From an uncultured Chloroflexia bacterium (GTDB taxonomy: Bacteria; Chloroflexota; Limnocylindria; Limnocylindrales; CSP1-4): a DNA stretch of 64,000 bases. The translations under genes were made by a program, and so were the position numbers. Shown piece after piece: positions 1 to 64,000 of this stretch; position 1 is the stretch's first letter, and every line of letters starts with the position of its first letter. The stretch lies in contig OY970218.1 in assembly GCA_963713975.1 (NCBI GenBank), forward strand, positions 2,240,001-2,304,000, written 5' to 3'. The notes below the pieces were generated by a model. The model did not search any database. It had not been told where the DNA came from and worked only from the letters and a program-made list of their open reading frames with translations.

Positions 1-609
1 ACCCGCCGCCATCACAAGATCGCCCAGGGCCCTCGGCGCAATCGGCACGCGATGATCGTGGTAGGCGACCGTGAACGATCCGCCGCGACGTTCGAGCCGC
101 AGCTCGCCGGCCTCCAGGACGCGTCCGTAGTGGTCGCCGAGGATCGGCAGCAGGACCACGTCGCGCAGGTATGCCTCGGGTGGATCCCAGTCCACGTCGA
201 AGTACTTCGCATAGCGGCTCGCCGGGCCGTTCTCGAGGACGTCCCACCACCAGGGGTTCTCCGGTCCCGAGATCGCGAGGTGGTTGGGCACGATGTCGAT
301 GACCTGGCCGAGATGGTGGCGCTCGAGCGTCCGGCCGAGCTGCCGGTGGTCCAGGTCGTCGCCCAGCTCGGCGTTGATCCGGTGCGGATCGACGACGTCG
401 TACCCGTGCTCGCTGCCGGGCGCCGCCTGGAGCACCGGCGAGCTGTAGAGGTGGCTCACCCCCAGCAGCTCGAGGTAGGGGGCGATCGCCGCCGCGGCGC
501 GGAAGCCGAACGAGGGTCGAAGCTGGACCCGGTAGGTGGCCCTCGGGATGACCCGAGCCGCCTCAACCGCCTGCTCGTCCGGCGCGGGCCCCAGGCCGAA
601 GGCCGTCAC
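1..609 (-). CDS. treY: Malto-oligosyltrehalose synthase (GH13), N-terminal part; runs off the window start
   Basis: Manual minus-strand translation from GTG at 609: VTAFG...PRATYRVQLRPSFGFRAAAAIAPYLELLGVSHLYSSPVLQAAPGSEHGYDVVDP...DIVPNHLA...NPWWWDVLENGPASRYAKYFDVDW, the TreY N-terminus. GTGA overlap with the GntR stop. Missing from the ORF track because it is open-ended. Confidence 0.93.
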   Translation of the reverse strand, partial: MTAFGLGPAPDEQAVEAARVIPRATYRVQLRPSFGFRAAAAIAPYLELLGVSHLYSSPVLQAAPGSEHGYDVVDPHRINAELGDDLDHRQLGRTLERHHLGQVIDIVPNHLAISGPENPWWWDVLENGPASRYAKYFDVDWDPPEAYLRDVVLLPILGDHYGRVLEAGELRLERRGGSFTVAYHDHRVPIAPRALGDLVMAAG

Positions 610-1661
610 CGGCCCACGTCGATGCGCTCGATGGCCCGGCGCAGCAGCTCCAGACCGGCCGGGTCGAACTCGTAGCTCCACTCCCGGATTCGCTCCGGGC
701 GCTCGAACCGTGCCTCCAGCCCGAGCGCGATCGCCTCGCGCGAGAGGAGGATCAAGTCGGCCTCGCGGTCCACCTGGTCGAGCTCCGGCTCCGTGTGGGC
801 GACGGCGGAGACGATCGTGACGCCGGATGCGCCGGCGAGCGCCAGGACCTCGGCGATGTTGTCGACGCCTCGCTGCGAGCCGCACACGACGCCCACGCGC
901 GAGCCGGAAGGCAGCCCGGCGATCTCGTGGACCAGGGACATGTATCCGGGCCCGACGAGCATCGCCACCACCGGCACGCGTCCTGCGACGTACGCCTGCG
1001 CCTCGTCGGCATGGAACGTCGTGGTCGCGACCAGGTCGTAGTGGTAGCGGTCCAGGCGTTCCGGCAGCTCGTCCAGCAGCAGCGGGATCACCTCGACCCG
1101 CTCCGGGAAGGCCTCGCCGATCCGCTCTGCGTCCGCGTTGGCGTCCGCCGTCGTGCACTCCGCGAACAGGATCCGGACATGGGGTCCGGGCCGCTTGCGG
1201 TCCGCCGCGGCGCTGAACGTCGCCTGGGCTACCTCGTCCGGGGTGAACCCGAGCTGGGCTCCCCGACGGATGGTCTCGGCGACGATGCCGGCGAGCGCCT
1301 GGGAGCCGCGCCGGACCGGTGGGCGGTCGACGACGCGCGTACCCGCCCCGTGGCGGCCCACCACGTGACCTGCCTCGGCGAGGCGCCGGTAGACGGCACG
1401 GATCGTGTTGGGGTTGACCCGCAGCGCGGCGCCAAGCTCGCGCACCGGCGGCAGGCGGGTTCCCGGCTGGAGGCGGCCGGACTCGATCTGGTAGGCGAGC
1501 TGCCAGTAGATCTGGGTCGAGATCGGAACGTCGGAGTCACGCTCGATGTCGAGCTCGTGCCCTCCGGCAGGGGATGACGCCGAGGCGGATGGTCCGTCGA
1601 CGGGCCATTCGGCGGGCTGGAGGGGGCCGTTTCGGCTACTTGACACAGTGGAGTAGTCCAA
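606..1661 (-). CDS. GntR-family transcriptional regulator with long C-terminal alpha/beta effector region
   Basis: wHTH motif VPISTQIYWQLAYQIESGRLQPGTRLPPVRELGAALRVNPNTIRAVYRRL; start codon uncertain. Confidence 0.88.
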   Translation of the reverse strand: MDYSTVSSSRNGPLQPAEWPVDGPSASASSPAGGHELDIERDSDVPISTQIYWQLAYQIESGRLQPGTRLPPVRELGAALRVNPNTIRAVYRRLAEAGHVVGRHGAGTRVVDRPPVRRGSQALAGIVAETIRRGAQLGFTPDEVAQATFSAAADRKRPGPHVRILFAECTTADANADAERIGEAFPERVEVIPLLLDELPERLDRYHYDLVATTTFHADEAQAYVAGRVPVVAMLVGPGYMSLVHEIAGLPSGSRVGVVCGSQRGVDNIAEVLALAGASGVTIVSAVAHTEPELDQVDREADLILLSREAIALGLEARFERPERIREWSYEFDPAGLELLRRAIERIDVGR

Positions 1662-1668
1662 ATATCTT
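1640..1668 (+). promoter_or_regulatory. sigma70-type promoter TTGACA-N17-TATCTT for the small ORF at 1726
   Basis: TTGACA 1640-1645, 17-nt spacer, TATCTT 1663-1668. Confidence 0.7.
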
Positions 1669-1672
1669 GTTC

Positions 1673-1694
1673 TTGGCCTAATTGACTATACCAA
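1673..1694. promoter_or_regulatory. Imperfect palindrome, candidate GntR operator
   Basis: TTGGCCTAATTGACTATACCAA in an AT-rich patch between divergent genes; on the minus strand it includes TGGTATAGT (extended -10). Confidence 0.5.
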
Positions 1695-1725
1695 CCAACG
1701 GGCTCCGCCCAGAATCGAGCGCTCC

Positions 1726-1860
1726 ATGGAACTGATCCTTGTCACGGTGGTGATGGTGATCCTGGGCATGCTCGCGGTCACCGCAAACGAGCTTGGCGTG
1801 GACTCGCGGGACATGTCGGACGACCCGCACCGGCCTGACTATCCCGTAACGATCACCTGA
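1726..1860 (+). CDS. 44-aa single-pass small membrane protein
   Basis: MELILVTVVMVILGMLAVTANELGVDSRDMSDDPHRPDYPVTIT; hydrophobic N-half, lies between a consensus promoter and a terminator; below the ORF-track cutoff. Confidence 0.7.
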   Translation: MELILVTVVMVILGMLAVTANELGVDSRDMSDDPHRPDYPVTIT

Positions 1861-1919
1861 TCCGCAACCTCACGCGCAACGGGCGCCGTACCTCCCCTCC
1901 ATTCCGGCGCCCATTCCTC

Positions 1920-1954
1920 CGGCCCCCGGCTCACGCCGGGGGCCGTTGGTGTCT
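1920..1954 (+). terminator. Intrinsic terminator-like hairpin
   Basis: CGGCCCCCGGC-TCAC-GCCGGGGGCCG followed by TTGGTGTCT, between convergent genes. Confidence 0.7.
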
Positions 1955-2000
1955 ATGGGCACTGGAGCGGCAGCGGGACTCAGCGCGCCTCCGGCGCGCC

Positions 2001-4178
2001 TCAGCGCGCCGCCGCCTCCTCCGCGGCGTGATCCCTGGTCACCGTCACCGCATGGCGCAGCGAGAAGCGGCGCGACTCACCCGGGGCGATCGTGACCGGC
2101 CACGACACGAGGAGCGCGCTGCCCTGGTACACACGCTCGAACCCCGACTCCGAGTTGGAGATCGTCTCGATGGGACTCCACCAGGCGTCTGCCGCAGGCG
2201 TCGCGTTGGCGGCCACCTGGATCCCGACCCAGTCGTTGCCGAACCCGAAGCCGGCTGCCATCGGGGCCTGGCCTGACCCGTCGTGGGCTGAACGGCTGCC
2301 GGCCACGTCGTACCAGGCCGCCGGGTTGCCGCCGCCTCCGAGGAGGTGGAGGGACAGCTCCAGGCCCAGGCGCGTCTCCACGGGCTCGCTGCCCCGGTGC
2401 TCGATCACCAGCTCCATGCCCAGCTCCGGGTCCAGCCTGCCGCCGCCCAGCCGCGTGGTCCGCGTCACCGTGATGGGCTGACCCGCCACCATGCCCTCCC
2501 GCGTCAGCGTGATCGCCCCAGCCTCGCGGACCCGGACCGTGAACTCGCCGTCGCGGAAGTCGCCCAGCTCGGTGTCGGTCGCCGTGGCAAGCTCGTCGGG
2601 CGTCGTCAGCGGGGGCAGGAAGCGGACCAGTCCCGTGCGTCGCTCGTGATCGTCGTAGAACAGCCGTCCGGCAAGACCGGGCTCTCGGGCCGTGGCGATG
2701 TCGTGGATGGAGGCGATGCCACCGTGGGGGACGCCCGCGGCCCGATCCGCGCCCGCGGCCGCATCCGCGCCCGCGGCCGCATCCGCGCCCGCGCGCAGGG
2801 TCTCGTGGTAGGCCTCCGGGCGCCGTCGCATCACTGCCGCCAGCGCGTGGCGGGCAGCACGGATGTCCCAGCTGCCGATCGCGCCGCCCTCGGTCGGCTT
2901 GACCGTCACGATCTGTCCGCGCTCCTCCAGGATCGCCTCGGGCCGGCCGTCCATGTCAAGGTCCCGCATGTCGGCCACGCTCGGCCACCCGCGGAGCCCG
3001 TCCGCCGCGTCCTCGGCCGCTACCAGGTGCTCGTAGGTCGCGAGCCGCAAGTGGGAGATGTAGATCCCCCCGAACAGGCCGTGCCAGTAGCAGTCATTCG
3101 ACTGGCCGCGGTGCAGGTGGTCCTGGGCACGGGTCCGCTCCGGACCGTCCGACATCGCCGCGACCTTCCCGGAGGCTCGCAGCATCTGCTTGTGGAGGTC
3201 ATTGACCTCGCGGTACCTGACCTGGAAGTTGCGCCAGAACCCACCCCTCAGCCAGCGCGCCTGGGGCTCCTGCCTGGCCCGGGCATCCTGGATCACGTCG
3301 TGGAACACGACGGCCTCGGCCGGGGGCAGCGCCCACTCGCCCATCTCGGCGTACGAGGACGTGGGGAGATACACCCGCCCGATCGGCGCCTCCCGGTCCA
3401 GCCATTGCGACGGGGTCACGGTGGACAGCCAGGCAGCATTCTCGTCGAGCGCCTCGAAGAAGCGATCAACCCACCGGGCGTCGCCCCAGCAGTGCTCGTG
3501 TGTGGTCGGCCAGGCGCCGAACTTCTCGCCGTCGTCGCCCATCGTGCCCACCCGGCGGCCGTCCTCGGTCGCGTGCTCGCGCAGGTAGGCGATCACGTCC
3601 TCCACGGCGCCAAACGGGATTCGGTACCGCAGGCCCTGCTCGGTGCCGAAGACGGTGAGCAGGTGGCCCTGGTTCTCGGTGGTGTAGGCGCCCCAGAGGT
3701 TCGCCTCAGGGATCGAGGCCGCCCGGAAGTGCTGGTCATCCAGGACGGTCCACCGATACCCCGCCTGTACGAGCGCCGTGGGCAGGTCCGGCTCCCAGAC
3801 CCGCTCGGCAAGCCAAGCACCCTGGGGCCGTTGGCCCGTGATCCGCTCGAGCGTCGTCGCCATGCGCGTGAGCTGGTCCAGGCGATCCCGATCGGGAAGG
3901 GAGGCCAGTACGGGCTCGTACAGCCCGCCGCCGAGGAGCTCCACCTGTCCGCGGGCTGCCAGCGTGGCGAGCCGGGCAAGGAACTCGGGTCGCTCTGCAC
4001 CCAGCCACTCGAGGAGTGGTCCCGTGTAGTGGAGCGCCAGCCGGACGCCAGGGTGGCGCTCGAGCGCCTCGAGCATCGGGAGGTAGGCGCGATCGTAGAC
4101 GTCGGCGAACACCCAGCCGAAGTTGCCCACGGGCTGGTGGTTGTGGATGACAAGGGCCAGCGAGATGCGGGGTGCCAC
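2001..4178 (-). CDS. GH57 alpha-amylase / 4-alpha-glucanotransferase
   Basis: HNHQPVGNF, LHYTGPLLEW, WLAERVWEP, GDDGEKFG, QSNDCYWHGLFGGIY and SESGFERVYQGS motifs. Confidence 0.93.
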   Translation of the reverse strand: MAPRISLALVIHNHQPVGNFGWVFADVYDRAYLPMLEALERHPGVRLALHYTGPLLEWLGAERPEFLARLATLAARGQVELLGGGLYEPVLASLPDRDRLDQLTRMATTLERITGQRPQGAWLAERVWEPDLPTALVQAGYRWTVLDDQHFRAASIPEANLWGAYTTENQGHLLTVFGTEQGLRYRIPFGAVEDVIAYLREHATEDGRRVGTMGDDGEKFGAWPTTHEHCWGDARWVDRFFEALDENAAWLSTVTPSQWLDREAPIGRVYLPTSSYAEMGEWALPPAEAVVFHDVIQDARARQEPQARWLRGGFWRNFQVRYREVNDLHKQMLRASGKVAAMSDGPERTRAQDHLHRGQSNDCYWHGLFGGIYISHLRLATYEHLVAAEDAADGLRGWPSVADMRDLDMDGRPEAILEERGQIVTVKPTEGGAIGSWDIRAARHALAAVMRRRPEAYHETLRAGADAAAGADAAAGADRAAGVPHGGIASIHDIATAREPGLAGRLFYDDHERRTGLVRFLPPLTTPDELATATDTELGDFRDGEFTVRVREAGAITLTREGMVAGQPITVTRTTRLGGGRLDPELGMELVIEHRGSEPVETRLGLELSLHLLGGGGNPAAWYDVAGSRSAHDGSGQAPMAAGFGFGNDWVGIQVAANATPAADAWWSPIETISNSESGFERVYQGSALLVSWPVTIAPGESRRFSLRHAVTVTRDHAAEEAAAR

Positions 4179-4232
4179 GATCCGGTCCTCAGGGTGGGGG
4201 GCGGGCGCCGGTTGACTGGCGGGTCCTGGAAC

Positions 4233-6419
4233 CTACTCCGTGCTGGCCTGCGGCGCAGGAGCGCCCACGCCGGCGGCCGGGAGATACAGCTCCTCCACGT
4301 ACTGGTGGAGCATCCGGGTGGTGGAGAAGCGCCAGATGATGCTCGCGATCGAGCTGCGCATGAGCTCCGCCCAGCGGGCCGGGAGTCCGTCCACATCGCG
4401 CTCGTAGTAGGCGGGAACGAGCTCCTGCTCAAGGATGCGGTACAGGTCCTGGGCATCGGACCAGTCCTGGGCACCTTCGTCCGGGTTCGTCTCGCGCCCG
4501 CCGATCGCCCAGCCGTTGTCCCCGGTGAAGCCCTCGTCCCACCAGCCGTCGAGGACGCTCACGTTGAGGACGCCGTTGACCCCGGCCTTCATGCCGGACG
4601 TGCCGGACGCCTCCAGGGGGCGTCGAGGGTTGTTGAGCCAGACATCCACGCCCTGCACGAGGAACCGCGCGATCCGGATGTCGTAGTCCTCGAGGATGAA
4701 CACCCGCCCCCGGAGCTTGGGGCTGCGTGACCGGCCGAAGATGTCCTGGATCACGCCCTGGCCCGGGCGATCCGCGGGGTGCGCCTTGCCGGCGAAGATG
4801 ACCTGGACGGGCCGGTCGGCGTCCCACAGGATCCGGGCGAGCCGGTCGAGGTCGCTGAACAGCAGGGTTGCGCGCTTGTAGGTCGCAAAGCGGCGCGCGA
4901 AGCCGATGGTCAGGATGCCCGGATCCAGGACCTCCTCGAGCTCCTCCAGGGTGGACGGTGCCTCGCCGTGCCGGGCGAACTGGCTGCGCAGGCGTCCTCG
5001 CGCGAAGATCGCGAGCTCCAGCTTCTGGCGCTGGTGCGCCTCCCACAGCTCGGCGGTGGGGAGCTGGGCCGTGCGCTCCCAGAAGCGGCGTTCGACGGGC
5101 TCGTCGTCCATGGTGTCGAGCGTCGCGTTCGCGTAGCGCTCCAGGGTGTCTCGCATCGGCTGGCCGACCCAGGTGGGCACGTGGACGCCGTTCGTGATCC
5201 CCAGGATCTCCTGGGGGGTGACGTCGTGCCAGATCTTGTTGGACACCTCGCCGTGGAGGTGGGACACCGCGTTGGCACCGTGGGTGAGGCGAAGCGAGAA
5301 CGCCGTCATGTCGAACTGCCCTGGATCACCCTCGACTCCGAGCCCGAGCGCAAGCAGCCGGTCGATGGGAACGCCCCCGGTGCCGGGTCGCCCGTCACCG
5401 CCGAACAGCGGGCTTGTGACTCGTCGCACGAGCTCCGTGTCGAACCGCTCGTTGCCGGCCGCCACCGGCGTGTGGACCGAGAACACGCTGTTGCGGCGGA
5501 CTCGCGACCAGGCGTCGTCGAGGGTCGCCCCTTCGGCCACGAGCTCCCGGGCCCGCTCGGCCAGCAGGAACGCCGAGTGCCCCTCGTTGAGATGCCAGAC
5601 CGCCGGATCCAGGCCGAGCTCACGCAGCGCACGCACGCCGCCGACGCCCAGCACCAGCTCCTGGTGGAGCCGCATCTCCCGGCCGCGCACGTACAGGATG
5701 TGCGTGATGTGCCGGTCCGAGTCGTCGTTGTCGGGAAGGTCCGTGTCCAGCAGGAGCACCGGCACCCGGCCCACCTGGGCCAGCCAGACGGCCGCGAACA
5801 GGTCCCGGCCGGGCAGCTGGATGCTCACCGTCAGCGGTTGACCCAGCTCGTCCAGGACCCGCAGGATCGGCAGCCGGCCCAGCTCGTAGTCGGGGTAGGC
5901 ATGCTCCTGGTGGCCGTCGGCGTCGATCGTCTGGCGGAAGAAGCCGCGGCGGTACATGAGGCCGACGCCCACCAGCGGGAGCGCCATGTCCGAGGCGGTC
6001 TTCATGTGGTCCCCGGCAAGCACGCCGAGACCCCCGGAGTAGATGCCCAGCGACTCGTGGAACCCGTATTCCGCGCAGAAGTATGCGATCGGCCCGTCCA
6101 GCTTCGTGCCGTGATGGCGCTGGAACCACTGGTCTGCGCCGTTGGCCATGTAGGCGTCGAAGTCGCGGAGGATGTCCTCGTACTCGGCCATGAACGCGGT
6201 GTTGTCCAGCAGCTGGGACCACGCGACCGGTCCGCTCAGGACGGGGATCGGGTTGCGATAGCGGGCCCACGCCCCCGCGTCAACGCGCGAGAACATGTTG
6301 CGGGCCCGGGGATGCCAGCTCCACCACATGTTGTAGGCGAGGCGTCGCAGGCCCTCGAGCTTCGGCGGCAGGGCGAACGGTGCGCCGGGCGCGGTCGGGA
6401 TGCGGAAATGGGGTTCCAT
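4233..6419 (-). CDS. glgP: Alpha-glucan (glycogen) phosphorylase
   Basis: LAYNMWWSW, YSGGLGVLAGD, GFARRFATYKRA and EASGTSGMK (PLP lysine). Start placed at MEPHF (6419); the 277-aa upstream extension in the track overlaps other genes. Confidence 0.95.
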   Translation of the reverse strand: MEPHFRIPTAPGAPFALPPKLEGLRRLAYNMWWSWHPRARNMFSRVDAGAWARYRNPIPVLSGPVAWSQLLDNTAFMAEYEDILRDFDAYMANGADQWFQRHHGTKLDGPIAYFCAEYGFHESLGIYSGGLGVLAGDHMKTASDMALPLVGVGLMYRRGFFRQTIDADGHQEHAYPDYELGRLPILRVLDELGQPLTVSIQLPGRDLFAAVWLAQVGRVPVLLLDTDLPDNDDSDRHITHILYVRGREMRLHQELVLGVGGVRALRELGLDPAVWHLNEGHSAFLLAERARELVAEGATLDDAWSRVRRNSVFSVHTPVAAGNERFDTELVRRVTSPLFGGDGRPGTGGVPIDRLLALGLGVEGDPGQFDMTAFSLRLTHGANAVSHLHGEVSNKIWHDVTPQEILGITNGVHVPTWVGQPMRDTLERYANATLDTMDDEPVERRFWERTAQLPTAELWEAHQRQKLELAIFARGRLRSQFARHGEAPSTLEELEEVLDPGILTIGFARRFATYKRATLLFSDLDRLARILWDADRPVQVIFAGKAHPADRPGQGVIQDIFGRSRSPKLRGRVFILEDYDIRIARFLVQGVDVWLNNPRRPLEASGTSGMKAGVNGVLNVSVLDGWWDEGFTGDNGWAIGGRETNPDEGAQDWSDAQDLYRILEQELVPAYYERDVDGLPARWAELMRSSIASIIWRFSTTRMLHQYVEELYLPAAGVGAPAPQASTE

Positions 6420-6578
6420 GAGTGGGAGATCATACGGGGCATCCCCCGGGCTCGCGAACCCGCCCGGTCTATGTGGCAGGCCTTGGACGACGGCGGCCCG
6501 GAGCATCCGTGCGACGGGCGTGCGAGAATCAGCCCCTCGTCCCGTCCCATCCGCGGCAGTCGCCGCCCGGAGGCCCCG

Positions 6579-6965
6579 ATGCCCAGGCAGTTCGTCGTCC
6601 AGGTCACAAACCAGCCCGGCCAGATGGCCAGTCTCGCAGAGCAGATGGCCGCGGCCAACGTGGACCTGCGGGCGATCGGCGGTGGCGGCCTCGGCGAGGT
6701 GGGCCACTTCATCATGACCACGGCCGACGACGATGCGGCCCGCAAGGTCCTCGAGGATGGTGGCTGGATGTTTCTGGAGGGGGAGTCGCTGCTGGCCGAG
6801 GTGGACGACCGCCCGGGCGGGATGGCCCGCATCGCGCGCGAGCTCGCCGACGCGGATGTGAACGTCCTGGGCCACCTGTTCATCGGTCGCTGGAGCGATC
6901 GCGCGACCTTCGCGTTCGTCGTGGACGACCCGGACAAGGCGCGCCCGATCCTGGAACGCCGCTAG
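6579..6965 (+). CDS. Tandem ACT-domain protein
   Basis: MPRQFVVQVTNQPGQMASLAEQMAAANVDL and EVDDRPGGMARIARELADADVNV; GGAGG RBS. Confidence 0.85.
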   Translation: MPRQFVVQVTNQPGQMASLAEQMAAANVDLRAIGGGGLGEVGHFIMTTADDDAARKVLEDGGWMFLEGESLLAEVDDRPGGMARIARELADADVNVLGHLFIGRWSDRATFAFVVDDPDKARPILERR

Positions 6966-7002
6966 GAGTCCGGCGGGCGCAACCCGTCCAGGAGGCGTCG
7001 CG

Positions 7003-7893
7003 ATGAAGGTCGGGATCATCGTTCCCCAGGGCTGGACGGGCGAGTACGACGGCTGGGACGCGGCCCGAGCGTGGGCGCGCAGCGTCGCCATCGCCCATGA
7101 CGCGGAGATCCTGGGCTTCGACTCCCTGTGGATGTTCGACCACGTGCAGACGGAGCCCGTCCCCGTCGACGAGATCACCTTCGAGTCGTTCGTCGGCCTC
7201 AGTGCGCTTGCGGCAGAGACGGCCCGGGTGCGTCTCGGCCACCTGGTCATGTGTGCCGGCTACCGGAACCCGGCGCTTGTCGCCAAGATGATCTCGACCC
7301 TGGACGTGGTGTCGGGTGGGCGCGCGGAGCTCGGCCTGGGCGCGGGCTGGAAGGAGGACGAGTTCGTCGCCTACGGCTTCGGCTTCCCGCCGCTGCGGAC
7401 CCGGATGGAGAACCTCGAGGACACGCTCGAGATCGCGACCCGGATGCTTGGTGGGCAGCGCGCCACGTACGAGGGCCCGACCGCGCGCGTCCGCGACGCG
7501 ATCAACGTCCCGCGTGGCCTCCAGGAGCCGCGGATCCCGATCATGGTCGGCGGCAACGGGCCCAACCGGACCTGGCGCCTGGCCGCGCGCCACGCGGACG
7601 AGCTCAACCTCGACTGGTTCTCGCCGGAGGAGGTCATGGAGGCGCGGCCGGTCATCGACTCGCGTTGCGTGGAGATCGGCCGGGACCCGGCGACGCTCCG
7701 GCTCTCGGTCAACATCGGGCGGGACGACAGCGCTGTCGAAGGCGCTGCCCGCGTCGACCTGCTCAGGGGGTACGCCGACGCGGGCGTGGACCGGGTCATG
7801 ACGCTGCTCTCGGCGTCGGCGGACGATGACGGGGCACTGGAGCGGTTCGCCGAGGACTGCGTGGCGGCCGGCTGCGAGCTCGCGGGGGCCTGA
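7003..7893 (+). CDS. LLM-class (likely F420-dependent) oxidoreductase
   Basis: GFDSLWMFDH, RLGHLVMCAGYRNPALVAKMISTLDVVSGGRAELGLGAGW, PIMVGGNG; AGGAGG RBS. Confidence 0.9.
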   Translation: MKVGIIVPQGWTGEYDGWDAARAWARSVAIAHDAEILGFDSLWMFDHVQTEPVPVDEITFESFVGLSALAAETARVRLGHLVMCAGYRNPALVAKMISTLDVVSGGRAELGLGAGWKEDEFVAYGFGFPPLRTRMENLEDTLEIATRMLGGQRATYEGPTARVRDAINVPRGLQEPRIPIMVGGNGPNRTWRLAARHADELNLDWFSPEEVMEARPVIDSRCVEIGRDPATLRLSVNIGRDDSAVEGAARVDLLRGYADAGVDRVMTLLSASADDDGALERFAEDCVAAGCELAGA

Positions 7894-7984
7894 GCCCGGC
7901 CGCGGTCGGCGCCCGGCAGCCCGGCCTCCGCGTACCGCACTGGCGGGCGCCCCCCGCATCCAGGTCCCCCGCACCCGCGTCCTG

Positions 7985-8147
7985 AGGACTGCCAGTCCTC
8001 TTTGCCCCGACTCGCGACGGCGCTCCGGGATTGGTAGTCCGGTTTCACGCCCCTACCGGCCTCGACGCACCCTGTTTCGGGCCGCCTTATGCGACTCCCA
8101 GTCCGTTCCCGGCGTCTCGCAACCGGTTTCCCGGGCCTGGCAGTCCT
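7985..8147. repeat. REP/MITE-like intergenic element: two 53-bp units, each bounded by a 12-bp inverted motif
   Basis: GACTGCCAGTCC (7987+), GGATTGGTAGTC (8028-), GACTCCCAGTCC (8093+), GGCCTGGCAGTC (8134-); outer perfect IR AGGACTGCCAG/CTGGCAGTCCT. Confidence 0.6.
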
Positions 8148-8199
8148 GCGAGGTCGCGATCGCGCCCCCCGCGACGTTGCGCCAGGGACGCCGGGTCCC

Positions 8200-8237
8200 T
8201 TGACATTCCACGATAGTACGTAATATATTACCTATCG
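8200..8237 (+). promoter_or_regulatory. Promoter with overlapping palindromic MarR-type operator
   Basis: TTGACA at 8200; perfect palindrome GTAATATATTAC 8220-8231 over the -10 region, flanked by CGATAG/CTATCG. Confidence 0.65.
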
Positions 8238-8251
8238 CGATAGACGACCTG

Positions 8252-8770
8252 ATGGACGACCCGATGGACGACGAACACCTCCAGGCTGCGTCGGACGCCT
8301 TCGGTGGCGTCTTCGTGGTCGTTGGCCACCTGACCCGGCTCACCGACGAGCGGCTGGCGGACTGGGGGCTGACCACCCGCCAGTGGCTGCTGCTGGCCGT
8401 GCTGACGCGGGGCTTCCCGGGCCGGGCGCCGTCCCTCACCCAGGCCGCGGCGGCGTACGGAAGCTCCAGGCAGAACGTGAAGCAGATCGCGATCGGGCTC
8501 GAGCGGCGCGGCTTCCTGCGCATGGTCCCCGACGCGCACGACGGACGGACCACGCGGCTCGCCGTGACCGGCAAGGTCGGCATCTTCGACGATCCGGACG
8601 GGCGTGCCCGCTCCCTGGACCTGCTCGCGACGGCGTTCGATGGCCTGACCCGCCACGAGGTGATCGCGCTGCAGGGTCTAGTCGGCCGCTGGCTGGCAGC
8701 CCTCACCGGTGCGACCGCCACCCGCACCGCCGACACGAATACGCGTCCCGGAAAGGCAGCTCACGCATGA
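8252..8770 (+). CDS. MarR-family transcriptional regulator
   Basis: GLTTRQWLLLAVL...SRQNVKQIAIGLERRGFLRMVPDAHDGRTTRLAVT. Confidence 0.88.
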   Translation: MDDPMDDEHLQAASDAFGGVFVVVGHLTRLTDERLADWGLTTRQWLLLAVLTRGFPGRAPSLTQAAAAYGSSRQNVKQIAIGLERRGFLRMVPDAHDGRTTRLAVTGKVGIFDDPDGRARSLDLLATAFDGLTRHEVIALQGLVGRWLAALTGATATRTADTNTRPGKAAHA

Positions 8771-9159
8771 TTCGGAGGCTCGGTGCCGTCATCCTGGCGG
8801 CCCACGGACTCATCCACCTGATCGGCTTCGTGGTCCCGTGGGGGCTCACGCAGGTCGACGGGTTCCCGTACCGCACCACCGCACTCGGCGGCGCAGTGAC
8901 CCTGGGCGAGCCCGGGGTTCGGCTGGTTGGCGTGCTCTGGCTGGCGCTCGCGATCGGGTTCGTCGTCGCCGGCATCGGCGCCTGGCGGGGTGATCCGTGG
9001 TGGGTGCCCCTCACGGCCGGGCTTGCCCTCGTCTCGATCGTGGTCTGCGCGTTGGGTCTCCCGGAGGCGGCCTTGGGCATGATGGTGAACGTGGGCATCC
9101 TCGCCGTGGTTGCCTGGGCCGCGATGGTCCGCCGGGACACGTCCCCGGCGCTCGGTTGA
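8767..9159 (+). CDS. Small 4-TM membrane protein
   Basis: ATGA overlap with marR; MIRRLGAVILAAHGLIHLIGF and further hydrophobic segments. Confidence 0.8.
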   Translation: MIRRLGAVILAAHGLIHLIGFVVPWGLTQVDGFPYRTTALGGAVTLGEPGVRLVGVLWLALAIGFVVAGIGAWRGDPWWVPLTAGLALVSIVVCALGLPEAALGMMVNVGILAVVAWAAMVRRDTSPALG

Positions 9160-9188
9160 GCGGCATCACGGACGACGGAGGCAACGCG

Positions 9189-9983
9189 ATGGCGCAACGC
9201 TCGCTCGACCGGCGCTGGGAGGCCGCGGTGGCCGAAGAGCTCGCGGGCACCCAGCCCGCAACCGGCATGCCCCTGACCGAGGCCGATATCGCGGCCCTGC
9301 CGGCGCCTGTTCGACGCTACGTACGGGCATCGGGCGCCATCGGCCGCCCCCGATCGCGCAGCATGCGGCTCGACATGGACGCGGTCATGATCCGCAAGCC
9401 CGGCGGGCCGGGGATGGCCGCGACATCGAGTCAGGTCAATGTGTTCGACCGCCCAGCGCGCCTGTTCCTGATGAAGGCGCGGATGTTCGGGCTGCCGGTG
9501 CGGGCGCTCCACCTGTACCGCGGCGAGGACGCCACGTTCCAGGTCCGGGTCGCCTCCCTCGTCGACATGGTCAACGTGCGGGGCGAAGAGATCAGCTCGT
9601 CGGAGACGGTCACCGTCCTCAACGACATGTGTGCGTTCGCCCCAGGGGTGCTCACGGATCCGCGGCTGGCGTGGACGGGGCTCGACGATCGGTCGGTCGC
9701 CGTCACCTTCACCAACGGGAGCCGGCGGGTGACCGCCACGCTGGCGTTCAACGACCGCGACGAGCTGGTGGACTTCTGGTCCGACGATCGTCCGGAGGGC
9801 GGCGACGGGAACTTCGTCGCGGCCCGCTGGAACACGCCGCTGTCGGACTACCGCGTGATCGACGGCCTGCGGCTGCCCACCCGCGGGAGCGCCGTGTATG
9901 CCCGGCCGGACGGGCCGTTCACGTACGGCGAGTTCACCCTGCGCTCCATCGTCTACGACGTGACGGCGCCCGCTCTCTGGTAG
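9189..9983 (+). CDS. DUF6544-like conserved protein
   Basis: LTEADIAALPAPVRRYVRASGAIG, RLFLMKARMFGLPV, ETVTVLNDMC, DELVDFWSDDR; GGAGG RBS before 9189. Confidence 0.75.
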   Translation: MAQRSLDRRWEAAVAEELAGTQPATGMPLTEADIAALPAPVRRYVRASGAIGRPRSRSMRLDMDAVMIRKPGGPGMAATSSQVNVFDRPARLFLMKARMFGLPVRALHLYRGEDATFQVRVASLVDMVNVRGEEISSSETVTVLNDMCAFAPGVLTDPRLAWTGLDDRSVAVTFTNGSRRVTATLAFNDRDELVDFWSDDRPEGGDGNFVAARWNTPLSDYRVIDGLRLPTRGSAVYARPDGPFTYGEFTLRSIVYDVTAPALW

Positions 9984-10043
9984 CGGCAGCGGGCCCGACG
10001 TTGCTTCTGATGTATATGCCATGGGCAGAGGTATACTCCAGCG

Positions 10044-10256
10044 ATGAAGCGACTGCAGATCTACATCGAGGAAGAGTTGGACGACGCGCTGGCCTCCCGG
10101 GCTCGTCGCGCGCACACGTCCAAGGCGGCCCTGATCCGTGATGCCGTCCGCCGCTCGATCGGCGAGCCGGAACCCACGGTCGATCCGTTCCACGACTGGA
10201 TCGGAGGCAGCGATGCTGAGCCGGGATCCGTCGATGATGTCGTCTACGGCTCGTGA
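10044..10256 (+). CDS. vapB: CopG/RHH antitoxin (VapB-like)
   Basis: MKRLQIYIEEELDDALASRARRAHTSKAALIRDAV; overlaps the PIN gene; TATACT 6 nt upstream. Confidence 0.85.
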   Translation: MKRLQIYIEEELDDALASRARRAHTSKAALIRDAVRRSIGEPEPTVDPFHDWIGGSDAEPGSVDDVVYGS

Positions 10257-10645
10257 GATTCGTCGACACCTCCTATTGGGTGGCGCTCCGGCTGCGGCGT
10301 GATGCCAACCACGAGGCCGCGGACCGCCTGTGGTCGCCCGGCAAGGCGCTCCTGACGACAAACCACGTCGTCGGCGAGACGTGGACGTTCCTGCGCCGTC
10401 GTGATGGGCACGCGTCGGCCGTCGCATTCCTCGACGCGGTCGAATCCGCGGACTGGCTCGCCGTTGTGCACGTCGACGAGGGGATCGAGCGTGAGGCGCG
10501 GGCCTGGCTCCGACGTCACGACGAGCGGGTCTACTCGTTCGTCGATGCCACGAGCTTCGTCGTCATGCGCCGGGAGCGGCTCGGGGAGGCATTGGCATTC
10601 GACGGCGACTTCAGCTCGGCTGGCTTCGTCGAGGTGCGACCCTAG
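10253..10645 (+). CDS. vapC: PIN-domain toxin (VapC-like)
   Basis: FVDTSYWVAL, TTNHVVGETWT, YSFVDATSFVVM, AFDGDF acidic PIN residues. Confidence 0.9.
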   Translation: MRFVDTSYWVALRLRRDANHEAADRLWSPGKALLTTNHVVGETWTFLRRRDGHASAVAFLDAVESADWLAVVHVDEGIEREARAWLRRHDERVYSFVDATSFVVMRRERLGEALAFDGDFSSAGFVEVRP

Positions 10646-10696
10646 CCCCGAGCGTCGCGCGGACCTGCCGCGGCTAAGGGTCGCCTCGCCCGTACG

Positions 10697-12541
10697 TCAC
10701 GGCCGATCGGGCAGAAAGATCGCCCCGTCGTTGGGGTCGAAGACGATGTCCCCGCCCGTGCCACCGCTCCAGGTCAGGTACTCCGAGCCCGTCCAGATGC
10801 CGGCCGTGGACTCGCGTCCGCTGGAGTCCTGGAAGGGAGGTGCACGATGGGGTGCCTGGGGCAGTTGGAGACATCGGTCAGTCGCGGGATCGTAGGTCGC
10901 GGCGATCCCGAGGACCCGGGTGCCGGTCCACACGCCGTCGTCCGCGACGCGCGGGCAGGCCGTGACCTTGCGCCAGGCCCCGCTCAGCGGGTCGATCGCC
11001 CTCCCGGCCTCGAGAAAGTACACCGCGTCCGCCCCATCGACGGCGAGGATCCCCGCCTCCAGTGGCGCCAACGGGATCACGTTGCGATCCATCTCGGTCC
11101 ATGCGAGCGTGCCGGGGTCGAACACGGCTGCCCGGACCGGGGTCGAACCATCACCGGGCTCCACGACCACCAGCCGATCCCTCGCGACGGCCCAGGTCGG
11201 CGAGTGGAGCTCGATCGGCGGAGAGGGCGCCTCAGTCCACCGGTCGGTGGCGGGGTCGTAGGCCGCTGAGCCGGCGTCGGTGACGGCGACCAGCCGGCCG
11301 TTGATCATCCGCGCGAACGACACGGCCGAGGCCTGCAACGGCGCGGTGGGCAAGCGGCGCCAGTCGTCGGTCATGGGGTTGTACGCGGCGCCGTCGTGGC
11401 GCGCGGCCCCATCTGGTCTCTGTCCGCCCCAGACCAGGACCTCGGAGCCCGACCACTCGACCGAGGGGTTGAGCCGACCCTCGATGGGAGCCGGCGACGT
11501 CCGCCGCCAGGCATCGTTCTCCACGCCGTAGGCGAGCCCGTACCGGACCAGGTTGGGTTCGAACACGGTGTGCTGGGCGTCAGACTCGGCACCGCCCCAG
11601 ACGAACGCCTCGCTGCCGGTCCAGGTCATGCCGTGACCCCTCCGCCCGCCGGTCGGCGCGATCGTCTGCCGCCAGGCCCCGCGGTAGACGAAGTCGGGAG
11701 GGTCGACCTCACGGTACGAGGACACGACGAACTGCTCCCGGCACCAGGTGGGGTCAGGAGCGAAGCAGTTGGGCCAATCCTCGTCGAAGCGGCCCGTCAC
11801 CTCGACCCAGACACCGTCGGGCAAGCGCTGTCCCGCCGATGCGACAGGCAGCGGAAGCGCAGTCAGGAAATCGGGCGACCCGTCGGCCGAGAGCCATCGG
11901 GTGAGCCGCGAGACGTGGTACTCGCTGGCGATGACCGGGCCGAACGTCAGCTCGCGGTCACCGAAACAGACGAGCCGCTCGAAGGGCTGGAGCTGCGCGA
12001 CGTCAAGGATCGACGCAACCCTGTCCGGGCATGTCGGCTGGTACGGCGTGGATGCAGCCGCAAGGCCGTCCGAGGACACGGTCGCGAACGTCGTGTCGGG
12101 CGTGAGGCCGTGCTCGAGATTGCCCCAGTGCTGGATGACCACCTGTTCCGTGCCGTCCGGAAGGGTGCGTTCCTCAGCGACGTAGACGAGCTGCCCGGCG
12201 AGGCCCGGCGCGAAGTCCTCGGTGAGGCGCCGGATCTCTCCGGCCGTCAGCGGCTGCCCCGCCCACTCACTCGCTGCCGCCGTCCCCCTTGGTTGTGCGA
12301 GGGGCGCAGCCGATGGCGCCGTCACATTGTCGAGAGCGAGCGGCGCGCGCCCGACCGTGATCGCCGCGGTCACGATCACGACCGCGGCGGCGGCGGCGGC
12401 GAGGAACCGGATGCGCAACGAGGGACGCCGCGCACGATCGGGAAGGGCGATCGACACCGCCAGGTCGGGGGGTACCGGGGGCAGCCGACCGTAGTGCGTG
12501 CGGAGGCGTTCCTCGAGGTTCTCGTCTGGCTCGTTGGTCAC
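10697..12541 (-). CDS. Membrane-anchored putative anti-sigma factor with Kelch-like repeats
   Basis: Short cytoplasmic N-terminus (LEERLRTHY), one TM helix, repeated WTGSE(A/V/Y)xxWGG...YNPxTDxWR; GTGA-coupled to the ECF sigma gene. Confidence 0.75.
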   Translation of the reverse strand: MTNEPDENLEERLRTHYGRLPPVPPDLAVSIALPDRARRPSLRIRFLAAAAAAVVIVTAAITVGRAPLALDNVTAPSAAPLAQPRGTAAASEWAGQPLTAGEIRRLTEDFAPGLAGQLVYVAEERTLPDGTEQVVIQHWGNLEHGLTPDTTFATVSSDGLAAASTPYQPTCPDRVASILDVAQLQPFERLVCFGDRELTFGPVIASEYHVSRLTRWLSADGSPDFLTALPLPVASAGQRLPDGVWVEVTGRFDEDWPNCFAPDPTWCREQFVVSSYREVDPPDFVYRGAWRQTIAPTGGRRGHGMTWTGSEAFVWGGAESDAQHTVFEPNLVRYGLAYGVENDAWRRTSPAPIEGRLNPSVEWSGSEVLVWGGQRPDGAARHDGAAYNPMTDDWRRLPTAPLQASAVSFARMINGRLVAVTDAGSAAYDPATDRWTEAPSPPIELHSPTWAVARDRLVVVEPGDGSTPVRAAVFDPGTLAWTEMDRNVIPLAPLEAGILAVDGADAVYFLEAGRAIDPLSGAWRKVTACPRVADDGVWTGTRVLGIAATYDPATDRCLQLPQAPHRAPPFQDSSGRESTAGIWTGSEYLTWSGGTGGDIVFDPNDGAIFLPDRP

Positions 12542-13080
12542 GGCGCGATCCGTCCTGGGCGCGGCACGCCTGATCCGGGCCCTTCGAGCGCGGTGCGCAG
12601 GCGCGCGAGCGCAGATGCGAGACGGGACTTCACCGTGCCGACCGGGATCCCGATGGCGTCCGCGACGGCCTCGTGCGTCAGGTCGGCTCCGTAGTGCAGG
12701 GCGAGCACGGTTCGGTGCTCGACCGACAGCCGGGCGAGCGCGGCGGCGAGGTCAACGTCGCGCTCAACCCACGGGCGTGGGTCGAGCGACAGCGGCTCGA
12801 ACGGCAGGGGCTGGATCTCGTGCACGCGGGCGCCCCGACGGCGCCCGACGTCGCGGCAGCGGTTGACGACGATCCGGCGGAGCCAGGGTTCGAACCGCTC
12901 GGGATCGCGGAGCCTGGGCAGCTCGGACCAAGCCCGGACGAAGGCGTCCTGGGTCACGTCGCGGCCGTCCTCGGGACCAACGATCGACGCGGCGAGCCGG
13001 TACACCCAACCCTCGTTGTGTTTGACGAGTCGAGCAAAGGCATCCCGATCCCCATTCCGTGCACGGACGACGAGGTCCAG
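12538..13080 (-). CDS. ECF sigma-70 factor, probable CTG start
   Basis: Region 2 DVTQDAFVRAW...FEPWLRRIVVNRC and region 4 EAVADAIGIPVGTVKSRL. Frame continues upstream as LDLVVRARNGDRDAFARLV to a CTG 9 nt after GGGAGG, with an in-frame TAG just before. Confidence 0.88.
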   Translation of the reverse strand: MDLVVRARNGDRDAFARLVKHNEGWVYRLAASIVGPEDGRDVTQDAFVRAWSELPRLRDPERFEPWLRRIVVNRCRDVGRRRGARVHEIQPLPFEPLSLDPRPWVERDVDLAAALARLSVEHRTVLALHYGADLTHEAVADAIGIPVGTVKSRLASALARLRTALEGPGSGVPRPGRIAP

Positions 13081-13106
13081 CTGGCCGATCCTCCCTTGCT
13101 ATCCTT

Positions 13107-13131
13107 GACGCACGAACTGCTGAGATCGTTC
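13107..13131 (-). promoter_or_regulatory. ECF-type autoregulatory promoter GAAC-N17-CGTC
   Basis: Minus strand CCGAACgatctcagcagttcgtgCGTC directly upstream of the sigma RBS. Confidence 0.5.
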
Positions 13132-13508
13132 GGCTGCTCAGCAAAGCACACGGGGACGTCTGGGGAGGCTCCTAGCGTGCCGCGCGGTGGCGATGCGGGA
13201 CTCTGGGGTCGGACGGGCGCGGAGTGCCGGCTTCTCTCTTGCTTCGGGGCATCGCGCCGGACCCAGGTCGCCGTCATCGCGGAACGAGGCCAGCTGCTCG
13301 ACCTGCCTCAGCACCGCAAGGGCCAGGGTTCTCCCCAATGGCCGCCCGCCGCGCCGACGCGTACGGTTGAGCTCGTGATGGGGAACACGGGACCTCGCCG
13401 GCGGGGGGGGCCGGCGAGGCGCTCCTTGGTCACACTGGCAATCGCGTCGGAATCGAGCCATTCGGCCCCTCTCGCGCCCAGCGTGAGCCCGAAACTGTCT
13501 GGGTACAG

Positions 13509-16500
13509 ATGAGCCGCGCGTCGGCCATCCAGCAGCAGGGGGTCCGCACTGTGCTCCGTCGCCTTCTGCCGGTCGCCACGGCGGCCTTGCTGATCGCAAC
13601 GCTCGTGCCCGTCACCGCAGGCCCGGTCGCGGCCACCGACCTGGCGGCCCCCATCCTGCTCCAGCCGGCCCCCGGCGCGTCGGTCAACGACACCGGCGTG
13701 CACTTCAGGTGGACTCGGGTTTCGGGCGCCGTCTCGTACCGGCTGCACGTGTGGTCGGTCGCCGAGGGCGAGGGGTTCGACCTCGTCGAGACCACAGCGA
13801 ACGACGACTTCGTCGCGTTTGCCTCGATCCCGACCGCGCTCCTCAACTGGTCGGTGACGTCCATCGATGCCCAGGGCAACGACGGGCAGACGGCCGCATC
13901 GACCTTTGCACCGGCAGATCCTGCCCCTGCCCTTCTGGGTCCGGTTGACGGCACGGTGGTCACGTATCCTGACGCGGGACCACAGTTGCGGGCGTGGTCT
14001 CGCCAGGCTCCGCCCTACTACTACTTCTACGACACCGATGTGGCCGGGCAGGGCGATCCGATGCCGGACCTCGGGGGCACCAGCGCCGAGCCGCGTCTCG
14101 AGCCCGGCACGTATCGGTGGACCGCGGGATATCCGGATCAGCATCACGACCATCCGGTGGCCGCCCCCGTGCGGACGCTGACCGTCGAGTGGCCCGAAGC
14201 GACCCCGCAGCTCCTGGAGCCGGCGGACGGCGCATCGGTCGTGGCGGGCGATACGGCGGTGCTCCGTTGGGGTTCCGTTCCGGGGGCGGTCGCCTACGAG
14301 GTCCAGTTCGATCGCGGCTCGGGGTTCGACGGCCAGCCCGTCATCGGGACGCCGATCCCGGCGTTCGTCCTCTCGGACTTGTGGACCGCGCAGACGCTCC
14401 GCTGGCGGGTCCGCCCGACGCAGACGCCCGCGGGGTTCCTGTGGCCGGTCCGCGGGCCGTGGTCCGAGGCGCGAACGATCACCGTCTCGGCGCAGGGCGA
14501 GATCACGGGGTTGTCGCCCGTCGATGGCGCCGCCGTCGCGAGCTGGCCCGTGTTCCGGTGGGATCCACTGGCGAACGCAAGCGCGTACGAGGTCCAGTTC
14601 GCGATCGACCCGGTCACGGGGCCGACCCAGAGCCGCGTGATCAATACCCCGGCGTTCACCCTCAAGGCCAACGGTGATTGGCTGGCACAGCTCGCAGCAG
14701 GCGAGACCTGGTGGCGGGTCCGGGCGGTCCCGGTCCTCTCCGTCGGGATCGCGAGCGAGTGGTCCTCGTGGCGCCACGTGACCGTCGAGTCGGCGGACGG
14801 CGTGCTGGGAGCGCCGGTTGCCGCAACCGGGATCGGCGCGGCCGCCTGTCCTGAAGGGGACGCGTGCGAGCCCCTGACCGGCTGGCCCATCCTCCGATGG
14901 GAGCCCGTTCGCGGCGCCGCCCTCTACCGGGTGTTCCTCCGCCATCCGCTCACGGCATCAGCGTACGGATACGTCGATGTCGCCGGCGCGGAGCTGGTCG
15001 CCGGACCCCTCGCAAGCCAGGCGTCCGACCCCGGCACGTCGAGGGCGCTGTGGTCGGTGGTCGCCTGCCCGTCATTGGTCGACTGCCCGACCGAGCCCGT
15101 CGGCGCGGTCTATCGCGTGGAGCGCAGCCTGCCCGCTCCGATCCCGGTGAATCCGGGTGACGACGCAACCGTTTACCATGCGGGCCAGGTGCTCACGTGG
15201 CTGCCCGTGCCGTCGGACCTTGCGAGTGGGCCCGATGAGGTTCTGCCGGCCCTCACGACGTGCCTGGAGACCGCCCGAACGCGCGATGGCGGCTCCACGA
15301 CCACGGCCACCAGGTGCTCGACGGCCACGAGCACGATCGTGGACCTCACCGATGATGCCGGCGTCGTCGAGTGGCGCGTCCGCGCCGAGGCCGGCACGAC
15401 GTTCCTGGCCGAACCCGGTGCCTGGTCGGCGCGCCGCTCGTTCCGCCACGCGCCGCCCACGCCGGTCCTGGATTCGCCCGTCGAGGGTGCGACCGTCACC
15501 GGCGCCCCCGTGCTCCGGTGGCACGCGGCACCCTCCGAGGTGCAGTACGGCGTCGACGTCATTCGCGAGGACGTGCATGACGCGTTCGGGTGGAACCTCG
15601 CCATGCGGTACGGGCCCGGTGGTGCCACCTCCATCCAGACCACGACGCCGCTCGCGCCAGGCGCCTATCTCTGGCGGGTGACATCCGGGGACAACGTGGC
15701 GACGGTCGGGCACTTCACTGTCGAGGGCACGACGGAGCTCCCTCTCATCGAACCGGCCGCCGGCGCCATCGTCCCGGCCGACGACGTCGACCTTTCGTGG
15801 ACCGAGGTTCCGTGGGCGAGGTTCTATACCGTGGCGATCGGGTCGACGCCCGACTTCTGGGGCATCGACGCCGTCTGGTGGGGCACGAGCCCGCTGCCGT
15901 CGCTGGCCGTGCCGGTACGCCTACCGGAGGGGCCGCTCTACTGGCGGGTGTGTCCGATGCTCGATGGGCTGAATGCCTCGGACTGCAGTGCGACCAACCA
16001 GCTGGCCGTGGGCGCCTCCGAGGTGCGGGCAATGACGGTCACGTCGGCGCTATCCGCGCGCGATCTCGCCATCCCGACATCGCACGGCCTGCTGGTGCAG
16101 CTCCGCCTCAATGCGACGATGTCAAGCACGGGCCGGGTCCCGCTGCGCGTGCGCTGGACGTCGTCCGACGTCGGCTCGGGCGTCGATGCCCAGGAGATCC
16201 AGGTCAAGCAGGACGACGGCTCGTGGCAGCCGGCAGCCAGTGGCCGCCTGACGGGAACCGCCTCCTACCTCGACCTCAACCTGGCCGCGGGGCACCGCTA
16301 CGACCTGCGCGTGCGGGCGACAGACCTCGCCGGCAACATCGGGGACTGGGCGTCCGCCCGCATCAGCCTTCGGCTCCGCCAGGAGACCTCGTCGGCCTGG
16401 AGATGGTCCGGCAGCTGGTCCCGGGTTCGCTCGACCGCCGCTTCGGGCGGGGCCTTCCGCCGCTCGACGGATCGAGGGGCGACCGCGAAGATGACCTTCA

Positions 16501-16736
16501 CGGCGAGGTCGGTCGCCCTGATCGCGCCTCGCTCGACCAGTCGGGGCAAGGCCGAGGTGTGGATCGACGGGACGAAGGCCACGACGATCCGACTGAACGC
16601 CAACCCAACTGGTGCCCGACGCGTGGTCTTCACCCGGAGTTGGGGCTCCGCTGGGAGCCACCGCATCAAGGTCGTGGTGCTTGGAGCACCCGCCGGCTCT
16701 CGCGTCGACCTGGATGCGATTGTCCTGGTGGAATGA
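13509..16736 (+). CDS. Large secreted protein with ~8 Fn3/Ig-like modules and a C-terminal beta-sandwich
   Basis: Signal peptide (likely GTG start at 13551, VLRRLLPVATAALLIATLV...VAA); repeats of PxLxxPxDGAxV...LxWxxVxGAxxYxV; no catalytic motif recognised. Confidence 0.8.
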   Translation: MSRASAIQQQGVRTVLRRLLPVATAALLIATLVPVTAGPVAATDLAAPILLQPAPGASVNDTGVHFRWTRVSGAVSYRLHVWSVAEGEGFDLVETTANDDFVAFASIPTALLNWSVTSIDAQGNDGQTAASTFAPADPAPALLGPVDGTVVTYPDAGPQLRAWSRQAPPYYYFYDTDVAGQGDPMPDLGGTSAEPRLEPGTYRWTAGYPDQHHDHPVAAPVRTLTVEWPEATPQLLEPADGASVVAGDTAVLRWGSVPGAVAYEVQFDRGSGFDGQPVIGTPIPAFVLSDLWTAQTLRWRVRPTQTPAGFLWPVRGPWSEARTITVSAQGEITGLSPVDGAAVASWPVFRWDPLANASAYEVQFAIDPVTGPTQSRVINTPAFTLKANGDWLAQLAAGETWWRVRAVPVLSVGIASEWSSWRHVTVESADGVLGAPVAATGIGAAACPEGDACEPLTGWPILRWEPVRGAALYRVFLRHPLTASAYGYVDVAGAELVAGPLASQASDPGTSRALWSVVACPSLVDCPTEPVGAVYRVERSLPAPIPVNPGDDATVYHAGQVLTWLPVPSDLASGPDEVLPALTTCLETARTRDGGSTTTATRCSTATSTIVDLTDDAGVVEWRVRAEAGTTFLAEPGAWSARRSFRHAPPTPVLDSPVEGATVTGAPVLRWHAAPSEVQYGVDVIREDVHDAFGWNLAMRYGPGGATSIQTTTPLAPGAYLWRVTSGDNVATVGHFTVEGTTELPLIEPAAGAIVPADDVDLSWTEVPWARFYTVAIGSTPDFWGIDAVWWGTSPLPSLAVPVRLPEGPLYWRVCPMLDGLNASDCSATNQLAVGASEVRAMTVTSALSARDLAIPTSHGLLVQLRLNATMSSTGRVPLRVRWTSSDVGSGVDAQEIQVKQDDGSWQPAASGRLTGTASYLDLNLAAGHRYDLRVRATDLAGNIGDWASARISLRLRQETSSAWRWSGSWSRVRSTAASGGAFRRSTDRGATAKMTFTARSVALIAPRSTSRGKAEVWIDGTKATTIRLNANPTGARRVVFTRSWGSAGSHRIKVVVLGAPAGSRVDLDAIVLVE

Positions 16737-16993
16737 ACCCGCCGCCGACGGCCCAGCGCTTTGTAGATGCTCAGCCGCTGTCGGGCCTTCCCGGCGCCAC
16801 CCCCAGAAGGTCGCCCTCCGTCCCGCCGTCGGCGAGCCACATATGGGCGTAGGTGTGGCGGAACTGGTGAGGTGCAGGTTGGTGAGCCCGGCCACGGCGT
16901 GAGATAGGTCTTGATCGTGGCCGGGCTGCGGTCTACGGCGCGCAGGCTCAGGCGCCAGCTGTCGATGGCCGACCGGAGGTAGAGGTCCGGCAC
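16737..16993 (-). pseudogene. Tyrosine integrase relic with large internal deletion
   Basis: [26 protein letters not shown] joined directly to AVAGL...[21 protein letters not shown], both near-identical to the integrase at 29832-30779; ~600 nt missing plus frameshifts. Confidence 0.9.
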
Positions 16994-17024
16994 CCGGCCC
17001 CGCGCGTGGTACGGTTCCGGCCAC

Positions 17025-17063
17025 GCGGGAGTAGCTCAGCTGGCAGAGCGGCAGCCTTCCAAG
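17025..17063 (+). repeat. attL-like direct repeat: 39-bp 5' half of tRNA-Gly
   Basis: GCGGGAGTAGCTCAGCTGGCAGAGCGGCAGCCTTCCAAG is identical to 30906-30944 and ends one base after the anticodon loop. Confidence 0.93.
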
Positions 17064-17270
17064 TCTCCCGTTCCCGAGCGCTGTGCTCTGATCTCAGGAT
17101 TCCCCGTTCGCTGGCCCTGGTTCCGGGCGAATTTGGCGGTCTGGCCCACAGCGTGATAACAGGCCTTCAGCGCATAACGCGTTTTCGTCGCACAAGAGTC
17201 TGCGGGCGCCCATGACGATCTGGAGGGCTTGACAGGTCACCCTTGACGGTGCGCCCCGGACGGACCTCCG

Positions 17271-17930
17271 TTACTGTCCCGTGTTGGGCAGTCGAGGCGT
17301 GGGCGGGCGTGCTGTGGATCGGCCAGACCGTCGAAGCACGAGGGCCATGGCACCCAGTGCCCCCGTGATGAGAAACAAGAAGCCCGGCCACGGACCCTCC
17401 CGTGAGACGCGCTGGGCGCGCGCCGGAAATGCGTCCGTCGCCGGAAGCTCCGCGAGGGCGCGCACGCGGTTCTCCGACAGCTTCTGAACGCCCGGCATGA
17501 AGAACCGGTCCGGGCGACCCTCCACCCAGGCGACAGCGACGACTCGGTCGATCGATGCTCCTGGCTGGCCGGAGAACGCGAACGCCAGGACATCCCCGAC
17601 CTGCGCGTACAGTTCCGACTCGTCGCAGACCTTCATGACGTCTGCGAAGCGCGTCCCAGTCTCGACCCTGAAGCTCGCCGGGGCGTCACCACGCAGGACG
17701 TCGATCACGTCCACGCGGAACGTGGTCGTCTGCCCGTTGATCGGCATCACAAGGCTTTCGGCGACCCGGCCGAGGAGGATGGTCCCGGCCGCGGGCGCCA
17801 ACCTGGTGAACGCCGGCCAGCGGTCCGTCCTGGTGCACTCCGCATAGACGCCTGCGGTAGCGACCTGCGACGCAAGAGTCGCCAGGAGCATCGCCACGAC
17901 CCATCGAACCAGCCGACGCGGGTGCGTCAT
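17271..17930 (-). CDS. Secreted protein with LPATD motif + TM + basic tail (sortase-like anchor)
   Basis: GGAGGGAG RBS, signal peptide MTHPRRLVRWVVAMLLATLA, C-terminal ELPATDA...FLFLITGALGAMALVLRRSGR. Confidence 0.75.
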   Translation of the reverse strand: MTHPRRLVRWVVAMLLATLASQVATAGVYAECTRTDRWPAFTRLAPAAGTILLGRVAESLVMPINGQTTTFRVDVIDVLRGDAPASFRVETGTRFADVMKVCDESELYAQVGDVLAFAFSGQPGASIDRVVAVAWVEGRPDRFFMPGVQKLSENRVRALAELPATDAFPARAQRVSREGPWPGFLFLITGALGAMALVLRRSGRSTARPPTPRLPNTGQ

Positions 17931-17964
17931 GGATCTCCCTCCAGGGTGGTGCGTGGCCGGATGC

Positions 17965-19320
17965 CTACAGGCCACAGGTCGAGTCCGTGCACAGGGTGAT
18001 GGGCTCCCCGTACGAGCTCAACTTGGAGAACACCCACCCCATCGGCGAGTACCAGGCGCTGCCACCCGGCGGATTGGCGCTTGTTGAGTCGCTGTGGATC
18101 CCCCATGCCAGGGTCACGCCGCCGCTGGTCGTGAAGTACGGGGCTCCGCTGTCTCCCGGGCTGGCGTCGAAGTTGTCGACCCACTGGTGCTCGATGGCTG
18201 TGCCGTCGACGTCCTTGACCCTGTCTTCCAGCGTGAGGTTCCCGCACCAGAACCCGGTCGTCCTCCCCGATCGACAGAGATAGTCGCCCACGTTCTGGCT
18301 TGATGTCGTGACATAGCCCCCGACGGTGCGGATGTCATTCTCGCTCACGCCGAAGAGGAGATTGTCAGGGCCACTCGGGGCGGACATCGCGATCAGGCCG
18401 GCGTCAGCGTTGGACAAATTCCCATAGGTCTCCGTCCTCCCTGTTCCGATGTCGGTCCCGCTGTGGCGCCACATGCTGTTGAGCCCGCCGGTCGCGAGGG
18501 CCAGGCAATGACCGGCGGTCAGCATCCGATAGGTAGAGGTGCCCTGCCTGCGCACGACGAAGCCGGACGTGCAGATCGAGCTCGTATTGACCTGCTCGTA
18601 GATCTTGATGCCACCCTTCATGGGCCAGCAGTCGATGCGCGACAGGCACGCATCAAGGTGTGCATCGATTTCCTCCTCGACCGTCCCGACAGGACCGTAG
18701 CGGGATTGAAGCTCCGTGTCGGCCACCTCTGTCAGGCCGTTGACCCCCACCAGCACCTGGTTGTTGCGGATATCCAGACCCGCGCTCTGGATGTCGATGC
18801 CTGCTCTCGCGAGCTCGCCCCGCTCTCCCCAGATCGTGTGCTTCAACTGTTCCAGCTCGGCTCGAGCGTGACCGACTTCGACAAGGTCGTAGTCGACGCC
18901 GGGCGGCATGCGTTCCGCAAGGTCCGCCACCCAAGCTTGACGATCCTGGCCCGCGACCATGAAGACGGGCATTCCTCCGCGTTGCTGGTCCATGTAGACG
19001 CCCGCATACCCGTCGAGGTGGCTCGCGTATTCGATCACGGGATCAACCGCCAACTGGATCGCGATGCGTCGACCGATCTCCGCTGCCTCGGCCTCGGAGA
19101 GCGGGACGCCGTACTGGAGATCAGGGAAGGTCGAGTGGTCGGCGAAGGTCCCCCGAACAAAGTCCTCGTCCGACCGGAACCCCGCGGTCTCGCGGAACAC
19201 GATCGCCTGACCGACATCCGCCGCGGAAACTACGGTGTTAGCCAGTGCGCTGGATGGGGTACCGAACGACAGCGCCAAAGCCAGCAGGACGCCCAGCGGG
19301 CCCAAACGACCTTTCGGCAT
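17965..19320 (-). CDS. Secreted S1 (alpha-lytic/streptogrisin-like) serine protease with pro-domain
   Basis: Signal peptide; CTSGF, LTAGHC (His), DAG (Asp), CRSGRTTG, PGDSGAP (Ser). Confidence 0.92.
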   Translation of the reverse strand: MPKGRLGPLGVLLALALSFGTPSSALANTVVSAADVGQAIVFRETAGFRSDEDFVRGTFADHSTFPDLQYGVPLSEAEAAEIGRRIAIQLAVDPVIEYASHLDGYAGVYMDQQRGGMPVFMVAGQDRQAWVADLAERMPPGVDYDLVEVGHARAELEQLKHTIWGERGELARAGIDIQSAGLDIRNNQVLVGVNGLTEVADTELQSRYGPVGTVEEEIDAHLDACLSRIDCWPMKGGIKIYEQVNTSSICTSGFVVRRQGTSTYRMLTAGHCLALATGGLNSMWRHSGTDIGTGRTETYGNLSNADAGLIAMSAPSGPDNLLFGVSENDIRTVGGYVTTSSQNVGDYLCRSGRTTGFWCGNLTLEDRVKDVDGTAIEHQWVDNFDASPGDSGAPYFTTSGGVTLAWGIHSDSTSANPPGGSAWYSPMGWVFSKLSSYGEPITLCTDSTCGL

Positions 19321-19499
19321 GACCTCATCCCTCTTTCCTGGTCCGGACCTTTCGTGACGATGACGATCAGCTCGGCTCGCGTTCGTGTCGGCACGTCGGG
19401 TGGTCCCGGCTACCGTACGGCCCCCTGCTGCGCTCGGCCATTGGGGATTCGCCTACTGGGCGAGCCCGCCGGGATGTGCGACGGTCGTGCTCGCGTCGG

Positions 19500-20123
19500 T
19501 CAACGCCGCGGCCGCGGTTCGGGTGGGATGTCGAGCCAGCCCTCCCGCTCAACCCGCAGGGCGAGCTCGGTCCGGCTCAGCGCGCCGGCACGCGTGAAGA
19601 GGTGCGACAGGTGCACCTCGACTGTCTTGCGTGAGAGACCGAGGTCGGACGCGATCTCGTCGTTGGTCTGCCCGCGCAGCAGGCCCGCCAGGACCTGCCG
19701 CTCGCGGTCGGTCAGCGGCGCCCAGGCCGCGCCGCCGGGGTCCGCCGGGTAGACCCAGCCGCCCGCATGCACCCGGCGGACCGCGTCCACGATGGCGTCG
19801 GTGCGGGTCGTCTTCAGCAGGTAGCCGCCCGCCCCGTGCCGCTGGGCCGCCGCCTGGTACAGCGGGTGGTCGTACTGGGACAGCATCAGGAAGCGAGGAC
19901 CTGCCAGCGTGGCGCGCGCCTCGGCGAGGAGCTCGAGCCCGGAGCCGTCGGGCAGCCGGACGTCGCACACGACGATGTCGAACCGTGTTTCCGCCAGCAG
20001 CTTGCGGGCCTCCCCCAGGGTGTGCGCCGCCAGGACCGGACCGAATCCGTGTTCGGCCCGCAGACGCCCCTCCAGCCGCTCGGTCACGAGCGGGTGGTCG
20101 TCGACGATGAGGATGGCGATCAC
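19500..20123 (-). CDS. NarL/LuxR-family response regulator
   Basis: ILIVDDHPLV, CDVRLPDGSG, GYLLK, LTDRERQVL...TNDEIASDLGLSRKTVEVHL; GTG at 20123 overlaps the kinase stop. Confidence 0.92.
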   Translation of the reverse strand: MIAILIVDDHPLVTERLEGRLRAEHGFGPVLAAHTLGEARKLLAETRFDIVVCDVRLPDGSGLELLAEARATLAGPRFLMLSQYDHPLYQAAAQRHGAGGYLLKTTRTDAIVDAVRRVHAGGWVYPADPGGAAWAPLTDRERQVLAGLLRGQTNDEIASDLGLSRKTVEVHLSHLFTRAGALSRTELALRVEREGWLDIPPEPRPRR

Positions 20124-21730
20124 GGCCGGCTCCAGTCCAGGGTCACAAGCGTGCCCGTCGGGGATGCGGCCCCGACCGCCAACGCCGCACCGACCGACGT
20201 CGCACGCTGGTGCATCGTCGCCATCCCGAGCCTGCCAGCGCGGCGGGCCGCCCACAGGTCGTCCTGCCGGATGCCGCAGCCATCGTCCTCGATCTCCAGA
20301 CGCAGCCGGTCGGGCCTGACGTCCGCACGGACGGTGATGCGGCTGGCCGAGGCATGGCTGATGACGTTGCCAACGGCCTCCTGCGCGATCCGGAAGGCGG
20401 CCAATTCCACGTCGGCGGGCGGACGCTCGTGCCTGGTGAGCCCGGTAGTGTGGGTGATGTCCCCGGCGATCGCGACATCCGCGTCGAGGCGGATCCGCGT
20501 CTGATCGACGAGCCAACCGAGCGCGGCATCCAGGCCGAGGTCGTCGAGCACAGGCGGCCGCAGCGCCGCGCTGACCGCACGCAACTCCAGCCCCGCCTCC
20601 TCGAGCAGCGTGATCGCGTCGTCGGCCGACCCGCCGTCACGCAGGCCGGCCACGGCGGCCGCCAGGACCTGGACCGGGCCGTCGTGGATCTCGGCCGCGA
20701 GCCGCGCCCGCTCCTCCTCGGTGGCGGCCAGCGCGGCCCGGTCCCGTACGCCGTCCGTCACCAGGTGCTCGACAATCGAGGCCAGGCGGGCGCGCACGAG
20801 CACATAGGCGGCGCCAGCGACCATAGCCGCCGCAACGGCCATCGGGACCGGCACGGCCGCGAGTGCGACCAGCGTCACCGTCCCGGCGCCGATCATGACC
20901 GCAGCCAGGACATCGAGGGCGCGCGGCGGGTTCCGGGTCGCCGTGTCCGCCGCCCAGCGGCGCCACGGAGCGGCCACGGCGAACGCGGTCACCAACGCGG
21001 CCACGGTCGTGGCCACGCGTGCGGCATCCGCCACCTGATAGACCGGCAGGGCCGCAAACCTGGCGGCCGTCCAAGCGATCGCCCCGGCAGCGGCCGCAGC
21101 CGGGACGACGGGCCAGAACCGGTACCGGGCAGCACCGACCACAAGCCACGCCGCGCCGACGAGCGGGATCGCGGCGAGCAGGGCCGTGGATGCTATCGGG
21201 GTGTTCGTCGCCGCTACCGGAACGGCAGCGACGAACGCCGCAGCGAGTGCGGCCGCGACCGCGAGCTCCCGGCGCAGTGGCAGCAGGCCCACGGCAGCAA
21301 GACAGAGGAGCAGGGCGGCAAGGGCCACGGGCACGGTCTGGCGCAGGACCTGCCGCTGCCCGGGGCCGCCGGTCGCCAGGATCGTGTCCGGAGCCGGCGT
21401 GACCTCCACCCGCCAGAGCAGCGGGGAGTCGCCGTTGAGAAACGCGACGAGCGCCTGGCCCTGGCGGAGACCGGTGTTCCAGGCCTGCCCGCCAGGCAGC
21501 ACCCAGCCGACCTCGAGGCCCAGCGGCTCCACCTGCACGTCACGGAGCGGGACGCCATCCCCCGCCATCGTGAGCGCCCACAGCGTGCTCACCCCGGCCA
21601 GTCCCACCGCCGCTGGCGCCAGCCACCGGCCCGACCGGCGCCCCGTGGTCCCGGGCGGGCGCCCACGAGGCAACTCACCAACCCCAGCATAGGGATTCCC
21701 CCAATCGCCTCGCACCTGCCGCTCCCTCAT
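20120..21730 (-). CDS. Multi-TM sensor histidine kinase (HisKA_3) with PDZ-like extracellular segment, ComP-like architecture
   Basis: ERARLAAEIHDGPVQ, LRPPVLDDLGL, QEAVGNVISHA, DDGCG; N-terminal EVGWVLPGGQAWNTGLRQGQALV followed by several TM helices; start uncertain. Confidence 0.88.
   Translation of the reverse strand: MRERQVRGDWGNPYAGVGELPRGRPPGTTGRRSGRWLAPAAVGLAGVSTLWALTMAGDGVPLRDVQVEPLGLEVGWVLPGGQAWNTGLRQGQALVAFLNGDSPLLWRVEVTPAPDTILATGGPGQRQVLRQTVPVALAALLLCLAAVGLLPLRRELAVAAALAAAFVAAVPVAATNTPIASTALLAAIPLVGAAWLVVGAARYRFWPVVPAAAAAGAIAWTAARFAALPVYQVADAARVATTVAALVTAFAVAAPWRRWAADTATRNPPRALDVLAAVMIGAGTVTLVALAAVPVPMAVAAAMVAGAAYVLVRARLASIVEHLVTDGVRDRAALAATEEERARLAAEIHDGPVQVLAAAVAGLRDGGSADDAITLLEEAGLELRAVSAALRPPVLDDLGLDAALGWLVDQTRIRLDADVAIAGDITHTTGLTRHERPPADVELAAFRIAQEAVGNVISHASASRITVRADVRPDRLRLEIEDDGCGIRQDDLWAARRAGRLGMATMHQRATSVGAALAVGAASPTGTLVTLDWSRP
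21690..21705 (+). promoter_or_regulatory. 16-bp box YAGG.....CCCCAAT, candidate response-regulator site
   Basis: TAGGGATTCCCCCAAT; related copies at 13324, 19440 (minus), 21667, 22938 and 22960. Confidence 0.65.
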
Positions 21731-21768
21731 CGTGACCGCACGACCACCACCAGCCAGAGGGACCTACG

Positions 21769-22293
21769 ATGCAGCCTCGTACCAGCATGCTCGCACTTCT
21801 GGCCGCAGCCGTGCTGGCCGTCTTCGCGGTCGCGACCGGGACAGCGACCACGCGAGCCACCTCGACGCCGGCGCCGGTCGCCGACCTCGCCGGCGTGCTG
21901 ATCCCGATCGGCGAGGTCGCGGCCCACTATTGCCACGATCTCGACTACCCCCGCATCCACTGCTTCGCCCAGCCCGAGGAGCTCGAGTCCGCCGTCAGCG
22001 CGACCCAGACGTCGCGCACTCTTCAGGTCGCCGCGGGTGCGCAGTACATGAAGCTCTTCGACCTCGCGGGCTACACGGGCACGTACATCATCCTGTCGCT
22101 TGACTACAACGACCTCAGCACCATCGGCTGGAACGACCGGGCGAGCTCATACATCGGTGTCAACAACCTCGCCTTCGGCCTGTGGACGGCCTGGTACATG
22201 ACCGGGAGCGGGATCGTGGGCTGCTGCAACCAGCGGGCGTCCTCGCTCTCGTCCACCTTCGACAACCAGATCAGCTCGACGCAGTTGCGGTAG
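21769..22293 (+). CDS. Secreted beta/gamma-crystallin-like (peptidase inhibitor I36-like) protein
   Basis: Signal peptide; twin Greek-key-like motifs LFDLAGYTG...WNDRASSY and WYMTG...FDNQISS. Confidence 0.72.
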   Translation: MQPRTSMLALLAAAVLAVFAVATGTATTRATSTPAPVADLAGVLIPIGEVAAHYCHDLDYPRIHCFAQPEELESAVSATQTSRTLQVAAGAQYMKLFDLAGYTGTYIILSLDYNDLSTIGWNDRASSYIGVNNLAFGLWTAWYMTGSGIVGCCNQRASSLSSTFDNQISSTQLR

Positions 22294-22294
22294 G

Positions 22295-22696
22295 TCAGCA
22301 GGCGGGCGGCGGCGGCGAGGAGCCCGCCGGGTCGCCGGGCGGTGTCACGAACACGACCGCGAGGCCGGGCTCGAGCACCACATCCACGATGACGCCCTCC
22401 GGGACCGCGGTCACGACATCGGCGACCGCCGACCTGTCCTCGAGCGTGCGGACGACCCGCCAGTGCACCGCGAAGCCCGCCGATACCAGTGCCTTCTCGG
22501 CATCCCCCGGCGACAGGCGGGCCACGGCCGCGCAGTCCACGGGGGGCGCCGTTGGGGCCGAGGCGGCGCTCGGCGTCAGCATCACCGGGGTTGCGGCTAG
22601 CGAGCAGGCTGTCAGAAGCACTGTCGTGGTGAGCATGACGAGGATCCGACCCAATGAGCGCAGTGTGTTGGAAGGGTGACGGAGCCAGCGGGTCAT
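22295..22696 (-). CDS. Small lipoprotein
   Basis: Lipobox LLTAC, Pro/Ala linker, small globular domain ending in Cys. Confidence 0.65.
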   Translation of the reverse strand: MTRWLRHPSNTLRSLGRILVMLTTTVLLTACSLAATPVMLTPSAASAPTAPPVDCAAVARLSPGDAEKALVSAGFAVHWRVVRTLEDRSAVADVVTAVPEGVIVDVVLEPGLAVVFVTPPGDPAGSSPPPPAC

Positions 22697-22937
22697 GTGT
22701 CCGGAATCTACTCTAGGCGGTTCCTGCCCGGTTCCTTAGCTTATTCACTTCCCTGTCGGGCGCGCCAAACCACCCCGCCTCTTCCCGCGGTCGCCCCTGC
22801 TCCATGTCGATCCCCGCCCTATCGGCGGCGGCCTGATGTCGGACACGCTGCCACCGCAGGTGACGGTTGCACAAGCGAGTTGTGTGCAGTCCGCGTCTGG
22901 TCGTGCCAGGGCAGACACGCCCTGCAGTCGACGCCTA

Positions 22938-22975
22938 TAGGGTTCTCCCCATCCGGGGATAGGGGACTCCCCAAT
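22938..22975 (+). promoter_or_regulatory. Tandem 16-bp boxes, 22-bp spacing
   Basis: TAGGGTTCTCCCCATC and TAGGGGACTCCCCAAT upstream of the secreted gene at 23159. Confidence 0.65.
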
Positions 22976-23158
22976 TGCACACCACGGACGACGCGACGAG
23001 ACTCGCGATGGCTGTCCTAGGTGGGCACAACCTGATCATCCCAGCCGAGACGGACTCCCTCCCATGACCCCGCCATCGGGCGTCGGCACACAGGAAACGA
23101 CCGTCTGCAGCCGGCGCGGCCAACAGATACCGAGCCGCCACACGAAGGGAGCGCCAGC

Positions 23159-24001
23159 ATGAGACGTCATCGGTCGGTGTCTGTTCGCCTGCTCGCCGTC
23201 GTCGCCTCGGCCGTGCTGGTCTCCCAGAGTGCCGGAGCGACTCTCGCAGCAGGTCCGGCGGTCTCGCCGTCGCCTATCGCGACTGACTACCAATGGGCGT
23301 TCTGGGCGGACGGCCTCGCTCCACTCGCCAACGCCAAGCAGTGGGTGCTGCAGGGAACCAAACAGCCGTCTGGCGCGTGCGCCTATGACTATCCGACAGG
23401 CCCAACGGAGGTGCCCGCCGCCGGATGGGAGGCACGCAGCGTCGCCATCGACGTCGCGAACTGCGCGAAGCTTATTGAGGAGGGGCAGCCAACGGCATTC
23501 GCTGTCACCGAGAGAGGGCCGGGCACGTCCGAAGCTCTGACGGAGGGCAGCAGCGGAGTCGCGAGGACCCAGTCCGACGCCGCCGCAGCGACGAGCACGC
23601 GAAGCGCCTGGCAGAAGGTGACCTGGTACGACATCGTCAACCTGTGGCTCAACTACGACGTGACGCAGGTCACTTGGTCCTACAACGGGTCGTCGGTGAG
23701 CGCCGGATCCGTCCAAGGGTTCGTCGGCTGGCGCAGCGGCTCAGGCTGGGGCCTCGTCTACGCGCATCACGCCGGGTCCTACGGTGCCGGGAACTCATAC
23801 TATCTCGGCAACACGTGGAGCAAGATGGGCAACCCGATCTTCTGCCCTACGCCGCCGATCGTCTACACCGTGTATTCCTTCAATAAGGTGTGGGGGCATC
23901 CGAACGGGACGGCGACGCGCAGCCAGTCGAGCGACAGCATCGACGAGTGCCTGCCCTTCCACTTCGACATCCAGTCCGCGTACGGCACCTGGCCGGGATG
24001 A
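23159..24001 (+). CDS. Secreted hypothetical protein with aromatic/Gly-rich beta C-terminal domain
   Basis: AAGGGAG RBS, signal peptide ending ATLA, two Cys pairs, Trp/Tyr-rich strands (QVTWSYNGSSV, GWRSGSGWGLVY). Confidence 0.78.
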   Translation: MRRHRSVSVRLLAVVASAVLVSQSAGATLAAGPAVSPSPIATDYQWAFWADGLAPLANAKQWVLQGTKQPSGACAYDYPTGPTEVPAAGWEARSVAIDVANCAKLIEEGQPTAFAVTERGPGTSEALTEGSSGVARTQSDAAAATSTRSAWQKVTWYDIVNLWLNYDVTQVTWSYNGSSVSAGSVQGFVGWRSGSGWGLVYAHHAGSYGAGNSYYLGNTWSKMGNPIFCPTPPIVYTVYSFNKVWGHPNGTATRSQSSDSIDECLPFHFDIQSAYGTWPG

Positions 24002-24023
24002 GGTCGGCGGAGGGCCCGCGCCG

Positions 24024-24361
24024 GTGAGTCGTGCCCTGGTCCTCGGGCTGGTCGCAGGCGCGGTTGCCCCGCCCTCGTCTTCGTAGTCCTGCCCGTCATT
24101 GGGGTCCTGGCTGTCGGAGGGCTGCTCGTGGCCACGGCGCGAGGCCCTCGGCGATGGACGCTGAACGGAGCCCTGACTGGGCTTGGGGGCGTCTGGACCA
24201 TCCTCGCGGCCAAGGGGTTGGCCGATTGCGCCCCTACGGGTGACTGGTGTGGTCAGACGCCGTTGGTCCCCTTCATGGTGCTCGCGTTCGTCACGCTGGC
24301 ATGCGGCATCGCCTCGACCGTGGTGTCGCTTCGGCGATCCCGAACTCCGGACGGCCGGTAA
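24024..24361 (+). pseudogene. Small ~4-TM membrane protein with one frameshift (real or sequencing error)
   Basis: GGAGGG RBS + GTG; VSRALVLGLVAGAVA shifts at the C-run ~24067-24070 into ALVFVVLPVIGVLAVGGLLV...DCAPTGDWC...SLRRSR. Confidence 0.6.
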
Positions 24362-24531
24362 GGCCTTCGAGCGCACCGGCAGCCACCGGCGACAATGCGC
24401 CTTCCACTGGTGGCGTGGCCCATCGGACAGGCGCATGGGCGCGGCCTCCACGCCTCGAGTCGGAACGTCGTGCCGGCACCACGCCACTTGGTCAGCGTGC
24501 GCGCCCGCACGGGAGGCGTGAACAGGGCGCA

Positions 24532-25808
24532 CTACGCGCCCAGGAGCGCGAGCGGGACAACGCCGACGCCGTCCGGTCGCCGGTAGGCCGCCGGGCCGGT
24601 CGAGAGGATGACGGTGTGGAGCATCGCGTCGCCGGCGATCTCGCGGAGCCGTCGCAGCTGCCGAGCGTCATCGTCCCCGACCGCTCGGGCCGACTTCACC
24701 TCGATCGCCACGAACCGCCCGTCGTCCCGTCCGACGATGAGGTCCACCTCGCGCTCGCCACGCTGGGTGCGGTAGTGGTACACGCTGGCCTCGGCAGCCT
24801 GGGCGAAGACGCGAACGCACAGCGTGGCGAGCGACTCGAACAGCGCGCCAAGGAGCAGGTCCGGGTGCCGGATGCCCGGCGTCGCGGGGCCCGCAGCGGC
24901 GATCGCGGATGCGCCCACCCCCCAGGAGGCGCGCGGCGAAGGCGGGATCGGCGAGCTGGTGCTTCGGCGCCGCGGTGAGCCGGGCGAGGCCGGGCCGCGA
25001 CGGGAGCCAGCCGGGCACGGGCTCCACGAGCCAGAGCCGCTCGAGCACGTCGAAGTAGCGCTGGACGGTGGACTTGCCCGGCATCTCGCCCGCCGCCCCA
25101 GCGGTGGCGTCCCGGATCTTCTCGAGCGAGGCCGTCGTGGAGACGGCGGCGGCGTGCGCAGCGAGCCAGCGGTGGAGGGCCACGTGGTTCCGCAGGCGCT
25201 CCCCGCCAAGCTCGGTGTAGTCGTGGTCGATGACCTGGCCGAGGTGCGAGTCCAGCAGGGCTCTCGCCGTCCGGGCCGGCACGTCGGATGCCCGGGAGAC
25301 CCGACGCGGCGATCTCGGATGCGTAGTCCGACGCCCGCAGCGCGGTCTCGCCAGCAAGCGGCGGGCGGGACCCGGACAGCAGGGCGGCGAGGCTGACCGT
25401 GGGCGGCTGGACGCCGCGCTCAGCGAGGGCCATCGGCCGCATCCGCACCGACACGATCCGGCCCGTCCCGGGATGCGCCGGCCGGGCCCGCGGCACGGCC
25501 GAGCCGGTCAGGATGAAGCTGCCGGGCTCCGCGCCACGGTCGACGGCGGTACGCACCGCGTCCCAGACGTCCGGCACCAGCTGCCACTCGTCGATGAGGA
25601 CCGGCCGAGGGCCAGCCAGGGCGGCGGCCGGGTCCGCCTCCGTGGCGATGCGCGTGGCACGGTCGGCGAGGTCGTGCACGGTGCGGGCTCGCTCGGCCGC
25701 GGTCCGCGTCTTGCCGACGGCCCGGGGGCCCTCGAGGGCGACGGCCGCCGCGCCGGCGAGGTGGTCGTCCAGCTCGTCATCGACCAGCTGCCGCAGGTAT
25801 GGCCGCAT
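24532..25808 (-). pseudogene. AAA_14 ATPase + DUF4143 nuclease-like protein split over three frames
   Basis: GPRAVGKT, LIDEWQ, ILTGSA in frame 1; KHQLADP in frame 2; GALFES, EVDLIV, AIEVKS in frame 3; shifts near 25285 and at the 6-C run 24918-24923. Confidence 0.85.
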
Positions 25809-25866
25809 GGCGGATCCTCCAGGGCTGCCGAGGCGCGCATGTACGGCACGCGTCTGGCAGCCGTCT

Positions 25867-25929
25867 ACGGGACCGTTACGCGATGTTCAACAGGACCGTC
25901 TCGCGCCCATCAGCGGGACCATCCCGCGA
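25867..25929. repeat. Three imperfect direct repeats at 23-bp period
   Basis: ACGGGACCGTTACGCG (25867), ACAGGACCGTCTCGCG (25890), GCGGGACCATCCCGCG (25913). Confidence 0.6.
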
Positions 25930-26512
25930 GTGCGTGGGGGGTGGTGTGGCAGCAACCGCCGGGTGCAGGAGGCGCTGGCCGATCACCCTGGCCTCGGCGC
26001 GATCGGGACCCTCACGATAATGGTGGCATCCGCAGGTTCAGAACCCATTCGGGTTGGCGAATGCGACTTCGACGGCGACCGTACGCAACAGCCGTACACA
26101 TGCCCCCGCTCCGAGGGTCTTGTCCGCCGTAGTCTCGGGGCAGCGGTGACAGGCGAGGCGCCGGTCGTCGCGGGATCGTCCCCCGTGGGGCCGGCGGCGT
26201 GCGCTGCGGCCCGGCGGCACGGGGCCGCGGCTGGAGCCCCTCCGGCAGCCTCTGGGACCGCCCGTGACGCCGGCCACCCGCCCCCAGACCGCCCGCGTCA
26301 GGCCCAGGCGTCCGAAACACGGGTGCCCCAGGGCCCACTATGAGGTCGCCCACCATGCTGATGTCGTCCGCTCCCCACCACGCCACGTCATCCCAGCCCA
26401 TCCGGTCCCGCGTCCCTGACCCTCACCGGGTCCGCGACGGGGGCATCGGGTCCGGATCCCTGCCCCGGGTTCCGTGCGCGGGAACGCCCCCGGAGCCGCG
26501 GGACCCCACACC

Positions 26513-27412
26513 ATGATCGGGACGTTCCGTCCGGCTCCCCATCCCGTCAGGCGTCGGGTGCTCGATCCCGGGTTCCTGGGCATCCGCGACCGCGCGGTCC
26601 TCGAGCTCCTCCATCGCGCCGACGTCGCCACCACCGGCCAGCTCGTCACCCTCGTCTACCGCCGCCGGCAGACGGCGCAGGAGCATCTCGTCGCGCTGTA
26701 CCGCGCGGGCTGGATCGAGCGCGCCGTCCTGCCACCGACAACCCGGGGTGGTGCCCCACTCGCGTTCCGGCTCTCCGCCCGAGCCCGTCGCCGCCTGGGT
26801 CTCGGTCCCCTCACGCGCGGACGCGCGGGCACGCAACTGCGCCACTCGCTCAACGTCACCGAGACCGTCGCCACCCTGGTCCGCATGGATCCAGCGGGCA
26901 CGATGTCCCACCCCGTCCGTGCCTGGCTCCCCGAGCGCGCCGCCGCCAAGGTCGGGCTGCGCGACGTGTTCCCCGACAGCATCGTCGCACTCGCCTTGCC
27001 CACGGGCTCGGCCGTCCTGTGCCTCGAGATCGACCAGGCCACCGAGCACGCCCCGGTCATCCGCGCCAAGCTCGCTCGCTACGAGCCGGCGCTGCGCAAC
27101 CGCCATGGCTGGGGCGTCCTGTTCGTCGTCGAGTCGCCGGTCCGCGCCGCCTATCTCGCGCGGGTGGGGCGCGAGACCGAGTGCGCCCATCGCCTCATCG
27201 GCAAGGCCTGGGTCACGGTCCTCGGCGACCTCGCGGCCGAGGGTCCTTCCGCCACGCTGCGCCAGATCACCCCGGGCGGCGGACGGACCACCCTCGCCGC
27301 GGTCCTGCACGACCCTCGGCCACGCAGATGCTCGACACCCGTCGGGAGCGACGCGTGGATCGAGCTGCTCGCCTTTGGCGGCGCGGAGGACACGGCCGAG
27401 GCGCTCGCGTGA
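26513..27412 (+). CDS. Replication-relaxation (Replic_Relax-like) family protein
   Basis: RDRAVLELLHRADVATTGQLVTL wHTH, HSLNVTE, PDS...LEIDQATE...IRAKLARY, VLFVV pattern typical of this family. Confidence 0.78.
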   Translation: MIGTFRPAPHPVRRRVLDPGFLGIRDRAVLELLHRADVATTGQLVTLVYRRRQTAQEHLVALYRAGWIERAVLPPTTRGGAPLAFRLSARARRRLGLGPLTRGRAGTQLRHSLNVTETVATLVRMDPAGTMSHPVRAWLPERAAAKVGLRDVFPDSIVALALPTGSAVLCLEIDQATEHAPVIRAKLARYEPALRNRHGWGVLFVVESPVRAAYLARVGRETECAHRLIGKAWVTVLGDLAAEGPSATLRQITPGGGRTTLAAVLHDPRPRRCSTPVGSDAWIELLAFGGAEDTAEALA

Positions 27413-27627
27413 CGGGGGTTGACCCGGCACCCGCGCCGCCGGAACTGCGAGCCAGGGGTCTCGCCGCAGCCCCGGTCGCCCTCAACCCGAGCGTCGTCCG
27501 GACGACCGTTGGCGGCGTCCTCGTGGACCCCGCGACCCGCCCCTGCCCGGTTCCGGTCGGCTCTGACGTCTGGCTGCGGATGCTGGGCACCGGGCGCGTC
27601 GAGGTTGACGCGGAGGCCCTGTGGTGA
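27409..27627 (+). CDS. 72-aa protein paralogous to the C-terminal tail of the relaxase
   Basis: GTGA overlap; TTVGGVLVDPATRPCPVPVGSDVWLRMLGTGRVEVDAEALW aligns with relaxase TTLAAVLHDPRPRRCSTPVGSDAWIELLAFGGAEDTAEALA. Confidence 0.6.
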   Translation: MTGVDPAPAPPELRARGLAAAPVALNPSVVRTTVGGVLVDPATRPCPVPVGSDVWLRMLGTGRVEVDAEALW

Positions 27628-27884
27628 GGCGCGAGTCGCTCACCCCGTCCGAGCGGGTTATGCGCGCCCGGATGGCCGCGTACACGCTCCATGCCCGCCA
27701 CGACCCGCGCGAGACGACGAAGGCGGCGCGGCGCGCCTTCAACCAGCGCTTCCTCGACGAGGTCGACCCCGAGCGCTGTCTCCCAGGGCCGGAGCGTCTC
27801 CGCCGCGCCGACGCCGCGAGGCGGGCATACTTCACGCGGCTGGCCTACCTGTCGGCGCGGAAGCGGCGAAGAGCCAGCGGGTGA
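27621..27884 (+). CDS. Small basic helical protein of integrative elements
   Basis: LTPSERVMRARMAAY...RFLDEVDPE...ERLRRADAARRAYFTRLAYLSARKRR; resembles hypothetical proteins of actinobacterial integrated elements (recalled, not searched). Confidence 0.7.
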   Translation: MVRRESLTPSERVMRARMAAYTLHARHDPRETTKAARRAFNQRFLDEVDPERCLPGPERLRRADAARRAYFTRLAYLSARKRRRASG

Positions 27885-27897
27885 TCCGCAACTTGAT

Positions 27898-28734
27898 TTA
27901 CGGTTCGGCGGGGGAGAGACGCCGCAGGAGCTGCTCGACGCGGGCGAAGGCCAACGCCTGGACCCGATCGGCCTCCGGGCTTCCCAGCGGCACCCTCCGG
28001 TACATGGCGACACTCGCCGGTCCGATCGCGTCGATCGAGGTGAACTTGTCCGCGAGGATGCGCACGGCCTTCATCACGGGGTCGACGGCTGCCATGGCGG
28101 CGATCCCGGCGGCCACCTCGCCGATGCCGATGTGGCTCAAGAGATAGTCGATGTCGTACGCGTCCTTCGGCTTGTCGCGCTGGCCCATCGCGAGCGCCTT
28201 CAGGATCACGAGCGCCGACGGTGTCGCGACACGGACGGAGACCCGATTCTGGCGCCCGTCCGGCAGCAGACCTGCGATCTCCTGATCGACGAAGGCGGTG
28301 CGGACGAGCTCGGCGCCCTCCGTCCGCCGCGCCAGCGGCTCGCCGCCGATCCGTTCGTGGCGATGGCCAGCCCCGCCCCGGGGCGTGACTGGGGCGAGCA
28401 GGTCAACCTCGACATCGATCGTCCGCTCGTCGAAACGGACCGACCGCAGCCACCGGAAGGGCTGGTCAAGCTGGGTGTAGCCGCGATCGCGGAGGAGCTC
28501 GGCGATCGTCCGATAGGCATCGTCGGGGACGCCGATCGGGTCGACCACCAGGTCGACATCAAGCGTACCGGCGTAGGGATCGTCCGGCTGGTCTCCGGTG
28601 AGCAGTGGGGGAGCGCTGCCGCCGACGATCGTCATCGCGTCGGCGAAGCCCGCCAGGATCGTCCAGAGCTCGAGCAAGACGCGCTGCGCCGCTACGACCG
28701 ACGCCGGGTCGTCGCGGGGATCTACCGCGGCCAC
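27898..28734 (-). CDS. AbiEii-like nucleotidyltransferase toxin
   Basis: IVGGSA...GTLDVDLV NTase motif and LKALAM..RDKPKDAYDIDYLL; GTG 28734 overlaps the antitoxin end. Confidence 0.82.
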   Translation of the reverse strand: MAAVDPRDDPASVVAAQRVLLELWTILAGFADAMTIVGGSAPPLLTGDQPDDPYAGTLDVDLVVDPIGVPDDAYRTIAELLRDRGYTQLDQPFRWLRSVRFDERTIDVEVDLLAPVTPRGGAGHRHERIGGEPLARRTEGAELVRTAFVDQEIAGLLPDGRQNRVSVRVATPSALVILKALAMGQRDKPKDAYDIDYLLSHIGIGEVAAGIAAMAAVDPVMKAVRILADKFTSIDAIGPASVAMYRRVPLGSPEADRVQALAFARVEQLLRRLSPAEP

Positions 28735-29768
28735 AGCTCGCCTCGTTCGCGCATGAAGGCGGCCGCCTCGGCGGAGGCACCGCCTCGCCGGACGAGATCC
28801 ACGTACAGCTGCGGCCGACTCGCGAGCATCAGGCCGTCGCGTTCGAAGCTGCCGTCGAGGGCGCCGCCGTCTGTCGGCCGGATCAGGATGACATTCCCGC
28901 CGCGCGCGACCGGTGTGAGCTGGAGGGCTTCGTCCCATGGTGCGAAATCGGTGACGTACAGCTCCACGCGGGCGAACCGAGTGAACGGCGCGAGCCGATC
29001 CGCGGCGGCCTCAGCCGTGATCGCATAGCGCGGCGGATCGTCCAGCGCGCGGATGGCCCTCAGGATCGCCTCCGGGCCGCCGATGATCGCGACATGCTCC
29101 AGGATGGCATCACCGGGCGCGGGAGCCGCCGCCCAGGCCTTCAGCAGGGCGTCGCGATCGCTGAGGCGGCTCGCTCCCCGCGCTCGATCGAGGTACGCGT
29201 TGCGCGCCAGCGTCTTGAAGGTCCGGCTCACGAAGCCCTGCGTGAGGCCCGTGCGGGCGGCCATGTCGGCGAGGGTCCATGAGCGATCGGGCTGGATCAG
29301 CAGCCAGCGCACGACTCGGAGGGCGGCGCCTGAGAAGGGGTCGGCGACGTACCGCGTGCCCGGCGCATCGGCGTCGCGGCGCGTCGGCCGGCGGCCCAGG
29401 CGCTCGATGAACAGGCTCCCGAGCACGATCCGACAGTCGCCGTCGGGCTCGATCCAGCTGATGCCTGCGTCTTGGAGGATCTCGCGAGCGCGCGCGCCGA
29501 GGACGGGCGCGACGAGGATGGCCGCACCGCATCGCTGGAGCCAGGGAACGAGCCGCGCGACCACGGCGGGCTCGGCCCGAGCCTGGAACTCCACGCACGC
29601 CGTCGACCGTTCACCCGAGGGCGCGGTCAGATCGAGATAGGCGTCGGTCCTGGCGTCCGCAGATCCATCGCCCGATCGCACGGCCATCGCCCAACCCGGC
29701 GGAAGGATGGCCCCAACAGCCTGTTCGAAGGCTTGTGCAAGCGCGGGATTGAGTTGCAGTTCTACCAT
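28722..29768 (-). CDS. AbiEi-like type IV antitoxin / regulator
   Basis: Central HTH WTLADMAARTGLTQGFVSRTFKTL, YAITAEAAA, GGNVILIRP, ASRPQLYVDL..RGG..AEAA. Confidence 0.8.
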   Translation of the reverse strand: MVELQLNPALAQAFEQAVGAILPPGWAMAVRSGDGSADARTDAYLDLTAPSGERSTACVEFQARAEPAVVARLVPWLQRCGAAILVAPVLGARAREILQDAGISWIEPDGDCRIVLGSLFIERLGRRPTRRDADAPGTRYVADPFSGAALRVVRWLLIQPDRSWTLADMAARTGLTQGFVSRTFKTLARNAYLDRARGASRLSDRDALLKAWAAAPAPGDAILEHVAIIGGPEAILRAIRALDDPPRYAITAEAAADRLAPFTRFARVELYVTDFAPWDEALQLTPVARGGNVILIRPTDGGALDGSFERDGLMLASRPQLYVDLVRRGGASAEAAAFMRERGELWPR

Positions 29769-29831
29769 TGCTGGCTACTGTACCACAGCGGTATATATAG
29801 GTACTCCAGTAGATGTCCAGTCCTGACGACG

Positions 29832-30779
29832 CTAGATCCGATCTCCCGGGCTCCGCTTCCGGTATGCCTCACGTGCCCGCTCGTCGGCCGCCGAGGCGCC
29901 GTAGCGGCTGAGCATCTGGCGGCTCTTCCAGCCGGCGAGGCGCATGAGGTCGCCCTCCGTGCCGCCGTCGGCGAGCCACATGTGGGCATAGGTGTGGCGG
30001 AACTGGTGGGGGTGGAGGCTGGGCAGCCCGGCCACGGCGCCGCGGCGCCTGAGCACCTGGAGGACGCCGCTGTCGGTCAGGACCCCGCGGGCGCCCAGCC
30101 ATAGCTCGTCGCGGCCGGCCTGCGAGTGCGACGCGCGGGCCCGCAGGTAGCGATCGATCGCCTGGGCGGTCTTGCTCCCGAACGGGCAGGCCCGGGGACG
30201 GCGGCCCTTGCCCAGCACGATCGCCACCCCCTCGTCAAGATCGACGTCCGCCAGGCGCAGGCCCGTGATCTCGCCCCGGCGCATGCCGGTGTCGAGCAGC
30301 ATCCGGACCAGGGCGGTGTCTCGCCGGGCTTCGAAGCCCGTCCCGGCGCAGGCGTCGAGGATGGCCTTGATCTGCTCCGGTCGCAGGATCGGCGGCGGTT
30401 CCTCGGGCACGATCGGCGGGGTCATCCTGGCCATCGGTGACTCGCGGACCTCGTCCTCCGAGACGGCCCACTTCCAGAACGCCTGCAGGCAGCGGTAGGC
30501 GAGTGAGACGGTCGCGGGTCGTGCCCCGCCGTCCTGGAGGGCAACGAGGAAGGCCTCGATGTGCTCGCGCCGGAGCCCCTCGAGCGAGGCGGGCATGCCG
30601 CGCTCGGCGAGGAACGCATCGAACCGGGTGGCCGCGTCGAGATAGGTCTTGATGGTGGCCGGGCTGCGGTTCGCAGCGCGCAGGCTCAGGCGCCAGCTGT
30701 CGATGGCGGACCGGAGCCCGAGGCGTGGCGGCCCGGCCGCCTCCGTTATAGTGGTCCTGGTGCTCGTCGGTCTGACCAC
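29832..30779 (-). CDS. Tyrosine recombinase/integrase (intact)
   Basis: DTGMRRGE (R), GKG (K), HQFRH (HxxR), AGW, SRY (Y); divergent from the tRNA. Confidence 0.95.
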
Positions 30780-30905
30780 GGGTTCTGCGTCCTCAGCGTA
30801 ATATTGCGCTCATCGGGAACTCGAAACTGGTGAGAGTTATACGCTGCGAGAGCGCTGTGGTCAAGCCGGAATACAGTTAGACGCTGTAGTGGAGCACGAA
30901 ACCGA

Positions 30906-30981
30906 GCGGGAGTAGCTCAGCTGGCAGAGCGGCAGCCTTCCAAGCTGCATGTCGCGGGTTCGATCCCCGTCTCCCGCTCCA
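30906..30981 (+). tRNA. tRNA-Gly (TCC), CCA encoded
   Basis: 76-nt cloverleaf: acceptor GCGGGAG/CTCCCGC, anticodon arm GCAGC-CTTCCAA-GCTGC, T-loop GGTTCGATCC. Confidence 0.97.
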
Positions 30982-31075
30982 ACCCCTTTCCCGATGACGC
31001 CCGATGACGCCCGAGCGCGCCCGCGGAGTCGGCGGACCGACTAGCCTTGTGCGAGTCGCAGGGAGGAAGGTCGTC

Positions 31076-32296
31076 ATGCCGCTGCCCGACCGGGTCGCGC
31101 TGTTCACGAACGAGTACCCGCCGTACGTCTACGGCGGCGCGGGCGTCCACGTCGAGTACCTGAGCCGCGAGCTCGCGAAGCTGGTGCCGGTCGAGGTCCG
31201 CTGCTTTGGTGACCAGAACGTGGACGAGCCCAATCTCCGCGTGAAGGGCTACGGGCCCTGGGACGAGGCGGCCCAAGACACCGACCCGCGCTTCCGCGGC
31301 GCCCTTGACGCCTTCCAGCGCAACCTCGCGATGGCCAAGGACACCCTCACCGCGGACGTGGTTCACACCCACACCTGGTACGCCGACATGGCCGGGCTCC
31401 TGGCCAAGCGCCTATGGGGCATCCCGCTCGTCGTGACGACGCACTCGCTGGAGCCCCTGCGCCCGTGGAAGGTCGAGCAGCTGGGCAATGCCTACCACCT
31501 GTCGAGCTGGATGGAGCACACGACGATCCTCGACGCCGACGCGATCATCGCGGTCTCGCAGGAGACGAGGGCCGATGTCCTGCGCTTCTTCCCGGTGGAC
31601 CCCGATCGGCTCCACGTCATCCACAACGGGATCGACCTGCACCAGTACCGCCCTGACCCGGGCACGGGCTTCCTCGAGCAGTACGGCGTCGATCCCGACC
31701 GTCCGTTCGTGCTGTTCGTCGGCCGGATCACCCGCCAGAAGGGGATCATCCACCTCGTCAACGCGATCCCCGACATCGACCCGTCGCTGCAGGTGGTGCT
31801 GTGCGCGGGAGCGCCGGACACGGCCGAGATCGGGGCCGAGATGGCGCAGCGGGTCGCCGAGGTCAGCACGGGCCGCGCCGATGTGATCTGGGTTCGCGAG
31901 ATGGTCCCGCGGGAGGCGGCGATCCAGCTCTACTCGCACGCGGCGGTGTTCTGCTGCCCGTCCGTGTACGAGCCGTTCGGGATCATCAACCTCGAGGCGA
32001 TGGCATGCGAGACCGCCGTCGTCGCGTCGGCGGTGGGCGGGATCCCCGAGGTGGTGGTCCCCGAGGAGACGGGCCTCCTGGTCGATCCGCGGATCCTCCC
32101 GGGCACGTTCGACCCGACCGATCCGGCGGCGTTCTCGGCCGATCTCGCCACGGCGATCAACCGCGTGGGGCTGGACGAGGCGCTGCGGGAGCGGATGGGC
32201 CTCGCCGGCCGACGCCGCGCCGAGGCGCACTTCAGCTGGGCGGCGATCGCACGCCAGACGCTGGAGCTGTACGGCTCGCTGCTGGGCCGTCCGTAG
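31076..32296 (+). CDS. glgA: GT4 glycogen synthase (actinobacterial GlgA/GlgM type)
   Basis: TNEYPPYVYGGAGVHVEYL, HSLEPLRPWK, FVGRITRQKG, CPSVYEPFGIINLEAMAC; GGAGG RBS. Confidence 0.92.
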   Translation: MPLPDRVALFTNEYPPYVYGGAGVHVEYLSRELAKLVPVEVRCFGDQNVDEPNLRVKGYGPWDEAAQDTDPRFRGALDAFQRNLAMAKDTLTADVVHTHTWYADMAGLLAKRLWGIPLVVTTHSLEPLRPWKVEQLGNAYHLSSWMEHTTILDADAIIAVSQETRADVLRFFPVDPDRLHVIHNGIDLHQYRPDPGTGFLEQYGVDPDRPFVLFVGRITRQKGIIHLVNAIPDIDPSLQVVLCAGAPDTAEIGAEMAQRVAEVSTGRADVIWVREMVPREAAIQLYSHAAVFCCPSVYEPFGIINLEAMACETAVVASAVGGIPEVVVPEETGLLVDPRILPGTFDPTDPAAFSADLATAINRVGLDEALRERMGLAGRRRAEAHFSWAAIARQTLELYGSLLGRP

Positions 32297-32334
32297 CACG
32301 CCGGACCTAGGCCCGGCCGAGGCCCGCGGATCCG

Positions 32335-33069
32335 TCAGTCCGCCTCGCCGATCTCGTAGACCTGGAGCCGGCGGATGGCGACCGCCAGGGCGACGGCGAG
32401 GACGGCGATCGACAGGACGACCGCCGTGGCGCCGCCGATGAGCTCGCCCGAGGCAGCCCCGGCGCCGCCGGCGATGGCGTCGGCGATGGACATGGCGTAC
32501 TCGTGGATGCTGAACATCCGCGTCCCCTCGAACAGGCCGGCCAGCACGCCCTCCCACACGAGGACGTAGATCAGCCCGATCGCGAGTGCCCGGGACGTGA
32601 CCAGACTGAGGGCGAGGAACACCGTCGCGTACAGGGCCGCCGCGACCGCAGCGCCGACCCCGAACCCTGCCGCCGTCGCGAGGCCGGAATCGCCGCTCGA
32701 CAGGATGGCCGCGGCAATGAAGGCGGCCGGCGCCGTGACCGCCACCGCCAGCCCCGCCGCGACCGCCGTCTTGGCGACGACGATCCGCCAGCGCTCGATC
32801 GGCTTGGCGATCAGGTAGATGGCTGTGCCGTCGTCGATCTCGGACCCAAGGGCGGCGGTGCCGAACACGAGGGCGACCAGCGGCACGAGGGTCGAGATGG
32901 CCAGCCCGTCCATGAGCGTGTCGGTGACCGGCTCGAGGTTGGACACCCGCCCGGACACCCTGACGAGCAGCGCGATCAGGATCGGAAGCGCCGCGAGCAA
33001 CGCGACCAGCAGGCTCCGCCGGCGACCGGCCAAGGCACGCACGGTGAGCGCCGCGATGACTCGGATCAC
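32335..33069 (-). CDS. ABC-2 type permease
   Basis: 6 TM helices, GSEIDDGTAIYLIAKPIERW motif. Confidence 0.88.
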   Translation of the reverse strand: MIRVIAALTVRALAGRRRSLLVALLAALPILIALLVRVSGRVSNLEPVTDTLMDGLAISTLVPLVALVFGTAALGSEIDDGTAIYLIAKPIERWRIVVAKTAVAAGLAVAVTAPAAFIAAAILSSGDSGLATAAGFGVGAAVAAALYATVFLALSLVTSRALAIGLIYVLVWEGVLAGLFEGTRMFSIHEYAMSIADAIAGGAGAASGELIGGATAVVLSIAVLAVALAVAIRRLQVYEIGEAD

Positions 33070-34049
33070 CGGCGCACCAGGTAGCCGAAGACGCTCTCGA
33101 GGTCCTCGTCGGTCGGACGGACCTCGAACAGGGTGAGACCGGCGTCGCGGGCGACAACGGCCAGCGAGCGCGCAAACCCCAGGAAGTCCGACGTGCGGAC
33201 CGACAGCCGGCCCGCGCTCAGCTCGACGCCGTACACCGCCGGGATCGCGACCAGCACCGCCGCCAGACGGCGATCGTCCGAGGACTGGATCGTGAAGGTG
33301 TGCGGCCGGTCGGTCATAAGTCGCCGGATCTCCCGGAAGTCGCCTGACGCGGCGAGACGCCCGGCGACGATGACCAGCACGTCCTGGGCCAGCCGCTCCA
33401 CCTCCTCCAGGATGTGGGAGCTGAACAGGATCGTGCGGCCCTCGCCGGCCATCCGGCTGAGGAGATCCATCATGTGCAGTCGCTGGCGAGGGTCCATGCC
33501 GTTGAACGGCTCATCGAGGAGGAGGATCGAGGGCTCGTGGACCAGCGCCCCGGCGATCTTGATGCGCTGGCGCATGCCCTTGGAATAGGTCCCGATCGCC
33601 CGGTCGGCGGCGTCGCCCATGTCGACCGTCGCGATCGCCCGGTCGGCGGCAGCACCAGGGTCGGGGAGTCCCTGGAGCCGTGCGTTGAGCAGGGCGAAGT
33701 CGCGCCCGGTGAGGAACGGATAGACGGCCTCGCGCTCAGGGACGAGCCCGATCCGCCGGTAGATCGCGGGATCGCGCCAGGCCGGTTGGCCGGCGATGAC
33801 GACCCGTCCCGCCGATGGCTTGAGCAGCCCCGACATCAGGTGGAGGAGCGTGGACTTCCCGGCGCCGTTGGGTCCCAGCAGGCCGGTGATCCCGGGCTTG
33901 AGGGTGAACGAGATGTCGTTGACCGCCACGACGTTGCCATACCAGCGCGACACGTCCTGGAGCTCCACGGCGGCGTCGGGGTCGAGGGCGCGCGGGGGGC
34001 TCCCCCCGGGCGTTCCCCAACCCGCCAGCCGCGGATCGCCGGCCGTCAC
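33066..34049 (-). CDS. ABC transporter ATP-binding protein
   Basis: GPNGAGKS, YSKGMRQR, LLLDEP; GTG 34049 overlaps the upstream stop. Confidence 0.92.
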   Translation of the reverse strand: MTAGDPRLAGWGTPGGSPPRALDPDAAVELQDVSRWYGNVVAVNDISFTLKPGITGLLGPNGAGKSTLLHLMSGLLKPSAGRVVIAGQPAWRDPAIYRRIGLVPEREAVYPFLTGRDFALLNARLQGLPDPGAAADRAIATVDMGDAADRAIGTYSKGMRQRIKIAGALVHEPSILLLDEPFNGMDPRQRLHMMDLLSRMAGEGRTILFSSHILEEVERLAQDVLVIVAGRLAASGDFREIRRLMTDRPHTFTIQSSDDRRLAAVLVAIPAVYGVELSAGRLSVRTSDFLGFARSLAVVARDAGLTLFEVRPTDEDLESVFGYLVRR

Positions 34050-34930
34050 GCCTCGATCCTCCGATAGCGCCAGACCAGCCCGACCGTGGACAGGATGGCG
34101 ACGGCCACCGCACCGAGCGCCAGGGCCCAGGCCGGGACATCGGATCCGAGAGCGGCCTCGACGCTCGGCCGGATGCCGAAGAACCACGCGTTGACCCCGT
34201 CGAGCAGCGAGCCGATGTCGGCCAGGATGATCCAGTCCGACAACCCGCCGGAATCCAGGGCGATCACGATCGCCGCGACGATCCCGGGGATGATGAACAC
34301 GCCGAAGATCGCCGCCGTCGCATAGGCCCGGCGCGGCGTGAATGACGCGACCAGCAGGGCCACCGCCGCCAGCGTGAACGCGATCACGACCGATGAGCCG
34401 ACCGCCGCCGGCAGGACGGCCGCCTCCTCTCCGAGCGCCTTGGCGATGTCGGGGTCGATCAGGATCGTCCCGGCCCCGAGCAGGACGTGGGGCACGATCA
34501 GGATCGTCAGGACCCCGATGGTCATGGCGGCGAGCTTGGCGAGGGCATAGTCGGTCCGCCGCAGGGCGCGCGAGAAGTACAGGGTGAGGACCCGGTACCG
34601 CTGGTCGCGGCCGAGCAGCTCGGGCGCCTGCGCCGCGACGAACAGCAGCGGGAACACCGAGATGGCCGCGTACAGCCCGTCATGGCCGGGAATGCCCGGG
34701 ACCTCGCCGACATCGATCTGGGCCCCGATGGCACGGATGGCGACGAGGATGAGGGCGGTCAGCGCAGGGAAGCCGACGCAGACGACGGGCAGGATCTTCG
34801 CCCGTCCGCTACGGCCGAGGCCGAAAACGCTCCGGGTCGCGTGACGGACGAGGGTCGAGACGGCGTGACGGCGGCCGAGCCGCGGTCCGTCGTAGCCGCG
34901 GTAGCCGATGTCGTAGATGCTGCCGCTCAT
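34046..34930 (-). CDS. ABC-2 type permease
   Basis: IYDIGYRGYDGPRLGR, RDQRYRVLTLYFSRAL, multiple TM helices. Confidence 0.88.
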   Translation of the reverse strand: MSGSIYDIGYRGYDGPRLGRRHAVSTLVRHATRSVFGLGRSGRAKILPVVCVGFPALTALILVAIRAIGAQIDVGEVPGIPGHDGLYAAISVFPLLFVAAQAPELLGRDQRYRVLTLYFSRALRRTDYALAKLAAMTIGVLTILIVPHVLLGAGTILIDPDIAKALGEEAAVLPAAVGSSVVIAFTLAAVALLVASFTPRRAYATAAIFGVFIIPGIVAAIVIALDSGGLSDWIILADIGSLLDGVNAWFFGIRPSVEAALGSDVPAWALALGAVAVAILSTVGLVWRYRRIEA

Positions 34931-36042
34931 GACCCCGCTCCCGGGGGAGGGGGCGGCGGGGGCGGCGCCAGCGGCTGGTCCTGCGGAGGCGTCGTCGAGG
35001 GGCCCAGTGCGGGCGCCACCGGATGCGCGATCGGGGCCGCGACGGATGGCGCGATCGGGGCCGTTCGGCCTCGGCCGGCCGTGCCTTCGTCGCCCCGGTC
35101 CTGGTCGCGGAACAGGTCCTCCAGGCTGTGCCGGCTGCGCGTGATCCGGACGAGCGGGAGTCCCAGGTCTGCCACGACATCGCGGATGGCGTCGTACGGG
35201 GCGGTGTCGTCGAGCACGATTCGGACCTCGCGGCCATCTCCGGCACCCGCCGGGGCGAGCACCCGCACGCCGCGTTCCACCAATCGGTCGGCCAGGGCGT
35301 CGCGCCCTTCCTCGACCTCCACGCTCAGGACGCCGGTCTCGGTCGTGAACTCGGACAGCGGCGCAGCGCGGAGGAGGCGCCCGGCGTCGATGGCCACGAG
35401 ATAGTCGCAGACCTCCTCGATCTCGCCGAGCAGGTGGCTGGCCAGGATGATCGCGATCCCGAACTCGTGGCCAGTGCGACTGATGAGCTCGAGCATCTCG
35501 TCGCGACCCGCGGGGTCCAGGCCGTTGGTGGGCTCGTCGAGCAGGAGCAGCCGCGGGTCGTGGACGAGCGCCTGGGCAAGCTGGACGCGCTGGCGCATGC
35601 CGGTCGAGTAGCCACCGATCGGCCGGTAGCGCTCCTCGTACAGGCCCACGTGCCGCAGGACGTCGGAGGTCCGCTCACGGGCGGCCGCCCGGGGCAGGCC
35701 GGACAGCTGGCCCAGGTGGGCGACGAGCTCGGTCGCGCTGATGTCCGGCGGAAGGGCGTTGTGCTCCGGCATGTAACCGACCCAGCGGCGGAGCTCGGTC
35801 CCGCGGGTCGTGGGGTCCATGCCCAGGACGGCGACCTCGCCGCTCGTGGGCGGCAGGAGGCCGAGCAGGATCTTGATCAGGGTCGACTTGCCGGCGCCGT
35901 TCGCGCCGACCAGGCCCACGATCCCCGGCGCGAGCTCCAGCGTGAGGGCGTCGAGCGCGGTGACGCTGGTGAAGCGCTTCGTGAGCGTATCGGTGCGGAC
36001 GATCGGAGCACCGTCGTCTGGAGCGATCCGTTGGGCCGTCAC
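34927..36042 (-). CDS. ABC transporter ATP-binding protein
   Basis: GANGAGKS, YSTGMRQR, LLLDEP; Pro-rich tail. Confidence 0.92.
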   Translation of the reverse strand: MTAQRIAPDDGAPIVRTDTLTKRFTSVTALDALTLELAPGIVGLVGANGAGKSTLIKILLGLLPPTSGEVAVLGMDPTTRGTELRRWVGYMPEHNALPPDISATELVAHLGQLSGLPRAAARERTSDVLRHVGLYEERYRPIGGYSTGMRQRVQLAQALVHDPRLLLLDEPTNGLDPAGRDEMLELISRTGHEFGIAIILASHLLGEIEEVCDYLVAIDAGRLLRAAPLSEFTTETGVLSVEVEEGRDALADRLVERGVRVLAPAGAGDGREVRIVLDDTAPYDAIRDVVADLGLPLVRITRSRHSLEDLFRDQDRGDEGTAGRGRTAPIAPSVAAPIAHPVAPALGPSTTPPQDQPLAPPPPPPPPGAGS

Positions 36043-36125
36043 GGGTTCATGGTACCCGGCGACGATGCGGTCGCCGCCGTGGCCATCGGTCGGCGGCCGT
36101 CGCCTCCAGCGCCGCGGGCAGTCAG

Positions 36126-38180
36126 CTAACTTCCGGCGGGTGGCTTGGGCTGCGTGGTGCGGCGCCGCTCACTGCGACGGCGCTCCACGCCACCCGGCGC
36201 CATGGCGACCGCGTTCGTCCGCCGGTCGACCCGCCGTCGCTCGACGCCGGCCGACAACTGGGGCACGGACGTGGGCGCCGCATCGTCCTGCGGGCCGGTC
36301 GTGGCCCCGCGGTCCGGTGCGCTCGCACCGTCAGGTGCGGCCCCGCCCTCCTCGGCGATGATCCCGATCGAGATCCGGAAGCCGGCCCGGCGCTGCTGTG
36401 GCGGCATCAGCGTCCCTTGGCCCACGGGTGCATCGCCCGGGAACCACTTGATCCACTCCTCGCTGAACGGCTCGAACTCGGCCGGGTCGCGCAGGCACCA
36501 GTTGGCCCAGACGATCCTGTCCAGCGACGACCCCTGCGCCTCAAGGCTGGCCTGCAGGTTCCGGAGGCACTGGACCGCCTGCACCCGGATCGTGTCCCCG
36601 GCCAGCCGCCCGGTTGCCGGATCCACCGGACCCACGGACGAGATGTAGATCATGCCGCCGGCTCTGGCCGCCTTGCCCAGGCCGATCGTGAGGCGTGGCG
36701 CGTTCCTGGGGTCGCCCTGCTCGATGCCGATCGAGCGACCCTTGCCGATCCGGGTCTTGACGGGGTGCTCGGGATCCTCGGGCGGGATGCCGAACTCGCC
36801 GGGAGGCAGCTCAATGCCGTTGGCGGCGAACTTGGGCATGAACGTCGGCCGGACGCCGGTCGGCTCCAGCGTGCCCTGCACCCTGCTGTTCTCGTCGATG
36901 CCGGTCTGCTTGAACTCGAAGATGTCGTGGGTGAGGATCTGGTCGTCCTCGATCCCGTAGACCTCGGTGATGTTCATGATCTTGCGCGAGCCGTCCCCCA
37001 GGCGCGCGGTGTGGACGATGATGTCCACGGCGGAGGCGATCTGCTCGCGGATGGACCGCAGCGGCATCTCGTAGCCGGCCATCAGGATCATCGTCTCCAG
37101 GCGCCGGAGCATGTCCGGCGAGCTGTTCGCGTGGCCCGTTGACAGCGAGCCCTCCTGGCCGACCGTCATCGCCTGGATCATGTCCAGCGCCTCGCCACCT
37201 CGGCACTCGCCGACGATGATCCGGTCGGGGCGCATGTGGAGGGCGTTGCGCAGGAGGTCCCGGGTCGTGATCTCGCCGGAGCCCTCCAGGTTGGCCGGGC
37301 GCGCCTCCAGCGTGATGACGTGCTCCTGGCGCAGCTGCAGCTCGGCCGCGTCCTCGATCGTGATGATCCGCTCCTCCTCGGGAACGAACGCGGAGATCAC
37401 GTTGAGGGTGGTCGTCTTGCCCGAGCCGGTGCCCCCGGAGACGAAGAGGTTGAGGCGGGCCTCGACGCACGCGCGCAGGAAATCGAACATCTCCGCTGTG
37501 GCCGTACCGAACTGGACGAGGTCATCGACCGTGTACGGCCGGGCGGAGAACTTCCGGATCGTGATGACGGGCCCGATCAGGGACAGTGGCTCGATGATGC
37601 AGTTGACTCGCGAGCCGTCCGGGAGGCGGGCGTCGACCCGCGGGCTGGTCTGGTCGATGCGGCGGCCGAGCGGCGTGATGATCCGGTCGATGATCCGCAG
37701 GACGTGGTCGTCATTCAGGAAGCCGACGGCCACCCGTACGATCTTGCCCTTCCGCTCGATGTAGATGTGGTCCGGGCCGTTGACCATCACCTCCGTGATC
37801 GTGTCGTCGGCGAGCAGCGGCTCCAGAGGTCCGAGGCCCGTTACCTCGGCCATGACCTCCTCGACCAGGCGCATGCGCTCGTCCCGGGTGAGGGCGAGCC
37901 CGTTGGTCGTGACAAACCGGTCGACGATCCCCTCGACCTTGGCCCGCAGCTCCGTTCCGGCGGCGGCATCGAACAGGGCGTGCGACGAACCGACGACCTC
38001 GCCCTGGAGCCGGCGCCTGACCTCGCGCAGCCATGCTTCGCGGGCCGCGAGCTGGCCGGTCTGGACCGGTGGGGCGATGGGCACCACGGCGGTGGGCGGC
38101 GGGACGTCCCAGGCGCCCTCAGGCTCCTCCTCCGCCGGGATTCCCTGCTGGACGCGCCCGATGCGCTCGGTGAGCGACAT
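36126..38180 (-). CDS. cpaF: CpaF/TadA-family ATPase fused to a C-terminal Rid (YjgF-like) domain and Arg-rich tail
   Basis: GLGPLEPLL, VDARLPDGSR, GGTGSGKTT, IEDAAEL, RPDRIIVGECRGGE; then AGGMIYISSVGPVDPATG...QAVQCLRNLQASLEAQGSSLDRIV. Confidence 0.88.
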   Translation of the reverse strand: MSLTERIGRVQQGIPAEEEPEGAWDVPPPTAVVPIAPPVQTGQLAAREAWLREVRRRLQGEVVGSSHALFDAAAGTELRAKVEGIVDRFVTTNGLALTRDERMRLVEEVMAEVTGLGPLEPLLADDTITEVMVNGPDHIYIERKGKIVRVAVGFLNDDHVLRIIDRIITPLGRRIDQTSPRVDARLPDGSRVNCIIEPLSLIGPVITIRKFSARPYTVDDLVQFGTATAEMFDFLRACVEARLNLFVSGGTGSGKTTTLNVISAFVPEEERIITIEDAAELQLRQEHVITLEARPANLEGSGEITTRDLLRNALHMRPDRIIVGECRGGEALDMIQAMTVGQEGSLSTGHANSSPDMLRRLETMILMAGYEMPLRSIREQIASAVDIIVHTARLGDGSRKIMNITEVYGIEDDQILTHDIFEFKQTGIDENSRVQGTLEPTGVRPTFMPKFAANGIELPPGEFGIPPEDPEHPVKTRIGKGRSIGIEQGDPRNAPRLTIGLGKAARAGGMIYISSVGPVDPATGRLAGDTIRVQAVQCLRNLQASLEAQGSSLDRIVWANWCLRDPAEFEPFSEEWIKWFPGDAPVGQGTLMPPQQRRAGFRISIGIIAEEGGAAPDGASAPDRGATTGPQDDAAPTSVPQLSAGVERRRVDRRTNAVAMAPGGVERRRSERRRTTQPKPPAGS

Positions 38181-38345
38181 TTCCTGACTTGACTCCCCGT
38201 GCGGGCACAAACGGTCGCCCGATCACCGGATGGTATGCGCCTGCGATGGCGCACGGAACCCCCCACTCGGCCTACGGGGTCCCAGCGGCCCCACGGGTGC
38301 TCGAACTTCGTTGACGACGCAAGCAGCGCCCATTACCCTTCGCCC

Positions 38346-38456
38346 ATGGTAGCGGCCGCCCTCACGGGCTGTATGGGTCAGTGGTGCGCCTGTCGACGGC
38401 GAGCGTCGGTGGGTGTCAAGCCCGTGGCCGCCCATTGGGGTTGCCGCGCCGGCTGA
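38346..38456 (+). CDS. Putative leaderless Cys-rich leader peptide (36 aa)
   Basis: MVAAALTGCMGQWCACRRRASVGVKPVAAHWGCRAG; TACCCT -10 six nt before ATG; its 3' end is complementary to the downstream RBS. Confidence 0.55.
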   Translation: MVAAALTGCMGQWCACRRRASVGVKPVAAHWGCRAG

Positions 38457-38531
38457 CCTTCCCGGGCCTCGCCACTCCCCGTGGTCCCACGCGCGATCGC
38501 GCGTCCGTCCCGCCCCACCCGGAGCCCCAAC

Positions 38532-39035
38532 ATGTCCCTGACCCCTGCCCCCGTTCGCCTGATCGATCCGCGCGGCCAGCGCTTTGGCGCCGGCGTGTCG
38601 GCCGCCCTCCTGTCAGTCGCCTTCCTCCAGGGCCATCCGTGGCTCGTCGCGCTGGTTGGCCTCAACCTGCTCGTCTCGGCGCTCCTCGGCACCCGCCTGT
38701 TCCTGCCGAGCCGCGCTTGGCCACTCGTCCGCTCCGCGTTCCGCCTCGGCCCCGCCGAGCCCGAGCACGAGTATCCGCCACGCTTCGCCCAGGCCCTCGG
38801 CGGCACCTTCCTCGCGCTCGCGTCGGTCGCGTTCCTGGTGGGCGTGCCGACTGCCGGCTGGCTCCTGACCGGTGCCGTTGCGGGCCTGCAGATCCTGCTG
38901 GCGGCCACCGGTATCTGCCTTGGCTGCAGGCTCTACTTCCTGCGCTGGTGGGTGCCGTCGGTCGTCGCGCGGGTATTCCGCCGGACGGACCGGCTGCGCC
39001 CGCTCGAGGTGCCTGTCCTCAACCGGCTCGACTAG
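38532..39035 (+). CDS. DUF4395-family membrane protein
   Basis: IDPRGQRFGAG, EHEYPPRFAQALG, LAATGICLGCRLY. Confidence 0.85.
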   Translation: MSLTPAPVRLIDPRGQRFGAGVSAALLSVAFLQGHPWLVALVGLNLLVSALLGTRLFLPSRAWPLVRSAFRLGPAEPEHEYPPRFAQALGGTFLALASVAFLVGVPTAGWLLTGAVAGLQILLAATGICLGCRLYFLRWWVPSVVARVFRRTDRLRPLEVPVLNRLD

Positions 39036-39067
39036 CCCCACGCCGGGGGCCGATGCCCGTTCCTGGC

Positions 39068-39895
39068 CTACGGGGCCTCGAGCCCGTGGGCCTCGAGGAG
39101 CGCGGTATCGGAGAGGATCGCGGCGGTCGATCCATCGGCGACCACCCGCCCGTCGTCCATCACGATGACCCTGGGGAAGACCTCGGCGACCAGCCGCATG
39201 TCGTGCGTGGACACCAGCATCGTCTGGTCCAGGGAGCGCAGCAGCCCGATGAGCTCCCGGCGCCCCCGCGGGTCCAGGCCCGCAGAGGGCTCGTCGAACA
39301 CCAGGATGGACGGGTTCATGGACAGGACCGTGGCCAGGGCCACGCGCTTGCGCTGGCCCAGCGACATGCGATGCGGCACCCGGTGGGCGAATGCGGCCAT
39401 CCCCACCGCCGCCAGGGCGCGCTCGACCCGGCGATGCACCTCGTCGGCCGGGAGGCCCATGTGCAACGGGCCGAACGCCACGTCGTCGAACACGGTGGGG
39501 CTGAACAGCTGGTCGTCGGGATCCTGGAACACGAGGCCGACCTCGGAGCGGACGCGCCGGATCGTGCCCTTGGCAACGGCGAGTCCGGCGACGCGCACGG
39601 TGCCGTGGGTCGGCCGCAGCGTCCCGTTGAGCTGGAGCATCAGCGTGCTCTTGCCGGCACCGTTAGGCCCGACGAGGGCCACCTTCTCCCCGCTGCCGAT
39701 GCGCATGTCGACCCCGAGCAATGCCTCGAACCCGTCGGGGTACTGGAAGTGGACATGGTCGAGCTCGATCGTGCCCCGAGCCTGCCCGTCGTCGGGCGCC
39801 GGATCGCCCGGCGCGGACGCATCGTGAACGTGCTGGTGGACGTGCGGTGGGACTCCGTCGTGGGCGTGCTCGTGGACGTGCGGTTCGGTGCTCAC
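39068..39895 (-). CDS. cbiO: ECF-type Co/Ni transporter ATPase with His-rich N-terminus
   Basis: GPNGAGKS, FQDPDDQLFSPTVFDDVAFGP, MSLGQRKR; GTG 39895 overlaps the cbiQ stop. Confidence 0.9.
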   Translation of the reverse strand: MSTEPHVHEHAHDGVPPHVHQHVHDASAPGDPAPDDGQARGTIELDHVHFQYPDGFEALLGVDMRIGSGEKVALVGPNGAGKSTLMLQLNGTLRPTHGTVRVAGLAVAKGTIRRVRSEVGLVFQDPDDQLFSPTVFDDVAFGPLHMGLPADEVHRRVERALAAVGMAAFAHRVPHRMSLGQRKRVALATVLSMNPSILVFDEPSAGLDPRGRRELIGLLRSLDQTMLVSTHDMRLVAEVFPRVIVMDDGRVVADGSTAAILSDTALLEAHGLEAP

Positions 39896-40686
39896 AGGCG
39901 TGGCAGCCACATGATGGCGATGACCTCGTAGGCGGCGAGCAGGGCAAGGACGGCGACCAGCCACGCGATCTCCGACCGGTGGAGCGCGTGAGTCTTCAGG
40001 TGTCGGAACTCGCCCTCGAACCCGCGCGCCTGCATGGCGGCGTAGATGCGCTCGCTGCGCTCGTAGGCCCGCAGGAACAGGGACCCGACCATGCGCCCCG
40101 TCACCGTCGCCCGCCAGCGGATGGAGCCGCCCGATGAGCCGTCCCCTCCCGCGGACCTTGCGGCGCGGGCGCGCAGCATCCGCGACCCCTCGTCGGTGAG
40201 CACGGCGAGGTAGCGGTACATGAAGGAGATGATCGAGATCAGGATGCCCGGCAGGTGCAGCTCCCGCAGGGCGTCGATCAGGTCGTGGAACGGCGTCGTG
40301 AACGCGAGCAGCAGCGCCACCTGGACCGACAGCCAGCTCCCGATCATGATCGTCAGGAAGCGCCGCAGGCCCTCGGCCGAGACGGTCAGGTCGATCGGGC
40401 CGATGGTCATCGTTGCGATGATCTGCTCCTGGACCGTGAAGATCAGCGGGAACGCGGCCAGCGCGAACGGCAGCGCGATCACGGCCGATCGCGACAGCCG
40501 GAATGGGCCCAGGCCGGCCGTTGCCGAACAGGCGACGAGCACGAGCCACACGATCAGCAGGGCCATGAACGACCCGATCGGCAGCAGCGAGATCAGCAGG
40601 ATCGTCGCGATGGCCAGGATGAACTTGAGGCGCGCGTCCGCCCGGTGGAACGGGCTGTCGCCCTCGACGTAGCGATCGAGCTCCAG
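39892..40686 (-). CDS. cbiQ: ECF-type Co/Ni transporter T component, probable CTG start
   Basis: LELDRYVEGDSPFHRADARLK, FMYRYL, RAYERSERIYAAMQARGF; CTG 9 nt after TAGGAG. Confidence 0.88.
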   Translation of the reverse strand: MELDRYVEGDSPFHRADARLKFILAIATILLISLLPIGSFMALLIVWLVLVACSATAGLGPFRLSRSAVIALPFALAAFPLIFTVQEQIIATMTIGPIDLTVSAEGLRRFLTIMIGSWLSVQVALLLAFTTPFHDLIDALRELHLPGILISIISFMYRYLAVLTDEGSRMLRARAARSAGGDGSSGGSIRWRATVTGRMVGSLFLRAYERSERIYAAMQARGFEGEFRHLKTHALHRSEIAWLVAVLALLAAYEVIAIMWLPRL

Positions 40687-40698
40687 GGCGCGGCGCTC

Positions 40699-41061
40699 CT
40701 ACCGGCGACGGCGCGCGAGCACGCGGCCGAGCAGGAACACGATCCCCAGCACGATGGCGACCCCGAGCAGGCCGGACAGGATGGTCGACAGGCGCGGGTC
40801 ACCGATCCCCGGGATCCCGTAGTCGGAGAACAGGCCCGAGAAGAAGTTGGTCGCCCGATCGATGAAGCCCTGGTCCGTGGCGACGCGCTCCAGGCCGTCC
40901 GGGTCTGGCGATGCCAGCGGGGCCAGGATGATGACGACGAGTGCGGCGACGCCGACGCCCGCGACCCACCACCACCGGCCGAGGCGGTGTCCGGTGGGCT
41001 CTGCCGGATCCTGGGCGGGGGCGGGCGGGGGCTCCATCACGGGTTGCGGGTCTCCTGTCAT
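40699..41061 (-). CDS. PDGLE-domain protein (CbiN/NikN-like)
   Basis: ASPDPDGLERVA between two TM helices. Confidence 0.85.
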   Translation of the reverse strand: MTGDPQPVMEPPPAPAQDPAEPTGHRLGRWWWVAGVGVAALVVIILAPLASPDPDGLERVATDQGFIDRATNFFSGLFSDYGIPGIGDPRLSTILSGLLGVAIVLGIVFLLGRVLARRRR

Positions 41062-41071
41062 GTCGATGGGA

Positions 41072-41821
41072 TCAGCCCGCGACCGGGACCGCACCGGCGA
41101 CCCTCGCGGCCTCCAGCCTCGCGGCACGGTCGGGACGCAGGTCCAGCAGATCCGGGCGGGTGGCGGCGATGAACGCCAGCGCCGCGGCCGTGATCAATGC
41201 CTCGCCGACGCCGATGAACACATGGGTTCCGACCATCGCGGGCACCACGAGCTCCGGCGCGATGGTTCCCGACGCGACGAGCATGAGCGCCATTGAGAGC
41301 GATCCGGCCACGACGGACGCCCAGCCGGCGATGCCCGACGCCGGGATGCGTCCCCGGTTCTCGCCACCGAACAGGCGGCACAGCACGCGGTACAGCGCGA
41401 ACCCGCCGAGCGTGCCGATCACCGCCATGTTGAAGATGTTGGCGCCCATCACCACGATGCCGCCATCGGAGAAGACGAGCGCCTGGACCGCGATCACGCA
41501 GGTCATCACGAGCGTGGCGGCCCACGGACCCAGCAGGACCGCGGCGAGGACGCCGCCCAGGAGATGTCCCGACGTGCCTCCCGCGACCTGGAAGTTGAAC
41601 ATCTGCGCCGCGAAGATGAACGCTGCCATCACGCCCATCAGCGGCACGGACCGCTCGTCCAGGGTCCGGTTCGTGCGCTTGACCGAGATGCCGACGACGA
41701 CGGCGATGACGACCCAGAAGAGGATCGAGATCGGCACGCTGAGGAACCGGTCCGGCGCATGCATCGAAGGGTCCAGCGCCCCGGTCGCCGGTGCGGCTGC
41801 GGTGATGGCGAAGAGGTCCAT
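41072..41821 (-). CDS. cbiM: ECF-type Co/Ni transporter S component
   Basis: MHAPDRFLS (41764), FAAQMFNF, GTSGHLLGG, QALVFSDGG, GANIFNM; start at 41821 or 41764. Confidence 0.92.
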   Translation of the reverse strand: MDLFAITAAAPATGALDPSMHAPDRFLSVPISILFWVVIAVVVGISVKRTNRTLDERSVPLMGVMAAFIFAAQMFNFQVAGGTSGHLLGGVLAAVLLGPWAATLVMTCVIAVQALVFSDGGIVVMGANIFNMAVIGTLGGFALYRVLCRLFGGENRGRIPASGIAGWASVVAGSLSMALMLVASGTIAPELVVPAMVGTHVFIGVGEALITAAALAFIAATRPDLLDLRPDRAARLEAARVAGAVPVAG

Positions 41822-41902
41822 GGGATCGGGCTCCCGGCGTGTCAGGGACGGGCTCGTGGTGGGACGGCCTCGAGGTCGGACAGATGCTAGACGCAACGTC
41901 CT

Positions 41903-41926
41903 GTTGTTGCAAGTAGTTGCAACAAC
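41903..41926. promoter_or_regulatory. Perfect 10-4-10 inverted repeat, candidate Fur-family operator
   Basis: GTTGTTGCAA-GTAG-TTGCAACAAC between divergent cbiM and the fur-like gene. Confidence 0.75.
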
Positions 41927-41953
41927 CCCAGGTCTCACCCTACTCTTCGTTCG

Positions 41954-42430
41954 ATGGACCCGACCGGATCTACCAGCCACACGGCACCCCCGGACGCCCC
42001 GGCACCCTGGCCGGACCTCCGCGAGCGGCTTCATGCGCGAGGGCTGCGCTGGACCCCCCAGCGGCGCGTCCTGGTGGGGGTCCTCGCACGCAGTGACGGC
42101 CACGTGACCGCAGCGGAGCTCATCGAGCGCTGCCGGGACCTGGATCCGGCGACCACGCCTTCGACGGTGTACCGGACGCTCGACGTGCTCGAGGAGCTCG
42201 GCATCGTGCGCCATGCGCACGGCGTGGACGGGCGCGAGGAGTTTCACGTCCTTCCCGATGCCGAGCACGGCCACCTGCACTGTGGCGGCTGCCGGCAGAC
42301 GTGGGAGATCGGCGCCGGGGAGGCGTCGGCCCTGGTCACGGCCCTGCGGGCCGAGCGCGGCTTCGTCGTGGACCTGTCGCACCTGTCGGTGGCCGGCCTG
42401 TGCCGGGAATGCGCCGCGACCGATGGCTGA
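41954..42430 (+). CDS. Fur-family metalloregulator (Nur/Zur-like)
   Basis: GLRWTPQRR, HVTAAEL, STVYRTLDVLEELG, HGHLHCGGC, CREC. Confidence 0.9.
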   Translation: MDPTGSTSHTAPPDAPAPWPDLRERLHARGLRWTPQRRVLVGVLARSDGHVTAAELIERCRDLDPATTPSTVYRTLDVLEELGIVRHAHGVDGREEFHVLPDAEHGHLHCGGCRQTWEIGAGEASALVTALRAERGFVVDLSHLSVAGLCRECAATDG

Positions 42431-42956
42431 CTCGCCCTACCGCAACTCCGGCCGCGTGCCGCCGGGGGTGGTGCCCGTGGTGCCGCGTCCGGGACAGGAG
42501 TCGGTGTGGGACTACCCCAGGCCCCCGGTCGTGGAGCCTGTGGCGGAGCGGATCCGCGTCATCGTGGATGGCGTCTCGATCGCGGACTCGACCCGCGCCG
42601 TTCGCGTCCTCGAGACCGCCGGCGCCCCGGTCTACTACCTGCCAGGCGAAGACGTTCGCAAGGACCTGCTGCGGCCATCGCCGTCGACCAGCCACTGCGA
42701 GTGGAAGGGCGCCGCGTCGTACTGGTCTCTGGAGTCGGGCGCACGGCGGATCCAGGATGTGGCGTGGTCCTACGAGCGCCCGAGCTCCGGGTTCGAGGCC
42801 ATCAGGGGCCACGTTGCCTTCTATGCGGCGAAGGTCGACGAGGCGTGGGTCGGCGTGGAGCGCGCGACGCCGCAGCCGGGTGGGTTCTACGGCGGCTGGA
42901 TGACGTCGCGGATCGTGGGGCCCGTGAAGGGGACCCCCGGCTCCTCGGGCTGGTAG
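42423..42956 (+). CDS. DUF427-domain protein
   Basis: QESVWDYPRPP, VLETAGAPVYY, CEWKGAASY, FYGGW. Confidence 0.88.
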   Translation: MADSPYRNSGRVPPGVVPVVPRPGQESVWDYPRPPVVEPVAERIRVIVDGVSIADSTRAVRVLETAGAPVYYLPGEDVRKDLLRPSPSTSHCEWKGAASYWSLESGARRIQDVAWSYERPSSGFEAIRGHVAFYAAKVDEAWVGVERATPQPGGFYGGWMTSRIVGPVKGTPGSSGW

Positions 42957-43002
42957 GCCCGGGCCAAGCCGTCGTCGGCGGAGGGCCGCGGTGCGGAGCG
43001 GG

Positions 43003-43848
43003 TCAGCCGGCCGCGTTGGTCGCCAGCACGGCATCGGACAGCGCCGGCCACGCGGCCGCCGCCCACGGCCCGAACGGCCGGTCCGTCAGGCACGCGATCG
43101 CCAGGCCGGCATCCGGGTCCACCCACAGGAACGACCCACTGGCTCCGAAGTGCCCGAACGTCCTGGGCGAGTTCCGCGTTCCGGTCCAATGGGGCGCCTT
43201 CGTGCCGCGAACCTCGAACCCGAGACCCCAGTCGTTCGGGTCCTGCAGGCCGAACCCCGGCAGCACACCGCGCAGACCCGGGAACGCGACGGTCGTCGCC
43301 TCGACGAGGATGGCCGCCGGGAGGACCCGCGGCCGTAGCAGCTCGCAGGCGAACGCGGCAAGGTCCCGCGCCGGGCCAACCAGCCCCTGGGACGGCGGAC
43401 CGTCCAGGCGGGTCCCCTCCATTCCGAGCGGGTCGAGGACCCATTCCCGGAGCAGCGCCTCGAACGGCCGACTGGCGGCGCCTGCGAGCACATCCGCCAG
43501 GACGTCGTAGCCCGTGTTGGAGTAGATCCGGGTCCGCCCCGGCGGCGACACGACCGCCGGGCCGTCGAAGCCGTACCCGGCCGTGTGGGCCAGGAGATGG
43601 CGGACCGTTGCGCCCGGCGGGCCGGCTGGATCGTCCAGCCCCAGGACGCCCCGGTGGACGCCCGCAAGCACCGCGCAGGCCGTCAAGGGCTTGCTCACGG
43701 ACGCCCACGGCAGGGCCGCGTCCAGGGGCCCGCGGTCGGCCGCCGGGCCATGGCCGTCAACCACCGCCACCGCGGCCGTCACGGCGCCCCAGTCATCGAC
43801 GGCACGGAGCACGGACGCCTCGAGGTGGCGCCCGGAGTGGGGGATCAC
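43003..43848 (-). CDS. Serine hydrolase, beta-lactamase class C-like
   Basis: ASVSK (SxxK), LLAHTAG, YSN, FGHFG. Confidence 0.88.
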   Translation of the reverse strand: MIPHSGRHLEASVLRAVDDWGAVTAAVAVVDGHGPAADRGPLDAALPWASVSKPLTACAVLAGVHRGVLGLDDPAGPPGATVRHLLAHTAGYGFDGPAVVSPPGRTRIYSNTGYDVLADVLAGAASRPFEALLREWVLDPLGMEGTRLDGPPSQGLVGPARDLAAFACELLRPRVLPAAILVEATTVAFPGLRGVLPGFGLQDPNDWGLGFEVRGTKAPHWTGTRNSPRTFGHFGASGSFLWVDPDAGLAIACLTDRPFGPWAAAAWPALSDAVLATNAAG

Positions 43849-44183
43849 CCGCCCCCGGACCGGTAGACGACGACCTCGAGTTTCTCGAGCGTCACCAGGC
43901 CACCCCCGATCATCGGCTCCAGCTCCGGCAGGACCGCCCGGATCCGGTCGGCCTCGTCGACGGCCTCGACCAGGATCGGCAGGTCCTCGGACAGGGCCAG
44001 GATCCTCGTGGTGTGGACGCGCGAGGACCGCCCGTAGCCCTCGATACCCCGGAACACCGACACGCCGCGGATTCCGCGCTCGCGCATCAGCTGCACGATC
44101 GCGTCGTACAGCGGCTTCCCCTCGTGGTGGTCGGACTCGCCGATATAGATCCGGACCAGCAGGGCCTCGCCCTCGATCGTCAT
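43845..44183 (-). CDS. DUF190 (PII-like) protein
   Basis: RIYIGESD...GVSVFRGIEGYG...LSEDLP; adjacent to crcB as is usual. Confidence 0.88.
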   Translation of the reverse strand: MTIEGEALLVRIYIGESDHHEGKPLYDAIVQLMRERGIRGVSVFRGIEGYGRSSRVHTTRILALSEDLPILVEAVDEADRIRAVLPELEPMIGGGLVTLEKLEVVVYRSGGG

Positions 44184-44193
44184 GGCACGGACC

Positions 44194-44568
44194 TCACGGC
44201 AGCAGTCGACCGATGGCCAGGCCACCGACGACCGCGATCATCCCGAGCATCACGGACCCACCCAGGTTGAGCAGGGCTACCTGCCACGTCCCGTCCTCCA
44301 CCAGCCGCCACGACTCCAGCATCCACGTGGAGAACGTGGTGTAGGCGCCCAGAAAGCCGATCATGAGCGGCCCCCGGACCTCGCGCGGCAGGACGTCTCG
44401 CTCGATCGCCCAGGCGAACAGCACGCCAACCAGGAACGCCCCGGTCACGTTGACGACGAGCGTGCCGAACGGGAAGACGCCCCCGGCGCGGTCGCTGACC
44501 CACAGGTCGAGGGAGCGTCGGGCGATCGCGCCGGCGAACCCGCCGAGCCCGACCAGGACGAGGTCCAC
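44194..44568 (-). CDS. crcB: Fluoride channel Fluc/CrcB
   Basis: GGFAGAIAR, FPFGTLVVN, GFLGAYTTFSTW. Confidence 0.93.
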   Translation of the reverse strand: MDLVLVGLGGFAGAIARRSLDLWVSDRAGGVFPFGTLVVNVTGAFLVGVLFAWAIERDVLPREVRGPLMIGFLGAYTTFSTWMLESWRLVEDGTWQVALLNLGGSVMLGMIAVVGGLAIGRLLP

Positions 44569-44571
44569 CAG

Positions 44572-45354
44572 CTACTCGGTGGGGGAGGGCACGCCGAGGA
44601 TGTTGAAGCCCCCGTCCACGTAGACGATCTCGCCGGTCACCGCCGTGGACAGGTCCGAGCCGAGGTAGACGGCGGTCTTGCCCACGTCCTCGATGGAGAT
44701 GTGGGCCCGCAGCGGAGCGACCTCGTTGAACGGGCCATACAGCTTGCGGAAGCCGGCGATGCCACCCGCGGACAGCGTGCGGATCGGGCCCGCGGAAATG
44801 GCGTTCACGCGGATTCCGTCGGGTCCCAGATCCGCGGCGAGGTACCGGACGGACGCCTCGAGCGCGGCCTTGGCCACGCCCATGACGTTGTAGTGGGTGA
44901 CGACCTTCTCCGCGCCGTAGTAGGTGAGCGTGATCACGCTGCTGCCGCGGTGGAGATAGGGCCGTGCCTCGCGGGCCAGGGCCACGAGCGAGTAGGCCGA
45001 GATGTCCATGGCGAGGGCGAAGCCGTCCCGCGAGGTGTCCACGAAGGACCCGTCAAGGTCCTCGCGCTTCCCGTAGGCCACCGCATGGACCAGGATGTCG
45101 ATGTCGCCCTGCTGCTCGTGCCACTTCGCCATGACCGAGCGGATCTGCTCATCCGACCCCACGTCGCAGGCCTCGACGAACGGACTGCCGATGGAGTCGG
45201 CGAGCGGCCGGACGCGGCGCTCGATGAGGCTCTCCACCGACGAGAAGCCGACGACGGCACCCTCGTCGTGGAAGGCCTTCGCGATCCCCCAGGCGATGGA
45301 GTGGTCGTTCGCTACCCCGAACACGAGCGCCTTGCGCCCCTCGAGCAGACCCAT
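44572..45354 (-). CDS. fabI: Enoyl-ACP reductase
   Basis: GVANDHSIAWGIA, YNVMGVAKAALE, NAISAGPIRTL; GGAGGAG RBS. Confidence 0.93.
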   Translation of the reverse strand: MGLLEGRKALVFGVANDHSIAWGIAKAFHDEGAVVGFSSVESLIERRVRPLADSIGSPFVEACDVGSDEQIRSVMAKWHEQQGDIDILVHAVAYGKREDLDGSFVDTSRDGFALAMDISAYSLVALAREARPYLHRGSSVITLTYYGAEKVVTHYNVMGVAKAALEASVRYLAADLGPDGIRVNAISAGPIRTLSAGGIAGFRKLYGPFNEVAPLRAHISIEDVGKTAVYLGSDLSTAVTGEIVYVDGGFNILGVPSPTE

Positions 45355-45387
45355 GCGTGGCTCCTCCCTTCCGATACCCTGCGCATC

Positions 45388-46272
45388 ATGCCGCACCCGG
45401 TCGATCCCGACTCCGCCCTGCGTGCAGCCTTGCACGGGGTCCGCGCGCTGCTGCTTGACCTCGATGGCGTGCTGGTCGCCAAGGGGGCGGCCGTGCCCGG
45501 CGCGGTCGAGGCGCTGGCCGAGCTGGACCGGCGGCGGTTCCCATACCTGGTGGTGACCAACACCTCGCTCGTCTCGCGGGCGACGCTGGCCCGGTGGGGG
45601 AGGGGCGTCGGCTTCAACATCCCCGCGGACCGGTTCCAGTCGGCGCTCTCGGCGTCGGCCGCCATGGTGCGGCGGGAGTATGGCGACCGGCCGGTCTACG
45701 TGATCACGTCGGACGATGCACGGGTGGAGTTCGAGGGCGTCAACCTGGTGGATGCGGCGATGGCGGACGCGTCGCCGGCCGACGTCGCGGCGGTCGTCAT
45801 CGGCGATTCACCGGACCAGCTGACGAAGGCCAACCTGGACCGCGCCTTCCGGCTGGTCCGCGGCGGCGTGGCGCTCATCGGCATGCACCGCAATGCCTGG
45901 TGGCTGACCGAGCAGGGACCCACCCTGGATGCCGGCGCCTTCCTCGTCGGCCTCGAGTACGCGACCGGCAAGCGCGCGAGGACTGTCGGCAAGCCCTCCG
46001 CCGAGAGCTTCAGGCTGGGCTTCGGGCGGCTGGCCGCGGAGGCCCGCGAGCTCGGCGAGCCCCGGCTGCTCCGGCGCGAGGTGGCGATGGTTGGCGACGA
46101 CGTCACCAACGACATCGGCGGCGCGCAGCGGGCGAGCCTGCTCGGGATCTTCGTCCGCACCGGCAAGCACGGCGACGCGGAGCTGGCTGCGGCAGCGAGC
46201 CGCGGGCGGGGCGCGGTCCACCCGGCTGGGATCGCCCCATCGATCGCGGAGGTCGTCGCAGCGCTGCCGTAG
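45388..46272 (+). CDS. HAD-IIA family hydrolase
   Basis: LLDLDGVL, VTN, VGKPS, MVGDDVTNDIGGA, VRTGK. Confidence 0.9.
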   Translation: MPHPVDPDSALRAALHGVRALLLDLDGVLVAKGAAVPGAVEALAELDRRRFPYLVVTNTSLVSRATLARWGRGVGFNIPADRFQSALSASAAMVRREYGDRPVYVITSDDARVEFEGVNLVDAAMADASPADVAAVVIGDSPDQLTKANLDRAFRLVRGGVALIGMHRNAWWLTEQGPTLDAGAFLVGLEYATGKRARTVGKPSAESFRLGFGRLAAEARELGEPRLLRREVAMVGDDVTNDIGGAQRASLLGIFVRTGKHGDAELAAAASRGRGAVHPAGIAPSIAEVVAALP

Positions 46273-46289
46273 CCGACTGGCCATCCGCT

Positions 46290-47909
46290 TCAGCTCGACG
46301 GGCGCGTCACCCGCACGTCGTCGATCCCGGCCTCCACGAGGGACGACCGGCCGGCGTCTTCCGCTTCGAACAGGATCCGGATCCGCTGCCCCGCCCAGGC
46401 GTCCAGGTTCACGGACGCCGAGCCCCACCGCCCGGCGACAACGGCCGCCGACCCGGTCCGCTGCCAGACCGTGCTCCGCGTCCCGTCCTCCGCCTCCACC
46501 ACGACCCGCAGGTGGTCCGCCGCGGAGGATCTGGCGTTGTGGGCGAACAGCCATCGGAACGCCAGGCGCTGGCCGGCGGAGGCCGGCATGGCGATCGGCG
46601 CCGAGCGGACGGTCGTTCGCCCGTCCAGGTCGTTGGTGGACGGCCCGTTCCCGGCCGGCGCGCCCGTGACGAGGGCCATCCGTCCGGACGGCACGGCGCC
46701 GCGCTGCATCACGACAGCGGCCGCCTTCGTCGTCATCGGATCTCCTCGCGTCCAGCGGCCCGACGCCGGCGCCGTGTCGGTCCCGTCCGGGTTCACCGTC
46801 CAGCCCCCGGCCACCTCGAGGTCGTCGTCGAACGCCCCGCAGCGGGCATCGCGCACGGCCGCCCCGAGCACCCCGAGCGGGCACCATGCCCGCTCCGCGA
46901 GGTACAGGACGGCCTCCTTGTTGCGCGCGGTCTCGGACGCGATCCTCGTGTCCTTCGGGTAGTCGACCCTGGACAGCTCGAACGTGTAGGAGAAGATCCG
47001 GTACGTGCCGTACTCGTAGTCGCGCGTCGTGCCCGAGGTGACGTACAGGTCACTCGCCTGCTCGGGGTGATAGCCGTTGGTGGCGGCCATGTGCCGGCCG
47101 ATGGCGGCCAGCGCCGCGCGGTCCTGCGCCGTCATGTCGGCCGGCACGTCCTTCTTCGTGTAGCCGTAGGGCCACATGACGAGGCGGCCGTACTCGTGGA
47201 AGGTGATCGCCGCGCGGATCTGCTGGCGCCCGCCCACGACCCGGCTGGCGAGGAAGCTGCGGAAGGCGCGGGTCTCGGGCGCGGAGAAGGCGGAGCGACC
47301 GCGATACGTGATCGCCAGCGGGTTCTTGCTGGTCTTGCCGCCCCCGCCCCAGCGGTAGCCGTAGTTGCGGTTGAGGTCCGTGCCGACCGTCCCGTTCGCG
47401 TTCGGCTGGCGGTTCTTGCGCCAGTGGTGGAAGCGGCCGTCCCGGATGTCGAACTCGGCGCCGTCCGGGTTCGCCGCGAACACGATCCAGATCTCGCGGG
47501 TGTTGACGATGCTCGTGATCCGCTGGTCCGTCCCGTACCCGTCCGCCAGCCAGTGAAGGATCCGGAGTGTCATCTCGAGGCTCATGTGCTCGTCGCCGTG
47601 GTGGAGTCCGTCGAACAGGACCTCGGGCTCGGCCTCGTCCGTGGCGACGTTGTCGCTGATCTTGGCCGCCCACAGCTGGCGGCCCTTGTGGCTGGTTCCG
47701 ATCGAGAGCCGCTGGACGATGCCGGGGTGTGCGGCGGCCACGGCGGCGACCTCGGCGCTCATCTCCGCGTAGGTGTGGAACCCCTCGTAGCCCGGCGGGA
47801 ACTCGCTGGCCGCCAGGGCGGGGGACGCGGGCGCTCCCAGGCCTGCCAGGATGCCGGCGACGATCGCGACGACTGCGGTGGCTAACCGGGCTCGACGGAT
47901 GGGGGGCAT
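46290..47909 (-). CDS. Secreted M14 zinc carboxypeptidase (carboxypeptidase T-like) with C-terminal domain
   Basis: Signal peptide, HHGDEH (HxxE), NPDG, WRKNR, DLNRNY, FHEYG, TFEL. Confidence 0.9.
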   Translation of the reverse strand: MPPIRRARLATAVVAIVAGILAGLGAPASPALAASEFPPGYEGFHTYAEMSAEVAAVAAAHPGIVQRLSIGTSHKGRQLWAAKISDNVATDEAEPEVLFDGLHHGDEHMSLEMTLRILHWLADGYGTDQRITSIVNTREIWIVFAANPDGAEFDIRDGRFHHWRKNRQPNANGTVGTDLNRNYGYRWGGGGKTSKNPLAITYRGRSAFSAPETRAFRSFLASRVVGGRQQIRAAITFHEYGRLVMWPYGYTKKDVPADMTAQDRAALAAIGRHMAATNGYHPEQASDLYVTSGTTRDYEYGTYRIFSYTFELSRVDYPKDTRIASETARNKEAVLYLAERAWCPLGVLGAAVRDARCGAFDDDLEVAGGWTVNPDGTDTAPASGRWTRGDPMTTKAAAVVMQRGAVPSGRMALVTGAPAGNGPSTNDLDGRTTVRSAPIAMPASAGQRLAFRWLFAHNARSSAADHLRVVVEAEDGTRSTVWQRTGSAAVVAGRWGSASVNLDAWAGQRIRILFEAEDAGRSSLVEAGIDDVRVTRPSS

Positions 47910-48048
47910 GCCGCCCAGTGTGGCGCCTCCCGGCAAGCGCGTGTATGGCACGGGAGTCCCGGTCCCGGCACTAGACTCTTGGGCAACGAACCCGTCGACC
48001 CCGCGCGTCCGTCCGTGACACCGGCGCGCCCCAAGGGAGCCAACTCCA

Positions 48049-49614
48049 ATGGCCGAGCGGATCAAGATCACCTACGCGACCCTGCGCAACGACAACGAGG
48101 AGCTCCACGCGCTCTACGAGGCCGGGCTGGAGAAGGCCAAGGCCCGCCTGGGCGTCTACCACCGGAACTTCATCGACGGCGCGGAGCGCGACGGTGACGG
48201 CGCCTTCGAGGTCCGGTCGCCGATCGACCGGGACATCCTCGTGGGGACGTTTGCCCGCGGCACCCGGACCGACGTGCAGGACGCCGTCGCCGCCGCCCGC
48301 CGTGCGCAACCCGCCTGGTTCCGCCTGGGCTGGGAGAAGCGGCTCGAGATCCTCAAGGCCGCCGCGGAGCTCATCTCCGAGCGCCAGATGGAGTACGGCG
48401 GCCTGATGGCGATCGAGGTCGGCAAGACCCGTCTGGAGGCCCTGGGCGAGGTCGAGGAAGCAGCGGACCTGATCCGCTACTACGCGAAGACCGCCGAGGA
48501 CAACCTGCTCTACGACCACCCGATGGACAACCTGGGCGACGCGGCGGTGCACACCCGCTCGATCCTCCGGCCGCACGGCGTGTTCGCGGTCATCAGCCCG
48601 TTCAACTTCCCGATGGCGCTCTCGGTGGGGCCGTCCTCCGCTGCCCTGATGGCCGGCAACGCCGTCGTGTTCAAGCCGGCGTCCGTCGCGGCCATGTCGG
48701 CCATCGCGCTGATGGAGGTCTATCGCGACGCCGGTGTCCCCGACGGCGTGTTCAACCTCGTCATGGGCCCCGGCGACACGGTCGGCGCGGAGCTCCAGGA
48801 AAACCAGGGCATCGACGGCATCGTGTTCACCGGGTCGTACGAGGTGGGCTTCGAGCTGTTCCGCAACTTCAGCAAGCGCTATCCGCGCCCGTGCATCGTG
48901 GAGATGGGCGGGAAGAACCCGGCGATCGTGCTGCGCAGCGCGGACCTCGAGGAGGCCGCCGAGGGCATCATGCGGGCCGCGTTCGGCTACGGTGGCCAGA
49001 AGTGCTCGGCCAACAGCCGCGTCTACGTGGAGCGCCCGGTCCACGACGAGCTGGTCCGGATCCTGGTCGAGAAGACGGAGAAGCTGGTCGTCGGCGACCC
49101 GCTGCCGCGGACCGCGTTCCTCGGCCCCGTGATCGACGAGCGCGCCGTCGCCCGCCACCAGCAGGCCGTGGCCGAGGCCCGCCGTGACGGCACCGTGTTC
49201 ACCGGTGGCGAGCACCTCACCGACGGCGACTTCGCCCGGGGCTTCTACGTGGAGCCGACGGTCGTCGGCCTGCCGCCCCAGCATCGCCTGTTCCAGGACG
49301 AGCTGTTCGCGCCGTTCACGGCGGTCGCCGCCGTGAACTCGCTGGACGAGGCACTCGCCTTCGCCAACGACAACGTCTACGGCCTCACTGCCGGCGTGTA
49401 CTCGGAGGACCCGGCCGAGGTCCAGCAGTTCCTGGAGGAGATTCAGGCGGGCGTGCTGTACGTCAACCGGCGGGCCGGTGCCACGACCGGCGCCTGGCCG
49501 GGCGTGCAGGCGTTCGGCGGCTGGAAGGGCTCCGGTTCCACCGGCAAGTCCGGCCTGTCGATGTACTACGTGGCGCAGTTCCTGCGCGAGCAGAGCCACA
49601 CCGTCGTCGACTGA
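48049..49614 (+). CDS. Aldehyde dehydrogenase (P5C dehydrogenase-like)
   Basis: [42 protein letters not shown]. Confidence 0.92.
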
Positions 49615-49626
49615 CGGTGGAACCAG

Positions 49627-49651
49627 GCGGGACCCGGCAGCCGGGTCCCGC
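49627..49651. terminator. Perfect 11-bp intergenic hairpin without U-tract
   Basis: GCGGGACCCGG-CAG-CCGGGTCCCGC. Confidence 0.45.
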
Positions 49652-49669
49652 TCGATGCCGGAGCCTGCC

Positions 49670-50689
49670 GTGACCCTCGCCGATTTTCCCCGTGTACCCC
49701 TCCTGTTCGGCCCGTCGCCGATCCATCGCCTCGATCGCCTGACGAAGCATCTCGCTGGCGCCACCATCTGGGCCAAGCGGGAGGACTGCAACAGCGGCCT
49801 CGCTTTCGGCGGCAACAAGGTGCGCAAGCTGGAGTACCTGCTCGCCGATGCGCTCGCGCAGGGATGCGACACGCTCGTGTCCATCGGCGGTGTCCAGTCC
49901 AACCACACCCGGCAGGTTGCGGCGGTCGCCGCCCACGCGGGCCTCGGCTGCGTGCTTGTCCAGGAGCACTGGGTGGACTGGCCGGATGTGACCTACGACC
50001 GGGTCGGGAACATCCTCATGTCCCGGCTCATGGGTGCGGACGTGCGCCTGCATCCGGCGGGCTTCGGGATCGGGTTCAAGGAGAGCTGGGAGCAGGCGCT
50101 CGCCGATGTCGAGGCGGCCGGCGGCAAGCCGTACGCGATCCCGGCCGGTGCCTCCGACCACCCGCTCGGCGGGCATGGGTTCGCGGGCTGGGCGATGGAG
50201 GTGGCCCGCCAGGAGGAGGAGCTGGGCGTCTTCTTCGACACGATCGTCGTCTGCTCGGTCACCGGGTCCACGCAGGCCGGGATGATCGCCGGGTTCGCGG
50301 TCCTGGAGGATGCCGGCGGACGGCCTCGGCGCGTCGTGGGTGTCGATGGGTCTGCCACGCCGCTCGAGACGCGGGAGCAGGTCGCCCGCATCGCGCGGAG
50401 GACGGCGACCGCCATCGGCCTGGGACGGGAGCTGCGCCCGGACGAGGTGATCCTTGACGACCGCTACCACGCCGGCGTGTACGGCATCCCGGACGAGGTG
50501 ACCCTCGAGGCCATGCGGCTTGTCGCGCGGCTCGAGGGGATGATCACGGACCCCGTCTACGAGGGGAAGTCGATGGCCGGCCTGGTCGACATGGTGGCCC
50601 GTGGGGAGATCGGGAAGGGGAGCAACGTCCTCTACGCGCACCTCGGAGGACAGCCGGCGATCAACGCCTACGCCTCGCTGTTCGGCTGA
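49670..50689 (+). CDS. acdS: 1-aminocyclopropane-1-carboxylate deaminase
   Basis: [40 protein letters not shown] (diagnostic Glu), YAHLGG (diagnostic Leu); start GTG 49670 or ATG 49655. Confidence 0.92.
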
Positions 50690-50740
50690 CGATCCGCGGG
50701 CCGGTCGTCCCCGGTGAGGCCCAGGTCGCCCGGACGCGCT

Positions 50741-50778
50741 CTGCTATGCTCGTATGCACTCTGCATAGGATCTATGCG
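50741..50778 (+). promoter_or_regulatory. Extended -10 with overlapping palindromes (candidate operator)
   Basis: TGCTATGCT, then TATGCA-CTC-TGCATA (50753-50767) overlapping GCATAG-GAT-CTATGC. Confidence 0.5.
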
Positions 50779-50825
50779 CTCGGGTCGTGGTTGGCCCGCC
50801 CGCCCAATGCCCTCGAGGAGGCCCC

Positions 50826-52184
50826 GTGACCACCCCGCTCCAGGAGCGTCCGCTGCCGGACATCGTGACCGACCTGCCGGGCCCTAAGGCCCGTGCCCAC
50901 ATCGAGTTCGACCACGCCTGGACGAGCCCCAGCCTCCCCCGCGCCTACCCGATCGTTCCCGTCCGTGGCATCGGCTGCGCCATCGAGGACATCGACGGCA
51001 ACGTGTTCCTGGACTTCGCCGCCGGAATCGCGGTGAACTCCACCGGCCACAGCCACCCCGATGTCGTCGCGGCGATCAAGCGCCAGGCCGACGAGCTCCA
51101 GCACTTCTCCGCGAGCGACTTCTACCTGCCGATCTACGCCCAGGCGGCCGCCGAGCTTGCCCGCATCGCGCCCATGGCCGGACCCGCCAGGGTGTTCATC
51201 GGCAACTCCGGCGCCGAGGCGGTTGAGGCAGCCCTCAAGCTCGCCCGGTACCACACCCGCCGCCCCAACTTGATCGCCTTCCTGGGGGCGTTCCACGGCA
51301 GGACGATGGGCGCGGTCAGCCTGACGGCGTCCAAGGCCAAGTACCACGCGCACTTCGGGCCCTTGATGCAGGGCGTCTACCACGTTCCGTACGGGCTCGA
51401 GGGCCTGGACGAGCTCGAGAGCCGGGTCTTCAAGCGCCTGATGCCCGCCGATGAGTTCGCAGCCGTGATCGTGGAGCCGATCCAGGGGGAGGGCGGCTAC
51501 GTCGTTCCCGAGGACGACTTCCTGCCGCGGCTCCGCGAGCTGTGCGATCGGCACGGCATGCTGCTGATCGCGGACGAGATCCAGTCGGGCGCGGGTCGCA
51601 CCGGCAAGATGTGGGCGATCCAGCACTGGGACGTGGAGCCCGACATCCTGCTGACCGCCAAGGGCATCGGCTCGGGCATGCCGGTGGGCGCCATGATCGC
51701 ACGCTCCGACGTGATGAGCTGGGGTCCGGGGGCCCACGGCAGCACCTACGGTGGCAACCCCATCTCCCTGGCCGCGCTGATGGAAACGGTCCGGCTGCTC
51801 GAGGGCGGCCTGATCGCCAACGCCGGCCTGCGGGGCCGCCAGATCCAGGACGGCCTCCGACCGCTGCTGGACGAGTTCCCGGCAATCGTGAAGGACGTCC
51901 GTGGCAAGGGGTTGATGATCGGCATCCAGTTCGACTCGGGCGACACGGCCGAGGCTGTGCAGATGCAGGCGTTCGATCGTGGCCTGCTGGTGCTCGAGGC
52001 CGGCGACGACTGCGTACGGATGTCGCCACCGCTGGTGGTCACCGACGCCGAGGCCACAACCGCCGTGCGGATCTTCGCGGAGGCGGTCGCCCATGTCGCC
52101 GCCCATCGCTCGGAGGACATGCGGGAGGTCGATCTCGAGGTCAGCCAGGGGTTGTCGACACGCGGGATCGAGTCGGCCGGCTGA
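50826..52184 (+). CDS. Class III PLP aminotransferase (GabT/ArgD-like)
   Basis: DIDGNVFLDFAAGIAV, NSGAEAVE, FHGRT, EPIQGEGG, DEIQSGAGRTG, TAKG; GAGGAGG RBS. Confidence 0.92.
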   Translation: MTTPLQERPLPDIVTDLPGPKARAHIEFDHAWTSPSLPRAYPIVPVRGIGCAIEDIDGNVFLDFAAGIAVNSTGHSHPDVVAAIKRQADELQHFSASDFYLPIYAQAAAELARIAPMAGPARVFIGNSGAEAVEAALKLARYHTRRPNLIAFLGAFHGRTMGAVSLTASKAKYHAHFGPLMQGVYHVPYGLEGLDELESRVFKRLMPADEFAAVIVEPIQGEGGYVVPEDDFLPRLRELCDRHGMLLIADEIQSGAGRTGKMWAIQHWDVEPDILLTAKGIGSGMPVGAMIARSDVMSWGPGAHGSTYGGNPISLAALMETVRLLEGGLIANAGLRGRQIQDGLRPLLDEFPAIVKDVRGKGLMIGIQFDSGDTAEAVQMQAFDRGLLVLEAGDDCVRMSPPLVVTDAEATTAVRIFAEAVAHVAAHRSEDMREVDLEVSQGLSTRGIESAG

Positions 52185-52230
52185 GCCTGGCGGATGACGG
52201 GGACGAGCTGACGACCGGAGGAGGATCGCC

Positions 52231-53157
52231 ATGCCGGGCAAGGTCGCATCGATGCGCGATGCCGTCGCCGGGCTCGTGCGCGACGGCGACACCGTGGCGA
52301 TCGAGGGGTTCACCCACCTCATCGGCTTCTCGGCCGGCCACGAGATCATCCGCCAGCGCAAGCGTGACCTGACCCTCGCCCGCATGACCCCGGACGTCAT
52401 CTACGACCAGATGATCGCCGGCGGCGTCGCCCGCAAGCTGATCTTCTCCTGGCTGGGCAACCCGGGCGTTGGCGGCCTGAACGCCATCCGGCGCCGCATC
52501 GAGCCGGCCTCGGTGGGGGAGGGGACGGCGCTCGAGGTCGAGGAGTACAGCCACTTCGGCATGGTCGCCCGGTACACCGCCGGTGCCTCCAACCTGCCGT
52601 TCATGCCGCTGCGCTCGTACTTCGAGACGGACCTGCCGAAGGCGAACCCGCTCATCCGCGAGATCCGGTCCCCGTACTCGGACGAGGTCGTCTACGCGGT
52701 GCCGCCGCTCACCCCGGACGTGACGGTGATCCACGCCCAGCGGGCAGATGCGAACGGCAACACCCAGATCTGGGGCCTGCTGGGCTGCCAGAAGGAAGCC
52801 GCGTTCGCCGCCGATCGCGTCATCGTCGTGGTCGAGGAGCTGGTCGAGGAGGCGGTCATCCGGGCGGACCCCAACCGCACGGTGATCCCGGGGCTGATCG
52901 TCGACGCCGTGGTGGTGGACCCGTTCGGTGCGCACCCGAGCTACGTCCAGGGCGCCTACGACCGTGACAACCGCTTCTATCTCGACTGGGATCCGATCAG
53001 CCGGGACGAGGAGAGGACCCAGGCCTGGCTCCGCGAGTGGGTCTACGACCTGTCGGACCGGTCCGCCTATGTCCAGAAGATGGGTGCCGAGCGCTGGGCC
53101 GGCCTCAAGCCCGGCAGCGCCCCGTCGGGCTCCGTCGACTACGGTGCCTACCGATGA
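52231..53157 (+). CDS. Family I CoA-transferase subunit A (glutaconate/3-oxoadipate type)
   Basis: DGDTVAIEGFTHLI, SWLGNPGVG, EEYSH, HAQRAD, AHPSY. Confidence 0.9.
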   Translation: MPGKVASMRDAVAGLVRDGDTVAIEGFTHLIGFSAGHEIIRQRKRDLTLARMTPDVIYDQMIAGGVARKLIFSWLGNPGVGGLNAIRRRIEPASVGEGTALEVEEYSHFGMVARYTAGASNLPFMPLRSYFETDLPKANPLIREIRSPYSDEVVYAVPPLTPDVTVIHAQRADANGNTQIWGLLGCQKEAAFAADRVIVVVEELVEEAVIRADPNRTVIPGLIVDAVVVDPFGAHPSYVQGAYDRDNRFYLDWDPISRDEERTQAWLREWVYDLSDRSAYVQKMGAERWAGLKPGSAPSGSVDYGAYR

Positions 53158-53948
53158 CGGGCACGTCGGCCCCCAGCCTCGGCTTCTCGAAGTCCGAGAT
53201 GATGATCGTCGCCGCCGCGCGCGAGCTCGAGGGACAGCACGTCTGCTTCGTCGGGGTAGGGCTGCCCAACATCGCGGTCAACCTCGCCAAGCGCACGGTT
53301 GCCCTCGACATGGAGCTGGTGTACGAGGCGGGCGTCTTCGGCGCCCGTCCGGCCCGGCTGCCGCTCTCCATCGGAGATCCCACCATCGTGACCGGCGCCA
53401 CCGCGGTGGTCTCCATGTTCGAGCTGTTCTCGTTCTACCTGCAGCGGGGCCTGATCGACGTGGGCTTCCTGGGGGCCGCCCAGATCGACAGGTTCGGCAA
53501 CATCAACACCACGGTGATCGGGGACTACGAGCACCCGAAGACGCGGTTGCCGGGGTCCGGCGGTGCCTGCGAGATCGCGATCAACGCCCGGCAGGTGTTC
53601 GTGATCATGCGCCAATCGTCCCGGTCGTTCGTCGAGCAGATCGACTTCCGCACCTCGCCCGGCAATCTCGGCGGCGCCGAGCAGGCGGAGCGGATCCGCA
53701 AGGCCGGCGGCTGGAAGGGGCGAGGCCCGTCGGTCGTCGTCACGGACCTCGGGATCTGGCACTTCGACGAGACCGGCGAGATGCGCCTGGACTTCCTCCA
53801 CCCCGGCGCCACCCTGGAAGAGGTCCGCGCCACGATCGCGTGGGAGCCGAAGATCAGCCCGGAGCTGCGGGCGACGCCCGCCCCGACGGCGGAGGAGCTG
53901 CGCCTCGTCCGCGAGGAGCTGGATCCCGAGGGCGTCTACACCAAGTAG
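53154..53948 (+). CDS. Family I CoA-transferase subunit B
   Basis: ATGA overlap; FVGVGLP, LVYEAG (catalytic Glu), AQIDRFGNINTT, RLPGSGGA. Confidence 0.9.
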   Translation: MTGTSAPSLGFSKSEMMIVAAARELEGQHVCFVGVGLPNIAVNLAKRTVALDMELVYEAGVFGARPARLPLSIGDPTIVTGATAVVSMFELFSFYLQRGLIDVGFLGAAQIDRFGNINTTVIGDYEHPKTRLPGSGGACEIAINARQVFVIMRQSSRSFVEQIDFRTSPGNLGGAEQAERIRKAGGWKGRGPSVVVTDLGIWHFDETGEMRLDFLHPGATLEEVRATIAWEPKISPELRATPAPTAEELRLVREELDPEGVYTK

Positions 53949-53968
53949 CGTGGGGAATGGCCTCCCGG

Positions 53969-54340
53969 CTACGCGGCGCGACGGGTCGTGAGCGCGGCGG
54001 CCTCCCAGCGCGTGATCGGCCTGGTCCGACGCCCCGACGCCGGCAGCAGGTGCTCGAGGACGTACTCGACCGTGTCCGCGAAGATGATCTCGGCGTGGGT
54101 CATCGGCAGCCGGAGGACCCCGCACGCCATGCTGGCTGCGCGCCGGTAGCGCCGGAGGGTTGTCCGATCGGGGGCCAGTTCCGATGTGCCGGTCCGGTCG
54201 GCATCGACGGTCATGAGGTCGACGGCAAGGTTCCGGGCTGCAGCCTCGCGATCCCCCTCGTGCAGCGCCAGGTAGCGTCGTTCGAGCTCATCGACCACGG
54301 GGCTCCGACGGGCGAACGGCGTCGTGGGCTGGGCGAACAC
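53969..54340 (-). CDS. Hypothetical protein (123 aa)
   Basis: GGAGG RBS before GTG 54340; fills the intergenic gap; no family recognised. Confidence 0.6.
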   Translation of the reverse strand: MFAQPTTPFARRSPVVDELERRYLALHEGDREAAARNLAVDLMTVDADRTGTSELAPDRTTLRRYRRAASMACGVLRLPMTHAEIIFADTVEYVLEHLLPASGRRTRPITRWEAAALTTRRAA

Positions 54341-54563
54341 GGGTGGATCCTCCGTTGACTGGACGTCGGCCGCAGCGAAGGCCGCCGGGCCGCCGGGCCG
54401 GCGGGACACGTCCGCGGTCGGCCATCCCGAGCATGGCCGCCAACGGACAGCGGGTCATCCGGCCAAGCGTGCAGTCCGATGGTCAGTCGATTGCCGCAAC
54501 GACACGATCCGTCGCCGCCCGACGGAACGGGCCGGGCGGGGTCCGGGCGGAGTCCGGGCGGAG

Positions 54564-55340
54564 TCAGACCCCGACGTTCTGGGGCAGGCTGGCGATGACC
54601 ACGAGGCCGATCATGAACACCACGGCGGCCATCGAGATCATCGTCCGGCGCGTGATCGTGCCCTTGAACTTCGTCCCGACGCCGGCGAAGAACAGCACCG
54701 ATGCCATGAGCACGGCGACCAGGATGAAGTTGTCGCCGGTCTGGTTCGCCGCGCGAGCCTCGGCGGCGAGGTCCTCGGCCTGGGTCAACAGCTGATCAGA
54801 CTCCTGCTGCGCGGCGAGCTGGTACTCCGGCATCGAGAAGGGCGAGCCGTCGGGGACGGAGCCCGCCGGGACCGAGCCGAGCCAGGCCTGGAAGGCGGGC
54901 TTGAACTCCGCCCGGAACCGGTCCTCGTAGAAGGCCTTGAGGACGGGTCGTTCGGCGGCGTAGGCGTCCAGCCAGCCAATGAACGTGGCGACATCGACCT
55001 GCCGTTCGGCAAGCGCCGTGTTGGACGCCCGCACCGACTCGGACCGGGTCGCGCCCGCCGCACTGTAGGCGTTTGCCTGGACGCCGCCCCAGCGCGTCGC
55101 CTGGTAGGCCGACCAGGCCGAGGCGATCGTTGCCAGCGCCAGCAGCAGGGTGGCGGCAAGCTCGATCCAGTCGCTCTTGCCAAACCGCTCGGCCATCAGG
55201 TCGGCTCGATCCGCGAGGCTCCGGCTCCCATCCTCGTCGGGCTCGGCCGCCACCTCGCCGACGGGCTCCGGCGCGGGTTCGGCCGCCACCTCGCCGACGG
55301 GCTCCGGCGCAGGTTCGGTTCTGTCGTCAACAGGCGGCAT
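54564..55340 (-). CDS. Membrane protein (DUF4337-like) with 12-aa N-terminal duplication
   Basis: LLALATIASAWSAYQATRW, coiled region, two C-terminal TM helices; EPAPEPVGEVAA x2 (36-nt tandem 55243-55314). Confidence 0.75.
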   Translation of the reverse strand: MPPVDDRTEPAPEPVGEVAAEPAPEPVGEVAAEPDEDGSRSLADRADLMAERFGKSDWIELAATLLLALATIASAWSAYQATRWGGVQANAYSAAGATRSESVRASNTALAERQVDVATFIGWLDAYAAERPVLKAFYEDRFRAEFKPAFQAWLGSVPAGSVPDGSPFSMPEYQLAAQQESDQLLTQAEDLAAEARAANQTGDNFILVAVLMASVLFFAGVGTKFKGTITRRTMISMAAVVFMIGLVVIASLPQNVGV

Positions 55341-55443
55341 CGACCGGGGTCCTCTGGCGTGGTGGGGGGGTTGGCCGGATCATAGCGTGAGCGTTCGGCT
55401 ACAGCGCGACGATCGGTTGTGGGCCCGGAGGCGTGGCGCCGGC

Positions 55444-55962
55444 CTACTGGGCGTCCGACTCCCGGGGCCGGACCACAAGGACGGGACACGAGGCGTTGCG
55501 GACCACGTGCTCCGACACCGAACCGAGGAAGAGCCGTCCCACGGCACCGCGACCATGGCTGCCGACCAGCACCATGTCCACGCGCTCCGCCTCGGCGGCC
55601 TCCACGATCTGGTCACCCGGATCGCCGGTCCAGATCAGGAACGACACGTCGATGCCAAGCCGGCGGCCGCGCTCGACGAGCTCTTGCGCCTGCTGCTCGC
55701 GTCGCTCGCGGACCTGGTCCACGCGGGCTCGGAAGCGGCCCCCGGGCATCAGGAGTGAGCCCGGGTCGATGACCGAGACGATCAGCAGCGCCGCACCCAG
55801 CCGGGACGCCAGCTCGAATGCGTGCTCCGTTGCCGAGGACGAGGCCTCGCTCAGATCGGTCGCCAGGAGCAGCTTCTGCGGGCCGGTCGGCGGCGCGTCA
55901 TCGCGCGAGGGCTCCAGCCGGGGAGCTGTCTCGCGTTGTGATCGCGTCGCCATGACCGTCAT
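55444..55962 (-). CDS. Universal stress protein
   Basis: LLLATDLSEAS, GDPGDQIV, LVGSHGRG...LGSVSEHVVRNASCPVLVV. Confidence 0.92.
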   Translation of the reverse strand: MTVMATRSQRETAPRLEPSRDDAPPTGPQKLLLATDLSEASSSATEHAFELASRLGAALLIVSVIDPGSLLMPGGRFRARVDQVRERREQQAQELVERGRRLGIDVSFLIWTGDPGDQIVEAAEAERVDMVLVGSHGRGAVGRLFLGSVSEHVVRNASCPVLVVRPRESDAQ

Positions 55963-55976
55963 CCGTCCGATCCAGA

Positions 55977-57341
55977 CTAGGCGAGGAGCGACTGGATGAT
56001 CGCGTCCACGTGGGCCTTCTCGGGCACCACCACCAGCGCGGTCACCATGCCGAACATGCCGTCGAGGCCCTCGACGTGGGAGAGGATGTGGCAGTGGAAT
56101 GCCCACAGGCCGACGCGGTCGGCGGTGATGTTCACGTCGTAGCGCTCGCCCGGGTTCACGCCCAGCGTGTCGCAGTAGAACGAGGCGCCCTCGAGCGGGT
56201 ACCCGTCTCGAGCGACGACCTTCATCCGATACCCGTGGCTGTGCCAGGGATGCATCATGAACCCCTCGTTCATGAACCGGATGCGCACCGTCTCACCCTG
56301 CGCCGCCAGCACCGGGACCACCGCCGGAAAGCCGTGCCCGTTGATGGTGAAGCCGCCAAGGGCGTCGTTGGAGATCCAGACGTACTCGCGGTCGTACTTG
56401 TCGTCGGCCGTGGGCTTCTTGGGGTCCACGATCAATGCCCCCAGGAGTCCTCGCCCAACCTGGTCCGTGGCGTTGTGGTGGGAGTGGTACATCAGCGACC
56501 CCGGCCGGGAGGCCACGAAGTTGTAGGCGAACTCCTCGCCGTTGGCGAACGGCTTCTGGTTGAGGAAGGCGACCCCGTCCTCGAAGGAGTCGACGAACTC
56601 CTGCCCGTGGAAGTGGACGGCCGTGGTCTCGTTGAGGTTGTTCCTGAAGATCACGCGGACCTTGTCGCCCTCGGTCACGCGGATCGTGGGTCCCGGCCAC
56701 TGGGCGTTGAAGCCAAGCGCGGCCACTGTCGGCAGCTTCTCGTCGATGGGCCACTCCATCTCATCGACGGTCAGGTTGAAGACCTTGACGTCCCCGTCCA
56801 TCTGGTAGGCAAGCGGGGTGACCGTGTCCGTGATGACGAGGTTGGAGACCTGCGCGAACGCAGGCTTCATCTCGAGCTCCGGGTAGCCTTCGGCGACATC
56901 CAGGATGTCGGCGACCTTCGCGTATGTGGTCTCGCCGAAGACGTCCTTGAAGGCCGGCACGAGGTTGCCCAGGTAGCGACGCACGACCTGGCGGGCGGCG
57001 ATGTCATGCTCCGACCAGCCAGGCGGGATGGCCGCGCCTGCCGGCGCAGAGGCGGACGGCGCAACAGACGGCGCTGCGGTCGGAGCGGCGGTGGCCGGGG
57101 CGGCCGTTGGTGCGGCGGGAGCCTGGGTGGCTGCGGCCGATGCCGCCGGAGCGCCGAAGCTCCATGCGGGGGCGGCGGCGGCGCTGCAGGCGGCGACGCT
57201 GGCTGCGACGCCGGTGAGGCCGGCCACGCCGGCGACGCGCAGGAAGCCACGGCGGCTCAGTGCATTGGCGGCGACGCCGTTCTGATCGGGCTCGACCGGG
57301 GACGGGGCGGGCGGGTTGGGAACGGTGGGCTCCACAGGCAC
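55977..57341 (-). CDS. Tat-exported two-domain multicopper oxidase (type B, small-laccase-like)
   Basis: SRRGFLR Tat motif with lipobox-like VAAC; HFHG and YHSH (no Cys) in domain 1; HPWHSHG and HCHILSH...M in domain 2; start 57341 or 57335. Confidence 0.88.
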   Translation of the reverse strand: MPVEPTVPNPPAPSPVEPDQNGVAANALSRRGFLRVAGVAGLTGVAASVAACSAAAAPAWSFGAPAASAAATQAPAAPTAAPATAAPTAAPSVAPSASAPAGAAIPPGWSEHDIAARQVVRRYLGNLVPAFKDVFGETTYAKVADILDVAEGYPELEMKPAFAQVSNLVITDTVTPLAYQMDGDVKVFNLTVDEMEWPIDEKLPTVAALGFNAQWPGPTIRVTEGDKVRVIFRNNLNETTAVHFHGQEFVDSFEDGVAFLNQKPFANGEEFAYNFVASRPGSLMYHSHHNATDQVGRGLLGALIVDPKKPTADDKYDREYVWISNDALGGFTINGHGFPAVVPVLAAQGETVRIRFMNEGFMMHPWHSHGYRMKVVARDGYPLEGASFYCDTLGVNPGERYDVNITADRVGLWAFHCHILSHVEGLDGMFGMVTALVVVPEKAHVDAIIQSLLA

Positions 57342-57476
57342 GGGCTCTCCGCTGTTGGGGGGATGAAGGATCGAGCCATGGTGGCTGGGCCGCAATGGTA
57401 AACGTAGTGGCCAATGGCCTGATCACCGTGGGCCCGGTGTCCCCGTGGCCGTGCGCGGGCTGGTAGGCTCGCGCCG

Positions 57477-59072
57477 ATGACGCTGCCCGCCCGACCAGTG
57501 CAAGCTCGCCCGGATCCCTTTCCGCTCGTGACGACCCTCGACGCGCTCGAAGGGTGGCGACGCGACCCCTCCGCGGCCGCGCGTGATGCCATCGAGGCGT
57601 CGCTGGCCGGTGTGCTCCTGGTGGCGGGAGCGCGGGGCGCGATCCTCGAGCTCAGCGCCCCTCCCCTCGCTCCGCTCGAGGTTGGGGCAGGCACGCTGGC
57701 CAGGATCCCGCCGCCAGACGAGCGTTCCGCGCTTACCAGCGTTCCGCTCGGGTCCCACGAGGGCCACGAGATGCTCGGGCGCCTGTACCTGGATGCGCCG
57801 GAGGGAGCACTCGAGCCAGTCGTTCGCGGTCTCGAGCTCGTGGTCGACGCCGCCTGGTCCCGTGCCGAGGTCCACGGCCGGGCGGAGCGCCTCGCCGCCC
57901 TCGAGGCCGCCACACGTGCCGTGGCCGCCGAGCTCGACGTCGACCGGGTCTTGGGCGTCATCGTGGACCGGGTCCGCCACCTGGTGGGTGCCCGCTACGC
58001 CGCCATGGGCGTCGCCGACAGCCAGGGTCGCATCGAGCGGTTCATCGCCAGCGGCCTCTCACCCGAGAGTCGGGCGGCCATCGGGTCGGTCCCGCGGGGG
58101 CACGGGCTCCTCGGGGTCATCATCCGCGAAGGCCAGGTCGTGCGGGCCGACGACATCGCCCGCCATCCGACCAGCTATGGCTTCCCGCCGCACCACCCCC
58201 CGATGACCTCGTTCCTGGGCGCGCCCGTCCTCGTCAAGGGTCGATCGGTCGGCAACCTCTACCTCACCGACAAGCCCGATGGGGAGCCGTTCACCGACGA
58301 CGACGAGCACCTCGTGGAGATGTTCGCCGTCCACGCCGGGATCGCCATCGAGAACGCACGTCTCCACGACCAGGTGCAGCGCATGGCGGTGGTGGAGGAG
58401 CGGGAGCGGATCGGCAAGGACCTCCACGACGGGATCATCCAGGCGATCTATGCCGTGGGACTGTCGCTGGAGGACGTTCCGGAGCTCGTCGAGGATGAGG
58501 CCGGCCGGCAGGATGCGGTGGCCCGCGTGGATCGCGCCATCGACGCGCTCAACCTGGTCATCGCGGACATCCGCTCCTACATCCTCCGCCTGCGCCCGAC
58601 CCTGGGGGGCGAGGAGGACCCGGTCGAGGCCCTCGCGCGCCAGGCGGAGGAGCTGGGCATGCACGCGGTCATCGATCTCGAGGTCGATCTCGAGGACGGG
58701 GCGGACATCATGCGAGCGATGCCGCCAGATCGCCACTCGGACCTGCTGTTCATCGTCCGGGAGGCCCTTTCGAACGTTGCCCGCCACGCCAGCGCGACGC
58801 GTGCGGCGCTGCTCCTCACCCTTGAAGGGGACGACCTCGTGCTGTGCGTCGAGGACAATGGCCGCGGCTTCGACCCGGCCCGGGTTCCCGCGCCGGACGC
58901 CCTCGGCCGTCACCAGGGGCTCACCAACATGCGGGACCGGGCCACGGGGATGGGCGGGACGTTCGCCATCGAGCGTCCGGACGGTTCCGGCACGCGTATC
59001 ATCGTTCGCGTACCGGCTCCGACCCGTGCCGGTGCCGGGGAGCGTCCCCCCGCCGCCACCGGAGAGAGCTGA
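57477..59072 (+). CDS. GAF-domain sensor histidine kinase (DosS/DevS-like)
   Basis: PRGHGLLG, SYGFPPHHPPMTSFLGAP, GNLYLTDK, ERIGKDLHDGIIQ, EALSNVARHA, DNGRG. Confidence 0.92.
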   Translation: MTLPARPVQARPDPFPLVTTLDALEGWRRDPSAAARDAIEASLAGVLLVAGARGAILELSAPPLAPLEVGAGTLARIPPPDERSALTSVPLGSHEGHEMLGRLYLDAPEGALEPVVRGLELVVDAAWSRAEVHGRAERLAALEAATRAVAAELDVDRVLGVIVDRVRHLVGARYAAMGVADSQGRIERFIASGLSPESRAAIGSVPRGHGLLGVIIREGQVVRADDIARHPTSYGFPPHHPPMTSFLGAPVLVKGRSVGNLYLTDKPDGEPFTDDDEHLVEMFAVHAGIAIENARLHDQVQRMAVVEERERIGKDLHDGIIQAIYAVGLSLEDVPELVEDEAGRQDAVARVDRAIDALNLVIADIRSYILRLRPTLGGEEDPVEALARQAEELGMHAVIDLEVDLEDGADIMRAMPPDRHSDLLFIVREALSNVARHASATRAALLLTLEGDDLVLCVEDNGRGFDPARVPAPDALGRHQGLTNMRDRATGMGGTFAIERPDGSGTRIIVRVPAPTRAGAGERPPAATGES

Positions 59073-59074
59073 AC

Positions 59075-59746
59075 GTGACTGATCTCACAACGCGTCCCCT
59101 GCGTCTGCTCGTGGTCGACGACCACGAGGTGGTCCGCCAGGGTCTCGTGGCACTTCTCGACCGCCGTGAGGGGTTCCAGGTCGTGGCCGAGGCCGGCACC
59201 GCGGCCGAGTCGATCGAGCAGGCCCGCCGGTTCCAGCCCGACATCGTCGTCATGGACGTGCGTCTCCCGGATGGCTCAGGGATCGAGGCCTGTCGCGAGA
59301 TCCGGGCGGAGCTGCCGGGCACCCGCGTCGTCATGCTGACCTCGTACCCGGACGAGGAAGCGGTCCTGTCCGCCATCGTCGCCGGCGCGTCGGGCTACCT
59401 GCTCAAGCAGATCCGCGCGCGGGACCTGGTCGCAGCCCTTGAGTCAGTGGGGCGCGGCGAGTCGCTGCTCGACCCGGCGGTCACCGAGAAGGTCCTCGAA
59501 CGCGTCCGCAGGATCGCCACAGGTGCCTACACGGACGAGATGGCCCAGCTCACCGCCCAGGAGCAGCGCATCCTGCTGCTCGTCGCAGAGGGCAAGACCA
59601 ACAAGGAGATCGCCGCCGAGGTCTTCCTGTCGGACAAGACGGTCAAGAACTACGTGAGTTCCATCCTGTCCAAACTCAACCTCGAGCGGCGCGCCCAGGC
59701 GGCGGCATTCGTCGCCAAGCACCGTCTCGATCGCGGCGGCGCGTAG
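59075..59746 (+). CDS. NarL-family response regulator (DosR/DevR-like)
   Basis: VDDHEVVRQG, DVRLPDGSGIEACREI, MLTSY, TNKEIA..VFLSDKTVKNYVSSILSKL. Confidence 0.92.
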   Translation: MTDLTTRPLRLLVVDDHEVVRQGLVALLDRREGFQVVAEAGTAAESIEQARRFQPDIVVMDVRLPDGSGIEACREIRAELPGTRVVMLTSYPDEEAVLSAIVAGASGYLLKQIRARDLVAALESVGRGESLLDPAVTEKVLERVRRIATGAYTDEMAQLTAQEQRILLLVAEGKTNKEIAAEVFLSDKTVKNYVSSILSKLNLERRAQAAAFVAKHRLDRGGA

Positions 59747-59788
59747 CCCCGCCGTTCCTCCCGGTCCGCACACGCCTCGTCAGACCCG

Positions 59789-60148
59789 GTGGAGGACGAC
59801 CTCGTCTCCTGGGGCAGGGTGCTGCGCATCGAGACGCGTGGTCGCGTGTCCGGTCGTCCCGCGTCGGCCGTCGTCGGGTTCGTGGAGCGTGATCAGTCCA
59901 CGCTCGTCGTCGCCGCAGGATCGCCGGGCGCCGATTGGGCGCTCAACCTGCTGGTCGACCCTGCCTGCCGGATCACCATCGGCGACGTCGTGACAGAGGC
60001 CGTTGCCCGCGAGCTCACTGGCGCCGGGCACGCCGCCGCGGTCCGCGACCTGATCCTCAAGTACGGCACCCCGGCCGAGGGTCTCGGCGCCGGTCCCTCG
60101 TTCGAGCTGCTCCCCGTTCCGCCTGAGGGACACGGGCGCTCCGCCTGA
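59789..60148 (+). CDS. Deazaflavin-dependent nitroreductase-like (split beta-barrel) protein
   Basis: LRIETRGRVSGRP...ADWALNLLVDP. Confidence 0.7.
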   Translation: MEDDLVSWGRVLRIETRGRVSGRPASAVVGFVERDQSTLVVAAGSPGADWALNLLVDPACRITIGDVVTEAVARELTGAGHAAAVRDLILKYGTPAEGLGAGPSFELLPVPPEGHGRSA

Positions 60149-60226
60149 GCGACAGGGGCGATCCGGCTCGGGGCGACGGGCCATCCGGCCGGACGAACGT
60201 CCGCGTCACCTGCCTAGACTCCGGGC

Positions 60227-61501
60227 ATGCGTATCGTCAGCCCGGAAGAAGCGGTCGCGGGGATCAAGTCCGGCGACCAGATCTACGTCCAGATGGCGTC
60301 TGCGGCGCCCACGCACCTCCTTGACGCCCTCGTCGCGCGCGCCCCGGAGCTCCGTGACGTCACCCTCACCCATCTCCACCTGGAGGGACCGGGGCCGCAC
60401 CTCGCGCCCGAGATGGCGGGCCACTTCCGTCACCGGGCCCTGTTCATCGGCCCCAGCGCCCGCAAGGCGGTCAACGAGGGCCGGGCGGACTTCGTCCCGG
60501 TGTTCTTCTCCGACATCCCGGCCCTGTTCCGGTCGGGTGCCTATCCGCTCGACGCCGTGTTCGCCAACGTCACCCCTCCCGATGCCCATGGGTTCTGCTC
60601 GCTGGGCGTATCCGTGGAGGCCATGCATGCGGCGGTCGACACGGCGAAGACCGTCATCGTCCAGTTCAATCCGTCGATCCCGCGGACGCTCGGGGATGCC
60701 TTCATCCACGTCGGCCAGATCGACCTGGCGATCGAGGTGGACCAGCCGCCGTACGAGCACGCACGCCCCCTGGTCGGTGAGGTCGAGCAGCGGATCGGGG
60801 CGTATGTCGCCGACCTGATCCCGGACGGAGCCACCCTGCAGCTGGGGATCGGGGCGATCCCAAGCGCCACGGCCGAGCTGCTCAACGGCAAGAAGGACCT
60901 CGGCATCCACACCGAGATGTTCACAGACGCCGTCGTGGACCTGGTCGAGGCCGGCGTCGTGACGGGCGACCGCAAGGCTCGCAACCGCGGCAAGCTCGTG
61001 GCGACATTCCTCATGGGCACAGACCGGCTGTACCGGTTCGTCCACGACAATCCGATGGTCGAGATGCGACCGGTCGACTTCACGAACGACACTCACGTGA
61101 TCCGCTCGCTGGCGAGCATGATCGCCATCAACTCGGCGATCGAGGTCGACCTCACGGGCCAGGTCGTGGCCGACTCGATCGGCTACCGGATGTACTCGGG
61201 CGTCGGGGGCCAGATGGACTTCATGCGCGGGGCTGCTCTCGCCCCGGGGGGACGCGCGATCATCGCGCTCCCGTCCACCGCGGGCGCCGATGGCAAGGTG
61301 TCCCGGATCACCTCGCACCTCGCCGAGGGGGCCGGGGTCGTCACGACGCGGGCGCACGTCCGGACGGTCGTGACGGAGTTCGGCGTCGCCGAGCTGTGGG
61401 GAAAGAGCCTGCGGGAGCGCGCGAAGGCACTGATCGCGATCGCCCACCCCGACCAACGCGACTGGCTGGCGAGCCAGGCACGCCGGCACCACGAGCTGTA
61501 G
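60227..61501 (+). CDS. Acetyl-CoA hydrolase / 4-hydroxybutyrate CoA-transferase
   Basis: GATLQLGIGAIP, DLGIHTEM, INSAIEVDLTGQV, SGVGGQMDF, VVTEFG. Confidence 0.92.
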   Translation: MRIVSPEEAVAGIKSGDQIYVQMASAAPTHLLDALVARAPELRDVTLTHLHLEGPGPHLAPEMAGHFRHRALFIGPSARKAVNEGRADFVPVFFSDIPALFRSGAYPLDAVFANVTPPDAHGFCSLGVSVEAMHAAVDTAKTVIVQFNPSIPRTLGDAFIHVGQIDLAIEVDQPPYEHARPLVGEVEQRIGAYVADLIPDGATLQLGIGAIPSATAELLNGKKDLGIHTEMFTDAVVDLVEAGVVTGDRKARNRGKLVATFLMGTDRLYRFVHDNPMVEMRPVDFTNDTHVIRSLASMIAINSAIEVDLTGQVVADSIGYRMYSGVGGQMDFMRGAALAPGGRAIIALPSTAGADGKVSRITSHLAEGAGVVTTRAHVRTVVTEFGVAELWGKSLRERAKALIAIAHPDQRDWLASQARRHHEL

Positions 61502-61802
61502 ACGGTCCGCGGAATCAAGAACCCCCGCCGATGGGCGAGGGCAGGGTTTCGGGTGGGTGCCGGGCGTCCCCTCCGGCACCCACCTCGCTTGCAGTCTCGG
61601 GGGTTCGCCCCCCGACGGTGAGTGCCGATCGGACCGCCTTGCCGGGACCTGCGGACCCCCACGCCGGGTCCTCCGCATGGCGACCGGCACCGCCGTCGCC
61701 GTCCATCATCTCCTGACGGGGAGGCGGCTACCGTCGCGCTCGCCTGCTGATCCCCGCGGACCGGCGCGGAGTGCCCACGGCCCCCCTCTCGAAAGGTCGA
61801 GT

Positions 61803-63143
61803 ATGCGCACCGAACGCGTGCTGATCATGGGCGCCGCTGGCCGGGACTTCCACGACTTCAACGTCGCCTACCGGAACGACCCGGCGGCCCACGTGGTCGC
61901 CTTCACGGCGACGCAGATCCCGGGCATCGCGGACCGCCGTTACCCGCCGGAGCTCGCCGGCGAGCGCTATCCCGAGGGCATCCCGATTCGTCCCGAGGCG
62001 GAGCTCGAGACGCTCATCCGCGACCTTGCGGTCGACACTGTCGTCTTCGCCTACTCGGACGTCAGTCACGAGCAGGTCATGCACGCCGCCAGCAGGGTGC
62101 TCGCGGCGGGCGCGGACTTCAGCCTGCTCGGCCCCAATCGCACCCTGCTCGACAGCACGCGCCCCGTCGTGGCGGTGTGCGCGGTCCGGACCGGCTGCGG
62201 CAAGAGTCAGACGAGCCGCCACGTCGCGTCACTGCTGGAGGCCCAGGGCCTCAAGGTCGCGGTGGTCCGTCACCCGATGCCGTACGGCGACCTCGTCGCC
62301 CAGCGCTGCCAGCGCTTCGAGACCTACGCGGATCTCGACCGTCACGAGACCACGATCGAGGAGCGCGAGGAGTACGAGCCGCACCTCGATGCCGGACGCC
62401 TTGTCTTTGCCGGCGTGGACTACGAGGAGATCTTGCGCGCGGCCGAGGCCGAGGCGGACGTCGTGATCTGGGACGGCGGCAACAACGACCTGCCGTTCTA
62501 TCGCCCGGACCTGATGATCGTGGTGGTCGACCCGCTGCGGCCCGGCCACGAGCTGCGCTACCACCCGGGCGAGGCCAACCTGCGCCTGGCCGACGTGGTC
62601 GTGATCAACAAGGTCGATTCCGCCACGCCCGAGGCGCTGGCCACCGTCAGGGCAGGCATTGCCGACGCCAACCCGAGGGCGGTCGTCGTCGAGGCGCGGT
62701 CCGCCCTCGCGCTCGAGGGTGGCGAGATCCGCGGCCGCAGCGTCGCGGTCGTGGAGGACGGACCCACCCTGACCCACGGCGGCATGACCTACGGTGCCGG
62801 CATCGTCGCGGCGAGGCGTTTCGGCGCGGCCGAGGTGGTGGACCCGCGACCGTATGCCACCGGCGAGCTGGCCGCGACGCTGGCCAGGTACCCGGCCCTC
62901 GAGAACCTGCTGCCCGCCATGGGCTACGGGGACAAGCAGGTCCACGAGCTGGAGGCCGCCCTCACGGCGGTCCCGGCCGACGTGATCCTGGCTGCCACCC
63001 CCATCGACATCGGCCGTGTCCTGACCGTCCCCAAGCCGGTCGTCCGTGTCCGGTACGAGCTGGAGCCGGTGTCGGGCACCGTCGAGGAGCACCTTGTGCC
63101 CGTGATCGCCCGAGCGAAGGAGGCACAGGCCGTCGGCGGCTGA
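61803..63143 (+). CDS. P-loop protein of the cyclic-2,3-diphosphoglycerate-synthetase-like 'GTPase' family (possible ArcE-type arginine synthetase)
   Basis: MGAAGRDFHDFN, AVRTGCGKSQT, RHPMPYG, TIEEREEYEPH, WDGGNND, EDGPTLTHGGM, PAMGY. Confidence 0.8.
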   Translation: MRTERVLIMGAAGRDFHDFNVAYRNDPAAHVVAFTATQIPGIADRRYPPELAGERYPEGIPIRPEAELETLIRDLAVDTVVFAYSDVSHEQVMHAASRVLAAGADFSLLGPNRTLLDSTRPVVAVCAVRTGCGKSQTSRHVASLLEAQGLKVAVVRHPMPYGDLVAQRCQRFETYADLDRHETTIEEREEYEPHLDAGRLVFAGVDYEEILRAAEAEADVVIWDGGNNDLPFYRPDLMIVVVDPLRPGHELRYHPGEANLRLADVVVINKVDSATPEALATVRAGIADANPRAVVVEARSALALEGGEIRGRSVAVVEDGPTLTHGGMTYGAGIVAARRFGAAEVVDPRPYATGELAATLARYPALENLLPAMGYGDKQVHELEAALTAVPADVILAATPIDIGRVLTVPKPVVRVRYELEPVSGTVEEHLVPVIARAKEAQAVGG

Positions 63144-63318
63144 CCACCCACCGCAGTTAATAAGGGCCGGCCGGGCGCATGCCACGGCCGGCCCTCGATT
63201 CACCCGGGGCGGCCGGTCACACGAAGGCGAGACCGCCGGCGGGCTCCTTCGGGACGAACGGCAGGCGAAGCGCGCGGGCCGCCGGCCGACGATGTGCACG
63301 ACGCCAAGGAGAGGGTCG

Positions 63319-63678
63319 ATGCACGGAACGACACGCCCGCGGACACTCGAACGGCCGGCGGCGACCGGGATCAGCGCGGCGGTCTGGATCGAGCCGGGAC
63401 GCGCGATCGTGGTGCGGAGCGCCGGCGGGGAAGCGGTCACCACCACGGAGCTGCCGATCCCCTCGCTGCCGGCGACCACGCCTCCGGCCCTGGCCGAGGT
63501 GGCGCACCTGATCGGTGACGTGGACCAGGTGCTGGTCCTCGGGGCCCCAGACCTGCGAACGGCGCTCGAGCGCGAGATCGTCGCCATCGGGCACAGGCCC
63601 GAGATCATCCGCGACTCGGGTGCCGAGGGACCCCTGGACGCTGCCGCCCTGACTGCTCGCCTGGCCCACATCCGCTAG
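63319..63678 (+). CDS. Small hypothetical protein, possibly eRF1-middle-domain/host-attachment-like
   Basis: GGAGAGG RBS; AAVWIEPGRAIVV...QVLVLGAPDLRTALE. Confidence 0.55.
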   Translation: MHGTTRPRTLERPAATGISAAVWIEPGRAIVVRSAGGEAVTTTELPIPSLPATTPPALAEVAHLIGDVDQVLVLGAPDLRTALEREIVAIGHRPEIIRDSGAEGPLDAAALTARLAHIR

Positions 63679-63875
63679 CTCGCCTCCCTGATCCGTGCCA
63701 CAGCGGCACGCGGCCGCCGGGCCGTCCGGCAGGGGCCCGCTGCCGGTCGGCCCGGCGCCCCGGCGACGGACGGCACTCACGCGTCGGCAGTGCCCGGGCT
63801 GACCATGAGCATGCGGCCCCGGAGCGCGCGAGTCCGTCGTGGCGATCCGCAACCACGTAGTGAGGTCACCTCCCT

Positions 63876-64000
63876 ATGTCGCTCACGTCGCCGCTTCCTT
63901 CCCCCCACCTCGTGATGGCCCTGAGCTCATCGTGGTTTGGGGGTGGCCTGCCACCTGACGCGATCGAGCGGCTGGCGGCGATCGCGACCATCCGCGAGGT
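63876..64000 (+). CDS. Probable cNMP-binding/Crp-family protein, 5' fragment
   Basis: GAGGT RBS; LSSSWFGGGLPPDAIERLAAIATIRE resembles the helical start of cNMP domains; truncated by the window. Confidence 0.45.
   Translation, partial: MSLTSPLPSPHLVMALSSSWFGGGLPPDAIERLAAIATIRE

Follow-up and report, generated by a model that had tools for sequence, protein, structure and literature searches.

A mobile three-gene signalling cassette of uncultured Chloroflexota and its probable control over exchangeable secreted proteins, including proteases, bacteriocins, and Rhs toxins

In the three-component systems that govern bacteriocin autoinduction, such as NisRK, PlnABCD, and BlpCHR, genes for an inducer, a kinase, and a regulator lie beside bacteriocin, immunity, and ABC genes, and paired operator sites stand two helical turns apart; the systems rely on short peptides and on regulators of the OmpR or LytTR families. 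The ComQXPA (ComP/ComA) system is built on a sensor in which a first transmembrane (TM) helix is followed by a PDZ-like loop, made up of one helix and five strands, and by many further TM helices (PMC9620489, accessible part, where the ligand of the loop is termed unresolved). According to excerpts of PMC4797271, it combines a NarL-family regulator with hexamer-N4-hexamer inverted repeats and with two-site promoters of class I and class II. A third point of reference is provided by the operators of PAS-LuxR (PimM-type) regulators, 16-bp GGG-N4-CCC dyads at the -35 region with the consensus CTVGGGAWWTCCCBAG (PMC9774167, accessible part).

Here, these systems are set against a 64,000-nucleotide stretch of an uncultured Limnocylindria genome (the window; Table 1). 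Its central genes encode a sensor kinase, a response regulator, and a crystallin-like protein, here called cry. The explanation that we favor as a whole, at roughly even odds (about 0.5), is a mobile signalling cassette of these three genes, comprising a regulon with cry as the dedicated partner of the sensor.

Table 1. Genes, operator boxes, and element boundaries in the window
Feature	Position	Strand	Remarks
Box b1	13324..13339	+	exact 16-mer; top box+hexamer match in genome; hexamer 13362-13367, 22 nt downstream
Secreted 1075-aa multi-FN3/Ig-like protein	13509..16736	+	fn3 and Ig_J below cut-off; box-preceded
Integrase remnant	16763..16978	-	internal deletion; 81-92% nt identity to intact integrase; end of older tandem island
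Left att	17025..17063	+	exact 39-bp copy of tRNA-Gly 5' half; left end of element
Secreted 219-aa protein	17271..17930	-	second gene of protease operon; C-terminal hydrophobic stretch, putative anchor from sequence
Secreted alpha-lytic-type S1 serine protease	17965..19320	-	E 6e-10, E 2e-18
Box b2	19440..19455	-	before protease operon; hexamer 19412-19417
NarL/LuxR-family response regulator	19500..20123	-	REC + GerE HTH
Sensor kinase	20120..21646	-	TM1, PDZ-like loop (about aa 31-94), 7 more TMs, HisKA_3, HATPase_c
Box b3a	21667..21682	+	distal, weak; placement 22-23 bp upstream of proximal box kept in relatives
Box b3b	21690..21705	+	proximal; hexamer 21728-21733
cry	21769..22293	+	signal peptide, about 55-aa N-domain, Ala-rich linker, single betagamma-crystallin/I36-like domain
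Small lipoprotein-like ORF	22295..22696	-	convergent, without own box
Tandem boxes b4a + b4b	22938..22975	+	22 bp apart; hexamer 22998-23003
Secreted 280-aa two-domain protein	23159..24001	+	unnamed family, 24 homologues, four invariant Cys
Small hydrophobic membrane ORF	24028..24361	+	apparent frameshift split near 24070 (three-frame translation)
Element backbone	26474..29768		replication-relaxation protein, AbiEi/AbiEii-like pair
Tyrosine integrase	29832..30779	-	E 3.9e-25
tRNA-Gly(TCC)	30906..30981	+	its 5' 39 bp (30906-30944) = right att

The initial annotation had described a HisKA_3 kinase of ComP-like layout coupled to a LuxR regulator, and Pfam profiles recover HisKA_3 and HATPase_c in the one and REC and GerE in the other. 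The predicted layout likewise follows that of ComP, with a TM helix, then between TM1 and TM2 a PDZ-like loop that has one helix and five strands, and further TM helices, eight in all in the structural model and so within the 8-10 of ComP-type sensors. As in ComQXPA, the sensor part is variable and the kinase core conserved (24-34% versus 47% identity), and the regulator is of the NarL family, its recognition helix being conserved across 30 loci. The PDZ character proposed for the loop is borne out in part, as PDZ_6 matches 8 of 16 aligned orthologues (Pfam PDZ, 3 of 16), whereas the window kinase itself has no Pfam PDZ match. Profile searching with the loop returned almost exclusively PDZ proteins, DegQ being the best (E 7e-7), and the PDZ match is partial, covering profile positions 13-47 of 73. 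The complete kinase model, in which the loop has a pLDDT of 48-76, retrieved ATPase domains alone when searched by fold, so that the PDZ assignment is based on profile matches and secondary structure.

The module differs from ComQXPA in several respects. Its kinase, whose start may be ACG at 21646 (ATG in relatives) or ATG at 21730, belongs to a set of proteins of about 500 aa (most orthologues, 494-509 aa) in which neither the window kinase nor any orthologue has a GAF match or insert, in contrast to ComP with its roughly 770 aa and its cytoplasmic GAF-like insert. In other Chloroflexota families, comQ-linked kinases are longer (772 aa) and carry GAF matches, and a quick tree of 78 selected rows, rooted at its midpoint, sets them on a branch of their own; as that tree has no Bacillus ComP, descent from ComP is not claimed. 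Matches in genomes G085 and G078 were discarded as spurious. The absence of a comQ-like gene, already remarked in the initial annotation, extends to the 70 genomes of the genus, none of which has a second prenyltransferase: PF00348 finds one housekeeping gene per genome (four with none, three with split fragments), which in the source genome lies 1.3 Mb from the module. No comX-like prepeptide ending in a C-terminal Trp was seen on inspection of gene lists made by a caller with a lower limit of 35-50 aa, so that tiny ORFs could be missed. In the place of comQX stands cry, head-to-head with the kinase.

The evidence that these genes belong together comes from their distribution. A head-to-head arrangement of cry and kinase is seen in 19 of 21 genus loci (self excluded), in 41 of 44 family-level genome loci (a set that overlaps the 21 and includes records binned as Anaerolineaceae and Acidimicrobiales), and in all 47 metagenome loci with enough flank, 80 loci having been kept. 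These gene orders show kinase, regulator, and cry to be inherited as a unit. Of the co-occurrence originally proposed for the whole region, the part concerning kinase, regulator, and cry therefore stands, but the four cargo genes are not kept as a set; the conserved core is these three genes and the remaining cargo is exchangeable. In other genomes, genes preceded by the box encode Rhs, lactococcin-972, matrixin, and VanY proteins, and the variable targets of the module include Rhs, lactococcin-972, proteases, and wall hydrolases. A point against the favored explanation is that, among 34 box+hexamer sites that face neither kinase nor cry, a credible secreted gene follows in only about 13, the remainder being accounted for by contig ends, IS/TA genes, a paralogous regulator, or the lack of a credible ORF.

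The operator itself is well defined. All six 16-bp boxes of the initial annotation are read exactly where it placed them (13324, 19455-19440, 21667/21690, and 22938/22960), with measured tandem spacings of 23 bp (21667/21690) and 22 bp (22938/22960), and the data favor one shared operator for the box-bearing genes of the window. The consensus, NAGGG-N4-SCCYAMT, forms a dyad of the LuxR type, and two copies often stand 22-23 bp apart; it shares the hexamer-N4-hexamer geometry of the ComA site but not its sequence, a further difference being that here both sites of a pair are inverted repeats, and its binding by the regulator is predicted. With at most one mismatch it occurs six times in the 3.62-Mb genome, four of these within 13.3-23.0 kb. 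Leave-one-out matrices find 1-41 genome-wide sites, training sites included, that match or beat each held-out box, the weakest being 21667 (41 sites). The boxes had been said to be always oriented with the downstream gene; the box, however, is pseudo-palindromic, and the site at 19440-19457 scores higher in a matrix scan on the + strand, so that the apparent orientation stems mainly from the downstream hexamer. Read in that direction, b2 has a second hexamer at 19480-19485, antisense into the regulator gene.

A -10-like hexamer, NANNNT, lies at +22 in 29 of 46 exact boxes and at +23 in 8, and at any other offset in at most 4 of the 46. When cry promoters are placed by register only, TANNNT is found at +22 in 14 of 25 cases in one set and in 26 of 37 metagenome loci, and the mismatch of the second box is lowest at a spacing of 22-23 bp. 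These alignments show a fixed order of cry promoters, with a distal box, 22-23 bp, a proximal box, 22 nt, and the -10-like hexamer, an arrangement that resembles the two-site promoters of ComA. Towards the kinase, the hexamer at +22 coincides in part with the start of the gene or falls within it, and is therefore not counted as a kinase promoter.

Whether the boxes belong to the regulator of the module or to another chromosomal LuxR-type protein, such as an LAL or PAS-LuxR regulator, bears on the whole scheme. The dyad resembles the PAS-LuxR consensus, being likewise a 16-bp GGG-N4-CCC dyad at the -35 region, and one of the two box matches outside the region in the source genome, at 826859, adjoins a large ATPase-type regulator gene. 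The boxes nevertheless flank the module's own genes and track its presence across the genus, the box with its hexamer occurring in 16 of 21 module-positive genomes (five lack an exact copy) versus 5 of 49 others, a contrast for which Fisher's p of 1e-7 is an overstatement because the genomes are kin; the reversed pattern, as a control, gives 6 of 21 versus 10 of 49. The exact box is absent from 20 loci of related cry-less kinases (L010-L029). Moreover, a matrix derived from other genomes (53 box+hexamer sites) ranks the window promoters as the top five of the genome (scores 16.5-30.8, the next-best site scoring 12.0), a test that is not fully independent because the selection pattern derives partly from window sites. 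Reading by another protein is thus most improbable. Unlike the PAS-LuxR systems, which act on polyketide genes, the module has secreted proteins as its targets and, as its predicted reader, the REC-GerE regulator of a membrane kinase.

Another feature of the module is its carriage by an integrative element. The proposal of mobility is upheld by the tRNA-Gly att pair and the integrase; a tyrosine integrase together with a direct repeat of a partial tRNA at both ends typifies tRNA-targeting integrative elements. As the element spans about 17025-30944 (13.9 kb), the FN3 gene at 13509 and box b1 lie outside it, adjoining the older integrase remnant. DNA contigs from other sequencing runs contain short high-identity pieces of kinase, cry, and operator, none of which spans the region, and the sequencing runs listed for the region include no RNA run.

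The cargo of the window is varied. A secreted protease had been listed among the targets, and its His and Ser motifs indeed align to those of alpha-lytic protease, with the catalytic motifs kept; a homologue adjoins another module (L065). The protein encoded downstream in the same operon matches no Pfam or NCBIfam family. The possible toxin of the initial annotation, the product of the gene at 23159, matches nothing convincingly in Pfam, NCBIfam, or the PDB, and no box was seen near its four genus homologue loci, so that this label is unsupported; the Atlas places the protein, at low recognition, among unnamed secreted clusters. Position alone would make the adjacent membrane ORF immunity-like. 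UmbB, the adaptor of umbrella toxins, goes with linked umbA and ALF-repeat umbC genes; among 39 neighbour proteins scanned, no ALF repeats were matched.

The nature of cry is central to the question of the signal. The crystallin part of its description as a crystallin/I36-like protein is confirmed, with a single crystallin domain formed by two Greek-key motifs: residues 92-174 superpose on a Ciona crystallin with Z 15.8 and an rmsd of 1.4 over 81 residues (Foldseek E 5e-5). It differs from the microbial betagamma-crystallin/I36 proteins in an extra N-domain, which has an invariant Cys pair and no fold match. A resemblance to UmbB was considered but not accepted, as 8w20_B (a chain of the Umb1 particle, UmbB by size) gave just Z 4.2 and an rmsd of 4.9, and UmbB is not called a crystallin in the accessible part of PMC11062931. 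The mean identity of cry across loci is about 45%, at least 15 different last residues occur among 105 proteins, and the proteins end 4-5 residues past the last crystallin motif, so that cry has no conserved free tail of the PDZ-binding type. Over 30 loci, cry does co-diverge with the sensor (partial Mantel r 0.25), yet not more than it does with the regulator (r 0.29), and the comparison is thus uninformative.

Two other roles for cry must be weighed. Two-component systems frequently include induced extracytoplasmic modulators, and within the same regulon cry could be an induced negative modulator or co-sensor that binds the sensor or baits extracellular proteases, the trigger being a foreign protease, a competitor protein, or calcium. 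The boxes in its promoter make cry itself a target of the system; the I36 peptidase-inhibitor profile PF03995 matches 21 of 29 cry members at E <= 0.5, weakly (best 6.7e-6; window cry, 13.8 bits versus a curated cut-off of 21.1), and 86 of 105 proteins have Ser/Thr at the fifth position of the first Ca-type crystallin motif. Yet SMPI, a real I36 inhibitor, matches cry at only Z 3.1 versus Z 12-16 for canonical crystallins, and this role is rather unlikely, although the data fit it and activation alike. Alternatively, cry could be the founding effector, an antimicrobial with a crystallin fold such as AFP1 or SKLP, linked through the divergent promoter, with the sensor reading an unrelated small peptide. 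Its fold does resemble AFP1, MiAMP1, WmKT, and SKLP (Z 5.2-6.5), single-domain I36-like genes occur also as variable cargo (L075, L271, and L272), and PDZ-loop kinases without cry persist both inside the family (G015 and G020) and in neighbouring branches, a finding that also counts against cry as the sensor's dedicated partner. An effector of this kind is nonetheless decidedly unlikely, considering that cry is kept at nearly all loci while other cargo turns over and that the gene lists, with their lower limit of 35-50 aa, showed no small-peptide ORF that is conserved.

The reading we prefer, with cry as partner of the sensor, can be set out as follows. The kinase would phosphorylate the NarL-family regulator, which would bind the dyad, centred at about -43.5, with the distal site at about -66 when positions -12 to -7 are assigned to the hexamer, and would activate cry together with any secreted competition gene that has gained the box; in the window these would be the protease operon, the gene at 23159, and, across the att site, that of the FN3 protein. 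That the regulator acts in this way on cry and box-bearing competition genes is, from the sequence patterns, very probable. Given that regulon, cry as the dedicated extracellular partner of the sensor has a little less than an even chance. Under the preferred but unproven reading of the signal, autoinduction, cry itself, or a crystallin domain or peptide released at the Ala-rich linker, would be read by the PDZ-like loop and TM sensor, closing a positive loop in place of comQX. The candidate inducer would thus be a folded, Sec-exported protein of 145 aa, unlike the short peptides of bacteriocin autoinduction.

We found no description of this module in the literature, in a search that covered mainly openly accessible papers, nor any report there of a crystallin/I36-like protein tied to a kinase. 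To our knowledge, the functions of microbial betagamma-crystallin/I36 proteins are mostly unknown, and cry assigns to them a candidate signalling role. Tentatively, and with less assurance than the partnership itself, the module may be a system for sensing quorum or competition, whose ComP-type receptor takes as its signal, in place of a modified peptide, a betagamma-crystallin protein that is folded and secreted by Sec, or a domain cut loose by extracellular proteases. In soil and freshwater Chloroflexota it would serve as a plug-in controller, with a single operator by which polymorphic toxins, bacteriocins, and hydrolases are captured. The module also offers a route to ask what the PDZ-like loop of ComP binds, and the box+hexamer pattern could be used for mining new secreted antibacterials. 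Signalling and antagonism between cells are little described in Limnocylindria-like Chloroflexota, and the cassette would give this uncultured lineage a defined regulator, operator, and target set.

The analysis establishes the linkage, operator geometry and domain make-up of a sensory module in which a secreted betagamma-crystallin/I36-like protein, cry, is encoded head-to-head with a sensor kinase. Pfam found HisKA_3/HATPase_c domains in the kinase and a REC-GerE architecture in the regulator, in agreement with the HisKA_3 kinase and LuxR regulator of the initial annotation. By its named relatives, the source organism belongs with Limnocylindrales-like Chloroflexota. Among relatives, cry is head-to-head with the kinase in 19 of 21 non-self genus loci and in 41 of 47 loci of a species-representative collection, or 41 of 44 when three distant crystallin-only matches are excluded; of the three misses, one adjoins an ABC gene, one ends at a contig edge, and one is a truncated gene. 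From 121 metagenome loci 80 were retained, and the sensor is present upstream in all 47 of these with sufficient upstream DNA. Full-length kinase orthologues occur in 8/36 same-genus genomes of a first draw and cry in 18/69 genus genomes, the cry family comprising ~100 clusters at 50% identity. The converse linkage is not strict, with kinases lacking cry in genomes G015 and G020 and among related PDZ-loop kinases. Co-occurrence elsewhere holds for the kinase/cry pairing but not for the other window cargo, save a protease homologue at locus L065.

Coordinates of features in the window
Feature	Position	Strand
Box b1	13324	
Exact repeat of tRNA-Gly first 39 bases	17025-17063	
Box b2	19455-19440	-
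NarL-family regulator	19500-20123	-
Kinase	20120-21646	-
Boxes b3a/b3b	21667/21690	
cry	21769-22293	+
Boxes b4a/b4b	22938/22960	
tRNA-Gly	30906-30981	

Variants of the module also occur. In G036 (L039:9098-13744), a second module has lost the PDZ/TM N-terminus of its kinase, and a lactococcin-972 gene occupies the usual cry position; in G061 (L273:4499-6820), WXG100-like small genes lie beside the module and cry is in pieces. Loci L016-L019, L021, L023, L025, L027 and L028 share a conserved pair in which the regulator gene precedes that of the kinase and no PDZ match is seen; in a quick tree this pair groups with divergent members of the cry-linked kinases (support 99).

All six 16-bp boxes described initially are present at the positions first given. 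Their consensus, at ≤1 mismatch, has six sites in the 3.62-Mb genome, four of them within one 10-kb stretch of the window, and in a leave-one-out test 1 to 41 genome-wide sites equal or outscore each box. The site refined from relatives' sequences is a pseudo-palindrome, NAGGG-N4-SCCYAMT, and a -10-like hexamer lies at +22 in 4/4 window promoters. Among 46 distinct exact boxes, NANNNT starts at +22 nt from the box in 29 and at +23 in 8, with ≤4 at each remaining downstream offset. Because some exact boxes point towards the kinase, with the hexamer overlapping its start codon, the cry promoter was examined on its own, its position set solely by the register of the kinase-side box. There TANNNT lies at +22 in 14/25 genome loci (15 of 40 distinct loci excluded because the anchor box was poor) and 26/37 metagenome loci (16 of 53 excluded). 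In both sets a second box fits best at 22-23 bp spacing. If the hexamer is a -10 element, the proximal and distal boxes would be centred at about -43.5 and -66, matching the two-site promoter layout described for ComA in an excerpt of PMC4797271.

Box plus hexamer occurs in 16/21 module-positive genus genomes (33 hits) versus 5/49 module-negative ones (70 genomes), a split whose p value is overstated because these genomes are kin, and which is absent from the reversed control (6/21 versus 10/49). Within the five module-negative genomes, two sites fall within coding regions and one immediately follows a kinase/regulator fragment that belongs to the family. We infer with high confidence that the module's regulator activates the box promoters. 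The dyad is also similar to the PAS-LuxR consensus (PMC9774167, in part), so other LuxR proteins could engage in cross-talk. When b2 is read on the + strand (19442-19485), a -10-like hexamer also follows it at +22; this hexamer is directed antisense into the coding sequence of the regulator, possibly yielding a feedback RNA or arising by chance. At L067:6317-7324 and L133, box control extends to a second NarL regulator, which is convergent and adjoins the module's own. A similar dyad at G000:C1:826859 in the window's genome, flanked on one side by the gene of a large ATPase-type regulator and on the other by genes for secreted lipoproteins, probably marks a separate LAL-type regulon.

The 59 box-plus-hexamer sites comprise 4 in the window, 14 facing the kinase, 7 facing cry and 34 others. 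About 13 of these 34 lead to a credible secreted protein; the rest meet contig ends, IS or TA genes or a second regulator, or have no credible ORF. Pfam searches of 39 neighbour proteins gave Rhs (5), lactococcin-972 (3), matrixin, VanY, Amidase_6 and I36, and no family for 21. The window protease is alpha-lytic-like; the secreted 280-aa protein behind b4 (23159) has 24 homologues, and family and structure searches with it gave no convincing match.

A tRNA-Gly repeat at each end delimits an element of ~13.9 kb, in which Pfam identifies a tyrosine integrase, a replication-relaxation protein and an AbiE-like pair. The gene for the 1075-aa FN3 protein and box b1 lie outside, adjoining a deleted copy of the element's integrase, and appear to belong to an older island that used this site, the gene having kept its operator. 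The tandem islands (16763-17063 and 29832-30944) are located upstream of the tRNA with att in its 5' half, so that the element provides the tRNA 5' end and promoter. Genes of the older island at 10044-13080 include a small antitoxin/PIN-like pair and one for an ECF sigma factor, which is accompanied by an anti-sigma-like gene with kelch repeats. An AAA_14 plus DUF4143 gene (24532-25808) is split across frames by either mutation or assembly error.

In the kinase model, TM1 is followed by a loop with one helix and five strands and then by seven further TMs. The proposed PDZ-like character of the loop gains from PDZ_6 matches in 8/16 orthologues and from a loop profile (36 sequences) near-exclusive to PDZ, but the match covers only ~35 positions. 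Available parts of two papers report an identical loop make-up in ComP, leaving open whether PDZ binds ComX (PMC9620489), and a ComP-like sensor layout (PMC3353171). At the position of the relatives' start ATG the kinase gene reads ACG (21644-21646); an alternative ATG (21728-21730) overlaps the cry -10 hexamer.

Membership in ComQXPA was rejected: the module would work like ComPA, yet none of 70 genus genomes yielded a comQ-like gene, extending the absence first noted in the window. In a phylum sample of 401 genomes, the loop profile also matched kinases of other Chloroflexota families directly behind a polyprenyl-synthetase gene that has a short Trp-containing ORF upstream. These kinases (~770 aa, with GAF matches) have relatives in 21 genomes and, in a quick tree, are separated from the kinases linked to cry; of 21 such kinases, 7 adjoin a comQ-like gene within retrieved flanks. 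The comX-comQ-comP-comA-like loci (L267:2407-6514 in G223, L268:134-4343 in G442, and relatives L278-L298) encode a short Trp-containing ORF, a polyprenyl synthetase, a 770-aa PDZ/GAF kinase and a NarL regulator, in the order X-Q-P-A whereas Bacillus has Q-X-P-A. A term search of a ComQXPA census (PMC4008528) gave no mention of Chloroflexi, PMC8895600 briefly records that chloroflexi have a kinase-regulator pair, giving no particulars, and literature searches found no description of the cry-linked module.

The confident cry model (mean pLDDT 88.9) predicts a betagamma-crystallin domain at residues 92-174 (Z 15.8), and I36 matches among cry proteins are frequent though weak. For the N-domain, which carries an invariant Cys pair, fold comparison gave no good match. 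Cry varies with the regulator no less than with the sensor, and its C-terminus does not form a conserved free tail, both of which argue against its being the sensor's extracellular partner. Even so, cry is the sole target never exchanged and adjoins the 5' sensor-coding end, as comX adjoins comP; on these grounds cry may, with moderate confidence, be the sensor's extracellular partner, and the proposed working of the module would resemble both ComPA and bacteriocin autoinduction.

Follow-up and report, generated by a model that had tools for sequence, protein, structure and literature searches.

SXT/R391 elements replace the 5' end and promoter of the host gene prfC, a protein-coding target used by an integrase family other than the one described here. 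The dusA-associated islands likewise replace the 5' end and promoter of their host gene, and also differ from the present locus in their protein-coding targets and integrase families (PMC4482086). The pTN3-like archaeal integrases have the 5' half of a tRNA gene as attB and leave the rebuilt tRNA under the control of an element promoter, an arrangement that, according to a review, is seldom met in bacteria (PMC8371274). As this review describes it, pTN3 has its attP within the integrase gene and integration splits that gene; the tRNA is then read codirectionally from the promoter of the integrase itself (PMC8371274). The present locus, unlike pTN3/SSV-type suicidal integrases, retains a whole 315-aa integrase that points away from the tRNA, with the proposed promoter antisense within it. 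Another report, judging by its title and citation context, concerns recombination between a bacterial element and the 5' part of a tRNA gene, and may already discuss the site of the replacement promoter. Table 1 of the Islander paper lists 159 of 3,919 islands with a 5' tDNA fragment (PMC4383910); its passages on these islands describe features also found here, namely a tyrosine integrase aboard, a co-oriented 5' fragment upstream, an anticodon-centred site, sizes of 2-200 kb and tandem arrays, and count the islands without giving promoter location or integrase clade, whereas a single clade at 14 anticodons is described below. The layout is a known minority class, already catalogued (PMC4383910, Table 1; PMC8371274), and its rarity, offered as novelty in the earlier note, was overstated. 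Host dependence on an element for an essential tRNA is shared with the tRNA-dependent lysogeny of actinobacteriophages, but in the account given there the phage destroys the host gene and brings a complete tRNA (PMC10865867), whereas here a hybrid tRNA gene is reconstituted at attR as the only copy.

The integrative, probably mobilizable element extends from attL to attR at positions 17025-30944 of the window (the whole 64,000-nt stretch of DNA that was analysed), as indicated by its terminal repeat, empty sites in relatives and related elements with other cargo. The repeat is a 39-bp direct repeat of 100% identity (17025-17063 and 30906-30944) and equals nt 1-39 of tRNA-Gly(TCC) at 30906-30981 on the plus strand, ending one base beyond the anticodon loop. 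The left copy, identified by repeat comparison and BLAST as the attL core (plus strand) and displaced 5' part of the gene, is the only end-fragment of tRNA-Gly(TCC) in the 3.62-Mb genome (blastn E 8.5e-16). By the Islander criterion it is a co-oriented 5' tRNA fragment (nt 1-39, 100%) lying 13,881 bp upstream of the intact gene, and the predicted element circle is of the same size. The restored gene joins the 5' half of the element (attR core, 30906-30944) to the 3' half of the host, and is the single Gly-TCC gene among 52 ARAGORN tRNA calls and the sole GGA reader of the cell. The anatomy claimed in the earlier note was recovered: an exact duplication of nt 1-39 with the element upstream of the intact gene; an integrative element restoring the tRNA 5' half, on which repeats, integrase and the empty sites of relatives agree; and glycogen genes on both sides, namely glycogen phosphorylase and GH57 on the left and, on the right, glgA at 31004. 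The uniqueness of the Gly-TCC gene answers a question that the note had raised. The host is probably a member of the Limnocylindrales.

The integrase (29832-30779, minus strand) is a XerC-like tyrosine recombinase of 315 aa with SAM and catalytic domains (PF00589, E 4e-25, 89 bits), possesses the catalytic residues R167, K191, H258, R261, W284 and Y293, and scores below the XerC, XerD, XerS and integron cut-offs. The gene is whole, has its ribosome-binding site at 30790-30794, and begins 126 bp from the tRNA with a GTG or ATG start codon whose position is constant in homologues; as previously claimed, it is divergent from the tRNA, which lies on the plus strand. Beside it is an AbiEi/AbiEii-like type IV toxin-antitoxin pair (27898-29768, minus strand), in which the AbiEii Pfam match exceeds its cut-off (E 3e-5), the AbiEi_2 match does not (E 0.002) and the PADLOC match is weak; the genes follow the order AbiEi regulator, then AbiEii nucleotidyltransferase, and the pair is kept beside the integrase in G012, G020, G041, G054, G059, G060 and G084. 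A Replic_Relax (PF13814) relaxase is located at 26474-27412 on the plus strand (Pfam E 1.7e-12, above cut-off; phrog_9381). Most related elements lack a relaxase, and homologues among those examined are confined to G012 and G051. Variable cargo at 17271-25808, absent from related elements, comprises a trypsin-like protease, a LuxR response regulator, a histidine kinase, unknown ORFs and a split AAA_14/DUF4143 gene (PADLOC PDC-S01-like). No mating-pore or phage structural genes were found among the element ORFs scanned against Pfam, NCBIfam and PHROGs, several of which received no assignment, and a single weak P-loop_TraG match lies elsewhere in the genome. With a relaxase aboard and no mating-pore genes, the element is probably mobilizable. 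Two streptococcal elements also carry an integrase and a PF13814 relaxase without mating-pore genes, but differ in that their integrase is of the serine rather than the tyrosine type and that they encode a VirD4 coupling protein, which is absent here.

Both copies of the core are flanked by putative attachment arms. An alignment of 13 left junctions defines a P' arm (17064-17180, plus strand) with a core-type half site, GTCTCCCGTTC, a conserved GAGCGCTGTGCTCTG and inverted CAGCG repeats at 17149 and 17168, to which a binding role may be assigned. The P arm, within 30759-30905, contains CGCTG repeats at 30841, 30852 and 30881, and the predicted attP core is an imperfect 11-6-11 dyad (8/11) centred on TTCCAA. 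The sequence TCTCCCGTTCC following the left half gene may, though with little to favour it, be a remnant of the acceptor 3' strand of the tRNA forming a mini-tRNA: it lacks CCA, is variable in relatives and is explained equally by the symmetry of the core dyad. Just left of the repeat is an older, related integrase remnant (16763-16990, minus strand), which BLAST resolves as aa 18-49 fused to aa ~257-283 and the C-terminal region; it is internally deleted, exhibits 81-92% identity to the intact gene, is missing codons 1-17 and abuts the host promoter directly. Further left, between DUF6544 and the host promoter, a block at 10044-16736 contains an RHH-PIN pair, a Kelch protein with an ECF sigma factor and a large fn3/Ig protein. 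This block is an older accessory region too, given that G013 and G007 lack it at the corresponding place and pass directly from the DUF6544 gene to the tRNA promoter; its left boundary was not recovered. The integrase remnant, the accessory nature of this block and the host promoter had all escaped the earlier note. A search left of 16990 for a third, degenerate half gene or P' arm recovered none (best match 22/39), and a 9-nt match at ~9982-9990 is too short to carry weight.

The original promoter of the tRNA is identifiable at the left end. An extended -10 element, TG-G-TACGGT (17007-17015, plus strand), lies 9 nt before the displaced half gene, matches the left junction of G007 at 20/21 nt, and recurs, with motif and spacing unchanged, upstream of the intact tRNA of seven relatives with an empty site (G013, G015, G005, G003, G008, G002 and G017). 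The form is general in the host: G-n-TAnnnT occurs within ~64 nt upstream of 31 of the 52 tRNA calls compared with 1.5% of random windows, usually at a spacing of 6-50 nt. Since this promoter is stranded before the half gene, 13.9 kb upstream of the restored tRNA, the tRNA must use a promoter supplied by the element, a dependence that the earlier note had correctly proposed. The favoured reading, with a probability of about 0.72, is that an attP carrying tRNA-Gly nt 1-39 recombined with the host gene, presumably at the anticodon loop, and that the tRNA is now driven by an element promoter, most likely an intragenic G-n-TATAGT. The anatomy and the empty sites show that the exchange displaced the host promoter and host 5' half to the left end and fused the 5' half of the element to the 3' half of the host at the right end; transcription of the restored tRNA from some element promoter is logically required.

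The proposed promoter, G-n-TATAGT (30745-30752, plus strand), would be an extended -10 of the host type on the strand opposite integrase codons 10-11 (ACT ATA), 153 nt before tRNA nt 1, and would produce a leader of ~147 nt; the case for it comes from conservation. The box is present in 22 of 24 aligned spacers, and in the remaining two it is offset. The middle of the box is variable (TATAGT, TACGAT, TACCAT) around a constant G, TA and T, and the variants alter the encoded residues (Thr-Ile, Ile-Val) and demand rare codons, ATA being 0.7% of Ile codons and GTA 1.75% of Val codons. Among divergent loci, 39 of 57 carry the antisense motif in integrase codons 1-21, as do 2 of 17 that are codirectional, none of 9 loci without a tRNA and 14 of 679 gene-body windows. 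With the main Gly clade set aside and a 90-nt window, 16 of 32 divergent loci have it against 2 of 17 codirectional ones (Fisher p 0.012, with kin that are not independent), and the 16 of 32 divergent loci there without a box in the tested window have integrase start positions that are estimates. The first integrase codons are generally AT-rich and rich in rare codons (AGA, AGG), with A-ending Ile/Val codons at 24 of 72 in the first 25 codons versus 13 of 662 later, and translation initiation may therefore account for some of the enrichment. Truncated integrases beside an intact tRNA keep the box in five of five cases (G006, G007, G010, G043 and G069), whereas the two displaced integrase remnants both lack it; this retention of the 5' end is partly geometric, as it lies nearest to the tRNA. 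TATAGT is retained in G043 and G069, where the integrase start codon is gone, and the G043 spacer has changed at 24 of 47 conserved A/T positions. The left half gene and host promoter are absent between glgP and the tRNA in G012, G043, G051 and G069. The 153-nt spacing is far above the usual host range, there is no -35 box at the proposed promoter, and a generic sigma-70 and terminator scan of the region returned no matches. Literature searches retrieved no title or abstract reporting a tRNA promoter located within an integrase gene, although Williams 2002 and Zhao and Williams 2002 may cover it; with the layout itself known, the intragenic location would be the new part.

Among the alternatives, transcription of the tRNA from the spacer, via TACAGT (30872-30877, plus strand) or TACGCT at ~30840, is unlikely. 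TACAGT, the -10 candidate of the earlier note, is indeed at 30872, 28 nt before the tRNA and inside the host range of leader lengths, its TA...T is retained in 14 of 24 aligned spacers, and some elements (L170, L182) have extra G-n-TAnnnT boxes in the spacer. It lacks the G at -14 of host tRNA promoters, however, and overlaps a conserved attachment-arm repeat, of which it is more likely a part. It is also mutated in L105, L108, L109, L115, L139, G006, G043 and G069, and is deleted in L113 along with most of the spacer, where the intragenic box is retained; in G043 and G069 the host promoter is gone, yet there is no TAnnnT at this site. TACAGT as the tRNA promoter is thus probably wrong. A further alternative, in which chance or recombination duplicated half of the tRNA and the intervening genes are ordinary accessory DNA, is scarcely tenable and already contradicted by the data. 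It could draw on the absence of a GC shift (0.706 inside the element versus 0.708 outside) and on G012 and G051, which carry the backbone genes without the left repeat, a combination named in the earlier note as telling against an element. Other relatives possess both repeats or an empty site, and G012 and G051 are therefore read here as decay. Exact limits at nt 1 and the anticodon loop are shared by many genomes and are also seen at further tRNAs (Arg 1-38, Val 1-41, Val 1-42); the site is bordered by an intact integrase, each copy has a conserved arm beside it, and there are relatives with an empty site. The circular attP and empty attB joints, for which a search had been proposed, were found in none of four metagenome assemblies, which contain relatives only and in which the relatives' contigs break within the repeat; this outcome has no bearing on whether excision occurs.

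It is also possible, though doubtful, that the intragenic promoter is real and in addition silences the integrase, through head-on tRNA transcription and a cleaved leader acting as antisense RNA. IS10 RNA-OUT is an antisense RNA that offers a model for such action. The predicted leader (30759-30905, plus strand), which coincides with the P arm, spans integrase codons 1-7 including the start codon, and the ribosome-binding site; a conserved inverted repeat covers the start codon, and neither the spacer, read on the integrase strand, nor the P' arm showed a conserved TAnnnT. The leader of this element folds with a z of -4.3, its ends pair, and folding is good in five of seven copies tested (z -2.8 to -4.3), but the other two fold like shuffles (z -1.2 and -0.5) and covariation is weak, with two-sided change at just 4 of 38 consensus pairs. 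Attachment arms contain inverted repeats for DNA-binding reasons, and an Rfam search of the locus returned the tRNA and one chance snoRNA match and nothing for the leader.

The integrase-side spacer is joined to tRNA-Gly(TCC) in 15 of 70 genus genomes, related elements carry differing cargo and form tandem arrays in G066, G059 and G009, and in G060 attL is present on a separate contig. Clade counts derive from 128 loci, of which 34 were dropped for scant upstream sequence or too short a match and a further 11 as near-duplicates (at least 97% identity); the locus and genome sets partly overlap and their counts are non-additive. A survey of integrase homologues, as earlier suggested, found the divergent layout at 14 anticodons and in 57 of 74 tRNA-adjacent loci, classed mostly from tRNA-integrase adjacency. 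Where a divergent locus had 5 kb or more of flank, 6 of 18 showed a 5' tRNA fragment, as did L114 after extension. On a FastTree phylogeny with weak deep nodes, orientation has flipped repeatedly, including at one tRNA, Arg-TCT (L202 versus L271/L273, support 1.00).

The locus gives a located, testable answer to how such elements compensate for a displaced host promoter, and the natural deletion series shows promoter domestication. The penalty on imprecise loss proposed in the earlier note is overstated: only deletions of the right end would cost the tRNA, whereas the host promoter is regained both by precise excision and when the 39-bp repeats recombine. For maintenance, the more direct candidate is the AbiE-like pair. 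The clade is suited to tests of whether the symmetry of the anticodon stem-loop allows integrases to reverse their target. More tentatively, a Chloroflexota-centred clade that integrates backwards into tRNA genes may write its tRNA promoter opposite the first integrase codons, such that the transcript shields the integrase 5' end and represses the gene, with cassettes as collapsed derivatives. If so, the essential tRNA transcript would make the integrase 5' end undeletable, and a long leader running head-on over the integrase start would tie excision to the growth-rate control of the tRNA; integrase-less cassettes of a compact promoter and tRNA half would be derivatives moved in trans, and the site a tandem gene-capture array. 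Antisense coupling of this kind would be a novel mode of integrase regulation via an essential host RNA.

ARAGORN calls a single tRNA in the window, tRNA-Gly(TCC) at 30906-30981, and the first 39 bases of this gene recur exactly at 17025-17063, the only end-fragment of it in the 3.62-Mb genome. As the earlier note had described, the repeat comprises tRNA nt 1-39, the intervening segment lies upstream of the intact gene, and its integrase is divergent from the tRNA. The note had also asked whether this is the only Gly-TCC gene, and it is the sole one among 52 tRNA calls across the whole genome. Of 89,026 glycine codons in long ORFs with high GC3, 6,925 are GGA, which under standard wobble rules is read by tRNA-Gly(TCC) alone in this genome.

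The segment between the repeat copies is a real integrative element, carrying a tyrosine integrase, an AbiE-like pair, a Replic_Relax relaxase and variable cargo. Seven relatives fetched for comparison (G013, G015, G005, G003, G008, G002 and G017) hold an empty site, where an intact tRNA follows an extended -10 box at a distance of 8-9 nt and the fetched stretch has neither integrase nor 5' half. The spacer between integrase start and tRNA is joined to the tRNA in 15 of 70 genus genomes, among which the cargo varies, and tandem arrays occur at tRNA-Gly in G066, G059 and G009. A conserved arm is common to 13 left junctions, and the core predicted for attP forms an imperfect 11-6-11 dyad with the anticodon loop at its centre. 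Counting against an element are the flat GC across it and its surroundings, the lack of an excision junction in four metagenome assemblies of relatives, and the persistence of backbone genes without the left repeat in G012 and G051. The earlier note had named genes without repeats as contrary to its reading; these two cases are read as decay, and the empty sites elsewhere stand for the element. Within it, an AAA_14/DUF4143 gene (PDC-S01-like, 24532-25808) lies in three reading frames, reflecting a frameshift or sequencing error; short tandem repeats outside it, at 55238-55309 (36-bp units) and 2732-2793 (18-bp units), are probably coding linkers.

The host tRNA promoter form, G-n-TAnnnT, is found within about 64 nt in 31 of 52 tRNA calls versus 1.5% of random windows. 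The extended -10 box of the empty-site relatives also precedes the left half copy of the window (17007-17015) and that of G007, and the host promoter is therefore stranded at attL. The earlier note had proposed TACAGT (30872-30877) as the -10 of a replacement, but this candidate lacks the G of the host form, its TA...T survives in 14 of 24 aligned spacers, and locus L113 has lost it by deletion; the putative promoter is relocated. Sequence conservation marks out a G-T-TATAGT box at 30745-30752 (+), antisense to integrase codons 10-11. It is retained in 22 of 24 aligned spacers, the other two having an offset box. The upstream integrase start codon is supported by GTG and ATG alternating at a single position in homologs. 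Between subclades the encoded residues vary, as do the central bases of the box, while G, TA and T stay constant, at the cost of rare codons (serving for 0.7% of Ile and 1.75% of Val).

The box is present in all five truncated integrases that adjoin an intact tRNA (G006, G007, G010, G043 and G069) and absent from both displaced remnants, with the qualification that the integrase 5' end is kept partly through closeness to the tRNA. The integrase start codon is gone from G043 and G069, which still possess TATAGT; 24 of 47 conserved A/T positions are altered in the G043 spacer, a single-genome decay statistic that is weak taken alone. Continuous DNA from glgP to the tRNA in G012, G043, G051 and G069 contains neither half gene nor host promoter, and an element promoter is therefore needed there. 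These natural deletions agree with the intragenic box as the likely tRNA promoter.

Homologous integrase loci numbered 128, or 83 after short, context-poor and near-identical ones were dropped. The divergent orientation, which the earlier note had proposed to survey, prevails without being universal: a divergent tRNA lies upstream in 57 loci, spanning 14 anticodons and 10 amino acids, whereas 17 have a codirectional tRNA and nine have none. The antisense motif occurs in integrase codons 1-21 of 39/57 divergent, 2/17 codirectional and 0/9 tRNA-less loci, and in 14/679 gene-body windows, an enrichment to be read knowing that AT-richness in early codons has other causes as well. Without the 25-member main Gly clade, a 90-nt window gives 16/32 divergent versus 2/17 codirectional loci, the kin not being independent. 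Fragments confirm the orientation class where flanks suffice: flanks reach 5 kb or more at 18 divergent loci, of which six have 5' fragments and none has a 3' fragment on the far side of the integrase, and one of two codirectional loci has a 3' fragment. A tRNA-Val(GAC) element (L114, extended by L159) exhibits the whole design again, with a 42-bp 5' fragment 13.2 kb off. Parsimony requires at least six orientation changes on a tree whose deep nodes are weak, and one flip, at Arg-TCT, is supported at 1.00.

Further traces surround tRNA genes. In the genome carrying the window (G000), the stretch upstream of tRNA-Ala(GGC) at C1:566960-567078 has GAGCACGAAACC, exact matches to which occur only there and before tRNA-Gly(TCC). 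The site also has an arm-like stretch and may be a vestige of a related 5'-type element; no Ala 5' fragment was found for it in G000. At G014:C16:102694-104780 (L048), a 2-kb insert carrying WD40-like and protease-like ORFs separates nt 1-40 of tRNA-Gly(TCC) from nt 39-76, and no intact copy is present in this 71% complete genome. In the element-side 5' half at the start of G006:C19 (L049), and in that of L110, the anticodon stem contains a U-A pair, which in G006 agrees with the host 3' half; this suggests that an element has to suit the host tRNA allele. Downstream 3' fragments of tRNA-Gly(TCC) occur in L111, L182, G001, G018 and G008, and ordinary 3'-type elements therefore also use the same gene; L111 and L182 have both fragment types simultaneously. 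L116:2480-2603 holds tRNA-Thr(TGT), then an inverted copy of its own nt 12-38, beside a distant integrase. Other islands probably account for two tRNA-Arg(TCG) 3' fragments about 26 kb downstream of their gene (G000:C1:1729737-1730940) and a tRNA-Gln(CTG) 3' fragment that lies upstream of its gene in inverted orientation (G000:C1:2571574-2571619).

Directly left of the repeat lies an internally deleted integrase remnant (16763-16990), overlooked in the earlier note. The 10-17 kb block that it ends is likewise accessory; the remnant is joined to a host-type promoter at most about 10 nt from the expected intragenic-box position, and a search for the left end of this older block found none. G066 and G009 possess integrase-less cassettes with the family P' arm (the left-junction arm), ending in a compact promoter and tRNA half, and the ends of one 8.7-kb cassette are nearly identical between the two genomes. 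A hypothetical route to such cassettes is an illegitimate excision that links the 5' region of the integrase with the host promoter. The array at about 60500-77200 of G066:C6 (L092) has four tRNA-Gly 5' halves and the intact gene in tandem, a compact promoter at the end of most units and no integrase in the fetched stretch. At about 1364220-1364300 of G059:C1 (L080), attL has two head-to-tail 5' halves (a 38-bp tandem duplication), and the element interior has a second integrase remnant fused to a P' arm.

Reversed orientation was reportedly described by Zhao and Williams in 2002. Table 1 of the Islander paper counts 159 5'-fragment islands among 3,919 (PMC4383910), a review's account of pTN3-like integrases has them targeting the tRNA 5' half, placing the restored tRNA on an element promoter, in a layout seldom met in bacteria (PMC8371274), and divergent pairs are given as a rare class among 1,273 integrase-tRNA pairs (PMC2951348). 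The layout being thus catalogued, the element belongs to a known minority class. Among the papers listed by literature searches, whose reach excluded two key ones (Zhao and Williams 2002; Williams 2002), none was seen from title or abstract to report an antisense tRNA promoter within an integrase gene.

The sequence comparisons establish the element's boundaries, the empty site, the stranding of the host promoter, the single tRNA copy, and the conservation and retention of the intragenic box. Crossover would take place within the anticodon loop, the tRNA would then be transcribed from the intragenic box, and the relaxase could mobilize the element with a helper. More speculatively, head-on transcription or the tRNA leader might repress the integrase; the predicted leader folds well in 5/7 copies, with slight covariation. 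The observation of the earlier note is confirmed and its interpretation upheld in part, with the promoter moved. Its proposed penalty on imprecise loss is narrowed: relatives have lost all but the right end of the element, whereas clean excision restores the host promoter.
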